From Haliotis rubra (Eukaryota): 64,000 bases of DNA. Position 1 is the first letter of the stretch. Each line of letters starts with the position of its first letter. The translations under genes were made by a program, and so were the position numbers. This document shows, one piece after another, positions 1-64,000 of the stretch. The notes under the pieces were generated by a model. It was not told where the DNA came from and made no database searches. It saw only the letters and a list, made by a program, of their open reading frames with translations. The stretch is taken from contig NW_025765431.1 in the NCBI RefSeq assembly GCF_003918875.1, forward strand, positions 62,001 to 126,000. Reading direction: 5' to 3'.

Positions 1-93
1 GGGTTTGCGGCTAAATTTGACCACTTTCTATTGTCAGGACAATCATTGTGTATTCATAACACATTTATCATCCAAGTGGGTTATATGCCTGCA

Positions 94-445
94 GAGGTGA
101 GGTGAGGTGAAATTGGGTTTTACGTCGTGCTTGAGAATATTTCGCTCATATGACGACGTGCATGCGTGTGTATGTGCGGCTGCTTGTACTAGCCCAGACT
201 TAAGCTGGTTTTATAGTGCTAGCCCACTGAGATACCATGCCGCAGTGAAGCATGAATACCCCACTCAGACACATTATACTGACACCGAGCCGACCAGTCC
301 TTGTTGTACCCATTAATGCCGAGCGCCAGGCAGGGACCAACAAGTACCATATTTTAACGTCTTTAGGGATGACGTGGTCGGGGATCGAACCCGCTACCTT
401 CCGCTCTCCGGGTGGACGCTCTAACCACTACACCACGGAGGCGGT
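94..445 (-). mobile_element. tRNA-headed SINE with a Meta-domain-like body (type 3); other copies at 37389-37741, 49561-49920, 51091-51377 (truncated) and 60824-61178
   Basis: A box GTAGTGGTTAG, B box GGTTCGATCCC, body AAGACGTTAAAATATGGTACTTG...CCTGGCGCTCGGCATTAA, stem-loop tail and (CACCT)n end. MetaSINE assignment is from recalled consensus. Confidence 0.85.
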
Positions 446-597
446 TTATATGCCTTCAGACCCCACACATAGCTACGCATACCAGTTGTAAACAATACTC
501 TCTGAATATACCTCGCATTACTTCGTGACATGGAAACAGACTCTTATAACACCTGACACTACAGACATGGAGATGACCCGGTTGCTGTACAGCCTAC

Positions 598-735
598 CTG
601 TTCTGATAGTGCCCGAGTAAGTCACACAAAACTGGGCTCCTTGATATAGTCCCATGCAGTCTGTCGGCTCGACTCTCCCGTTCGCACAGGGTCGGGTGTG
701 GATTGATGTGCACTGGGCACACTTTAGGCTCAGCA
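598..735 (-). CDS. Three-finger (Ly6/uPAR, quiver-like) protein gene 1, exon 2; later exon(s) lie left of the window
   Basis: Acceptor ttttcag|TG, donor ACAG|gtaggc. Encodes (V)LSLKCAQCTSIHTRPCANGRVEPTDCMGLYQGAQFCVTYSGTIRT with Ly6-type CxxC and 5 Cys. 138 bp, phase 1/1, the same as paralog exon 13967-14104. Confidence 0.8.
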
Positions 736-2112
736 CTGAAAACTCAACAGAAACAAATACATCATATCTACGTGCAGTCCTCAGTAAACGCGTTGGTGCT
801 TCAATAACACGTATCCATATTATTCTGCGTCGCCCAGAAGGCGGTGTCAAACTATACTCACGCTCTACAGCTTACATGCAATCCAGGCTTCAGAAATTAA
901 AGCGGTTAAAGCGTTCGCTCGTCAAGCCGAAGACCCGGGTTCGATTCCCCACATGGGTGCAATGTGTGAAGCCCATTTCTGGTGTCCCCCGCCGTGATGT
1001 TGCTGGAATATTGCTAAAAGCGGCGAAAAACTAAACTTACTAACTTAGAAATAACTTTTCAGGCAAAGCCAGTGGTAATTGTAACATTCAAAGAAATCAG
1101 ATGATTATGTTACAGTGTTGGTCCGAGGTTGGTTCGGACCATATCCTAGGTTTGGTTTAGTTTGTTGTTTTACGCCGCACTCAGCAATATTCCAGCTATA
1201 TGGCGGTGGTCTGTAAATAATCGAGTGTGGACCAGACAATCCAGTGATCAACAGCATGAGCATCGATCTGCGCAATTGGGAACCGATGACATGTGTCAAC
1301 CAAGCCAACAAGCCTGACCACCCGATCCCGTTAGTCGCCTCTTACGACAAGCATGGGTTACTGAAGGCCAATATTCTAACTCGGACCTTCACGTGTCTTC
1401 ACACCATGAAACATGTGGGCATATATGTAGTACTTCAATTCGAATTCAGCGTCGTCGTGAATGACAACCTAGCACAACAAGAACGTCAGACTGGTAACGA
1501 GTACCTATCTCACTGTATCAGTAGACATACCATAAGTCCCAGTACAAACGTTCGAATTTCAAGAAACGAACAACGATTGTCAGCTTTTAAAACTCACTCA
1601 CTTACTGAGAAAAACACAAAGGTACCATACCACATCCTTATACGATACACCAGTTCCGTATTCACTCTCGTTGGTTCGAACTGAGTAAATCACGTTAATT
1701 TGGACCCCATCAACGAGGTATTTTAGGGCCGCTTCTTAGAGCAAACAGATTTGTACTTTGCACAGCCACTTGCTCAAAAAGCAGTGACTCTCCAACTGAT
1801 CCCAGATGACATTTGTGTGTATCCGTAACTGAACTGAAATGCTAGTTTCACTAGTTCGCAACGCAATACTGTGGAGGAAGCGATCCTTTCTTTCAGAGTA
1901 CACATTGATGCATACTATGCAATAATACAATACAGCTCTATTTCTGTAACTACATGGGTTCGGTCGATATCCGGTTTACAGTGAAAGTATGCAGTATCTC
2001 TACTCCACTGAAGCCCGAGGTATTCAGACTGCTTGCAGTCTGGGCTGACATAACAATTTACCAGGTTTGACGGAGAGAGCCGAACGGAGGTCGCGTTGTT
2101 CTTGCAGAAATG

Positions 2113-2280
2113 GGGGCGGTGGGGTAGCCTAGTGGTTAAAGCGTTGGCTCGTCACGCCGAAGACCAGGGTTCGAATCCCCACATGGGTACAATGTGTGAA
2201 GCCCATTTCTGGTGTCCCCCGCCGTGATGTTGCTGGAATATTGCTAAAAGCGGCGTAAAACCAAAAGTCAGTCAGTCAGT
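2113..2280 (+). mobile_element. Short tRNA-derived SINE (type 1, ~170 bp); about 18 more copies, e.g. 4660-4827, 12084-12256, 23119-23282, 29077-29250, 34067-34230, 34703-34863, 35790-35954, 36354-36523, 45309-45474
   Basis: A and B boxes (TAGCCTAGTGG, GGTTCGAATCC), stem-loop tail, tetranucleotide end, 13-bp TSD TCTTGCAGAAATG. Confidence 0.92.
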
Positions 2281-3289
2281 CTTGCAGAAATGTGTAGGCA
2301 CCGGAAAGGGCCGAAACAACTATGAACATATACAAGATGTTCGTACAGCATGATAATTGGCGTCGTAACTTATGAATGTTGAATGTGTACATTAACATAA
2401 AACCAAATTATACACTGCATATTTCCCTTATGAGTGATTACACTATAGCTTTGAAACTGCAAGACTTCCAGGAAAAAACCCTTAAGAGGCCATCATGTAA
2501 TTTATGGTCACTGGCCCTAACTATTACAAAACAGCCAAGTCCCCTGTGCATCGACTCGTTCGGGTCGAGAACGTCAGTTAGTCATTGGTAATAGATATGA
2601 CAGTGACGGGTTTGACCTGTGATACGGGAACACCACGGCAGGTCCTGGTGACTCACGGACTGGTGCGACCTGCTCTACCTCTTTGTAGGTCACATCTCAT
2701 TACCAAGCAGTAGTCATGGATGCATGGTGGTCGGACAGACACTAGTCCCAGAAATATGTACAGGTGTCTCATTTAAATACATATATCTAAAACATACAAA
2801 ATATAATCAAAACGGAGCCCAGATCAATGGGGAATTTCAAACATGACCGATCATTCGGATGAGGAAATCTAGACTTGCCAAAACATTCTGAACTCCTTTA
2901 GCAATTAATCTCAACGTGACAGACTCGGTGGTCAGAATGTCCGAGAATGTATAGCACGCCGTTTTCACATTTATTAAGAAATTATCGACATTATTAATTG
3001 TTTTATAGATACCATCTTGAATTTGAATATAATGAGTGAGTCAGTGAGTGAGTTTACTATTACGCCACACTCAGCAATATTCCAGGTGGATGGCGGCGGT
3101 CTGTTAATAATCGAGTCTGGACCAGATAATCCAGTGATCAACAGTATGAGCATCGATCTACGCAACTGGGATACCATGGCATGTGTCAACCAAGTCGTCG
3201 TGTCTGACCACCCTATCCCGTTAGTCGCCTCTTTCGACAAGCATGGGTTACTGAAGGTCATTTCTAACCAGGACCTTTACGGTATCGGA

Positions 3290-4240
3290 AAACAATTGAA
3301 GATATCTTTGATTGATTTCTGATATCCAAAATAGAATCACTGATATCATAAAATGCTACTGTGATATCAAGAAAATATTCCGTGTGTTAAAGATATCAGT
3401 AAGACAATGACCATCAAAATGTACATAATTCTATCAGAATTCAATTCAGCATATCTTAAATTCAACTCAAGGTATACTGAAACAGTATATACTTATCCAC
3501 AGACGCATTATAGATATATTTAATACAATAAGAGATATCTTCTATACAATTAGAGCTATCCTTAACCCTGAGATATCTTCAATTCTTGCCATTACTGATG
3601 CCAATAATGAAAATAGATAGATGAAGAAAGATATCAATATATCAGTAATTGATATCTGTAATAAAGACGACAGGAAAGAACAGCAAAAATTAGCTCTATT
3701 CGAGATATCATTAATTCATTTCAAGATATCTTCAATTCATTTAAGGGATTTTAAAAAAGGTTAAACAAAACGCTTTTTTATTACATGTCATTCAAACATG
3801 AATATATATCACATCTGCACCATTCATTTATGGAAAAAAAACGTAAACATTATAAATATGCACCAAAACTATAACCACTTTAGCCCCGCCCACACGTATG
3901 CTTGTTTTTATTTTAGCAGTCGGCCGAATATGGTTGTGACGTCATACCAGAGAGTCCGTATCTTGTGTTGACCTTTTTCTGTAGCGTATACGCCATCATG
4001 TTGAAAGTGACAATTAATTAAAGATATCTGTATTTAATTGCAAGATATCAGCAACTGAATTTCATACACTAACAACATCATTTGTATAGTTAATCACATT
4101 ATGACATTCATTTCGCGATATCACGAATTTTATTACAGATATCACATATCTATATTTATCTCTATTAGAGATATTTTTAAAATTCATTTTATGATATCTT
4201 CAATTCAAGATATCTCAATTTTCATTCAAGATATCTAAAA
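3290..4240. repeat. Degenerate GATATC-rich repeat blocks (3290-3750 and 4010-4240), probably an old non-autonomous DNA element
   Basis: Many AGATATC(T) motifs in roughly periodic AT-rich context. Confidence 0.55.
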
Positions 4241-5567
4241 CAACACTATTCTCCCTTCCTATCCTTTTCCTGTCATATAGACTATGTTGTTTATACCGTA
4301 TATAATTCACAGGCTAAGTGTTAGTGTAGGTTTAAGCATGCAGTATTAGGATGCTAGAAGTAGCACTACGGTATGACCGTCGAATCAATTTATCATAATA
4401 TGGAGATTAGTTTGTCGCATACACGTGCGCTAACAAAATCCATAACAGGTACAGTTTGTATTGTGTATACGGATTGATTACCAATCTCGTGTGTATCTCG
4501 GGTTTGACGTTCACGAATAATGAAATATGAATTAAGGAAATCGTTGAATAACCATATGTATTCTGCAACATGTGGTTCGTGAGCTTGAGTAGACTATTAT
4601 ACAATGTTACAGCAATTGAGTCTGAGGTGACGCAGTTCCGGAACGGTTTTGTTGATAATGAATGAGTGAATGAGTATGGTTTTACGCCGCTTTTAGCAGT
4701 ATTCAAGCAATATCACGGCGGGGACACCAGAAATGGGCTTCACACATTGTACTCATGTGGGGAATCGAACCCTGGTCTTCGGCGTGACGAGCGAACGCTG
4801 CAACCACTAGGCTACCCCATCGCCCCCATTTCAGTAATAGATGTCCTGAACCGAGGGTGGGGGCTCCATCTAGACCTGATCAGAGACCGATATTCGGAAA
4901 GGATTTTCAGCAAAACAAAAATGACAACTCAAAAATGAAGATCCAAGTAAAGAATTGGTCTTCAACAACTCATGCGTGTCATAAGATACGACTAACGGGA
5001 TCTGGTGGTCAGGCTCGCTGACGTGATTGACACATGCCATCGCATCCCGACTGCGTAGATCGATGCTCGTGATGTCAATCATTGGATGGTTTGGTCCAGA
5101 CACCATTATTTACAGACAGTCGTCATATAGCAGGAAAATGGTTGGGTGCGGCGTTAAACAACAAACAAACAAACAAACAAAAGTATAACATCCAAAAATG
5201 GAATCAAATGATTTCTTCATTCATGCTAACATGGTTAACACAGCAGATGATAATACCTTGTAGAGGAAACATGCACCTCACTGATAACAGGACCAAAAGG
5301 AGGAAGAGGGTTTCATGCTTTAGTTAGGTTAAAGTATTGCATTTATGCAATGTTAACACGCCTGGCTAAAATACTTCTGAATTTAAAAAAAAATAGGAAC
5401 AAATAATATTTCCCCAATTTTTCTGCAACAATTTTAAATAGTTAATTCTGAACCATCGAACTCAAGGTGAATCCCCACTGGAAACAGTCAAATCTTGAAA
5501 GGTCGTGCTGCTTATCACTGAAACATCGCTGTATTGTAAGGCTATATATTTAACGCAACCACACTAA

Positions 5568-5809
5568 GGCCACATAAAAAAATAGCTTGTTTCTCATCAC
5601 TTATTTAAAAAAAAATGGGTAGTAGGGAGGATTTTATTTTTTAATAGTTTGGCTGATTTTCTGTACAATGTTAGCGAAAACTTGGAATGCCGGAAGCTGA
5701 GACGGATTTCAGGAGTCTGTCGGCTTTATACACGCAAATCTACCAGTGCAAAAAAATAAAAATTAGGGTGGGGCGATAACGAGAAACAAGAAAGTATTTT
5801 CATGTGGCC
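5568..5809. mobile_element. Harbinger/Tourist-like MITE
   Basis: TIR GGCCACAT...CTTGTTTCTC / GAGAAACAAG...ATGTGGCC with TAA on both sides. Confidence 0.75.
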
Positions 5810-5827
5810 TAACACCACACCCATCCT

Positions 5828-6295
5828 GGGTATACATTCGTAACTACTCGTGTCATTCCGGCAAGCCGAATGGCGTCTCGTACACCTCTCGTGGCCATGT
5901 TTACGACTGGGCCCTGTCTAAGCGCAAACGGGCATGGAGATGAAAATAGTCTAGTACTATTACCAAGGAAAGATAACTCTGAATTTCCAAACATGGCACC
6001 TAGAATATCCAATATCCTGTGGGTGGGCAGCAATACAGTCATTTCCTTTGAAAATATGTTTCAGTGTTTAAAGTTTCTGATCCTATAGCTCAAAGTTTAT
6101 GTTTAAATTGTGCTTTGCATAGTTTTAGCGAAGTTTCAAACTTCAACGGTGCCGCAATTTTCATGCTTCGAAATGCGTTTTACTAGATTTGATTGGTTTG
6201 CCACGATTATAATCGCAATAATGGCGTACGATAGGGGTACGAGTCTTCTTGTAGGTCACGGAAAGGGGCGAGTAGTTACGAATGCCTGGGTATAA
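5828..6295. mobile_element. Probable non-autonomous DNA transposon
   Basis: 16-bp inverted repeat CATTCGTAACTACTCG (5836-5851) / CGAGTAGTTACGAATG (6269-6284); exact ends unclear. Confidence 0.5.
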
Positions 6296-6919
6296 TGTCC
6301 ATTGGCAGTGTCCGCACATACAGAATCATGTCATGACTGTTCTCCCATACATCGTCCGTCACCAGTTCATGAACTCTGTGACGTCACTACACTATTTGCA
6401 GGGCCGAATTATAATTACAGGAAATCACCCACGACCAAAGAAAAACACTTCCCGCAATAACAGGTTTCAGCCCCTCGACTGAATGTGTAATGGGTCCCTG
6501 CGATAATATTGACAGTGCTGCGTCTATTCAGATAGAATATCAGTAGTGTATGCCGAATGTTTAGCAGCAATAAGTCAGATGGTCCTAATGTATCGGCGAT
6601 AATGTCTCCAGTTGTCATTACTGAGTAATTAGATGGTTCCATTGTATAAATCATAAGAAAATCATGAGGAAACGAAACAATGTAGTGTCACCAGAATATG
6701 TCAGTTTAAAGTCCCGTTAATTGGTAATGCCGGTGCGCACAAAATGATTTAAAAGTACTTTAAATCCAAATATTGTGTTCTGTTATTCCGGAGTGTTTCT
6801 GTAAAACGCTGTTCTTGTCTGTTACTGTTAATCAGTGTCTTGTCTATATGACGTTGTCTGTACCATCTTACATATCGGGTGTGAATATATAGTGGAGATA
6901 ATGTTGAGATATTGTGTAG

Positions 6920-7302
6920 AATGTAATGTTATAGAGATGTGTGAAGACAACGTTGTAGGGATATGAGAACACAACGTTATAGTGATATGCGAACACAACG
7001 TTATAGATATGTGAACACAATATTATAGAGATATGTGAACACAACGTAAAAGAGATATGTGAACACAACGATGTAAAGATATGTGAACACTACGTTATAG
7101 TGATGTGTAAACACTACGTTATAGAGATATGTGAACACAACGTTGTAAAGATATGTGAACACTACGTTATAGTGATATGTGAACACAACGTTATAGAGAA
7201 ATGTGAACACAACGTTGTAGAGATATGTGAACACAGCGTTATAGAAATATGTAGACCCAACGTTACAGAGATATGTGAACACAACGTTGTAGAGATATGT
7301 GT
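6920..7302 (+). repeat. 24-bp minisatellite, ~15-16 copies (GTTATAGAGATATGTGAACACAAC)
   Basis: Direct tandem periodicity; explains the 8-aa repeating spurious ORFs. Confidence 0.92.
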
Positions 7303-7583
7303 AAAGTATCATACAATAATACAATCGTTCGATCGTTTCTTCGTCGAGCACAAAACGAGAAGTAAGTTTACCACCAGGGTTCAACATGCCATACAATGCA
7401 TGCATTTTCATTAATGTCACTCAATGGCTGTTAGCGGTGGTTGCATACACCGAAGACGAACACTCTACAACGCAAACGAAAGAATGCGATGCAGTTATTC
7501 GCTGTGATAGATATTTTACAGAACTGGCATGTTGTCAATTACACTACATTTTGGGCTGGACGATAACACAGTTGCTTACTCAC

Positions 7584-7644
7584 CTGATGCAATCCGAGCA
7601 CAGACAGCCACGATCAATACAGCAACACGTGGGAGAGCCGACAT
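7584..7644 (-). CDS. Three-finger protein gene 1, exon 1 (signal peptide MSALPRVAVLIVAVCARIAS)
   Basis: ATG at 7644, hydrophobic leader, phase-1 donor CAG|gtgagt that joins in frame to exon 598-735 (...IASVLS-LKC). Confidence 0.7.
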
Positions 7645-9423
7645 GACTTCTTGCAGCCAGGGCTGTGGATCCCGTGATCTCGCCGCAGCACGTGCATCAG
7701 CACGCGATGTAAGTTGCACGTGCGTAACTGTAAACAATCCTTTGAAGTGCGAGATCTGACTACATGCCAGCGGTATATACCGGTACAGCAGGTTTGACTG
7801 ATCGGACGCGGTGCTGTCACGAGAGAAGCGTGGAAGTCGGGCGACTAATGCATGCACGCCGAGTGTTGTGCGAATGGGACGGTGGAAACAGCAAGCTTAT
7901 TAAAGGCGTATTTCCCACAATGAGGATAGAGTTCACAAAGTACAGGGTTAAACATACCTACTTGAATGAAATTTTTCTTGATTCTCGTTGTGGACTTGTT
8001 GTAATTTCTTTGCTTGCTTATTCTTAAAAAACTACATGAACTAATAGCCTCACTGCATTGCAGCACGTGATCTCTTTTAGCCACGCCCACTCAGCCATTG
8101 TGGCCACGGCTCATTTGCGCGAGTCTCGCATCAATGAATACTACGGTGTTCGCAAAAAGAGGTAAGTCTGGTGCAAAACCGAAATTTGACTGAAAATACT
8201 GAATCATAAATGATAGGTATCGTGAACATTTTTGTAGAAGACTGGGCACACTCATTCACAATTTCATAAAAACACGACGTGTATTTGCGTGTGGGGTTAA
8301 TAAAGATTATATAAATTACCAAATTCGTAATTTCGAGTTAGGGTTAGGTAATTAAACATACATTGGGTTTTTTTGGGGTAAAATGGACCGAACTTTGGTT
8401 TAGTCATTCTACTTTTACCTTGTAAAATGACGTTGCATAAAATTACCCGTCACGTGGTGAATAATAAATGGTCTTCAAGAACTTGGGACAGTGACGTCGA
8501 AAGTGACGGCGACGTGCAGAGGACCGGTTTTCAATGAAGATGTATTATATATCAGCAGGAAGCACAAATAACTCCCCGAAGTCCTTGTCCACAAAGTCAC
8601 TGTAATGCGTATCTTTATGTTACACCGAATTCTAGATACAACTTACCTAATTAATGCAAACACGAATTCGTGAGTCAGAATTTAATAGAAGTAAAATAAA
8701 TTGCATTTTTAATAGTCCTTATTGTAAAATATGCTGTATGGAGAGAGTGTGTGCCTTTAATTAGGTCCCTCGTAGTTTCCACACTGCCTCAATCTGAAAG
8801 GTTATCAAGGAGGAAGTAACCAATTTGTCCAAATTACTCAAAAGCGAATAACGAGCAAGCCCTTTCAGTCGGTGCGGATAGGTCTTTCAGGGGAGATAAT
8901 TCTTCCTAACTTATTGATGGTTTACCGGTTGGTTGAGGTACGAGAAAATGCATTTAAATTTTCCTTTCAAACGCTCCAACTTGGAAACATATGTCTGAAA
9001 TATATGTTTAATGGATTGATGTTATTGTCAGTGCATCCAGCGTGTCTAAGTGACATCTACGACAGCAACTCTGCACAGCGAATAGTGGCGCCTTGGAAGA
9101 CAGGGCAGCCGTTTAACCCGCTAAAACATTTCTGTATGCTGAAATTTATCATAATAAGTAATAATGCCTAAGATCACGAAGAGCCCCTAGGGTAGCCTTG
9201 GGGTTAAAGCGTTCGCTCGTCACGCCGAATACCCGGGTTCGATTCCCCACATGGGTACGGCATTGTCCGCCTTGATATTGCTCTAGAATATTGCTAAGAG
9301 CGGCCTAAAACAATACTCACACACTCATTCATAGTATATAATGTTTTCGCTAACGACGTGTAAACCAGGCTGACGGCAATAGACTGATAAGAGTGACTGT
9401 CACGCGTATGACTTTTCCCCTCG

Positions 9424-9832
9424 ATAATAATAATAATAATAGTCCATTAATATTGCGCGTTTATCCATGCACATTGCATGCTCAAAGCGCTGACATATTA
9501 CCCCTGGTCAACGAGTACAGAACACTCCATGTGGAGAATACAACCGGTTGCCTGTCAGGCGCTCAAGGTTCAAATTCCGACTACCATCGCAACATACCAG
9601 GTACCCAATTTTACAGCTGGGTGGACAGAAGCAAATTTCAACAAACTCACTTGCCTAAGGTGAGACCACATGCGTCATATGTGCTTCGTTGTGGGGCAGG
9701 ACTGAAGTCCTTGAAACTTTCAGGAGTCAAGCTGCCAAACACGGTCACCCATTTGAGGACTGTCCGCGACCAACGTTGCTTAACAATTTGTGACCTGAGC
9801 TCTACGCACAGGACCACACACCGCCACGGTGT
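9424..9832 (-). mobile_element. SINE with a 5S rRNA-derived head segment and CORE-like body (type 4); copies at ~21070-21445 (+), ~37850-38035 (-) and ~51488-51672 (-)
   Basis: GTTAAGCAACGTTGGTCGCGGACAGTCCTCAAATGGGTGACCG resembles the 5S internal control region; CACCCAGCTGTAAAATTGGGTACC is CORE-like; tail AGCGCTTTGAGCATG...(TAT)n. Confidence 0.72.
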
Positions 9833-10018
9833 GTAACTGTGAAAGGGAGGTAACTTTTGAACGTCTATTTGTCAATGTTATCTCGTCGACTGTCCGCACG
9901 TTTTATGATAATGTTAAGCAAGATTCGTTATTGTTGACTCAATAAGTTGTGTGTTTCATGATGAAGAGTAACCACAGTCGAGTAGAGTAAACGTGCGATC
10001 CTGAATCCATACTGCTAG

Positions 10019-10166
10019 CATTGGCGGAGGGTGGGGAAGGATGTTTCAGGGGTTTCGACACCCCACCACCCCTTTGAAAATGAATAAAGACCACTTTGCA
10101 GTTAATGTTTTGCACTGGCGGACACCCCCACCCCCCCCCCCCTGAAAATTCCTGGATCCGGCTATG
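10019..10166. mobile_element. Degenerate G/C-tract MITE (possibly hAT-like)
   Basis: Ends CATTGGCGGA / TCCGGCTATG with GCTAG on both flanks; related decayed copies near 50905 and 62565. Confidence 0.5.
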
Positions 10167-10838
10167 GCTAGTCTGGAATTAAACAACGAATTACGATGTG
10201 ATGGTAGGAATGGGATTTTATGTCACGTTTAACAATATTGTCTCCAAACCACGATTGGTGGAAAACTGGCCACTTTCTAAATGGCACTGTGTAGTCATCC
10301 CCTTGGAAGTATCAGTCCAGCACTTGCGGCCCTTTACTGGTTATATCGTTAACAAAGCATTCTGTCTGTGACTCGTTTCCATGTGTGCACGACTCTCCTT
10401 GGCTGTGAAATGCTGACTATGAGGTCCCCTGATAAAAAGTCAAATAAATGGCCTCCTGTCGTTCAACTTAGCAACAGAAAAGTGGAACAATGTTACAGAC
10501 TAACTGAAATCGGTACACATTCTCCTTTCAAAGCACAACCTGATATATTCTTCAATCAGACTTATAACTAACATTGTATGTGCAGGGGCATGCTACCGAC
10601 TTGGAGTTCGGCGCCTTTACATTCATATACGGACATCTATAATGACGTATGACGCAATACAGTTAATGGTGTGACGCGCGTCAGCGCCCAAAAAGGAATG
10701 ACAAACAGTCTTGGAGTAATCATGAAAAGGTTTGAACATTACTGCGAATCAAGAAAACAATATTCATGCCACTGATTTATTTGTGCGAATACCGTACATG
10801 CCCTTGCTTTGATAATGTCTAATGTGTATTTGACACGT

Positions 10839-11014
10839 TTAAACTACAGTCTCCGATATTGGCCGATTGTAAGAATGCGTCCCTTGCAACGGGTAGCCAT
10901 TGCAGCCATCTTGATCACATGACCGGAAGCAGGAGATGGTGTCATGGTTATCTACGACCTTTGTGGTACACCTGTTGATCTCAGCAACTCCACAGTCACG
11001 GACTACCAGATGAT
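10839..11014 (-). CDS. Three-finger protein gene 2, exon 3 (last coding exon)
   Basis: Acceptor atttcag|AT. Encodes DHLVVRDCGVAEINRCTTKVVDNHDTISCFRSCDQDGCNGYP...ETVV*, containing the terminal CxxDxCN motif of Ly6/uPAR domains. Confidence 0.85.
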
Positions 11015-11677
11015 CTGAAATAAGATTTACGTTTACCAGGAATAGGTAACAAAATGCCAAACCTCTAGAACCAGCCAAGAAGCAAGAGTATTGTCCATGT
11101 GCTTTAAAGAATTGCCGATAACCTAGAAGAGTTTGTTATGTTTTGTTTATCCGAAATGAGTGCTGTATATAGCTAGTGACTTTCATTGTCATTACATCAA
11201 CAAGGATATTGTGTGTGGTAGGCAGAAATATTAAATTTATAACAGTGTTTGTTCTGATTAAAGCATGGCACCTTCAATCGTTTATCCTTAAATCAAGCCA
11301 CATGTTTATCAAACCTTGCGAATGTTTGCTGAGGAATTTGTTTCGTCTGCCAAACTAGAAGTAACATTAAACTCAATTAGGTGCATCGTTCGGTTTCTCA
11401 AGACCAAACAAATTGCTTATTCTTTACCAAAATTAGTCATGTCAACGTAAAACGTACATTTATAACTTATAAGTATAAAGTACAAGTATAAGTTAACGTA
11501 TATACTACTGCAAACGTTTTGTTCTTATAAGATCCTGGAAGTGGCCGGTTCACAAAGCACATTATAACATTTAAACAGTTAATATATTTACTGACTTTAC
11601 ATAGAATTTTCTGTTGTTCCATTTTTTCTCTCATTATCTGATTATGGCAATAAGCCCTGGTCGAGCGATTTTGTTAA

Positions 11678-13940
11678 CACCCCCATTCCACAGAGATTTC
11701 TGGCTCATCGGCCACTCATCGGAAGCCACCGGTGACCCACCGAAGAGTGTCGAATCACAGTCCGAGATATCCGATTTGTGTTTGTCAACCATCAGGTCAG
11801 TGTCCGACGTGTCGGGCGTCATCCGATGAGGCGAAATCGTCCGATTGTCGGACGCTATTTCCGGTCCCAAATCGAGTCAGTGTCGGATGAATGTCGAGTC
11901 AGTCGGATGTATGTCAGATTCGTGTTCTGCAACTATCGGATGTGCCTAGCCAACGTCTGATGGCTATCTGATCCATGTCCGACGATTAACAGTCATCGGA
12001 CGCTCATCTGATTGCAATCTGCAGTCTGCCCGACGCGCCTGATAGTCGCCCATCAACAATTCGACTCTCCTTGGAGGGTAATATGACTGACTGACTGACT
12101 GAGTTTGGTTTTACGCGGCTTTCAGCAATATTCCAGCAACATCACGGCGGGGGACACCAGACATGGGCTTCACACCTTGTGCCCATGTGGGGATTCGAAC
12201 CCGGGTCTTCGGCGTGACGAGCCAACGCTTTAACCATTAGGCTACCCCACCGCCCCGGGTAACATGATATTTAGCACCTTCCGATTGCTATCCGTTGTGA
12301 CATCGGGGGTAATCGCTCTTTAACTCAACTGCCATCCGACACTTATCGCATATCAAGCGGTGACATCTGACGGCCAATGGACTACAAAAGGACGGTCAGC
12401 CGACATTCACATCGCAGAGTTTCATCGGACACTTACAGCACCAAGATCCTGAAGATGGGTCCAAGAAAGAACAGAAATGTTCGCGGACAGAAGGCAAAGA
12501 ACCAACCTCCCATTCTCCAGGTATGATGTTGTGGTTGGCATCCTCTGTATGCAGCTGACCATGGTGCATGGCTGGGTGCCGGATTTGGATCAGGTTGTGG
12601 AGGCAGACACAGGTTTCTATGATATTACGCAACGTTAAGTCGTTGCTGTAATGTTCCTAGGAGACTCTGGAATCTGGCTGCCATTATTCCGAAAGCATTC
12701 TTGATGACTCTTCGGGCTCTACTAATGCTCTGTAAGAGTCAAGTTCTTTCTAGAGTATGGCTTCATCATGTGGGTTTGCAGAACAAAGGCGTCATCCCCG
12801 ATCATGAAGTATGGCATGTTCTGGTTGTCCTTGGCCATTGGCTCAGATGGGAAAATCCTATTTGCCCACTATCCACTGTCTCTTTTGAGCTCAGATGCAT
12901 TGTATATCTGTGGTCCAGACATGTGTCCTTGACCACCGGTGTCTATCCACAAGAACCATTAGTTCGCATCAACAAGTGCCACGAGGACCACTGAGAAGAA
13001 ATGTATGGTAGAGACTGCCTGAGTTCTTCAGTATCCTGAGTGCCACGTGCTTGCCATCAAGTGCCCCCATTACATGTGGGACGTTCCAACGCCTCTCGTA
13101 TTCTTCAGCAATTGCATGCCATTCTTGCAATTGACAGACTTCGTGGATAAACTTGCAAATGGTTTCTCGAGCAACCCTGAAGCTGTATGACAGTGGTGGA
13201 TACCGGTCGCCATCTGCAAGGTGCCTTAGGGTGCAGGCTATCTTGCGACCAGGTTCAAGGGTTCTCCTGGCATTGGTATCACCCTTCGTGAGTCTTGGTG
13301 CGAGTCTCTGGAGTAGTTCATCAAAAGATTCTGGCGTAACTCTCAAGAAATTAAAAAGGCCGTTGGATCCTCCATTCTCAGTTCATTCATGAGTCTGGTG
13401 TAGTGCCTTCTTCTCAGCCTCCTCCTCAGGACCTCAAGGGTCATTGCATCTTGTTGCATAGTTTGTTGCTGCAGCATAAAAACAAAGTCCAGGGCTGCAG
13501 CGTTGCGAGGAAGTTGATCCATGACTAGAACCGTCAGGAGGTGCAGCCCGCTTTTATACTCGACTGCTGATTTTGGCGACAAATCCGACCAGTATTGGGT
13601 CAGTGTCCGAATACCCCACGAATAGTAACCGATTTGTTGGATTGGTGTCGGGATAGTGTTGGAAGTGTCAGATTAGTATCAGGTCACCCTCGAATTATAA
13701 TCCGACCGTAGTCGGATGCCGCCCATGAATATGGCGGACAGACATCAGGCCGCTACCAGTCTTTCATCCGATTAACCCGATCAATGTTGGATCTCCATCG
13801 GATGTTACGGAAAAAGGGGAACCCAAAACAAAGGATGTCTGGTGAATTCTCACCGGAACTCATCGGAACGCAGAAATTTTCGCAAAATTGGGATCAGATG
13901 GACTTCTGATGAGGTTCCGACGGTCATTGGAATGGGGGTG
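11678..13940 (-). mobile_element. PIF/Harbinger DNA transposon with a decayed transposase, in intron 2 of three-finger gene 2
   Basis: Perfect 13-bp TIR CACCCCCATTCCA/TGGAATGGGGGTG, TAA target duplication, many subterminal TCCGA/TCGGA motifs. Confidence 0.92.
12500..13522 (-). pseudogene. HARBI1-type DDE transposase remnant
   Basis: Fragments TLRHLADG, GALDGKHV, IGDDAF, KPYS, NAFG and LHNL in different frames, separated by stops, frameshifts and deletions. Confidence 0.88.
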
Positions 13941-13966
13941 TAACCGTAAAATAACTGTGACCTTAC

Positions 13967-14104
13967 CTGTGTTGTCGCGAGCGAAAGACACGTAGGTAGA
14001 ACAATGCTCAATGTGAGCCGGACAATTAATCAGGAGCAGACCTGTCCCAGCAGTGCAGCTGGGCTTCGTGAGGGACACACATCGATAACACCATATGCCA
14101 TCAA
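13967..14104 (-). CDS. Three-finger protein gene 2, exon 2
   Basis: Acceptor caacag|TT, donor ACAG|gtaagg. Encodes (V)DGIWCYRCVSLTKPSCTAGTGLLLINCPAHIEHCSTYVSFARDNT; 138 bp. Confidence 0.85.
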
Positions 14105-14581
14105 CTGTTGAGAAGAGATGTGAATTCATATGTCTCATAACGCCGATACTACAATGCTACTCTGGAAACCATACATGCGCATATGTAAGTTCTAAAATGA
14201 CGAGGAACCAAACTTGTTAACCCTACCCCGTGTTAATTACCTCTTATGACAATTCTTCTACAGACCAATAATTATTCTAACCCGGATCTTCATACGATGA
14301 AAGTGTAGTCATACATACACACATACACGAATATGTTTCTTCAGATAATGAATAAAGGGTGCAGTTTTTAAGACCAGTCTATAATCTAGGTATATTCTAT
14401 TAATAGATGCGTAGCTTTTATCCCATGCCCATATTAAGACTGAAAGAAACTGGAATAATTTAATCATATCAAGAAAATGAAAAACAAAAGTTAGCAACTA
14501 TACATTCTTGAGTTTAGTCACATGAAGAAAATTATAATAAAATTTAACAACAATACATTCTTGATTTGTTTGATGACATAC

Positions 14582-14636
14582 CTTCACCGAGACATCCGAT
14601 CGTCAGAACAACCAGAAGAAGAATTCTGGACTCCAT
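14582..14636 (-). CDS. Three-finger protein gene 2, exon 1 (signal peptide MESRILLLVVLTIGCLGE)
   Basis: ATG at 14636, hydrophobic leader, phase-1 donor GAAG|gtatgt. Spliced CDS 55+138+176=369 nt (122 aa), 10 Cys in the mature domain. Confidence 0.8.
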
Positions 14637-15559
14637 CGTCGCATGAACAGAAAACTGCAACAGAAAAATACTCTGACATCAGGTTAGTGCCTTTATGTTA
14701 TGGGCTTGCATTTGTTCGACAGTCTAACGTAAACGGTCACTAGAGGTTACCCCCGGATGGTCCCGGACTCATCTCACATCCTGCATGAATTGATACAAAA
14801 TTACAGGATGCTTCGGCTTAAATAGAATCCCTGATGAGACGGTATCCCTGTTAGATACAATACAAAGTATCTTTCGTAATTAGAATAAATGCAAGAACCT
14901 ATAATTTGTTTTGAAAAGCGTTTGTTACTTCGTACTTTTTCATGACCAAATCGTGCAGGTTCCTTCACAACACTCTTGTGACTGTAGATGTCAATTACCG
15001 AGAGTGGCGAACTCAATATGTATATTTCTGTGCTGCATGGAAAGTGAAAAACAGCTCATACTGCTTGTCTGAGAGCACGCATTAAAACGGACGAAATAAC
15101 AATAATGTGTAATTTATTTACACTATATTCATCTCACATTTCTAAATTTCATGTAATCCACATATTTGTGTGATCTTGATAACATAATTTAAATGATGTA
15201 ATAAATTAAGCGAATATAGGTATCTTGTAATTCTGTTTCTTATACTGGTTCCCTGGAAAGACTATTTTTTCCAACCGCAACTGTGGTCATTGAATAATAA
15301 TCCCAATAACGAGTTACTTGAGAAGTGTGTTGATCATGCTTGTCAGTTCATGGTCGTTTATATAAGGATATTGCTACTCTTAAAACAGAGAGACATAGGG
15401 AAAATAATTAGATTGTTGGTTTGGTATTTTGATGACACAATAGTAACAAATGCAATGTCTATTTTTTATTGAATGATATTATTCTGCCATTCTAAACATC
15501 GCCACACGGCGTCTTGAAGCTGCAGTTGACCAGAACATAACATCCCGTTTATGGGACTG

Positions 15560-15666
15560 GGTGCCGTTGTTCAAAACAACCTTAGCGCTAAGGCTACCTT
15601 AAGTCAGTGTTAAGGTATGGGAGTTACGGTCACCTTAGTGCTAAGATCGCTTTGTACAACGGCACC
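15560..15666. mobile_element. Palindromic Harbinger-type MITE
   Basis: TIR GGTGCCGTTGT/ACAACGGCACC, internal CTTAGCGCTAAG and CTTAGTGCTAAG, CTG flanks. Confidence 0.7.
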
Positions 15667-18600
15667 CTGGTATACACGCTTCAACTCATCAAATAATCCG
15701 GTTGCTTTAGTGCAATTACACATACCTTTGAGCAACCCATTGTGCAAAATAGCAGTGACTAAGCAAACAAAGTATTATCGGTTAATCCTTTGAAATGTGA
15801 TTGCGTTGTGGCTAAACTGACCATTGCTGCCATGTGCATGTTACACGTCATGTAGTACATTCATCACATCATGTTTCAAGTAATAAATCAGTCATAAAAT
15901 GAATAATTACCCTAGATATGCCAAATGGGAACCTTTGTCAGGCAATCCGGCTGGTGCTTCCACTAATTATACCACAGTGATGGATTCATAAACAGAGCAT
16001 CAAGTTAGTGACGACAAATACACAGGTGTAGGAAGATACTATGAAACATGGACTCCAACGAGGTAGTAGTACCTGTTGTAGTTTGTTTCAATTTAGTTGT
16101 GAGTTTGAAACATCAAGACGTGCCACGTATTATTGACGGGGTTGCATATGATATACCTGGTCCAGAGTCTGAATGGAACAGCCTCATCCTCTGACAGTGT
16201 AACCAAACTCTCCCAAAGGTTTACCTAACTCATTCGCGCCCACCATTGAAGATCCGGGTTAGAATTTGTCTTCAGCAACCCATGCTTGTCGTAGGAGCCG
16301 ACTAACGGAATCGGGTGGTCAGGCTCGCTGACTTTGTTGACACATGTTATCGTATCCCAATTGCGTAGATCGATGCTCATGCTGTTGATCACTGGATCAT
16401 ACATGATCACTGGATCATACATGGTTGGCACACATCTCAATTGCGTAGATCGATGCTCATGTTGTTGATCACTGGATCATACATGGTTGGCACACATCTC
16501 CATTGCGTAGATCGATGCTCATGTTGTTGATCACTGGATTGTCTAGCCAAGACTCGATTATTTACAGACCGCCCCTATATAGCTGCAAAATTGCTGAGTG
16601 CTGCGTTAAACAACAAACAAACAACTTTAACCTTCCCCAACAAACATCCTGGAGCCCCATTTCACTCTGGCATCCATATTGGGTGTTTGGTGTTCATTAT
16701 AATCAAGAAACTCGACACGGCACGTCAGATAAATGATACTGAACCATGTTCTGGACACATGACCCATGTCATCTCCTATAACTAGATAGAGTTACCATAG
16801 ATATCAGTTCAGCCAACAGAACCTGGGACTCAACGGTATAAGGTAAAGTACTGTGTTTCTACTTTCCATAGAAACTGACCTTCCCTGTGTATGAGTTCAG
16901 TTGCTTGAGTGTGCAAATACTGTTCATCCCTGTGAGATATGGTCCCAGAAGCTGGAGGATTAGCTCACGGGCCTAGCTCACCCATTGAGGTGGACAGTCA
17001 ACTTGCCACCTTCAAGACCAGACTTCAAGCTGGTGATTTGTCTGTGACTGAGTACACATATAGTGTATCCCATCTCACTGGGTACTAATGTGTGTGGTGT
17101 ATGAACTGATGTGTATATAAGATGATGTATATAAGATGAAGTTAAGATTATGTATATAAGAGTATTTAAGATGAGTGAGTGAGTTTAGTTTTACGCCGCA
17201 CTGAGCAATATTCCATCTATATGGCAGTGGTCTGTAAATAATCGAGTCTGGACCAGACAATCCAGTGATTGCATCGATCATGACCATGAACATCGATCTG
17301 CGCAAATGGGAACCGATGACATGTGTCAACCAAGTCAGCGAGCCTGACCTCCCGATCCCGTTAGTCGCCTAATACAACAAGCATGGGTTACTGAAAGCTC
17401 ATTCTAACCCGGACCTTAACTGGTCTGTTTAAGAAGAGAGTATTTAAGATGTATTTAAGATGATGTATATAAGATGAATATAATATGTATATGTATATAA
17501 TATGAATATAAGGCAATGTAAATTATTAATATGTGTCATGTAAAAATAAAAGTGTTCGATCAATATTCTGTCACAGTCATACCTTAAATTAAAAGGTTTC
17601 AAAGTTTACAGGATCATACAACACAGTGACTAAATATCACAGGTGACCAAATATCATAGGGAACAAAATATAAAGCGCACCTTTTGTTGTAGGGGATTAT
17701 GTCGCTCAAGTGAACTGGGACCCTAAAACAAAAGGTGCTGGGTAAGTGAGAATGACCCGTGGTGTATTAGCCTTCATAGAGTGAGGGACAAACTTTGCAG
17801 TTTGGACAACATTCATCGAATGTCTGATAGTTCAGATGAATATTCACCAAGAAAAACTCTTATTTCGAAGCACTGAGAGAAAACCGATGGCTTCAGGAGA
17901 AAAGCCTACATTGTTCCGGAAACTGCTCTAGGACAGTAAATTATTCAATATCCAATGCAGTGTCAATGTATGCTAAACAATGAGAAATTAACCAATAAGC
18001 TATGCACCTGTGTTAGGTTATATAAATATATTAAGTGTTGTGAGTGAGTTTAGTTTTACGCCGCATTCAGCAATATTCCAGTCTGTAAATAATCGAGTCT
18101 AGACCAGACAAGCCAGTGATCAACAACATAAGCATCAATCTACTCAATTGGGATACATATAATTGAAGAACATAAAAATTGGGTGTACTCAATTATCTAA
18201 TTCCATTCAACATATGTGTACAATGACTGAAGACAACTTGTGATGTGCCATGCAGTGACTTGACTCGAATATTGCAATAGCTGGCGTGAAACAATATTCC
18301 CTCGCGGTGCTTCGTTTGAACGTGATCAATTAACACGCATCGGTTGTATATTAGGCGCGCCGTCAGACATTTGACAAATATTCGTATTACATGACCGTTT
18401 CTTGATACCCAACTATCTTTCAACACCTACTGCTGGACAGTTTCTACACACATTTAACAAACCAAACTTCTTTCAGAAACGGATAAGAATACCTGTTGTT
18501 TTGGTAAAATAAATATTGAGAATATTGATACACATGTACTTACATGCCCGACGCTCAGCCTGTTCCTCAACAATATTTAGAATGTGAAATGAAGCCACTG

Positions 18601-20613
18601 ACACGGATTGTAATGATTTGATTGAGGAGAGGATGTGACGATGGTAGTTATTAACGCCGATGACAGCTCATTAACAATAACCTCACCTTTTCTGGCGTCG
18701 AATTTATTTCACGCTGTGTTTCACTTGGCGTTAACGAATTAAAGGTCTGCACTGCCTTGTAGTCATCTTTTGATTAGATCATGGGAGGATGCAACCCTTT
18801 TTATTGTTATGATGAGTTAATGAGGAAGTAGTGCTTTCACAGCGCAAGAAATATCTGACGATTATTATCTAGATCCTTCAAATGTGCAAGTGTTAACGTT
18901 AATCAACACTTGCCTATTCCAACAATAAACCGTTTTGTAGAGTTGCATCCCTTAGGCGTGCCAGGAACTTGTGGCCGTGGGTTCGAATACCTGATTAGCC
19001 CTTTTCATGCATATCGCATCATCATATCCTCGATACTGGTCAAAGCAGCATTAAACATATGTCACGTGCCTATTAACTTACACAGCATTATTACAAGGAG
19101 AGGTTGTATCCTGTTCATCAGTATGTTGTATGTGTAAGACAGAAGACCTAGGCTTCGTTTCACAAACACGTATGTGTCTATGTGTCTGTCTATGTGGTTA
19201 ACGAGTTTGAATTCGTTTCTCTGACTTGTACGGATACTGGTAAAAGCGGTGTAAAATCATTATCATCTGTTTCTTTGACCTTCAACTCGACATGAATGTT
19301 TGCGGAAATGTGAGCATATCAGATGACGGCTTACTAAACTGATTTGGATTCATAAGTGGATGTATGCAACACCCCAAAAAGGGTAATGCCACTGCTTCAT
19401 ATGCACGTCTGAATTTTAAAGACCAAATCTAAACAAAAGTAATTAGTTATGTACATCAGATGATCACATAGTTCACCTGGTGCGACATTCTGAGGAGTCG
19501 TATTCATAATTTCACTCCGGGAGGTGAGTGAGCGAGTGAGTTTAGTTTTACGCCACACTCAGCAATATTCCAGCTATATGTACATAATCGAATCTGGACC
19601 AGACGATCCAGTGAGAAACATCATGAACATCGATCTAAGCAATTGTGATACGATGACATGTGTCAAACATACCTAGGCATTGTTAAATCATTTTCTATTC
19701 AAACAAAGTGAGCGAGCCTGTACACCCGATCCCGTTAGTCGCCTCATACGACAAGCATGGGCACGTATGAATTGGCATGTCTAACAACAACATACATGTA
19801 TACACGTATACACTGAACCCCATTGACATTCAAAACACGTATGAATGCATAGTTGTCAGAGAGGCGTCCTACATTGCTGCATGTATACGTTATCCTGTGA
19901 ACAATTGTCGGACACACGTAACTTAAAACACAAAACACAAAGAAACATAAAACACAATTTATCAACAGAGCAATATTGGAATATTGTTCAACATATATAT
20001 ACAAAGGATACGATGACATGTGTCAACCAAGTCAGCGATCCTGACCGCCCGATACCGGTAGAAGCTTCTTACGACAAGCATGGGTTACTAAAGATCAGTT
20101 GTAACCCGGATTGTTCACGGGTCTTGGAGGTATTGTATGAGAGTAAAATGTCTTATTTGAATAAAATTGCCGTACGAAGTGCTTAATTAACCCGGGTGAT
20201 AAGTTACGGTACTTGGTCGATTCCGTGTGATGGCACCCCGACAGCGTTGGGCGTCATATTATCGGTCACTAGTTTGCCAGTTACAGACATGATTATGTGC
20301 AGGGATATGCAGAAATACGATGACTGGAACAACAAAATCAGTACGAATAGTCAACCAAACGCCCACACTTATAGCAAGTAGGAACATGCCGAGTGTTGGG
20401 CGTGTGTAAACGTATCCATAAATAGCCCATACTCAGCTATCCATATTCCCGTACAAACAAAACAATTTGAGGAGTAGGGTTGGGGATTGTTAACAGTGCC
20501 TTATGTAATGAAAAAGACGCAGTGGGACCACAGAGTAAATAAACGGGCATCTTTCCTTTCCGCTGTCAACATGAAACTTTATTAGATACTGTCTCAGTTT
20601 CAGCTGAAGGGAG

Positions 20614-20638
20614 ACCGGAAGTGAGGTCGTCACGTGAC
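20614..20638 (+). promoter_or_regulatory. ETS motif (ACCGGAAGTG) and palindromic E-box GTCACGTGAC directly upstream of the SDR start codon
   Basis: Exact consensus motifs at 20614-20623 and 20629-20638; function not shown. Confidence 0.4.
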
Positions 20639-20758
20639 ATGTTCTACATTGGTTGTATCGTGATCGCCGTATTCCTCCTCTACACCATTAGACGGAAAAA
20701 CTGGCCCAGCAAGTGTCGCCACTTGGGAAATATGTTCTGATAACAGGATGTGACTCGG
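20639..20758 (+). CDS. SDR9C-type short-chain dehydrogenase (RDH/17beta-HSD6/BDH1-like), exon 1, with an apparent 1-nt deletion in the A5 run at 20696-20700
   Basis: MFYIGCIVIAVFLLYTIRRK membrane anchor, then in a shifted frame LAQQVSPLGKYVLITGCDS. Donor G|gtgaga splits the TGxxxGxG motif. Confidence 0.75.
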
Positions 20759-23630
20759 GTGAGAGCTTAAGTTTCCTTTTCATGTGTACAATCTGTGTCA
20801 AAATTAAGTGGCACTTAATTGCGATTGTCCTTCAGCTATTAGAACAACGCGTTTGTTTACAGCGTTTGATAATGTCACATAAAGACTTGTGGATGAAATT
20901 TCAAGTTGGCAAATCCCGTTTCATTTCATTTTATGGTTTCATTCTACGCCATACAATGTATTTAGTTTCAAAGTGCGACTGATATCATTTTTCGCATCAG
21001 TCGTGTGTGTTGTTATATTTAAGTTGTCAGAAAGTATGTAAATACATTCATCATAAAGAAGCAGTTGTGCTGGGCTGTAGTCCTGTGCATAGAGCTCAGG
21101 TCACAAATCAGTTGAAGTCAAGCAACATTGGGCACGGAGAGTCCTTGGGTGGGTGGCCGTGTGTGACAGCTTGACTCCTGAGAGTTCATAGGACTTCATT
21201 CCTGCCCCACAACGAAGCACATGTGATACATGTGTTCTGACCACAGACAAGTGAATTTGTTCAAAATTGCCTCTGTTCACCCAGCAGAAAATGGGTACCC
21301 GGTGACTGTTACGAGACTGTTAACCTTCTAGCGCCTCACAAGCAGCTTGGGTTATCCGGGTTTATAATGATCAGATGGTATCTTAGCGCTTTGAGCATGC
21401 CCCTCTGTGGTGCGGAATTCAGCGCATTACAAATGTCCTTATTATCTCATACGTGGGATTTCCATACATGCCAAAAGAATCTACGATTACCTGGCCCGTG
21501 TTGTCGTCGGATTTGCGTCCCTTTGGCATGCCAGGAACCTATAACTGTATTTCGAACCCAGAGTTTGCGCCATACCATCGCTCGTGGGTTCTGATAAAGC
21601 ATTAAGACGTACATCGCGTCAGCAATGGTCATGATGTCCTCCTTCGCCAAGCCGACACGCCGTGATATAACTGGAATATTGATCAATGTGGCGTCGAACA
21701 CTCACTCACTCACTAGTACTCATGCTCATATTGTGAGACACAATACTATATACTGTGATACTGCAAATATACTGTAATGTATGGTATTTGCTTCAGGGAA
21801 CGGCAGTTACAGATGTCGGTTTTGGCTTTGGGATGTCGTTTAACGCCGCACCATTCTAGTTATATGGCGGCAGTCTGTAAATAATCGAGTCTGGACTAGA
21901 CAATCCAGTGATCAACATCATGATCATCGATCTACGCAATTGTGATACTATGAAATGTGTCAACCAAGTCAGCGAGGATGAGAACATGATCCCGTTAGTC
22001 ACCTCTTACGACAATCATGGGTTACTGAAGACCAATTCTACCCCGGATCTTCACGGGTCTTTCAGTGGCAGAAGCATCACGCGGATTATTATAGTGAATA
22101 TATAGTGTTGCGTTACGTTAAATATATGCATAACAAATACACATTCCCCGGGGTATAATAATACTACAACCAATTAACATTACCGACATTTTTCAATCTC
22201 CTTTTGCAAAATATAGGCTATATAACAAATTGAAAATTCGGTTCAGCTGAGTTAAACTTGAGCTTATCAGTATTTTTAACTGACTCGTAAGCAACGTGCA
22301 ACCTGTTTTCTTCGTGGCCGCCTACAAGGGATTTTTTCTCATGCTCAGAAATTTATTTCTCTCCAAGGCGTGAAAGCTATTGTTTTCGAATCACAAGATC
22401 ACGTACCTGCACCAAGCAGATCTCAACATTCTGAGGAAAGCCATTACCCCTAAACGGGTGTTTTGTACATGTTGCATAACTGCAATAACTGCATCATAGC
22501 CACAGAATAAGTACACTTTAATGGTAATAGAAGAACATTTGTAGTATTCCTTCAGTTACATTCCTTCCCCTGTAGAAAGTAGGAAGTAGGAAACAGATAG
22601 CATCAAAACCAGACATTTTACAGCAGATATAATATACAAAATCTCACTGTAATCTAAAAATAGCTAATAATTGAAAGCGCTAATATATTATAAACATAAC
22701 TGTAGATTCTATGGATTGTGAATATATTTATAATGTAATATATATATATATATATATTAATAATGAAACAATTTTCTACAAAATGTCTCCATCCAACAAA
22801 ATCACTTTCTGTTATCTGGGCGGTAGGGTATAATGTTGGTTAAAGTGTTCGCTTGTCCCGAGGGGCCATGCTCCATTTCGTGCATAGGTAACATATGATA
22901 TTATTGGAATATTGCTAAAAGCAGCGTGAAACCATTTTCACATCTCCCAAAGGTCCTTCATGCATTTTCAAATTCTTTATCTTATTAATTTAAACTGCCC
23001 CCTAAAAACTCATTACTGGTGTAGGCACATCATGTTGGTATCACTGGGTAGAAGAGACCCATTGTCGTAAGAGGACATTAAGACGGGTAGTTCGGCTCGG
23101 TGACTTGCCTGATGACCTGGGAGCTGTGGGGTAGCCTAGTGGTAAAGGCGTTCCCTCGTCTCCCCGAAACCCGGGTTCGATTCCTCTTATGGGCACAACG
23201 TGTGAAGCCTATTTCTAGTGTCCCCCGCCGTGATATTGCTGGAATATTGCTAAAAGCGGCGTAAAACTAAACTCACTCACTAACCTGAGAGACCGAGATG
23301 TTGCTTATAATATGATTGGTCTGTCTGGATTCAATCACTTGCGGCGTCAAACATTATTCACTCAGTCGCTCTTAAGACCCCCATAAACACACGAGAGTTG
23401 TTATAAGTATGATTAGTTACTACACCTTTATCCTAAGGTGGGGCGAAGGTTATTTTGTTAATCCATATGAATGTGTAGGATGTGATAGTCGTTACGTGCA
23501 AAGGGGGCATTTGGAAATAAAAGTCGTGTCCTAGAGATCGCTGTAACGGTTGGCTGTTTAACGAATTTGGAATACGTTATCAGAACAAAACACACCATTC
23601 AAAGTACCTCCCCCTTTTTGTCAAGCAGAA

Positions 23631-24872
23631 TTATTGGAAAACAGAAAGCCTGTGCATTTCCTGGTCGTCAAACCTCCTGATAAAAGGTCTCGTGGTTGGG
23701 TTCTTGGCTGTCGAACATCGCTGCGTGATACCACACAATTTTTGAAATTCCTCTCTGAATTTGACGCTAAATGTGCTGTATATAATAGGATTAGCTGCAC
23801 AGTGAAGATAATAAAATCTCAAAAACAAATGGTAGACACTGAGCGTGGCGACGCTTTGATTGAACAAAACATCCCCACTGAAATGTTCAATGACACGTAA
23901 GATTAAGTTAGGTAGAAAACTTAGGTAGATGACGACTGTCGTTGTTGCGATCATAAGGGTTGTACGTTTAGGTACGGTGAACATATTTGACTGGTTTGTT
24001 GAATATCTCAGAGTGCTTGCCGATATCCTGGCTCTTCTCCACGATGTATTGCTGGATTCAGATATCGAACGCAGCTTCACAGTCGATATCATTTCGCGCA
24101 TGACCTTTTGATATGGGAGAACAGCTTTGCATCGACACCGCCGAAGCAACAGTAGCTTCCGAGCAACAAGAAGGTATAACACAGCTATGGGAATTGCTCC
24201 CAGCGTAAACATAGCCAAGAAAACACATCTGTAAATCTTTGTAAAGATGCTATCTTTGAAATAATCCTGTATGCCACATCCATGGACAAGAACGCCCTCA
24301 AACGGTGTCTTCGCAGTCTGATCCCCATATAAAACGAAAGCTGGCCAGGTTAAGCCAAGAGCAAACGTACACACACATAGTCTTAAACTGCGAGCTGTTG
24401 TGACAGTCATCTGATTCTTTAAAGGAGTACAAATCTTTCTGAATCGGTGTCCAGCGAACACAACCAGAGCTCCGGATGACGCTGTGGCGCAGAATTGTTC
24501 CATGAATACATAACATTTACACAACAGAGGACTTGGAAATGTTGCGTTGTTTAACAAAGAAAGGATCTCAGCAGGTAGAGCAATTGCCGTGCTCAGGAAG
24601 TCGAACAGAGCCACTGTTAGGATGAAGCTTCTGGTAGCGCTTTCTTTAAACTGTCTGCTGTACACTATGAGAACTGTGATGTTGCCGAAGAAGGAAATTG
24701 GACCCACGAGTCCAGTAAAGAAGATTGCTGGTTGCAAGACAGCTCGGTTATTGGCTTCCAAATCTTGAAGGTATCTCCTTGCTTCAAGGTCGGTTCTTGG
24801 TTCATTGATTCCTGCCGTGGCGGTTGGTGTCGTATTCAAAAACGACGAATTGTTGTCCATTGGATTAAACAT
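23631..24872 (-). CDS. Rhodopsin-like (class A) GPCR, neuropeptide-receptor-like, single coding exon nested antisense in SDR intron 1
   Basis: Seven hydrophobic segments with GN (TM1), LALFD (TM2), TM3 Cys, HRF in place of DRY, WP (TM4) and NPIIY (TM7); N-glycosylation sequons in the N-terminus. Acceptor tttcag|AG just before ATG 24872 suggests the start is here (or at 24860), not at 25037. Confidence 0.9.
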   Translation of the reverse strand: MFNPMDNNSSFLNTTPTATAGINEPRTDLEARRYLQDLEANNRAVLQPAIFFTGLVGPISFFGNITVLIVYSRQFKESATRSFILTVALFDFLSTAIALPAEILSLLNNATFPSPLLCKCYVFMEQFCATASSGALVVFAGHRFRKICTPLKNQMTVTTARSLRLCVCTFALGLTWPAFVLYGDQTAKTPFEGVLVHGCGIQDYFKDSIFTKIYRCVFLAMFTLGAIPIAVLYLLVARKLLLLRRCRCKAVLPYQKVMREMISTVKLRSISESSNTSWRRARISASTLRYSTNQSNMFTVPKRTTLMIATTTVVIYLSFLPNLILRVIEHFSGDVLFNQSVATLSVYHLFLRFYYLHCAANPIIYSTFSVKFREEFQKLCGITQRCSTAKNPTTRPFIRRFDDQEMHRLSVFQ

Positions 24873-27128
24873 CTCTGAAATGTACATAAAAATGTGTTCT
24901 AAAATGTGTATTCTCTGTAGGAACGTCATCATATATTTTGTTAACACCAAGTACAGATGAGGCTTTCTATGAAGTTTTTTAACTGCCTTGTCTAAACAAA
25001 ACTGGTTCGTGAATGTCAAGGTCAATGGCAGGACCACTCATATATTTCTATTGTTTCGTCCCAAAATAAACCCTTCTTTCAGTACAGCACCTAAACAACC
25101 CTATCCAACCCCGAGTCACACAAGTCAGGGTCTATACCGAAAACCGAACACGATATTCATACTTTATCAACTACGCTATATTCGTTCAACAAGTGTTGAT
25201 GATAAAATGATGTACATCACAACGTTAATACACATTTTCGTATTCCTGTTCTCACAGTCCAGCCAAGCGTCATGTTAACCTTAGAAACTGGACCTGTGAA
25301 AGTACATATAGATTAAACGTAAGTACAAATGTACAAATCACCATAAAGTGTATTTCGTAAATTGGGATTCCATTCTCAGGTATGTCATTGATAGCAGTCT
25401 ATGACAAACACATCACAAGGGGTGTTTCTGTCTTTGTAAGTCTAAGTTTGTGTATCACACGGAAGACAGCTGAGCATATCATGGCCTATGTGTGAACGAA
25501 ACTGTATGTTACATGCCATTTATGGAATATACACAAGTATCATGTAAGAACAACATAATATTACCACTTTGTGGATGAAATTATAACCTAAATGTATAAA
25601 ATGGAAGGCGCATATTTACCGGATAGCACAGTGAGGACAGTGACGATGCTGCTGTTGTCTACGTGACCGTATTGTCACATATGAGGGAGAGGGATGTGCA
25701 CTGATGAGGATGGGAATGTGGGGTTCGAGATGGCGAGAAATATATTGTATCAAGTCAAGTGGTTATAAACATTCCATTAATCTACGTCGGAATATAACTG
25801 ACATAATGTTTAAAGTGACAATACATTAAAGTGACCTGTCTCTAAAAACGCTTGTCACAAACAAATGGTCAGAATTCTGTGCAAAGCATGAATATCTTTG
25901 GGCATATGAGGAAATTACAGATTGATAGTGCCTGTTTCTTAAATATGAATTTGATTTAAATTCAGTAAAGGCATCATGGGCATCATCATTCATACCTATT
26001 ATTCTATTGAATTTAGGATAGCAAATACACCATCAGGCAAGGGTAAACATGACCATGCTTCTTACTGACCTAGTTATGTAAGAGGGTAAGGGTATTTTAT
26101 CATTTTCTGTGTTTTATGTTTGAACCTCGGTAGGTGTTAATTGCAGTCGGACAGACTTTCCACATTAGCTTCCTTTAAATTTAGAGTCGAAGATTGTCCA
26201 GAAACTAGTCAATAAAGTGGCCACGAGAAAGACACGAGTTGACATCGTCTTCATATTCGTCACCACTCGCCGTTTTCCGTAACCTTCACAATGACTTGTT
26301 CCCCAAGACATGGATGTTCTGTGAAAATTACGACAAACTAATCAGGCTGCGCGTATGACCGGCCAAAGAATCCGCCAAGAATACTTTGTGATTTTACATC
26401 CGTCTTGTAACTAACACTATATCCCAAAATATTTGTGTTCATCCTTAATGTTTATCAGTGTAAATCCAATGTGTTTTAAATAGCATCTGCAACAGTTATG
26501 ACACAAGAAGATACATACGTGAATCATTACGGACACTTCTTTTCACGTTTTTCACTTCTCTTGTGGGGCACGTGTCGCTATTCGGCTGGTCCCGGAAAAG
26601 CACGAGTCGTTCACGAATGCAGTCAGTTAATGACACGAGTGGTCACGCACCTAGTAGCCTGTGTTAACCAGGAACTAAACAATGTCTCCATGTGCTACCA
26701 GAGGGAGTGTACAGAGCCCCATCTAGATATTTCAATGGGATCCTTCCGAATCACGAACCATAGTGCTGAAACTTCCGTGAACGTCTAGGAGGTACTGATA
26801 CGCTGAATTAGATAAGTGCTCAACGTACATTGTTCCTATGTCAGCCTTACATCAAGAAGAGATAACTTATTTAACAGGCGAAATAGAATTCATGTAGTTG
26901 TTTTCATTAAGTTTACAAAGCGGTACTTTCCTTTCCAACGATATGCATATAACATAACAGCACCCAGGAAGCAAGACATTTTGGTACTTCAAATACACAG
27001 GTATTGTTATTTTTCCTGATATAATTCTATTTTTGTATTTTTATAACTAACCTTGCTGCGGATACGCAACGTACATTTGTTCTCTTTAGGCATCAACTTC
27101 AAATTCATTTTCTTCAATGTTCTTTTAG

Positions 27129-27329
27129 GTTTTGGTCATCAGCTGGCACAACGTCTGGATGAACGAGGATGTAACGTTATAGCGACGTGTCTGTTAGAAC
27201 GAGGGTCCGGAGCCACTGAATTAAAACGAGTCTCATCTGAGCGCATGCGCGTGCTGTGTCTTGACGTCACTTCCGATAACAGCGTCGGACAATGTATGGC
27301 GCGTGTGCAAAGCATAGTTGGCGAGGCAG
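27129..27329 (+). CDS. SDR dehydrogenase exon 2
   Basis: ttttag|GT...GCAG|gtgtgt. GFGHQLAQRLD...LDVTS completes the Rossmann motif TGCDSGFG. Confidence 0.9.
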
Positions 27330-27389
27330 GTGTGTATACAAGCATACATAAACTCCGAATGTGTTTATTAATATTCATGCTGAATTTAG

Positions 27390-27666
27390 GACCCGTGAAG
27401 GTCCGCGTTAGAATGAACCTTCAGTAATCCATGCTTGTCGTAAGAGGCGACTAACGAGATCGGGTGGTCATGCTCGCTGACTTGGTTGTCATCGGTTCCC
27501 AATTGCGAGGCTCGCCGACTTGGTTGTCATCGGTTCCCATTTGTGCAGATCGATGCTCATGCTGTTGATCAGTGGATTGTCTGGTCCAGACTCGATTATT
27601 TACAGACCGCCACCATATAGCTGGAATATATCTGAGTGCGGCGTAAAATTAAACTCACTCATTCAC
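27390..27666 (+). mobile_element. tRNA-less non-autonomous retroposon (type 2, ~250 bp); about 20 copies, e.g. 1150-1396, 3035-3283, 4935-5180, 16244-16622, 17172-17425, 21830-22059, 38730-38964, 45109-45534, 46829-47070, 52495-52727, 56588-56836, 58141-58388
   Basis: Starts GACCCGTGAAG, ends with a stem-loop tail plus (ACTC)n or (AAAC)n; 15-bp TSD TCATGYTGAATTTAG; no pol III A/B boxes seen. Confidence 0.9.
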
Positions 27667-27950
27667 TCATGTTGAATTTAGCAATATTGGAGAAATATGA
27701 CAACAGGGCACACTGTCTTTATGCAAATCTTAGGCCATGGGCATGTACATGGATGTAGTACATATGAGTGTAAAAGGTCACGTGACCGCTAGCGGAATAT
27801 GCATATTAATGAAAAAGCTGAGGTAGCAGAAACTGTTTTCGCGATTAAAATATAAATAATAATATTTGTGCAGTAAAACTGGGGTACATGTTTCTGGTGA
27901 CTTTATTTTGTTATTGCAATTTTCCAGTTTTCTCCTTTATTATATTCCAG

Positions 27951-28103
27951 GCCTTTGGGCGCTTGTTAACAACGCTGGAACCATGCCGCTTGGCGACATA
28001 GAGTTTTACAGCATGGATGATTTCAAACACACAGCGGAAGTCAATATGTTTGGCATGGTGCGCGTGACCAAATCCTTTTTGCCTCTCATCAGAAAATGCC
28101 AAG
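27951..28103 (+). CDS. SDR dehydrogenase exon 3
   Basis: ttccag|GC...CAAG|gtatat. GLWALVNNAG...EVNMFG...FLPLIRKCQ. Confidence 0.92.
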
Positions 28104-29564
28104 GTATATTACAAAATACGAAAATGGTAAGAGGAACAAGAATGATTTTCTTATTTGAGTTTCTTAGTTTGCCTTTCGTAGACATCTTTTCTTGAACATC
28201 AATATTTTTTTGTTTTCTTTCCCACAAATTTGCAGTATTTGAAACATGTTAGGGGTTGAGTATTTGCAAATTCACTTCATAATTCTTTCTCCATTCAACC
28301 AATTATATCATGCAAAAATAAGCAAAGATTAATGTTTTACTAAGTGTGTTGCACCAGTGAATATAGTCCGTTTGATTTCATTTGAGACCTATTTCGTGTT
28401 AGTGAGTGAGCAATTCATCGGTATCAAATGAAATCAAACGGACTGTAGTGATGGGTAAATAACCGAAATCAGTTCATCAACGGTTTTCTTTCCGTATTCA
28501 ATGACATAACAGTGCAAACTCGACTCCTCACGAGTTTAAAGCCAGGGATCACCTCTGTATCACATTGGGTACAAATGCCTGTCACGTTTCCTACTAATTA
28601 CATATTTTATGTTGACGCCGTGTTTTTCAAACTGAAAAGGTAATATCAAGCGTCTCGCTTGGATAGCTCGTTCGTTGGGCATTCTTTTCCACTATCGGTC
28701 TTGTGCGCAGCTCTTCAGTGTGACAAGCTGGTACCACCACCCTTCTAGTTGATTTCGTTGTGCGTACAAATGATGATTGTCGTGAAACCGAGGACCCTTC
28801 CCCAACCAACCCGTGACCAATGATTGTCGTAAGTGGCGACTAACGGGATCGGGTGGTCAGGCTCGCTGACTTGGTTGACACACGACATTGTATCCATCTT
28901 GCGTTGGTCGATGCTCATGGCGTTGATCACTGGATTGTCTAGTCCAGACTCGGTTACATACAGACCGCCGCCATATAGCTGGAGTATTGCTGAGCGCGAC
29001 GTTAAACAACAACCAAACCAACATTCCCCTACCTGATTAACCTTTTTCTCTGCATTTTCCCGTCAGTGTGCAGTCAGGGGCGGTGGGGTAGCGTAGTGGT
29101 TAAAGCGTTGGCTCGTCACGCCGAAGACCAGGGTTCGATCCCCACATGGGTGCAATGTGTGAAGCCCATTTCTGGTGTCCCCCGCCGTGATATTGCTGGA
29201 ATATTGCTAAAAGCGGCGTAAAACTAAACTCACTCAGTCACTCACTCAGTGTGCAGTCTCGAACCAATCACATTAAACAAACAACAGGAAACTACGCCTT
29301 GAAACTAGTAACACAACATTCGCTGTCATCACATTCTCCCCAAGACACACACAAAAATAAAAATGTCTCTTTTTGTGTCTCTCCCTCTTTATTGGCAGTG
29401 GGCGCTTCAACACTGATACCGAAGTGTAAAATAGGTTTCATGCTCATTCAACAGTATACATAAGGGAGATAACTCTACCTTCCTACTCCGACGGTGCTGC
29501 GAAATCGAAGAGTCTGATAACTTTATTCACCGCTGTTTCAGTCCAAAATGTCTGTTCGTTGCAG

Positions 29565-29752
29565 GTCGAATTGTGAACGTGACGAGCGTCCAGGGACTAG
29601 TCTGCACAACCCACTGTGCTGCTTATAACATCAGTAAATTCGCAGGAGAGGCGTTTTCAGATTCGCTCCGAATGGAAATGGCACGGTTCGGAATCAAAGT
29701 GTCCATTATAGAACCTGGAAACTATGGCGGAGGAACGGGGATGTTGGGAAAT
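29565..29752 (+). CDS. SDR dehydrogenase exon 4 (catalytic)
   Basis: ttgcag|GT...AAT|gtgagc. GRIVNVTS, YNISK (YxxxK) and IEPG motifs. Confidence 0.92.
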
Positions 29753-29932
29753 GTGAGCTGTACAGGTAGTGTGAGTGAGTAATGATATTAACCTCTTTTG
29801 GCAATATTCCAAAACATCACGGTGGGGAACACCTGAGATGGGCTTCACGCAGTGTGGAGAATCGAACTGGGGCCTCCGACGTAACCAGTGAACATACACC
29901 TATCGACTGTAACCAATTTCTAGTGTTTTATG

Positions 29933-32900
29933 TATGAACTGAGTAAAACCTTTTATTCTATCGACACAAATCTCACTGCTGTATGTCTGAATTGAGCCAA
30001 ACACTTTTACAATATCGACACAATTCTCAGTGTTTCGTGTCTGAACTCAGTAAACCCTTTCACAATATCGACACATTTCTCAACGTTTCGTGTCTGAACT
30101 CAGTAAACCCTTTCACAATATCGAAACATTTCTTTGTGTTTCGTGTTTGAACTGAGTAAACCCTTTCACAATATCGACACATTTCTCAACGTTTCGTGTC
30201 TGAACTCAGTAAACCATTTCACAATATCAACACATTTCTCAGTGTTTCGTGTTTGAACTGAGTAAACCCTTTCACAATATCGACAGAATTCTCAGTTTTC
30301 GTGTTTGAACTGAGTAAACCCTTTCACAATATCGACACATTTCTTAGTGTTTCGTGTTTGAACTGAGTAAACCCTTTCACAATATCGACACAATTCTCAG
30401 TGTTTCGTGTCTGAATTCAGTAAACCCTTTCACAATATCGACACTATTCTCAGTGTTTCGTGTCTGAACTCAGTAAACCCTTTCACAATATCGACACAAT
30501 TCTCAGTGTTTCGTGTCTGAACTCAGTAAACCCTTTCACAATATCGACACAATTCTCAGTGTTTCGTGTGTGAACTGAGTAAACCCTTTCACAATATCGA
30601 CACAATTCTCAGTGTTTCGTGTCTGAACTCAGTAAACACTTTCACAATATCGACACAATTCTCAGTGTTTCGTGTTTGAACTCAGTAAACCCTTTCACAA
30701 TATCGACACAATTCTCAGTGTTTCGTGTTTGAACTCAATAAACCCTTTCACAATATCGACACAATTCTCAGTGTTTCGTGTCTGAACTCAATAAACCCTT
30801 TCACAATATCGACACAATTCTCAGTGTTTCGTGTCTGAACTCAGTAAACCCTTTCACAATATCAACACAATTCTCAGTGTTTCGTGTCTGAACTCAGTAA
30901 ACCCTTTCACAATATCGACACAATTCTCAGTGTTTCGTGTCTGAACTCAGTAAACACTTTCACAATATCGACACAATTCTCAGTGTTTCGTGTCTGAACT
31001 CAGTAAACCCTTTCACAATATCGACACATTTCTTAGTGTTTCGTGTTTGAACTCAGTAAACCCTTTCACAATATCGACACAATTCTCAGTGTTTCGTGTC
31101 TGAACTCAGTAAACCCTTTCACAATATCGACACAATTCTCAATGTTTCGTGTCTGAACTCAGTAAACCTTTTCACAATATCGACACAATTCTCAGTGTTT
31201 CGTGTCTGAACTCAGTAAACCCTTTCACAATATCAACACAATTCTCAGTGTTTCGTGTCTGAACTCAGTAAACCCTTTCACAATATCGACACAATTCTTA
31301 GTGTTTCGTGTTTGAACTGAGTAAACCCTTTCACAATATCGACACAATTCTCAGTGTTTCGTGTTTGAACTGAGTAAACCCTTTCACAATATCGACACAA
31401 TTCTCAGTTTTCGTGTTTGAACTCAGTAAACCCTTTCACAATATCGACACATTTCTCAGTGTTTCGTGTTTGAACTCAGTAAACCCTTTCACAATATCGA
31501 CACAATTCTCAGTGTTTCGTGTCTGAACTCAGTAAACCCTTTCACAATATCGACACTATTCTCAGTGTTTCGTGTCTGAACTCAGTAAACCCTTTCACAA
31601 TATCGACGCAATTCTCAGTGTTTCGTGTCTGAACTCAGTAAACCCTTTCACAATATCGACACAATTCTCAGTGTTTCGTGTTTGAACTCAGTAAACCCTT
31701 TCACAATATCGACACATTTCTCAACGTTTCGTGTCTGAACTCAGTAAACCATTTCACAATATCGACACATTTCTCAGTGTTTCGTGTTTGAACTGAGTAA
31801 ACCCTTTCACAATATCGACACAATTCTCAGTTTTCGTGTTTGAACTCAGTAAACCCTTTCACAATATCGACACATTTCTTAGTGTTTCGTGTTTGAACTG
31901 AGTAAACCCTTTCACAATATCGACACTATTCTCAGTGTTTCGTGTCTGAACTCAGTAAACCCTTTCACAATATCGACACTATTCTCAGTGTTTCGTGTCT
32001 GAACTCAGTAAACCCTTTCACAATATCGACGCAATTCTCAGTGTTTCGTGTCTGAACTCAGTAAACCCTTTCACAATATCGACACAATTCTCAGTGTTTA
32101 GACTGTGTTTGAACTCAGTAAACCCTTTCACAATATCGACACAATTCTCAGTGTTTCGTGTCTGAACTCAGTAAACTCTTTCACAATATCGACACAATTC
32201 TCAGTGTTTCGTGTTTGAACTCAGTAAACCCTTTCACAATATCGACACAATTCTCAGTGTTTCGTGTTTGAACTCAATAAACCCTTTCACAATATCGACA
32301 CAATTCTCAGTGTTTCGTGTCTGAACTCAGTAAACCCTTTCACAATATTGACACAATTCTCAGTGTTTCGTGTCTGAACTCAATAAACCCTTTCACAATA
32401 TCGACACAATTCTCAGTGTTTCGTGTCTGAACTCAGTAAACCCTTTCACAATATCAACACAATTCTCAGTGTTTCGTGTCTGAACTGAGTAAACCCTTTC
32501 ACAATATCGACACAATTCTCAGTGTTTCGTGTCTGAACTCAGTAAACCCTTTCACAATATCGACACAATTCTCAATGTTTCGCGTTTGAACTCAGTAAAC
32601 CTTTTCACAATATCGACACAATTCTCAGTGTTTCGTGTCTGAACTCAGTAAACCCTTTCACAATATCAACACAATTCTCAGTGTTTCGTGTCTGAACTCA
32701 GTAAACCCTTTCACAATATCGACACAATTCTTAGTGTTTCGTGTTTGAACTGAGTAAACCCTTTCACAATATCGACACAATTCTCAGTGTTTCGTGTTTG
32801 AACTGAGTAAACCCTTTCACAATATCGACACAATTCTCAGTGTTTCGTGTCTGAACTCAGTAAACCCTTTCACAATATCGACACTATTCTCAGTGTTTCG

Positions 32901-34345
32901 TGTCTGAACTCAGTAAACCCTTTCACAATATCGACGCAATTCTCAGTGTTTCGTGTCTGAACTCAGTAAACCCTTTCACAATATCGACACAATTCTCAGT
33001 GTTTCGTGTTTGAACTCAGTAAACCCTTTCACAATATCAACACAATTCTCAGTGTTTCGTGTTTGAACTCAGTAAACCCTTTCACAATATCGACACTATT
33101 CTCAGTGTTTCGTGTCTGAACTCAGTAAACCCTTTCACAATATCGACGCAATTCTCAGTGTTTCGTGTCTGAACTCAGTAAACCCTTTCACAATATCGAC
33201 ACAATTCTCAGTGTTTCGTGTTTGAACTCAGTAAACCCTTTCACAATATCGACACAATTCTCAGTGTTTCGTGTCTGAACTCAGTAAACCCTTTCACAAT
33301 ATTGACACAATTCTCAGTGTTTCGTGTCTGAACTCAATAAACCCTTTCACAATATCGACACAATTCTCAGTGTTTCGTGTCTGAACTCAGTAAACCCTTT
33401 CACAATATCAACACAAGTCTCAGTGTTTCGTGTCTGAACTGAGTAAACCCTTTCACAATATCGACACAATTCTCAGTGTTTCGTGTCTGAACTCAGTAAA
33501 CCCTTTCACAATATCGACACATTTCTTAGTGTTTCGTGTTTGAACTCAGTAAACCCTTTCACAATATCGACACAATTCTCAGTGTTTCGTGTCTGAACTC
33601 ATTAAACCCTTTCACAATATCGACACAATTCTCAATGTTTCGTGTCTGAACTCAGTAAACCCTTTCACAATATCGACACAATTCTCAGTGTTTCGTGTCT
33701 GAACTCAGTAAACCCTTTCACAATATCAACACAATTCTCAGTGTTTCGTGTCTGAACTCAGTAAACCCTTTCACAATATCGACACAATTCTTAGTGTTTC
33801 GTGTTTGAACTTAGTAAACCCTTTCACAATATCGACACAATTCTCAGTGTTTCGTGTTTGAACTGAGTAAACCCTTTCACAATATCGACACAATTCTCAG
33901 TGTTTCGTGTCTGAACTCAGTAAACCCTTTCACAATATCGACACAATTCTCAGTGTTTCGTGTCTGAACTCAGTAAACCCTTTCACAATATCGACACTAT
34001 CCTCAGTGTCTTATGTTTTAACAGTGAACTATTTCACAATATCGACACTATCCTCACTGTTGTACAGGGGCGGTAGGGTAGCCTTGTGGTTAAGTCGTTG
34101 GCTCGTAACACCGAATACTCGGATTCGATTCCTCACATGGGTACAATGTGTGAAGCCCATTTCTCGTGTCCCCCGCCGTGATATTGCTGCAATATTGCTA
34201 AAAGCGGCTCAAAACCATACTCACTCACACAGTATTATATATATGACGTCAGTAAACCCTTTCACACTATCGACACAATTCTCATTGCTTTATGTCTATT
34301 TCAGTAAACCCTTTTACACTATCGACTCAATTCTCAGTGTTTTAC
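29933..34345 (+). repeat. 53-bp satellite array, ~80 units, in SDR intron 4
   Basis: Unit CACAATATCGACACAATTCTCAGTGTTTCGTGTCTGAACTCAGTAAACCCTTT; homogeneous core, degenerate edges, SINE inserted at 34067. Confidence 0.97.
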
Positions 34346-34402
34346 GTCAGTGTTTTACGCTTTTATACTATGCATTTGACACAATGTTCATTGCTTTAAC
34401 AG

Positions 34403-34639
34403 ATGGAAACCCATCGAAAGAACTACGATAGGATGTGGCGTGAGGCAAGTGATGACGTCAGAGAGGTCTACGGCAGACAATACCTGGAGGATTGCTACAC
34501 AAAACTGATTGCTGCAGCCAGACTCGGACGCAAAGACCTGACCCCTGTCCTTGACTGCATGGAGGATGCGGTGTTAGCGGCAACACCCCGTCATCGATAT
34601 CTGATAGATGGAGGAAACTCACTATTTGATATCTACTGC
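34403..34639 (+). CDS. SDR dehydrogenase exon 5
   Basis: taacag|ATG...TGC|gtaagg. W...VREVYG..Y and PV...DA...PRHRY are typical of the SDR9C C-terminal region. Confidence 0.88.
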
Positions 34640-35225
34640 GTAAGGGGTTTAGTCTTCATCACGTTGTTTGCGGATGTCATAACACCAATAATCTGTTTTT
34701 ATAGCGAGTGAGTTTGGTTTAACGTCCCTTTTAGCAATATTCCAGCAATATCACGGCGACGAAACCAGAAATGGGCTCCACACATTGTAGCCATGTGTTG
34801 AATCGAACCCGGGTCTTCGGCGTGAGGAGCGAACGTTTTAACCACTAGGCTACCTCACCGCCCTGTTTTTCGCAGCCACCATTAGTGGTACGATCATTAG
34901 CAGTATATGCATTAGAGTCATTTGATAAATATTTCAACGTTATCTGTTACTGTTGATACTTTTGAATGCCCTGAAGAAAACCCAAATGCTTATGAGAATG
35001 AATTAATGTATTGTATTCTTATGTTAGACAAGGATCCAATGCTAATTCTAGTGTGGCTATCAAGTGCGAGTCCTGCATGTTGTACGGTCAATAATCGCTA
35101 GCTCCACATCCATCAAAGTCATTGGTCGCTGTCTTACAGGCGTCAAGAACTGTTTGCCTTGTTGATTGTCATTACCGTTAATTGGTGATCGTGTTTCAAC
35201 TAACTTATTTCATTGTTATTTTCAG

Positions 35226-35294
35226 GTTCTTGCTCGTCTTAAAGCGTTTATTCCTACACCTCTGTACGATTACATAGCACGGGAGTATCTGTAG
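35226..35294 (+). CDS. SDR dehydrogenase exon 6 (stop)
   Basis: tttcag|GTT; VLARLKAFIPTPLYDYIAREYL*; AATAAA at 35335-35340. Total 322 aa if the exon 1 frameshift is corrected. Confidence 0.8.
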   Translation, partial: VLARLKAFIPTPLYDYIAREYL

Positions 35295-36353
35295 ACGGTG
35301 AGATGGTGAGACTCATTTGAATTTGTAGTTAGGAAATAAAGTTTGCTTTACCCCTACTGTTGTGTAATAAATCATAGCTTTGCCATGAACGTTTATAGTC
35401 AAAGGAAAAGGACGCTAAGATGGTTCAGTACAAAAATGTATGAAATATACTTGTGAAAGGTAACACCTGTGATTGTGCGCCTTCCAATCCTTACTTCAGC
35501 GGGCAAGAAGGCGAGTTCTATGCACAAGACTTCCTCCTTGCCCCATATTTTTTTAACTTTTGGCGCTTATCTTATATATGAAGCTGCGGCATTGAAACAT
35601 ATGCTCGTCGTATATCGTTCATGTATGCTATGACCGAATTTGCAGACATTTCCAAGCATTAACTCAAAAGTTGACACCTCAGGAAATGCTTTATCACACA
35701 GTATCGCCAATACATTCCTCTTAATTGTAATTTCCGAATCTTTACTAACTGTACTAGGGTCGGAAATATGATTATTTCTTTAAGTGAAGTGAGTGAGTGA
35801 TTTTAGTTTTACACCGATTTTAGCAATATTTCAGCAATATCACGGCGGGTAACACCAGAAATGGGCTTCACACATTGGGCCCATGTGGGGAATCGAACCC
35901 GGGTATTCGTCGTAACGAGCGAACGCCTTAACAACAAGGCTACCCCACCGCCCCTCCTCAGGTGGAGCAACACTTGTAAGGTTGTACATTTTCAAATGTT
36001 TTCATACCTTAGAAACTTATGCATGATTCCGGATGTCAAGGGTATCTAATAGTACACTTATTATGTTCATATTACCAGTACAAACACAAGATGATCACAT
36101 AATTTTCCACTTTGTGAAATACTTTCACATTGTGTTATTTTCTCAAAAGCCTTTGACATCAACGCTAACATGACCGACGAGGGCCTGGCTAAGATAAGCA
36201 TTGTTATGCAAGCGGACATGTTTCCATTAGATCCCCAGCTTAATCTCTTCCCTTCAACCCGTTTATCAGTTAGCGTCTCTGAGAACCATTTAGAAGTTGG
36301 ACCAGTGAGGAAGGATAAGAAACTATGAATGATCAACTCCATATTACAAAGAG

Positions 36354-36523
36354 GGGGCGGTGGGGTAGCCTAGTGGTTAAAGCGTCCGCTCGTCACGCCG
36401 AAGGCCCGGGTTCGAATCCCCACATGGGCACAATGTGTGAAGCCCATTTCTGGTGTTCCCCACCGTGATATTGCAGGAATATTGCTAAAAGCGGCGTAAA
36501 GCCATACTCACTCACTCACTCAC
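36354..36523 (+). mobile_element. Type-1 tRNA-SINE, full length
   Basis: TSD TATTACAAAGAG on both sides. Confidence 0.92.
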
Positions 36524-39488
36524 TATTACAAAGAGACCGACGTTTAGATGTCGGTTCCAGCACCGTTATCAAGCAAGCGATGATCATTTGCTTGATAACG
36601 GTGTTGGAACATACACCATAGATTGTTATCTGTCCGTTTTCAGTTGGGTTTGATAGTTGGGTTTGATAGGTGTTTAGGTTTTGCTATATGCTGTTGCTCT
36701 CTCTTCTGTTATCGGTGTTAACTGACGACAACAATTACAGTATGCGACAGTGCTGTTCTTGAACACGTGATTCCTGCATTCAGGGGACGGTCTGGACTAG
36801 ACAATTCAGTGATCAACCACATGAGCATCGATCTACGCAGTTGGGATGAGATGACATTTGTCAACCAAGCACGCGAGTCTGACCACCCGATCCCGCTTAC
36901 GACAAGCATAGGTTGCTGAAGACCAATTCTAACCCGGATCTTCACGGGCTCAAACAATACTGACTCTGTTCCTCCTAACCAATAGGTTTGTTCAATTTAT
37001 ACAATACAAATAAAGAATATTTTATCTTTCCACGTCAGTGTACCTGTGGTACAAGATATATGATTAACAAATTACGTTAAGCAGAGCAATAATAGGTCTT
37101 CAGTGGTCAAATGAAATCTCAGCTAATAGCATTGGCTGTTGTACCATTCTACTAAAACATGAATTGCTGTTAAATAACCACTGTAATGTGTGTTTTCGAA
37201 GAAGATTAGCACATTTTGCCTTATATGTGGTACTCGTTCGTTACAAACACACGCAAAGGCAAATAGTATTAATATTGGCTATTGATAAAGCGCCTGTTTC
37301 CACGCGCTTGTGCATGCTCAAAGCGCAAACGAATAATACCCCGAATAACTCTGTGAGGCACTAGAATATTAACAACCATATGGCTTATAGGTGAGGTGAA
37401 ATTGGTTTTAACGTCGTGCTTGAGAATATTTCGCTCATATGACGACGTGCATGCGTGTGTATGTGTATGTGCGGCTTATTGTACTAGCCCAGACTTAAGC
37501 TGATTTTATAATGCTAGCCCACTGAGATACCATGCCGCAGTGAAGCATGAATTCACCACTCAGACACATTATACTGACTCCGAGCCAATCAGTCCTTGTT
37601 TTACCCATTAATGCCGAGCGCCAGTCAGGGACCAACAAGTACCATATTTTAACGTCTTTTGGTATGACGCGGTCGGGGATCGAACCTGCGACCTTCCGCT
37701 CTCCAGGCGGACGCTCTAACCACTACTCCACGGAGGCGGTCCCAAATGGCTTTGTGACGAAGGTAACAGTGTAGTGTACCTCAGTGCAACCAACCATAAC
37801 CTTTGTTGTTTTAACGCGTCTAACTTTTGGGAGGACACCGACTTATCAAACCGGGTACCCATTCACTGCTGGATGAACAGAGGCAATTCATGAACATACC
37901 AACTTGCCTAAGGTGAGACCTCATGTGTCACGTGTGCTTCGTCGTTGGGCAGGACTGAAGTCCTGTACGCGATCAACGTTGCTTAACTTCAAGTGATTAG
38001 TGCCCTGGACTCTATGCACAGGACCACACAGCACGACACCACTGGTAAAAAACCAGAAAAGTCCGGGAGCTTATGGTACACATAAAAATAGGTCATTTCC
38101 AGTGGGAGTCTGGACTTGCTTCATTTTTTATTTTTGCACTGGAGAAAGGGTTGGTTGGAAGAGAAAATGTTGAGGTTCTAGGACCACGCGACAGACTTCG
38201 CATGTGTAAGGTCCGAACGATGCAGATCGAATGTTCTTCGTACAAAGAGGGAAATGCATTTAAAACCCTACAAGTCAAAACATTGATTACACAACAATCT
38301 CGCTTCCTGCTGATTGGGTTCAGTCCTGTTGCGCAACTTAGTACAATATCCAGTCCAGAATTTTGAGATCAACTCATTCAGTTTGATACATAAATATTAA
38401 TCAGTATTATTTGATACATCTAACCACTTGTATATTGCAACACTACGCTCCTTCTAGTCCTTGCAAACACGTCGTGCAGCGTGCTCTGTCGTACAGCGTG
38501 CTCTGACAAAAGGAAATCTGGAAATCGTGGAAATCTCAAAACGAGGCTCGGCCGCTAGAGAAGTTTGGCGGTCTGGTACGGACTTGATATTATATCAATC
38601 ACATTGTGCGTTATAAAACTACACTGAATAAGTTTTAAGAGTTTAAAATTAAATTTAACTTGTAAATACCATTTTCTTATGAAACAGGGAATTGGAATTC
38701 AGAGTAACCATAGTTGTTTGTGGTGTCTCTGTTTAGTTTTACCCCGCACTCAGCAATATTCCAGCAATATTGCGGTGGTCTGTAAATACTGGAGTCTGGA
38801 CCAGAAAACCCAGTGATCAGCAGCATAAGTATTGATCTACGCAATTGGGATACGATGACATGTGTAAAACAAGTCAGCGAGTCTGACCACCCGATCCCGT
38901 TAGTCACCTCTTACGACAAGCATGCATTACTGAAGGTCAATTCTATCCCGGATCTTGACGGGTTTGGGAAAAAGTGAATCTTTCTAACCATACCAATCCA
39001 TTACATTCAGTGTCTTACAATTAGTTATAGCGCTGGATATATTTGTCACTGTGCTGTTTGCAGGACACGTATATAGATCTGGGCAAGCAGAAGCTGTACC
39101 TACATTTGTGCTGATCACAGCTGGTGACTTCATAATTTCTATTGGAACAATGCATTTGACGACTACCGGCCTGGCGGTGTTGATCTGGACGAGGTCTGCC
39201 GATATATATATACGAATGCCATGTTCTATAATCCTATTTCTAATGCATCTAGCACGTCTGGAATGTCTATACCAACTTGATATAACCGTTGATATTGGCG
39301 AAATACATTGTGTTGTTTGTAATTACATATGGAATGACCTATAATCCATATCATGAGACTGACCATGCATATATCCATGAACCGTTCTCACAGGCTACAC
39401 AAATATGTCGGCCTAATGAAACAATCTGGGTCAAAATCGCTCTTCAGCAACCCACGTGGTCGTATGACGGAACTAACGGGATCGGGTG

Positions 39489-40170
39489 GAATGAATGAAT
39501 GAATGAATGAATGAATGAATGAATGTCTTTATTTCCTCCAGATAGGTCCGAAGATCCTCAAAACATCATGGTTATATAATTATATAATTAACAGAATACT
39601 CAACAAACATACACACACACACAAATATATATATACATAAACATACATAGAATATGGGAACATTTCCCCAAATATATACAGGTTATTAGCAGTCAGGTAT
39701 TGGCTAGATTATTACCACAGGTAATTGAGGATATCTTTTAGTTTATACAAATACTTTGAGAATTCTAAAATAGTGAAATGCCTTGTTATTTCATCAATAT
39801 CATTGTTATTGGCCCCAAGAAAGAATGCCAGCATGTCATGCTCTTCCATCATCTCTATATTGATATACATGTCAATATCAAGATTATCGATTAGAGTTGA
39901 GAAAAATACATCTCTCTCTGAAAGTAGAGATGCACAGTTTAGCACAACATGGTGATAGAAATCGTTAGCGAATGTATTACATTTTTTACATTCTTTTGAT
40001 AGTTTGCTTCCGGATCCAATCCTTATTACATATTGCAATTCTTCTCTCAGTTCTGGATATAACAATACCATGCTGTAAAACGCATGAGGTGAAAGTGCTG
40101 TATGGATTTTAGAATATCTAGACAAGTCATACCGCTTGCGAATATCGATGTTGATAGTGTCATGACAATG
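39489..40170 (-). mobile_element. 5'-truncated non-LTR retrotransposon (LINE) 3' end
   Basis: ORF 39712-40125 carries a C-terminal CxxC...H...C zinc knuckle (CKKC...HVVLNC), followed by AATAAA and a (CATT)n tail; it interrupts a type-2 retroposon head. Confidence 0.7.
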
Positions 40171-41952
40171 TTATGTGTAAGTCCTTTGTGTATATCATTG
40201 AATATGATGAAAACTTAAACCTGCATATGTGTGTGAAAGTTACAGTACAAGCAAACTGTTCACCAAAATATACTCCCCATCAAATGTTTAGACCCACTGA
40301 AAACACTCACTATATGTGTGCGTGCGTGCGTGTGTGTGTGTGTGGTTACATCGAAGATTGATTTCACCACTAACTTCGGGGAACCAACTGCAAACCTTAT
40401 GCAAATTAATTGCACGAGGATCATGCATCAAATTGTTGAAAAGCATGTCCAAATATTATGCATGTGAACAGTGCGTTTGGTGTAAAGTTTGGTTAAGAAT
40501 TCGCCAATTTTCACTGAGTTTTATCATTTGTTGAACTCAGGACAATAATCTTTGCAACTGTACGAATTTGTTTTGTTTTTGTTCATGTGTAAACAGTACC
40601 ATTAAACAGTATGGAATATTTTGCAAAATTTAGTTTAGAACAGTTGACTGCAGTAAGGGGCTATATTTACACTAGTGAGTCTAAACGTTTGATGGGAAGT
40701 ATATTATCTAGGAATATTTGGAATTCAGCGCGTTTACATCAATACCAGAATTGTTCCAAACGGCAAGAAATCGGTTTTTCAAGAATGAACAAAGTATGGT
40801 AGACACAGTTATCAGACATCTCATTTATCATTAACAGTTTATGAAGCTACACACTGCCATTCAAATTCAATTTAAACTTTCTACTATTCCCTTAACTAGA
40901 AATAAATGACAACAATTTGCTCCAATATCCCCTGTCATACTGAATTATTAATAGTCATTTTCAAAAGAGAACACCGCTTGTACTTTCTGAAAATGTGTTA
41001 ATGTGTACAACAGGAGCTGGGAATTTTGTAAACACGTTATGACAAATATATCACTTGTCAGGTTCTCAACATCCCAAAGTCTCCAAAGTCTCACGACATT
41101 TTCATGAAAACTGTGGAATGAAGTTAATTTCTCATTTACCCCGTCACTTCCAAGCATCAATAAGAGGAATTCACTTTTGACGTAGATTTACAATCCATAT
41201 AGCAAATTTTGGGGCAATTTAATCACTTTCCATTAAATTAAGCGTTAGTCATGGAATGTCGTACGTTGTGTTACAGTCTTCAATTAATTCCGTAATTAAT
41301 AAATATAATTATAATAAAGCCCAACCCAAACAACTTTGAACAGACACAATATGTTTTTGATCATCTGAATATCGTATCGGTGTACCTTGAAACTCTTAAT
41401 TTAAAATCTTTCAGTCCGTACAAATTGTAAACACGTTTATCATTCAAATATTTTAAGGTATCAAAATGCTTTTTAGATATTGGAAGAGGATTAAACGCTG
41501 TTATAGAATAGTTACCAAGCAGATATCATCCAGTGAGATTAAGTGCCCAGTTCTAATATAAAGACAAAGATGATATTGCATTATTAATAATTAGCTGTGA
41601 TAATGATAAAGATCATGTCAGGATATATTTTAAACTCACAATTGTGAATTATGTGCAAAAGTGGATCTCCAGGCAATGTGTTACAAATTACCTCATTGCG
41701 TCACTGATGATGCACGCTCGCGAATCATTTCTGGTAATATATTTCAGTTATATTACCGAACAATTGTTATATATGGTAATCCACGATGATGTGGTTCTCA
41801 TGTGATTGTGGGCGGCAGAACAGTCATATAGATTTTGTAATCTTCATACGCCTTTATACAAGATGGTTTTCGCCGTACATCTGTTACATGCTGAGGTATA
41901 CGTACGCTCAAAGAAGACAAGTTATATGATTCGGACACACTTGTTGTAAGGA

Positions 41953-42205
41953 ATGGCAACGTTCAGTTCTGTTGCAAAACTATCTTCGGCTGTGATAGTT
42001 TGCTTGACTTTGACGACTATTTTTGTTGGGTACTTTCACAAACAACAATACCGCTTTGAGTCAATAGTGAACACTGTCAGTTCACAAGATGTTCATTCAA
42101 GGGAGGTGCTGAATTTATTGAAGGACTCCCGCGAAGAATTCCAGGACTCACTGGGACAATACATGTCTGGAAATATAAAATTTGAGGATTTGCATCTTCA
42201 TAAAG
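41953..42205 (+). CDS. C1GALT1: Core 1 beta-1,3-galactosyltransferase (T-synthase)-like, copy A, coding exon 1 (type II TM anchor and stem)
   Basis: Short tail, TM segment AVIVCLTLTTIFVGYF, donor AAAG|gttagt, in frame with exon 2. Confidence 0.85.
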
Positions 42206-43297
42206 GTTAGTTTTAGTTGGCATTAAAGTCTTTCAATCAGTGAGTAGGTCTGTTTCACACCACTGTGAAATTTACGGAGAGCATGATTTAAATCTTATAT
42301 CCGCGTGAAAGAAAAATGCGCAGCTATATATTATTCATATGGAATAAGGAAGTTGCATATTAGATTAAGATATATGACGAGTACATTTAATTATGATTTA
42401 TTTAGAATAAATGTAAAACAATGACGCATCATGTCAATGTGACCATGCATGTAAGATTGTTTTTCATTACTTCCTTGAATGTCCGTTGTATGCTATACAA
42501 AGACATAAACTGTAAAAATCTTTATAAAATATTGCTAACAATAGAACACTTATTGGTATAAATCTTATCATACATGGCAATGCAGGTCTCTCAATGATTG
42601 GAAACCAGAATGTTTTCAGATATGTACATATCTATATTTCTCAAACAAAACTTTTTCTCATCATCTGTTGTACATATCCTAGCCTATGTCTGCCACTTAT
42701 GTACATTGTTGTAAGATGAATTGTGTAATTATTAGGAGAGGGCTTTTCTAAGTTGAATAACTTGTGCCCAATACTTTTCTTGAATGGATAAAATATGTTT
42801 CAATTCAATAATTGCGCGCTATGTATATGCTATGAATGAAACCCTGAAACAACGCAGGCCAAGTATATTTACCACTTTATTAATTCCATGAAGTCACAAA
42901 ACAGCTGACACACCAAGAAGTTGATTGCTAAAGACCAACTAATCCTAACACGGTAGGAACACGTGCAGGACGCCATTTGTTTCTGGATCTGGTAACACCT
43001 GGTACATCTATCATGTGGTGACCCTTTTCGTCTTAGATATATGACGAGACCTTATGTTTTACTTCAACGTTCACTCTCTATGCAAAATACATGTTTCCCC
43101 AAATTTCACTATGTGAGAAACCAATTTCTAGTCTCACCATAGTAGTCTTGCCATAATATCGCTACGTGTGGCGTAAAACGTTTTCACTCCACTCCATTCA
43201 CACGTTTCAAGCTTCTCTCTAATTCCTTCCTCGTCTTTGCATAGTTGCAATAATTCAAACCCTGTCGATGTAACTGATTCCTGCTTTATTTAAACAG

Positions 43298-43956
43298 ACA
43301 CTGATGCCATATCCAAGGCTCTATATCAGAAGGAGCGGGTACTCTGCTGGATTATGACGACACCAAAGAACCTGGATGTTAAAACACGTGTAGTTCGTGA
43401 CACGTGGAGTAGGCGCTGCAACAAAGTCCTCTTCATGAGCTCTGTGACAGATCCAAAGTTCCCTACAATCGGATTAAACGTGTCGGAAGGCCGAAGGCAT
43501 CTGACGGCCAAAACGATGCATGCTTTCCGCTACATCTACGAAAACCACTTTGATGATGCTGACTGGTTCATGAAGGCTGACGATGATACATATGTTATTT
43601 TAGAAAATCTCCGATACTTTCTGACGTCCCAAAACAAATCCGAACCTGTATTTTTTGGCCATCATTTTAAGACAATTGTCAAACAAGGGTACAATAGCGG
43701 CGGAGGGGGATATGTGCTGAGTAAGCAGGCACTGAGGCGATATGGGGAGAAGGGACACGATCCCAAACTGTGCCATCCTGATGGTGGTTCAGAAGATGCA
43801 GAGTTTGGCAGATGTATGGAGAACCTGGGGGTGAGGACGGTCAACACAACAGACGCCCTCGGGAGGAGCAGATTCCACTGTTTTACTCCTGAGATACACT
43901 TGGAGGGAGGCTACCCGAAATGGTATTACCAATACGATGCAAATGGTGCCAAGAAG
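43298..43956 (+). CDS. C1GALT1: C1GALT1-like copy A, exon 2 (GT31 catalytic domain)
   Basis: RVLCWIMT, TW..RCNK, DWFMKADDDTYV (DxD), SGGGGYVLS and EDxxxGxC motifs; AG/GT boundaries. Confidence 0.95.
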
Positions 43957-44826
43957 GTACGACAAACACAAAATATTCTTTTTCTCCTGTTGAAACCTGT
44001 ATCTATCTGATTAAAATCTGACAAAGCCTGTGTAGCAGTTAGTCAGGTGTATCATTCTATCAGCACTGGTTTCAGTTTTTGCAAGAATGAGAATAGATTT
44101 TCTTGAATTCTTGGAAACGAGAAACTGGTCGAGAGTATGATGTATACAGCCAATGGTCAGATGTTCATACAAAACATTATATATTATTATTATATATATG
44201 TTCATATTCACGGTAGATTATGACCATGATAACGTATATTCACATCTTAGCAAGTTGTGACAAGGTCGGTCTACAATGGTACACCCAGCCTTTTTAAAAC
44301 GCTGCCCTGACAAAGAAAGCTGTTTAAACCGGAAATTCCAAGCAAACCACCCCTGCACAGCTCAGCTTTCTCAACAGGGAAGGTAACGATGGTGTCACGC
44401 TCTGTGTACATCGAGGGGAATCATGTATTCGAACAGACACAGTAACACTTCGATCAGCTAAATATTTATCCTCATATTCCAGTCTCCTTAATCTTCAGGA
44501 AAGAACTACTGAATACAGCCATATAACAGTATGACGCCTGTATCCATCTATCGAGCATATCTACAATTCCTATAACTACTGGCTGGGTGTTTGGATCCCT
44601 ACGTCCATTAGATGGTACTCTGGAATCAGTATCGACCGGTCAAGTATCATGGCGGGGGACACCAGATATGGGCTTCACACATTGTACATTGGGGAATAGA
44701 ACACGGGTCTTCGGCGTGACAAGCGAACGCTTTAACCACTAGGCTACCCCACCGCCCCTTATCAACACAAAAGTATCCACTCAATATTCACATTGTTATC
44801 CACCCTTTTGTTAGGGAGTATCTCTC

Positions 44827-44860
<34 letters not shown>

Positions 44861-45621
44861 CCTCTCTATCTCTGTTGTGTTTTAATGATAATTCATCGTG
44901 ATAAAAACTGGTCACAGGATTGATAAACATATTTTGTAACAGCTGGTCAAGTTCAGTGACATAAGATTGACACCACTGATATGAGCACTTCGTTCGCTCT
45001 TGTATATCCACCAGTCCATTGTGATGATATATCAACCCAATTTATGAAAATCAGATATGATATTAATGTTATAACGAGTATGAACCATCAAATACTCAGA
45101 AGTAGAACGACCGGTGAAGATCCAGGTTTGAATATTGATCTTCAGTAACCCATGCTTGTCGTAAGAGTCGACTAACGGGATTTGGTGGTCAGGCTCGCTG
45201 ACTTGGTTGACACATGTCATCGTATTCCAATTGCGCAGATCGATGCTCATGTTGTTGATCACTGGATTGTCTGGTCCAGACTCGATTATTTACAGACCGC
45301 CGCTATACTGACTGACTGAGTTTGGTTTTACGCCGCTTTTAGCAATATTCCAGCAACATCACGGCGGGGAACACCAGAAATGGGCTTCACACATTGTATC
45401 CATGTGGGGATTCGAACCCGGGTCTTCGGCGTGACGAGCCAACGCTTTAACCATTAGGCTACCCTACCGCCCCTACCGCCGCTATATACCTGGACTATTG
45501 CTGAGTGCGGCGTAAAACTAAACTCACTCACTCAGTTCGTAACTCCTATTTACAATATGAAATCGACATCGGCGTATTCGTTAGCATAACGTAAAAGTCT
45601 CACGGAAAACATCTATTTCAG

Positions 45622-45801
45622 GGCGCAGACAGTGTTTCCGACTACGCCATCTCCTTCCACTACGTACCCCCACAGAAGATGTACTTTCTGGAGTTTTACA
45701 TCTACCACTTACGACCGTATGGCATAGTGTCCGGCACTCAGGAGCTCAACAGACATGTGAAGGTGAAACCAGGAACTTTGATACAACCACATGCGAAGTG
45801 A
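45622..45801 (+). CDS. C1GALT1: C1GALT1-like copy A, exon 3 (stop)
   Basis: tttcag|GGC; SDYAISFHYVPPQKMYFLEFYIYHLRPYG...AK*. Spliced CDS 1092 nt (363 aa). Confidence 0.92.
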   Translation, partial: GADSVSDYAISFHYVPPQKMYFLEFYIYHLRPYGIVSGTQELNRHVKVKPGTLIQPHAK

Positions 45802-46032
45802 CACTGAGAACGTCATTCGACTGATGACGTGTTCGACATCTAAGTTACATCACCTGCTTGGTGGTAGTCGTTTCACAGAGCGGCATTATAACCCTCTGTT
45901 CGACAACGTAATATCTCTTAGAATTATTGCTTTTAAACTGTTTCATTTTTGTACATTGTTGGGTTTATCTCGTTTGCATAATCGTGCTGTAATCATGTAT
46001 ATATTAACCGTCAGTTGTGCCGCAGCAACATA

Positions 46033-46264
46033 TACTCTTACAAAAAGTAGGGGAACCTGAACTTTGAATTTGGTTAGGAAGTATAAGCGTTAACCAACCT
46101 TTAAAAGACTGTACAAACAACTATGGTCATAAGGAAGTGCAAGTGGGGATGTACTCTCAAAACATTCATTATTATCATATCAACATTGAATTGACTACGA
46201 TATATCTCCCATTTTTGTCAACCGTAAATTAGAAATGAAGTTCCCCTACTTTTTTTGAAGAGTA
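46033..46264. mobile_element. Tc1/mariner-like MITE just 3' of C1GALT1 copy A (paralog at 57348-57579)
   Basis: ~24-bp inverted termini TACTCTTACAAAAAGTAGGGGAAC / GTTCCCCTACTTTTTTTGAAGAGTA with TA ends. Confidence 0.7.
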
Positions 46265-48483
46265 AATATTATGGCATTTACAACCTTATTTGGTTCTCCT
46301 CGTGGCCGTGTCTGTTATCACATTAATAATGACTAAAGGTATTTCCAAATAGGCTTGAGATCTCGCATGGAAACGATTCATTCATTGAACTAATTCCCAG
46401 TTTGTTTGTTGTTTAATGTCGTACTAGACAATATTCCAGCTATAAGGTGGCGGTGTGTAAATAATCAAGTCTGAACCAAACAATCGAGTGATCACCAGCA
46501 TGAGCATCGGTCTGTGCAATTGGCATACGATGACATGTGTCAGCCAAGTCAGCGAGCCTGACTATCCGACCCGACAAGCATGGGTTGCTGAAGGATATTG
46601 CTGTGTGCTGCGTTAAACAACAAACAAAACACTGTTTGCCAGCTCTAACAACAAGCACAAGTTTCTGAAGACCAGTTGTGGAGTGGAAATATAAAGGAGA
46701 TTATGTTTTGTATATTTATATAAATAAAAGCATCCCCAGGAACATGTAAATGCAGGTATTACAGATATATCCGACAAACGTAGAAAGTCTTTGTACGTTT
46801 ACGTTTACTTTTTACTTCGTCGTAAGAGTGAGTAGGTGAGTTTAGTTTTACGCCGCAGTCAACAATATTCCAGCTATATGGTGGCGGTCTGTCTGGACCA
46901 GACAATCCAGTGACCAACAGCATGAGCATCGATCTACGCAATTGGGAACCGATGACATGTGTCAACAAAGTCAGCGAGCTTGACCACCCGATCCCGTTAG
47001 TCGCCTCTTACGACAAGCTTTGGTTACTGAAGATCAATATTCTAACCGGATCTAACCGGATCTTCACGGGTACTTCGTCGTAAGATGTTGCCCTGGACAT
47101 CTTCGGTTTTAACAAAGAACTGAATACCTTATTCGTATTTCATCGTGTCGGATGTCATTTGGTTACAAGTTCATTTCGAAACAAAATGCTTTTATCACTT
47201 TTTTGAATCATATGATCGGGATGTCCATAAACCGACTTGTAGTTCCATGTTTAACGGAGATGTATGTCAGATGATGAGTGTATGGATGTGAGAATGTATA
47301 TAGTATTATACGGAGGTCGGCAAAGAGGGGGCAAGCGTGACTGGCTTTTGTGACGAAGGGAAATGGTCACAGGAAATGGAACGACATATGGCCGTCTTGA
47401 CAAAATGTATTTATCTGTTAAAAGGAAGTAGATTTACCGGTCAGTAGACTTTCATCCCTGTCCCTTACTGTGGCACAAATGTAATCATTTCAACGCGACA
47501 TTGTGATTACTGTGTTTGAAACTCAGTGTTATTCATGATTACCATTTCGCGATTACCATATATGGAATTAAATCTATTAATAGTGGAAAAAAGAGTTAAT
47601 TTTTAAGCAAAGTTTGCGTTCTATGAAAAACGCTACTGTATTGGATTTCGAAACACTATTGTGGCGGAGGGTAAGCCAAGTGGTTAAAGATCCGGGTTTA
47701 ATTCCGCTTATGGGTACAATGTGTCAATCCCATTTCTGGTGTCCCCCGCCGTAATATTGTTGGAATATTGCTAAAAGCGACGGAAAACCATATTCACTCA
47801 CACGAAGGACTATCGGCCCACTACTGTGTACGGATCCGCTGATTGTTAGGTTTATTCCTCAGTTCGATGCCCACTATAATCCTTGCTCTGTAGGCACTGT
47901 GCTCATGTATATATGACTTCATCAAATATCGTAGGAAGGAATAATATATTACCCTCCATGTTGTAACCTCAGAGGTGGTCTTCTCCAATACGTTCCGTGT
48001 TTGAGTCAATAAGCGATTTTCTCTGTTACTTTTTATCGTTTTAAGTCAAATGTATTAGTTTTGTAAAACTCATGCCTGAATGTCAGTTTTTGAAACAACA
48101 TGTACTCAGCTGTATTGTACTGTACATAGCTTTTTGTGAAAATTCAAAATACCATTTCTGTCTGAATCTCTGCCTGTCTGTCACGCCTTTGTATTGACGG
48201 TCACGCCTCTGTGATAATTAAATTTAGATTGTTGGGTTTGTACGTATCAATCAGCAATCAAGGTGATCAATATAGAACGGAAATATGGAAGTGATGCCCA
48301 CTTGCTTGATAACGGTGTTAATATCTACATCAAAACGTCGCATGCATTGCAATAAAGAAGTTGATTATCCACAGAACTTAGTTTTTCTTCATCTTTACAA
48401 CAGATCTTCTAAAATGCATCTCATAGAATAACAACACTATAAAGTATCTAAAATCACGAATCACCATACATAACTGTACCTCG

Positions 48484-49305
48484 GAAACCTATGCTAGTCG
48501 TTAGAGGCGCACTGATGGATCAGTGAGATTATAGGGATAGAGCTGGTTCCCAACAACCTGTGTTGGTCGTAAGTCGCGAAAACATGGATCCGAGAGGTTT
48601 CTTGGAAAGGGCTGGTTCCCAACAACCCGTGTTGGTCGTTAGCCACGACTGGGTGGATCCTTGAGATTTCAGAGATAAGAATTGATGGTCGTTAGCCACG
48701 ACTGGGTGGGTTTCAGGAATAGGACTGGTCCCCAACAACCTGTATTGGTCGTTAGCCACGATTGGATGGATCCTTGAGATTTCAGAGATAAGACTTGTTG
48801 GTCGTTAGCCACGACTGGATGGATGTCAGGTTTCAGGAATAGGACTGGTCCCCAACAACCTGTATTGGTCGTTAGCCACGATTGGATGGATCCGTGAGAT
48901 TTCAGAGATAAGACTTGTTGGTCGTTAGCCACGACTGGATGGATGTCAGGTTTCAGGAATAGGACTGGTCCCCAACAACCTGTATTGGTCGTTAGCCACG
49001 ATTGGATGGATCCGTGAGATTTCAGAGATAAGACTTGTTGGTCGTTAGCCACGACTGGATGGATATGTCAGGTTTCAGGAATAGGACTGGTCCCCAACAA
49101 CCTGTGTTGGTCGTTAGCCACCATTGGATAGATCCGTGAGATTTCAGAGATAAGACTTGTTGGTCGTTAGCCACCATTGGATGGATCCGTGAGATTTCAG
49201 AGATAAGACTTGTTGGTCGTTAGCCACGACTGGATGGATATGTCAGGTTTCAGGAACAGGACTGGTCCCCATCAACTTATGTTGGTCGATAGCAGATGGA
49301 TCCGT
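48484..49305 (+). repeat. Compound tandem repeat (~120-bp period) derived from the type-2 retroposon head; shorter paralog at 60158-60572
   Basis: Recurring GGATCCGTGAGAT...CCCAACAACCTGTRTTGGTCGTTAGCCACGA units. Confidence 0.85.
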
Positions 49306-50231
49306 GGGAACTTTGTACCCATGTGGGGATTCGAACCCGTGTCTTCGGCGAGGCGAGCAGACGCTTTACCACAGGGCTACCCCACCGCCCCTGGTGGAAA
49401 GGGGCGACGTGGCTGATGTGTGGGCTTCCAATTGGTCAGTATCGGCAACGTTGCTATTGTGTGTCAAAATAGTGTATCATGATTACGTATAATATCAATA
49501 CCTTGGTTGTGTGGAACCGGCTCGATTATTTACAGGCCTGCCGCCGTGTACCTGTGTAACGAGGTGAGGTGAGGTGAAATTGGGTTTTACGTCGTGCTTG
49601 AGAATATTTCGCTCATATGACGACGTGCATGCGTGTGTATGTGCATGTGCGGCTGCTTGTACTAGCCCAGACTTAAGCTGGTTTTATAGTGCTAGCCCAC
49701 TGAGATACCATGCCGCAGTGAAGCATGAATACCCCACTCAGACACATTATACTGACTCCGAGCCGACCAGTTCTTGTTGTACCCATTAATGCCGAGCGCC
49801 AGACAGGGACCAACAAGTACCATATTTTAACGTCTTTTGGTATGACGCGGTCGGGGATCGAACCCGCGACCTTCTGCTCTCCGGGCGGACGCTCTAATCA
49901 CTACACTACGGAGGCGGTCCACGTGTGCAATGAAGCGATCTTTAAACTTTCTTTAAGTATGAACAGAGAGTGATCCTCATCCATTCTGTGAGTCCATACT
50001 GTGAGGACAATTGTATTTCAAGTAAAGTAAACCATCTTAGAATTAAACACAGTACATTTGTTGGCAGTCTTCTAAATCGTCTGGAACTCAATTTGCGAAG
50101 CATGGATGCATGATAAGTATTTTATGTGCGCTTCGTTGATTATGTCGACTAGATAAAGGGACGTAACACCAAGCACCAGTCGAACCCTCTTCAATTTTGT
50201 GTTCTTACTATTGCTGTCTCTTTATCCTCAT

Positions 50232-50582
50232 ACTACTACTAGTGTTGCAACAGCTACAACAACATCAACTACTACTACTACCACACCAACAGCAACTACT
50301 ACTACTACTACTATTACTACAACAGCTACTACTGCTAAACCGTGGAGATCCGTGATCGGGTGGTCAGGCTCGGAGACTTGGCTGACGTACGTGGCGTCGT
50401 ATCCCAATTGCGCTGATTGATGCTCATTATGTTAAGCACTGGATTGTCTGGCCGAGACTCGATCATTCGCCGTCACATAGCTAGAAAAATGCCTGCTGTC
50501 TCCTTAAACAACACACAAACAAACATAACTACTAGTACTACTGCTACTACTACTACTACTACTGCTACTACTACTACTACTT
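50232..50582 (+). repeat. (ACT)n/(ACA)n microsatellites flanking a decayed type-2 element (paralog 61490-61808)
   Basis: Trinucleotide runs visible directly. Confidence 0.85.
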
Positions 50583-53545
50583 ACAATAATTACATTAATC
50601 ATGTTATAAAAATTAAGGGGGTCTTCTGGTTCTCTAATATGCGACATAGTATTTATATATGGAACCCTTACATTGCCTTAGAGCTGCAACTTTTAACATT
50701 AATATTATATATTATGACTTCTTGACATTCTTGTTTTATTTCCAAAGAACTCATAATGACTACAAACCCTTATGTAGAACTTCAATTCTGCTCTCAAACA
50801 ATACAGTAATAGGAATACAATGTATGTGATTATTTTCACATTTATCAACAATTCATGCATTGAGAATACATTTATTTTACAGTTTGTATCTTTACAACTA
50901 CAACTCGTTGGAGGATCCAAGGGGGGTTCAAGGGGTTCGAACCCACCCCACCCCCATTGAAAATTCCTGGTATTTGTGTAAGTGTATCTGTTGGCTCAGA
51001 ATACTTAATTAAAGTAGGACTTGTTAATTCATACACACAGTACACGTGTCCTCTGCCTGCATAACTGTTCAAATTCTGTAGCCAAATGATCATGCGTGTG
51101 TAGGTGTATGTGCGGCTGCTTGTACTAGCTTAAGCTGATTTTATAATGCTAGCCCACTGAGATACCATGCCGCAGTGAAATATGAATTCCCCACTCAGAC
51201 ACATTATACTGACTCCAAGCCGACCAGTCCTTGTTTTACCCATTAATGCCGAGCGCCAGGCAGGGACCAACAAGTACCATATTTTAACGTCTTTTGGTAT
51301 GACGCGGTCGGGGATCGAACCCGCGACCTTCCGCTCTCCGGGTGGACGCTCTAACCACTACTCCACGGAGGCGGTCCCAAATGGCTTATATGACGAAGGT
51401 AGCAGTGTAGTGTACCTCAGTGCAACCAACCATAACCTTTGTTGTTTTAACGCGTCTAACTTTTGGGAGGACACCGACTTATCAAACCGGGTACCCATTC
51501 ACTGCTGGATGAACAGAGGCAATTCATGAACATACCTACTTGCCTAAGGTGAGACCTCATGTGTCACGTGTGCTTCGTCGTTGGGCAGGACTGAAGTCCT
51601 GTACGCGATCAACGTTGCTTAACTTCAAGTGATTAGTGCCCTGGACTCTATGCACAGGACCACACAGCACGACACCACTGGTAAAAAACCAGAAAAGTCC
51701 GGGAGCTTATGGTACACATAAAAATAGGTCATTTCCAGTGGGAGTCTGGACTTGCTTCATTTTTTAATTTTGCACTGGAGAAAGGGTTGGTTGGAAAAGA
51801 AAATGTTGAGGTTCTAGGACCACGCGACAGACTTCGCATGTGTAAGGTCCGAACGATGCAGAGCGAATGTTCTTCGTACAAAGAGGGAAATGCATTTAAA
51901 ACCCTACAAGTCAAAACATTGATTACACAACAATCTCGCTTCCTGGTGATTGGGTTCCGTCCTATTGCGCAACTTAGTACCATATCCAGTCCAGAATTTT
52001 GAGATCAACTCATTCAGTTTGATACATAAATATTAATCAGTATTATTTGACACATCTAACCGCTTGTATATTGCAACACTACGCTCCTTCTAGTCCTTGC
52101 AAACACGTCGTGTAGCGTGCTCTGTCGTACAGCGTGCTCTGACAAAAGGAAATCTGGAAATCTTAGAAATTTCAAAACGAGGCTCGGCCGCTAGAGATGT
52201 TTGGCGGTCTGGTACGGACTTGATATTATATCAATCACATTGTGCGTTGTATAACGACACTGAATAAGCGCAAAGAACACATAACAGGTGTTACCAGTGA
52301 GCCAGACGAATTTCTGAATCAATTTATGATCTCATCAACCAGGGTCAGTCTGTGACGTCTTAGTTAAGGCCATGCTGACTACACCTCGCCATAAAATATA
52401 GTAATACGATTAAAGTTTAAAATTAAAATTAACTTGTAAACACCATTTTCTTATGAAACAGGGAATTGGAATTCAGAGTAACCATAGTGTCTCGGTTTAG
52501 TTTTACGCCGCACTTAGCAATATTCCAGCTATATTGCGGCGGTCTGTAAATAATCGAGTCTGGACCAGACAATCCAGTGATGAGCAGCATAAGCATCGAT
52601 CTACGCAATTTGGATACGATCACATGTGTCAAACAAGTCAGCGAGCCTGACCACCCGATCCCGTTAGTCACCTCCTACGACAAGCATGAGTTACTGAAGG
52701 TCAATTCTGTCCCGGATCTTCACGGGTTTGGGAAACAGTGAATCTTTCTAACCATACCAATCCATTACATGTAGCTTCAGTGTCTTACAATTAGTTATAG
52801 CGCTGGTTATTGGTCACTGTGCCGTTTGCAGGACACGTATATAGATCTGGGCAAGCAGAAGCTTTACCTACATTTGTGCTGATCACAGCTGGTGACTTCA
52901 TAATTTCTATTGGAACAATGCATTTGACGACTGCCGGCCTGGCGGTGTTCATCTGGACGAGGTCTGCCAATATATATATACGAATGCAATTTTCTATAAT
53001 CCTATTTCTATTGCATCTAGGACGTCTGGAATGCCTATACTAACATGATATAACCGTTGATATTGGTGACACACATTGTGTTGCCTTTAAATACAAGATG
53101 GTTTGCGCCGTACATCTGCTACATGCTGAGGTATACGTACTCTCAAAGAAGACAATTTTTTTGATTCGGACACATTTGTTGTAAGGTATGTCATTTGGGC
53201 ATTTTGAAACGTGTGTTATTGAGATGTACTAATAGAAGGAACTTGGTCATTAAGGAAAATAACAGTGGGGGAAATTTCATTTCATTTTTCAATACATGCA
53301 ACTGAATAATTTGTTTCAATTAAGTTACTGTTTTCAGTGTATCTTGTATCACATTTGATAAATCTGTTGTTGTATTTCAGTCTGTTTCAACGATCGGCGG
53401 TTCACTTTGATTACTTTTTTTTGTTTGGGGTTAAAAGGCGATACCGATACCGTGGCAACCGAGGATCAACCGGCAGGTGCCACAGATCTACAGGCTGTCT
53501 GAAAGATTGAAATATCGACACTTCACCAGTAACACAACTTTTGGA

Positions 53546-53798
53546 ATGGCCACGTTCCGTTCTGTTGCAAAATTATCTGCGGCTGTGATTGTTTGCTTGA
53601 CTTTGACGACTATTTTTGTTGGGTACTTTCACAACCAACAATACCGCTTTGAGCCAATAGTGAACACTGTCAGTTCACAAGATGTTCATTCACGGGAGGT
53701 GCTGAATTTATCGAAGGACTCCCGCAAAGAATTCCAGGAGTCATTGGGACAATACATGTCTGGAAATATCAAATTTGAGGATTTGCATCTTCATAAAG
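53546..53798 (+). CDS. C1GALT1: C1GALT1-like copy B, coding exon 1
   Basis: Paralog of 41953-42205, same 253-nt length, 7 amino-acid differences. Confidence 0.85.
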
Positions 53799-55713
53799 GT
53801 TAGTTTTAGTTGGCATTAAAGTCTTTCAATCAGTGAGTAGGTCTGTTTCAAACCACTGTGAACAGGCTCTTAGCTAATTTACTGAGAGCATGATTTAAAT
53901 CTTATATCCGCTTGAAAGAAAGATGTGCACCTATATATTATTCATTTGGAATAATCTCTCTAAATATTCTATTTCAGTGTCAAGTGTTCTCGTCATGATA
54001 TGGCTGAAATATTGCCGATGTGACGTTAAATAATAACTCACTCACTCACTCATATGGAATAAGGAAGTTAAATGTTTTGCACATTAGATTAAGATATATG
54101 ACGAGTACACTTAATTATGATTTATTTAGAATAAATGTAAAACAATGAGGCATCATGTCAATGTGACCATGGATGTAAGAATGTTTTTCATTACTTCCTT
54201 GAATGTCCGTTGTATGCTATTTAAAGACATAAACTGTAAAAATCTTTATAAAATATTGCTAACAATAGAACACTAATTGGTATTAATCTCATCATACATG
54301 GCAATGCATGTCTCTCAATGATTGAAAACCAGAATGATTTCAGATATGTACATATCTATATTTCTCAAACAAAACTTTTTCTCATCATCTGTTGTACATA
54401 TCCTAGCCTATGTCTGCCACTTATGTACATTGTTGTAAGATGAATTGTGTAATTATTAGGAGAGGGCTTTTCTAAGTTGAATAACTTGTTCCCAATACTT
54501 TTCTTGAATGGATAAAATATGTTTCAATTCAATAACTGCGCGCTATGTATATGCTATGAATGAAACCCTGAAACAACGCAGGCCAAGTATATTTACCACT
54601 TTATTAATTCCATGAAGTCACAAAACAGCTGACACACCAAGAATTTGATTGCTAAAGACCAACTAATCCTAACACGGCAAAGGGATGTAACTGTGCACAG
54701 TGAATTACAAAACTTCATATTGTGCCACCTTGATTTTCCACCAACACAGTTTTTCAACCCAATCTTCATTGCAGTCACAATGGCGGAAGTTAGAAAAACG
54801 GTCAGTGCTTACTATAGAGATTAAGCAAATTAGTTGAATCCAAACCTCTGCCATAACCTTAAGAAGACAGTCATTTGTACATATGTGGGATCGACATGAA
54901 GATGATGGGAAGGCATGTTTCCTGCATATTGTTCAATTCAATCAAGATAACAAATTATTCAACAGAATATTATACCCGCTGTGTTTGTTTAGAAGACCAC
55001 ATTACAGGACACATGGGAAACATGTAATTTTATGTAATAATACTTTGAATATAATCTACAGAAAACTTCTCGTAAAAGTTGCATTTGACACTTTCTAAAC
55101 ATGTAACGATTATTATAGGTGGCAACCTAACGTTAGGGGACTGCATTTTTTGCAAATATCTTTTTTGTTTTCGTTTCAATGTAAAAGTGTTTACATGTAC
55201 CTTCATGTTTCTCCGTGACTTAACAGGAAGCTATTTCTGATGTCACGGTGATCGCCTATTTAAAAAGATACCTATATAACTATCATTACTTTTTCATAAT
55301 AGTTTTGATCAACTCATTCCGGGCGTTGGTTCAATTGATGTAATGTCTGACAGGAGACGTAAGCATGTGAACACGTGCAGGACGCCATTTGTTTCTGGAT
55401 CTGGTAACACTAAAATCTGGTACATCTAAAATGTGGTGACCCTTTTCGTCTTAGATATATGACGAGACCTTATGTTTTACTTCTACGTTCACTCTCTATG
55501 CAAAATTTGTCCCCCAATTTCACTATGTGAGAAACCAATTTCTAGCCTCACCATAGTAGTGTTGCCATAATATCGCTACGTGTGGCGTAAAACCTTTTCA
55601 CTCCACTCCATTCACACGTTTCAAGCTTCTCTCTAATTCCTTCCCCTCGTCTTTGCATAGTTGCAATAATTCAAACCCTGTCGATGTAACTGATTCCTGC
55701 TTTATTAAAACAG

Positions 55714-56372
55714 ACACTGATGCCATATCCAAGGCTCTATATCAGAAGGAGCGGGTACTCTGCTGGATTATGACGACACCAAAGAACCTGGATGTTAAAA
55801 CACGTGTAGTTCGTGACACGTGGAGTAGGCGCTGCAACAAAGTCCTCTTCATGAGCTCTGTGGCAGATCCAAAGTTCCCTACAATCGGATTAAACGTGTC
55901 GGAAGGCCGAAGGCATCTGACGGCCAAAACGATGCATGCTTTCCGCTACATCTACGAAAACCACTTTGATGATGCTGACTGGTTCATGAAGGCTGACGAT
56001 GATACATATGTTATTTTAGAAAATCTCCGATACTTTCTGACGTCCCAAAACAAATCCGAACCTGTGTTTTTTGGCCATCATTTTAAGGCAAAAGTCAAAC
56101 AAGGGTTCAATAGCGGCGGAGGGAGGTATGTGCTGAGTAAGGAGGCACTGAGGCGATATGGGGAGAAGGGACACGATCCCAAACTGTGCCATCCTGATGG
56201 TGGTTCAGAGGATCTAGACTTTGGCATATGTATGGAGAACCTGGGGGTGAGAACGGTCAACACAACAGACGCCCTCGGGAGGAGCAGATTCCACTGTTTT
56301 ACTCCTGAGATACACTTGGAGGGAGGCTACCCAAAATGGTATTACCAATACGATGCAAATGGTGCCAAGAAG
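55714..56372 (+). CDS. C1GALT1: C1GALT1-like copy B, exon 2 (GT31 catalytic domain, GGGRY variant)
   Basis: Same motifs and 659-nt length as copy A; open frame and intact splice sites. Confidence 0.93.
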
Positions 56373-56936
56373 GTACGACAAACACAGAATATTCTATTTA
56401 TCCTTTTGAAACTTGTATCTGTCTGATTTAAAATCTGACAAAGCCTGTGTAGCAGTTGGTCAGGTGTATCGTTCGCTCTTGTATATCCACCAGTCCATTG
56501 TGATCATATATCAACCCAATTTATGAAAATCAGATATGATATTAATGTTATAACGAGTATGAACCATCAAATACCCAGAAGTAGAACGACCCGTGAAGAT
56601 CCGGGTTTGAATATTGATCTTCAGTAACCCATGCTTGTCGTAAGAGGCGACTAACGGGATTTGGTGGTCAGGCTCGCTGACTTGGTTGACACATGTCATC
56701 GTTTTCCAATTGCGCAGATCGATGCTCATGTTGTTAATCACTGGATTGTCTGGTCCAGACACGATTATTTACAGACCGCCGCTATATACCTGGGCTATTG
56801 CTGAGTGCGGCGTAAAACTAAACTCACTCACTCACTTAGAAGTAGGACAGTTCGTAACTCCTATTTACAAAATGAAATCGACATCGGAGTATTCGTTAGC
56901 ATAACGTAAAGGTCTCACGGAAAACATCTATTTCAG

Positions 56937-57116
56937 GGCGCAGACAGTGTTTCCGACTACGCCATCTCCTTCCACTACATATCCCCACAGGAGATGTACT
57001 TTCTGGAGTTTTACATCTACCACTTACGACCGTATGGCATAGTGTCCGGCACTCAGGAGCTCAACAGACATGTGAAGGTGAAACCAGGAACTTTGATACA
57101 ACCACATGCGAAGTGA
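56937..57116 (+). CDS. C1GALT1: C1GALT1-like copy B, exon 3 (stop)
   Basis: SFHYISPQEMYFLEFYIYHLRPYG...AK*; 180 nt. Confidence 0.92.
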   Translation, partial: GADSVSDYAISFHYISPQEMYFLEFYIYHLRPYGIVSGTQELNRHVKVKPGTLIQPHAK

Positions 57117-58140
57117 CACTGAGAACGTCATTCGACTGATGACGTGTTCGACATCTAAGTTACATCACCTGCTTGGTGGTAGTCGTTTCACAGAGCGACA
57201 TTATAACCCTCTGTTCGACAACGTAATATCTCTTAGAATTATTGCTTTTAAACTGTTTCATTTTTGTACATTGTTGGGTTTATCTCGTTTGCATAATCGT
57301 GCTGTAATCATGTATATATTAACCGTCAGTTGTGCCGCAGCAACATATACTCTTACAAAAAGTAGGGGAACCTGCGCTTTGAATTTGGTTAGGAAGTATA
57401 AGCGTTAACCAACCTTTAAAAGACTGTACAAACAACTATGGTCATAAGGAAGTGCAAGAGGGGATGTACTCTCAAAACATTCATTATTATCATATCAACA
57501 TTGAATTGACTACGATATATCTCCCATTTTTGTCAACCGTAAATTAGAAATGAAGTTCCCCTACTCTTTTTGAAGAGTAAATATTATGGCATTTACAACC
57601 TTAATTGGTTCTCCTCGTGGCCGTGTCTGTTATCACATTAATAATGACTAAAGGTATTTCCAAATAGGCTTGAGATCTCGCATGGAAACAATTCATTCAT
57701 TGAACTAATTCCCAGTTTGTTTGTTGTTTAATGTCGTACTAGACAATATTCCAGCTATAAGGTGGCGGTGTGTAAATAATCAAGTCTGAACCAAACAATC
57801 GAGTGATCACCAGCATGAGCATCGGTCTGTGCAATTGGCATACGATGATATGTATCAACCAAGTCAGCGAGCCTGACTATCCGACCCGACAAGCATGGGT
57901 TGCTGAAGGATATTGCTGTGTGCTGCGTTAAGCAACAAACAGAACACTGTTTGCCAGCTCTAACAACAAGCACAAGTTTCTGAAGACCAGTTGTGGAGTG
58001 GAAATATAAAGGAGATTATGTTTTGTATATTTATATAAATAAAAACATCATCAGGAACATGTAACTGCAGGTATTACAGATATATCCGACAAACGTAGAA
58101 AGTCTTTGTACGTTTACGTTTACTTTTACTTCGTCGTAAG

Positions 58141-58388
58141 AGTGAGTGAGTGAGTTTAGTTTTACGCCGCACTCAACAATATTCCAGCTATATGGCGGCG
58201 GTCTGTAGATAATGGAGTCTGGTCCAGACAATCCAGTGACCAACAGCATGAGCATCGATCTACGCAATTGGAAACTGATGACATGTGTCAACCAAGTCAG
58301 CGAGCTTGACCTCCCGATCCCGTTAGTCGCCTCTTACGACAAGCATGGGTTACTGAAGATCAATATTCTAACCCGGATCTTCACGGGT
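58141..58388 (-). mobile_element. Type-2 retroposon, full length
   Basis: 15-bp TSD TACTTCGTCGTAAGA. Confidence 0.9.
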
Positions 58389-61300
58389 ACTTCGTCGTAA
58401 GATGTTGACATGGACATCTTCGGTTTTAACAAAGAACTGAATACCTTATTCGTATTTCATCGTGTCGAATGTCATTGGGTTACAAGTTCATTTCGAAACA
58501 AAATGCTTTTATCACTATTCGAATCATATGCTCGGGATGTCCATAAACCGACTTGTAGTTCCAGGTTTAACGGGTATGTATGTCAGATGATGTACCAAGC
58601 TGAAATGATGGGTGTATGGATGTGAGAATGTATATAATATTATACGGAGGTCGGGGGCAATCGTGACTGGCTTTTGTGACGAAAGGAAATGGCCATAGGA
58701 AATGTAACGACATATGGTCGTCTTGACAAAATGTATTTATCTGCTAAAAGGACAGTACAGGAAGTAGATTTACCGGTCAGTAAATTCTTTTCATTCCTGT
58801 CCCTTATTGTGGAACAGATGTTAATTATTTCAACGCGATTTTGCGAATTCTGTGTTTGAAACTCAGTGTTATTAAAGAGCGATTACCATATGTGGAATGA
58901 AATCTATCAATAGTGGGGAAAAGAGATATTTTTTAAGCCCTGTTCTATTAAATACGCTTTTGTATCGGACTTTGAAACACTATTGTTCCGGAGGGTAAGC
59001 GGTTTAGTGGTTCAAGCGTTCGCTTGTCACGGGTTTTGTTCCCACCATGGGTACAATGTGTGAAGCCCATTTCTGGTGTCCCCCGCCATGATACTTGACC
59101 GGTCGATACTGATTCCAGAGACCCATCTAATGGACGTAGGGATCCAAACACCCAGCCAGTAGTTATAGGAATTGTAGATATGCCCGATAGATGGATACAG
59201 GCGTCATACTGTTATTTTGCTGTATTCAATAGTTCTTTCTGGTGTCCTCTGCCATGATACTTGACCTGTTGATACTGATTCTAGAGTCCCATCTAATGGA
59301 CGGAGGGATCCAAACACCCAGCCAGTAGTTATAGGAATTGTAGATATGCCCGATAGATGGATACAGGCGTCATACTGTTATTTGGCTGTATTCAGTAGTT
59401 TTTTCTGGTGTCCCCCGCCGTAATATTGTTGGAATATTGCTAAAAGCGGCGGAAACCCATCATGGGCTCACTCACACGAAGGACTATCGGCCCACTACTG
59501 TGTACGGATTCGCTGATTGTTAGATTTATTCCTCAATTCGATGCCCACTATCATCCTTGCTTTGTAGGCACTGTGCTAAGTAATATGATTTCATCAAATA
59601 TCGTAGGAAGGAATTGATTTATTCTGCTAATATATTACCCTCCAGGTGGTCTTTTCCAGTACGTTCCGTGTTTGAGTCAATAAGGGATTTTCTCTGTTAA
59701 TTTTTATTGTTTTGAGTCAAATGTATTAGTTTTGTACGCCAAATCATGTCTAAATGTCAGTTTTTGAAACAACGTGAACTCAGTTGTATTGTAATGTAGC
59801 TTTTATGAAAATTAAAAATACCATTTCTGTCTGAATGTCTGCCTGTCTGTCGATCAAGCCTTTGTATTGACGGTCACGCCTCTGTGATAATTATATTTAG
59901 ATTGTTGGGTTTGTACGTATCAATCAGCAATGAAGGTGATCAATATAAAACGGAAATATGGAAGTGATGCCCACTTGCTTGATAACGGTATCAGTATCTA
60001 CACCGAAACGTCGCATGCAGTGCAATAAAGAAGTTGACTATCCACAGAACTTGGTTTTTCTTATCTTTACAACAGTACTTCTAACATACATCTCAAAGAT
60101 GTTACAACACTATAAAGTATCTAAAATCGCGAATCACCACACATAACTGTACCTCGGCAACCTATGCTAGTCGTTAGAGGCGCATTGATGGATCCGTGAG
60201 ATTATAGGGATAGGGCTGGCTCCCAACAACCTGTGTTGGTCGTAAGCCGCGTAAACATGGATCCGAGAGGTTTCTTGGAAAGGGCTGGTTCCCAACAACC
60301 CGTGTTTGTCGTTAGCCACGACTGGGTGGATCCGTGAGATTTCAGAGATAAGACTTGTTGGTCGTTAGCCACGACGTGATGGATATGTCAGGTTTCAGGA
60401 ATAGGACTGGTCCCCAACAACCTGTGTTGGTCGTTATCCACGATTGGATGGATCCATGAGATTTCAGAGATAAGACTTGATGGTCGTTAGCCACGACTGG
60501 ATGAATATGTCAGGTTTCAGGAACAGGACTGGTCCCCATCAACTTATGTTGGTCGATAGCAGATGGATCCGTGGGAACTTTGTACCCATGTGGGGATTCG
60601 AATCCGGGTCTTCGGCGAGGCGAGCGGACGCTTTACCACTGGGCTACCCCACCGCCCCTGGTGGAAAGGGGCGACTTGGCTGATGTGTGGGGCTTCCAAT
60701 TGGTCAGTATCGGCAACGTTGCTATTGCGTGTCAGTGTATCATGACAGCATATAATATCAATACCTTGGCTGTGTGGAACCGACTCGATTATTTACAGGC
60801 CCGCCGCCGTGTACGTGTGTAATGAGGTGAGGTGAAATTGGGTTTTACGTCGTGCTTGAGAATATTTCGCTCATATGACGACGTGCATGCGTGTGTATGT
60901 GTATGTGCGGCTGCTTGTACTAGCCCAGACTTAAGCTGGTTTTATAGTGCTAGGTCAATGAGATACCATACCGCAGTGAAGCATGAATACCCCACTCAGA
61001 CACATTATACTGACTCCGAGCCGACCAGTTCTTGTTGTACCCATTAATGCCGAGCGCCAGGCAGGGACCAACAAGTACCATATTTTAACGTCTTTTGGTA
61101 TGACGCAGTCGGGGATCGAACCCGCGACCTTCCGCTCTCCGGGCGGACGCTCTAATCACTACACTACGGAGGCGGTCCACGTGTGTAATGAAGCGATCTT
61201 TAAACTTTCTTTAAGTATGAACAGAGAGTGTTCCTCGTCCCTTCTGTGAGTCCATACTGTGAGGACAATTGTATTTCAAGTATAGTAAACCATCTTAGGA

Positions 61301-61897
61301 TTAAACACAGTGCCTTTGTTATCAGTCTTCTAAATCGTCTGGAACTCAATTTGCGAAGCATGGATGCATGATAAGTATTTTATGTGCGCTTCGTTGATTA
61401 TGGCGACTAGATAAAGGGACGTAACACCCAGCGCCAATCGAACCCTCTTCAATTTTGTGTTCTTACTATTGCTGTCTCTTTATCCTCATACTACTACTAG
61501 TGTTGCAACAGCTACAACAACATCAACTACTACTACTACCACACCAACAGCAACTACTACTACTACTACTATTACTACAACAGCTACTACCGCTAAACCG
61601 TGGAGATCCGTGATCGGGTGGTCAGGCTCGGAGACTTGGCTGACGTACGTGGCGTCGTATCCCAACTGCGCTGATTGATGCTCATTATGTTAAGCACTGG
61701 ATTGTCTGGCCGAGACTCGATCATTCGCCGTCACATAGCTAGAAAACGCCTGCTGTCTCCTTAAAAAACACACAAACAAACATAACTACTACTACTACTA
61801 CTACTACTAAGAATAATTACATAAATCATGTTATAAAAATTAAGGGGTCTTCTGGTTCTCTAATATGCGACATAGTATTTGTATATGGAACCCTTAA

Positions 61898-62329
61898 AGG
61901 AGAATCCGAACGAAAACAAAACTTTTGATATATTGTAAAGGAAATTCTAAAAGTCACATTCCGTAATTAAAATTGAACAAAAAGTTTGTAAAATAGCAAT
62001 AAAAACACAAAAAACGTACTCGTATTTCCGCCAGGCAACAGAATACACCATCGTACCATTTACAAAAACGACAGAAACAACACGATTTGGACTTCTGTAG
62101 CGCTTGGTCTTTGGCAATATGGCGGACTCCAGGCACATTTGACGTCACGAGCGGAAAGGTCACGTGGGTTCCAGCGAAATATGCATAATGGCCGAAGCTG
62201 AGATTTACAGAAACTGTTTTCGCGAGTAAAACATAATTATACATAATTTTTAATTGAAAATTTGGGAATATGTTTCTGATGACTTTATCTTTCACCCAGC
62301 AAATTATTGCAATTCACTCGTATTCTCCT
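61898..62329. mobile_element. Non-autonomous TTAA-targeting DNA transposon (Kolobok-like)
   Basis: TTAA|AGGAGAATCCGA...TCGTATTCTCCT|TTAA; absent from unit A; related internal fragment at ~27775-27860. Confidence 0.72.
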
Positions 62330-64000
62330 TTAATTTAACTTGCCTTAGAGCTGCAACTTTTAACATTAATATTATATATTATGACTTCTTGTTTTTTTTC
62401 CAAAGAACTCATAATGACTACAAATCATTAAGTAGAACTTCAATTCTGCTCTCAAACAATACAGTAATAGGAATATAATGTATGTCATTATTTCCACATT
62501 TATCAACAATTCATGCATTGAGAATACATTTATTTTACAGTTTGTATCTTTACAACTACAACTCGTTGGAGGATCCAAGGGGGGTTCAAGGGGTTCGAAC
62601 CCACCCCACCCCCATTGAAAATTCCTGGTATCTGTGTAAGTGTATCTGTTGGCTCAGAATACTTAATTAAAGTAGGACTTGTTAACTCATACAAACAGTA
62701 CACGTGTCCTGCATAACTGTTCAAATTCTGTAGCCAGCAACCAATGCTGACAGACGACTTAGTGGATTGGGTGGCCACGCTCGCTGACGTGGTTATTTCC
62801 GTGGCATCGTATCATGATGACGTTGGTCACTGCTCACAGTATCGGTGACTGGATTGTCTGGTTCCGTCGCGATCACTCACAGGTCGCTGTCATATAAAAC
62901 AAACAATAAAGAGTCATATTATATACATATTTTTAATATTTCCCCAACAAATCCGTACACCAGACTTTTATTATAGATTTGCTTTATTCGTAAAGCATCA
63001 GTGTGTAATGATTCTGTTTTATACAGGAAAACATGCCACTGATGATGTGTCTGTTATAAAACCCATTTAAAATATATTAATAAAACAGCTCACCTGAGAT
63101 TCATAATGACAGTGTTGGCTCATGAGTTACGTAAAGACAAATTACAAAGTTTATATATTCCAATTATGATGACACCAATTGTCCAGTTTTGATTTTGTTT
63201 TAAACATATTTCATTCATGAGAAAATGATTGGTACAACTTAAACGACTTAGAACACCCTCTCCTCGGTATTTACATATTTAAATCCTATTTACATTCTTT
63301 ATACAAGATGGACAGAAAAGAACAGAAAGATGGGAAACAGTGGAACAATTTCAAGAATTAAAAGAATCATTTTGGCTGTGAAATACTAGTATATGTCTGA
63401 ACAATTTTAAATATGTTTTGATTTATGCGAACAGTCAGATCTGCATTGCCATGTAATAGTAACTCATAATTTATATTCATATTGGTAACACTGCGTAAAT
63501 TCATCAGGATGGCAGTTTTCTGTGCAGTATATATAATTAACGCTCAAACAGGTAATGATAAGAATTTTCACAAACATTTCCACAAGGACAACTTGGGTTA
63601 TGTTTTATACCAACACAGAATAGATCATAATTCAACTGACTACACATGTAACGTAGTTTTGTAAGGATGATGTTAGCGTTTCCAGTTTATGGTATCTGTA
63701 AATAAAATATATAGATAATAGAATGTTCAATAAACAACCCTCTTGGTTCTCCAAACAAGTCAAACGCATCGTTGATGATTATATGAATGGTGTCTTTTGT
63801 CAAAGGGAGGGCGGGTAACTCTTGTTGGACTCTGCACATAGGCGAGAGGGCGCTGATTGAGGATCCGTTTGTGTCAACGTGACTGTGGTTCTTCTATTTC
63901 ACCTTTCGGGCGTTTGTTTAAGGTGTCAACCATTTCGCCGATCCCTCCCCAACAGTGACACGATCTGACGTAAGTTACAACACAGTTTCCGAAAGCAGTG

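What the first reader, a model, noticed from the sequence alone, without database searches (positions are those of the whole stretch)
56088..56993. C1GALT1 duplicates diverge mainly at active-site motifs (GGGGY to GGGRY)
Seen: in the 659-nt catalytic exon I count 9 amino-acid changes and 4 synonymous changes. Eight of the 9 fall in a ~47-codon window: FKTIVKQGYNSGGGGYVLSKQ to FKAKVKQGFNSGGGRYVLSKE, and EDAEFGRC to EDLDFGIC; three of these codons carry two substitutions. In exon 3 the only three changes are non-synonymous and follow the conserved FH (YVPPQK to YISPQE). The DxD region is identical. Established: the GGxG loop, the xED motif and the C-terminal His line the donor/acceptor pocket of GT-A/GT31 enzymes, and vertebrate Cosmc is a non-catalytic T-synthase homolog. 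Inference: copy B has altered sugar specificity, or has become a pseudo-enzyme or regulator, possibly under positive selection on mucus O-glycans.
Basis: partly seen in the sequence, partly recalled or inferred. Interest (0 to 1): 0.72.

Follow-up and report, generated by a model that had tools for sequence, protein, structure and literature searches.

The report
Diverging tandem T-synthase-like genes in abalone
Two young, intact tandem copies of an abalone T-synthase-like (C1GALT1-family) sugar-transferase gene differ mostly in one short stretch beside the substrate pocket, which suggests, without proving, that the copies are specialising; otherwise this is an ordinary pair of duplicated enzyme genes.

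Summary
Copy A (exons 41953-42205, 43298-43956, 45622-45801) and copy B (53546-53798, 55714-56372, 56937-57116) are intact 363-codon GT31 T-synthase-like genes. Exon 2 has 16 differences: 9 amino-acid changes, 4 synonymous changes and 3 double-hit codons. Eight of the 9 changes fall in 47 codons. Exon 3 has 3 differences, all non-synonymous.

The clustering exceeds chance (scan P about 0.0006-0.002). In the patch, non-synonymous change is about 3.5 times the non-coding divergence of 2.8% (10-11 seen, 3.0 expected). The rest of exon 2 is strongly conserved (1 seen, 11.5 expected), so neither copy is decaying.

The orthologous Haliotis asinina locus holds one gene, so the duplication is lineage-specific. 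Most catalytic-domain changes lie on B, including G222R, where 121 of 122 homologs have Gly. Copy A also changed: E228Q, at an equally conserved Glu, and V252A. Exon 1 adds 7 more amino-acid differences. DxD, xED and the C-terminal His are intact in both copies, so a Cosmc-like dead copy is not supported. No donor paralog for the patch was found.

Expression could not be tested. The letter that makes the Arg codon was seen in no read contig, which is uninformative here.

Best reading: divergence of substrate preference after duplication, confidence about 0.5. Modest interest.

The parts
41953..42205 (+). Copy A exon 1: ATG, membrane anchor and stem (codons 1-84 plus the first base of codon 85)
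   Evidence: tblastn of the N-termini of abalone homologs. GT donor at 42206 and an intact joined frame.
43298..43956 (+). Copy A exon 2: catalytic core (codons 85-304), with DDD, SGGGGY and EDAEFGRC
   Evidence: Pfam Fringe and Galactosyl_T. Flanked by AG and GT.
43726..43728 (+). Copy A codon 228, CAG (Gln). This state is derived in A; Glu occurs here in 121 of 122 homologs and in DmC1GalT1, B3GLCT and CHSY3
45622..45801 (+). Copy A exon 3: C-terminal His region (FHYVPPQK) and the stop codon
53546..53798 (+). Copy B exon 1: ATG, membrane anchor and stem. It has 13 nt and 7 aa differences from A
55714..56372 (+). Copy B exon 2: catalytic core. It has 16 nt differences from A (9 aa changes and 4 synonymous changes)
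55995..56003 (+). DDD (DxD metal and UDP-sugar motif) in copy B, identical in A
   Evidence: Aligned to Asp181-183 of DmC1GalT1.
56088..56228 (+). The divergent patch, codons 210-256 of copy B (A equivalent 43672-43812). It has 12 nt differences, 11 of them in non-synonymous codon changes. It spans the equivalents of Dm Tyr213, Tyr218, the G-loop, Glu254-Asp255 and Lys260
56124..56126 (+). Copy B codon 222, AGG (Arg), where A has GGA (Gly). This is the second 'x' of GT31 motif IV, GxxYxxS; Gly occurs here in 121 of 122 close homologs
   Evidence: Motif from PMC8022947. The first-position A is unique to B among the six paralog DNAs compared.
56208..56213 (+). Glu-Asp of the xED motif (the equivalent of Dm Asp255 is the catalytic base), intact in both copies. 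The two codons that follow differ (AE in A, LD in B)
56937..57116 (+). Copy B exon 3, with the C-terminal His codon at 56973-56975. Three non-synonymous differences at 56979, 56982 and 56991. Stop codon at 57114-57116
37389..50000 (.). Duplicated unit A of the tandem segmental duplication
   Evidence: Self-comparison of the window.
51091..61258 (.). Duplicated unit B of the tandem segmental duplication. The syntenic H. asinina locus holds one unit only

Best explanation
A and B are recent tandem duplicates found in this lineage but not in H. asinina. They belong to an abalone-only clade of T-synthase-like GT31 glycosyltransferases: type II Golgi enzymes with a GT-A fold that in characterised relatives make the core 1 O-glycan, Gal-beta1,3-GalNAc-Ser/Thr. 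Both copies are intact, and both are kept by purifying selection over most of the catalytic domain. Since the duplication, amino-acid replacements have accumulated faster than the neutral rate in one 47-codon segment. That segment forms the acceptor- and donor-facing side of the pocket: the strand and G-loop holding the equivalents of Dm Tyr213, Tyr218 and Gly224, and the helix start after the catalytic Asp. A few more replacements lie just after the metal-binding His. Most are on the B lineage (T210A, G222R, V252L, E253D, R256I, V319I, K323E, and perhaps I/N211K and Y216F). Two are certain on A (E228Q, V252A). The most likely meaning is that the two enzymes are diverging in which GalNAc-peptides they accept or which sugar they handle, with B the more derived copy. 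Shown here: the gene structures, the duplication, the counts, the polarity of changes, the local excess of non-synonymous change and the conservation of catalytic residues. Inferred: that the replacements alter specificity, and that selection rather than chance drove them.
For: - Intact genes: both have 363 codons and canonical splice sites.
- Family: Pfam Fringe and Galactosyl_T. The match to DmC1GalT1 7Q4I has E = 4e-66.
- Duplication: there is a single gene at the syntenic H. asinina locus, between the same flanks. A and B are sisters with 100/98 support inside an abalone-only clade.
- Neutral yardstick: non-coding A-B divergence is 60/2131 = 2.8%.
- Patch: 10-11 non-synonymous changes against 3.0 expected (P = 3e-4 before allowing for the choice of window), NG86 omega 1.15, against a long-term omega of 0.13-0.21 for the same segment.
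- Rest of exon 2: 1 non-synonymous change against 11.5 expected (P = 1e-4), omega 0.09. Both copies are therefore still constrained.
- Clustering scan P = 0.0006-0.002.
- The loop that varies most across the abalone clade (codons 281-296) is identical in A and B. The patch is therefore not simply the family's usual hot spot.
- Changed positions align with residues whose mutation matters in DmC1GalT1: Y213A lowers activity 25-fold and Y218A is inactive (PMC9065035).
- No protein among 5.8 billion matches the B patch better than the H. asinina ortholog does (84%). None of four paralog DNAs carries the eight B-unique nucleotides.
Against: - The numbers are small: 12 substitutions in the patch, and the window was chosen after seeing the data.
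- Whole-gene omega is only 0.48, and the patch omega of 1.15 is not significantly above 1 on synonymous sites alone.
- Fisher tests of the N:S ratio in the patch against the rest give P = 0.05 (whole CDS) and 0.12 (catalytic domain).
- Double-hit codons can come from multi-nucleotide mutations, which mimic positive selection.
- The polarity of 5 patch nucleotides is ambiguous.
- There is no expression evidence. No RNA run was found, and only assembled contigs could be laid.
- The B-specific A at 56124 was seen in no laid contig of four runs. A- and B-type contigs were also missing at the invariant site 56255, so this carries little weight.
- G222R could simply cripple B.
Confidence: 0.5

Rival explanations
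1. Local relaxation with no new function. After duplication one copy, mainly B, became redundant. Replacements drifted in at tolerant positions near the pocket, some as single multi-nucleotide mutations. G222R (with Y216F and I211K) weakens or kills catalysis, so B is a hypomorph on its way to becoming a pseudogene, or at most a non-catalytic binder.
For: - Patch omega is about 1, not clearly above it. Exons 1 and 3 evolve at about the neutral rate.
- Most changed sites vary among homologs.
- Two of the three double-hit codons involve adjacent bases.
- The family shows birth-and-death evolution: a pseudogenised exon 2 copy lies next to P0007 in H. rubra (L003 2921-3575, minus strand).
- Gly222 is otherwise almost invariant.
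Against: - The rest of exon 2 has 1 non-synonymous change where 11.5 are expected under neutrality. Neither copy has been free of constraint for most of the time since duplication.
- Patch dN exceeds the non-coding rate about 3.5-fold.
- There are no stops, frameshifts or splice-site losses.
- A also carries a change at an invariant site (E228Q).
Confidence: 0.27
2. Gene conversion. A short tract of about 140 bp was copied into B, or into A, from a third paralog of this large family. That would create clustered differences and double-hit codons in one event.
For: - Abalones carry many paralogs that are 80-90% identical, several of them in arrays.
- The differences are clustered and include multi-hit codons.
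- Neither A nor B is in the protein database, so this species' paralog set is not fully sampled.
Against: - No protein matches the B patch better than 84%.
- The eight B-unique nucleotides are absent from the four paralog DNAs examined.
- All paralog contigs laid from four runs read G, not A, at 56124.
- A tract from a paralog with dS of 0.3 or more should bring many synonymous differences, but the patch has 11 non-synonymous to 1 synonymous. My binomial estimate is P about 0.001 if 45% were expected to be non-synonymous.
- The patch differences split between both lineages.
Confidence: 0.1
3. Assembly artefact. A and B are two haplotypes of one gene wrongly laid in tandem, so the 'paralog divergence' is allelic variation.
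For: - Molluscs are highly heterozygous, and false duplications do occur in assemblies.
- Contig depths for A-type and B-type pieces in run X1 are similar, about 200. The genome-wide single-copy depth was not measured.
Against: - The window has no N runs.
- Both units keep their own flanks and a spacer of about 1.1 kb, with repeat copies at the unit borders.
- Each copy has private large indels: 688 nt in B intron 1, 938 and 179 nt in A intron 2, and different upstream deletions.
- Non-coding divergence is 2.8%.
- B-specific sequence, including the private insertion, occurs at 0 differences in read contigs.
Confidence: 0.06

Closest known systems
C1GALT1 / T-synthase (core 1 beta1,3-galactosyltransferase, CAZy GT31); solved structure Drosophila C1GalT1, PDB 7Q4I
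   Same: - Exon 2 aligns over 210 residues at E = 4e-66.
- It keeps the motif-I Trp, DDD, Ser-Gly-Gly, Glu-Asp (catalytic base), Trp and Tyr of the acceptor loop, and the C-terminal His-Tyr.
- It has type II topology, with an N-terminal hydrophobic anchor.
   Different: - Both copies belong to an abalone-only clade that is sister to the canonical abalone gene (P0011, P0012).
- SVSD replaces the CCSD hallmark.
- The equivalent of Tyr213 is Ile in A and Lys in B.
- B has Phe at the equivalent of Tyr218 and Arg at the equivalent of Gly224. A has Gln at the equivalent of Glu230.
- Activity is untested.
Characterised mollusc T-synthases (Pomacea canaliculata, Crassostrea gigas, Biomphalaria glabrata; PMC11005171)
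   Same: - Same family and same motifs.
- The Pomacea enzyme also lacks CCSD (it has TMSD) and is still active.
- EDV, EDA and EDL variants of the xED region are all seen in active enzymes.
   Different: - The A/B pair is a recent tandem duplicate from a lineage-specific expansion.
- No characterised mollusc enzyme carries Arg before the G-loop Tyr (109 of 110 non-abalone homologs have Gly).
Cosmc (C1GALT1C1), the non-catalytic T-synthase homolog and chaperone
   Same: It is a homolog from the same GT31 branch.
   Different: [quoted passage not shown] Invertebrate T-synthases are reported not to need Cosmc (same paper). The resemblance stops at homology.
Other Fringe-related GT31 enzymes with solved structures (B3GLCT 12EM; chondroitin synthase CHSY3 9Q8Z and 9O4G)
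   Same: They share GGxG[Y/M]xxS[R/K]E around the G-loop. The Gly replaced in B and the Glu replaced in A are both conserved in them.
   Different: They use different donors and acceptors, and their overall similarity is much lower (E = 1e-15 to 1e-10).

Membership tests
GT31 / Fringe-related glycosyltransferase (GT-A fold) | Match to the Pfam Fringe (PF02434) and Galactosyl_T (PF01762) models above their gathering scores | tested here: met
   A scores 51.6 and 29.3 bits; B scores 48.2 and 30.2 bits; the cut-offs are 21 and 23.
GT31 / Fringe-related glycosyltransferase (GT-A fold) | DxD metal-binding motif (motif II) | tested here: met
   DDD is present and identical in both copies.
GT31 / Fringe-related glycosyltransferase (GT-A fold) | Motif IV, GxxYxxS (C-terminal part of the G-loop) | tested here: met
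   A has GGGYVLS and B has GGRYVLS. The motif's G, Y and S are intact in both, and B's Arg is at the second x (motif from PMC8022947).
GT31 / Fringe-related glycosyltransferase (GT-A fold) | xED catalytic base and C-terminal His | tested here: met
   SED and FHY are present in both copies and align with Glu254-Asp255 and His324-Tyr325 of DmC1GalT1.
T-synthase (C1GALT1, EC 2.4.1.122) | Closest solved and annotated relatives are T-synthases, and the acceptor-contact residues are conserved (Dm Ser220, Asp255, Trp300, Tyr304, Tyr218) | tested here: inconclusive
   The best PDB hit is DmC1GalT1, and all best database hits are named C1GALT1-like. Ser, Asp, Trp and Tyr304 are kept. The equivalent of Tyr218 is Tyr in A but Phe in B, and the equivalent of Tyr213 is Ile or Lys. 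The genes sit in an abalone-only sister clade of the canonical gene.
T-synthase (C1GALT1, EC 2.4.1.122) | CCSD hallmark motif before the C-terminal His | tested here: not met
   Both copies read SVSD. The active Pomacea enzyme reads TMSD, so the motif is not indispensable (PMC11005171).
T-synthase (C1GALT1, EC 2.4.1.122) | Transfers Gal from UDP-Gal to GalNAc-alpha-Ser/Thr | not testable with these tools
   This needs recombinant enzyme assays.
Cosmc-like non-catalytic homolog | Loss of DxD and of motif I | tested here: not met
   Copy B keeps RDTW (motif I) and DDD.

The most novel reading that the evidence does not exclude
The two copies have each changed one residue that is otherwise invariant across the Fringe-related GT31 enzymes, six positions apart on the same G-loop and strand: Gly to Arg in B, Glu to Gln in A. 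They have also changed the equivalents of the peptide- and GalNAc-contacting tyrosines. This would mark a real switch of specificity within an abalone-only, birth-and-death family of T-synthase-like enzymes. One example would be a copy B whose new Arg in the donor/acceptor-facing loop accommodates a charged or modified sugar or acceptor, diversifying abalone O-glycans.
Probability: 0.15. Interest if true: 0.6.

Novelty: new member of a known kind. Interest (0 to 1): 0.35.

Why it matters
If the divergence is functional, this pair is a compact natural experiment. The copies differ at only 12 catalytic-domain residues, and several of those map to positions shown by mutagenesis to matter in Drosophila and human C1GalT1. 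Swapping them could show which residues of the G-loop and its neighbours set acceptor or donor preference in T-synthase-type GT31 enzymes, a question the GT-A literature calls largely open. It would also document how molluscs enlarge their O-glycan repertoire through lineage-specific expansion of core 1 synthase-like genes. If the divergence is not functional, this is a routine young duplicate pair.

Tried and rejected
1. Third paralog in the window. tblastn of the A protein against all 64 kb found only A and B. The apparent start of a third unit at 60825 is only the border repeat, because H. asinina's downstream flank resumes at 63553.

2. Donor for the patch. A patch-restricted protein search and nucleotide comparison with four paralog DNAs found none.

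3. Expression. The small 'RNA?' runs all hold the same 0.14 share of words, so they may be reduced-representation DNA (my guess). The single read-laying run returned contigs only, swamped by paralogs and an intronic repeat. It confirms B-specific flanks in X1 and B-type letters at 56066 and 56088-56093 in X2. It says nothing reliable about 56124.

4. The idea that the changes simply follow family-variable sites. Changed sites are not significantly more variable than unchanged ones in other molluscs (P = 0.19) and only marginally so in the abalone clade (P = 0.047). The most variable loop is identical in A and B.

5. A mosaic of A-B homogenisation. Non-coding windows range from 0.7% to 5.3%, about what noise around 2.8% would give, so there is no clear tract.

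6. B-only divergence. Rejected by polarisation.

7. Steps left out. Database searches were made exon by exon, by reference. I ran no database search, cluster look-up or structure prediction with the joined 363-residue models. I built no 3D model, because the tools return no coordinates with which to place the Arg.

Full report
**What is there**

The window is abalone DNA. The best protein hits are Haliotis asinina and H. rubra at up to 89% identity.

A self-comparison shows a tandem segmental duplication. Unit A runs from about 37389 to 50000 and unit B from about 51091 to 61258. Each unit holds one three-exon gene on the + strand:

| Copy | Exon 1 | Exon 2 | Exon 3 |
|---|---|---|---|
| A | 41953-42205 | 43298-43956 | 45622-45801 |
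| B | 53546-53798 | 55714-56372 | 56937-57116 |

- Both genes have GT..AG introns and an unbroken 363-codon frame.
- Both have an N-terminal hydrophobic anchor.
- Exon 2 matches Pfam Fringe and Galactosyl_T.
- Exon 2 also matches the solved Drosophila core 1 synthase, 7Q4I, at E = 4e-66.
- No other family member lies in the window.

**Check of the observation**

- Exon 2 has 16 nucleotide differences. They give nine amino-acid changes (T135A, T210A, I211K, Y216F, G222R, Q228E, A252L, E253D, R256I, written A to B in full-length numbering) and four synonymous changes.
- Three codons carry two hits (211, 222, 252).
- Eight of the nine changes lie in codons 210-256.
- Exon 3 has three differences, all non-synonymous, right after FHY.
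- DDD is identical in the two copies.

A scan statistic puts the probability of such clustering at 0.0006 (uniform placement or weighted by mollusc site variability) to 0.002 (weighted by abalone-clade variability). Three or more double-hit codons have P = 0.003.

**Origin of the pair**

- The H. asinina protein P0006 is the closest relative.
- Its locus (L001) lines up with the window on both sides: the short-chain dehydrogenase gene upstream and the sequence at 63553-64000 downstream. It holds a single gene.
- In a maximum-likelihood tree, A and B are sisters (support 100/98). Next come P0006 and P0004 of H. asinina.
- All of these sit inside an abalone-only clade, which is sister to the canonical-looking abalone gene (P0011, P0012).
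- The duplication is therefore lineage-specific and young. Non-coding divergence is 60/2131 = 2.8%. dS between A and B is 0.05, against 0.35 to H. asinina.

**Selection**

| Comparison (NG86) | omega |
|---|---|
| A-B, whole gene | 0.48 |
| Each copy against H. asinina, whole gene | 0.32-0.34 |
| A-B, exon 2 outside the patch | 0.09 |
| A-B, patch (dN 0.093, dS 0.081) | 1.15 |
| Each copy against H. asinina, same patch | 0.13-0.21 |

Using the non-coding divergence as the neutral yardstick:

- Outside the patch, exon 2 has one non-synonymous change where 11.5 are expected (P = 1e-4).
- The patch has 10-11 non-synonymous changes where 3.0 are expected. P = 3e-4 before allowing for choosing the window afterwards; by my estimate about 0.003-0.008 after a rough correction.
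- Exons 1 and 3 change at about the neutral rate.

So neither copy is a decaying pseudogene. One segment evolves faster than neutral, although the sample is small.

**Which copy changed**

I compared four outgroup DNAs: the exon 2 sequences of H. asinina P0006 and P0004, and two exon 2 copies from H. rubra locus L003 (P0007 and a neighbouring pseudogene).

- Eight nucleotides are unique and derived in B: 55863, 56066, 56124, 56210, 56214, 56219, 56227 and 56252.
- Three are derived in A: 43726 (E228Q), 43799 (V252A) and 43917.
- Five patch positions are ambiguous.
- Codon 252 is one step on each lineage from an ancestral Val.
- In exon 3, V319I and K323E are derived in B. P320S is ambiguous, because P0006 shares Ser with B while P0004 shares Pro with A.
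- B changed more, but not alone. The counts are 4 against 10 in the catalytic domain (P = 0.18). The tree branch lengths are 0.018 for A and 0.039 for B.

**Where the changes sit**

The alignment to DmC1GalT1 and the structure paper (PMC9065035) give this mapping:

| A/B position | DmC1GalT1 equivalent | Known role |
|---|---|---|
| 211 | Tyr213 | CH-pi contact with the acceptor peptide; Y213A lowers activity 25-fold |
| 216 | Tyr218 | Hydrogen bond to GalNAc O4; Y218A is inactive |
| 222 | Gly224 | In the glycine-rich loop that faces the donor and acceptor sugars |
| 252, 253 | Val256, Glu257 | Directly after the catalytic base Asp255 |
| 319, 320 | residues 326, 327 | Directly after the metal-binding His324 and Tyr325 |

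Among 122 homologs:

- Position 222 is Gly in 121, and B's Arg is unique.
- Position 228 is Glu in 121, and A's Gln is shared with one other.
- Both residues are also conserved in solved B3GLCT and CHSY3.

The remaining changed sites vary among homologs. Phe at 216 occurs in half of the abalone clade. EDA, EDV and EDL all occur in active T-synthases (PMC11005171). In the pan-GT31 motif IV, GxxYxxS, the Arg occupies the second x, and the conserved Gly, Tyr and Ser are intact (PMC8022947). The loop that varies most within the abalone clade (codons 281-296) is identical in A and B.

**Rival explanations**

  - No protein in the 5.8-billion-sequence database resembles the B patch more than the H. 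asinina ortholog does (84%).
  - No examined paralog DNA carries the B-unique bases.
  - All paralog contigs laid from four runs read G at 56124.
  - The 11:1 ratio of non-synonymous to synonymous differences is not what an imported tract from a diverged, functional paralog would bring.
  - It cannot be excluded, because this species' own paralogs are not fully sampled. A and B themselves are absent from the protein database.
- *Local relaxation with multi-nucleotide mutations, leaving B weakened.* This remains a serious rival.
- *Assembly artefact.* Unlikely, given private large indels, distinct flanks and B-specific read contigs.

**What could not be tested**

- *Expression.* No RNA run holding the exon was found.
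- *What the contigs do show.* B-specific sequence occurs at 0 differences in run X1, including the B-only intron insertion. B-type letters occur at 56066 and 56088-56093 in run X2, which comes from a different organism label.
- *What they do not show.* The A at 56124 that makes the Arg codon was seen in no laid contig. Because A- and B-type contigs are also missing at the invariant site 56255, this absence carries little weight. It should be checked in raw reads.

**Verdict**

The best reading is post-duplication divergence of substrate preference in a young tandem pair of T-synthase-like genes, with B more derived (confidence about 0.5). A Cosmc-like dead copy is not supported, because all catalytic landmarks are intact. 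This is a new member of a known kind, of modest interest. It would make a good small system for mutational swaps if both copies prove to be expressed.

Noticed in passing
window 41850-41955 (A) against 53083-53545 (B); A 39307-41890 against B 52900-53092: The two copies carry reciprocal upstream deletions relative to H. asinina. A lacks the 355 nt immediately upstream of its ATG (present in B at 53188-53542 and in L001 at about 9590-10000), and the breakpoint is flanked by a short GG microhomology. B lacks about 2.4 kb of more distal upstream sequence that A and H. asinina retain. This could mean the copies are regulated differently.
   Followed up: partly
window 56588-56838 (B intron 2) and 45132-45307 (A intron 2): A repeat of about 250 nt has more than 20 copies in the window. 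It reaches depths of a million or more in contigs of all four runs, from four organism labels, and it also occurs in H. asinina. It behaves as a SINE-like interspersed element.
   Followed up: partly
window 29918-34061: A 53-bp minisatellite with 78 copies (94% matches) spans 4.1 kb inside the region syntenic with the H. asinina short-chain dehydrogenase gene. The H. asinina locus has only about 350 nt of it (L001 3877-4225).
   Followed up: partly
L003:2921-3575 (minus strand), H. rubra QXJH01000095.1: An uncalled exon 2 copy of the same family lies next to the gene for P0007. It has an in-frame stop and a frameshift, so it is a pseudogenised paralog and evidence of birth-and-death turnover in the abalone array.
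   Followed up: partly
window 54681-55368 (B intron 1); 44052-44989 and 45296-45474 (A intron 2): Each copy has private insertions or deletions: 688 nt only in B, and 938 and 179 nt only in A. The 688-nt B piece has no other copy in the window.
   Followed up: no
window 48595-49253 and 60268-60560: Tandem repeats of about 120 bp lie downstream of each gene copy and are also present downstream of the H. asinina gene (L001 16443-17606). Copy number differs between units A and B.
   Followed up: no
window 56124: In contigs of four public runs, every laid contig reads G where the window has A, the first base of the Arg codon. True A- and B-type contigs are also missing at nearby invariant sites, so this is unresolved rather than contradictory.
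   Followed up: partly
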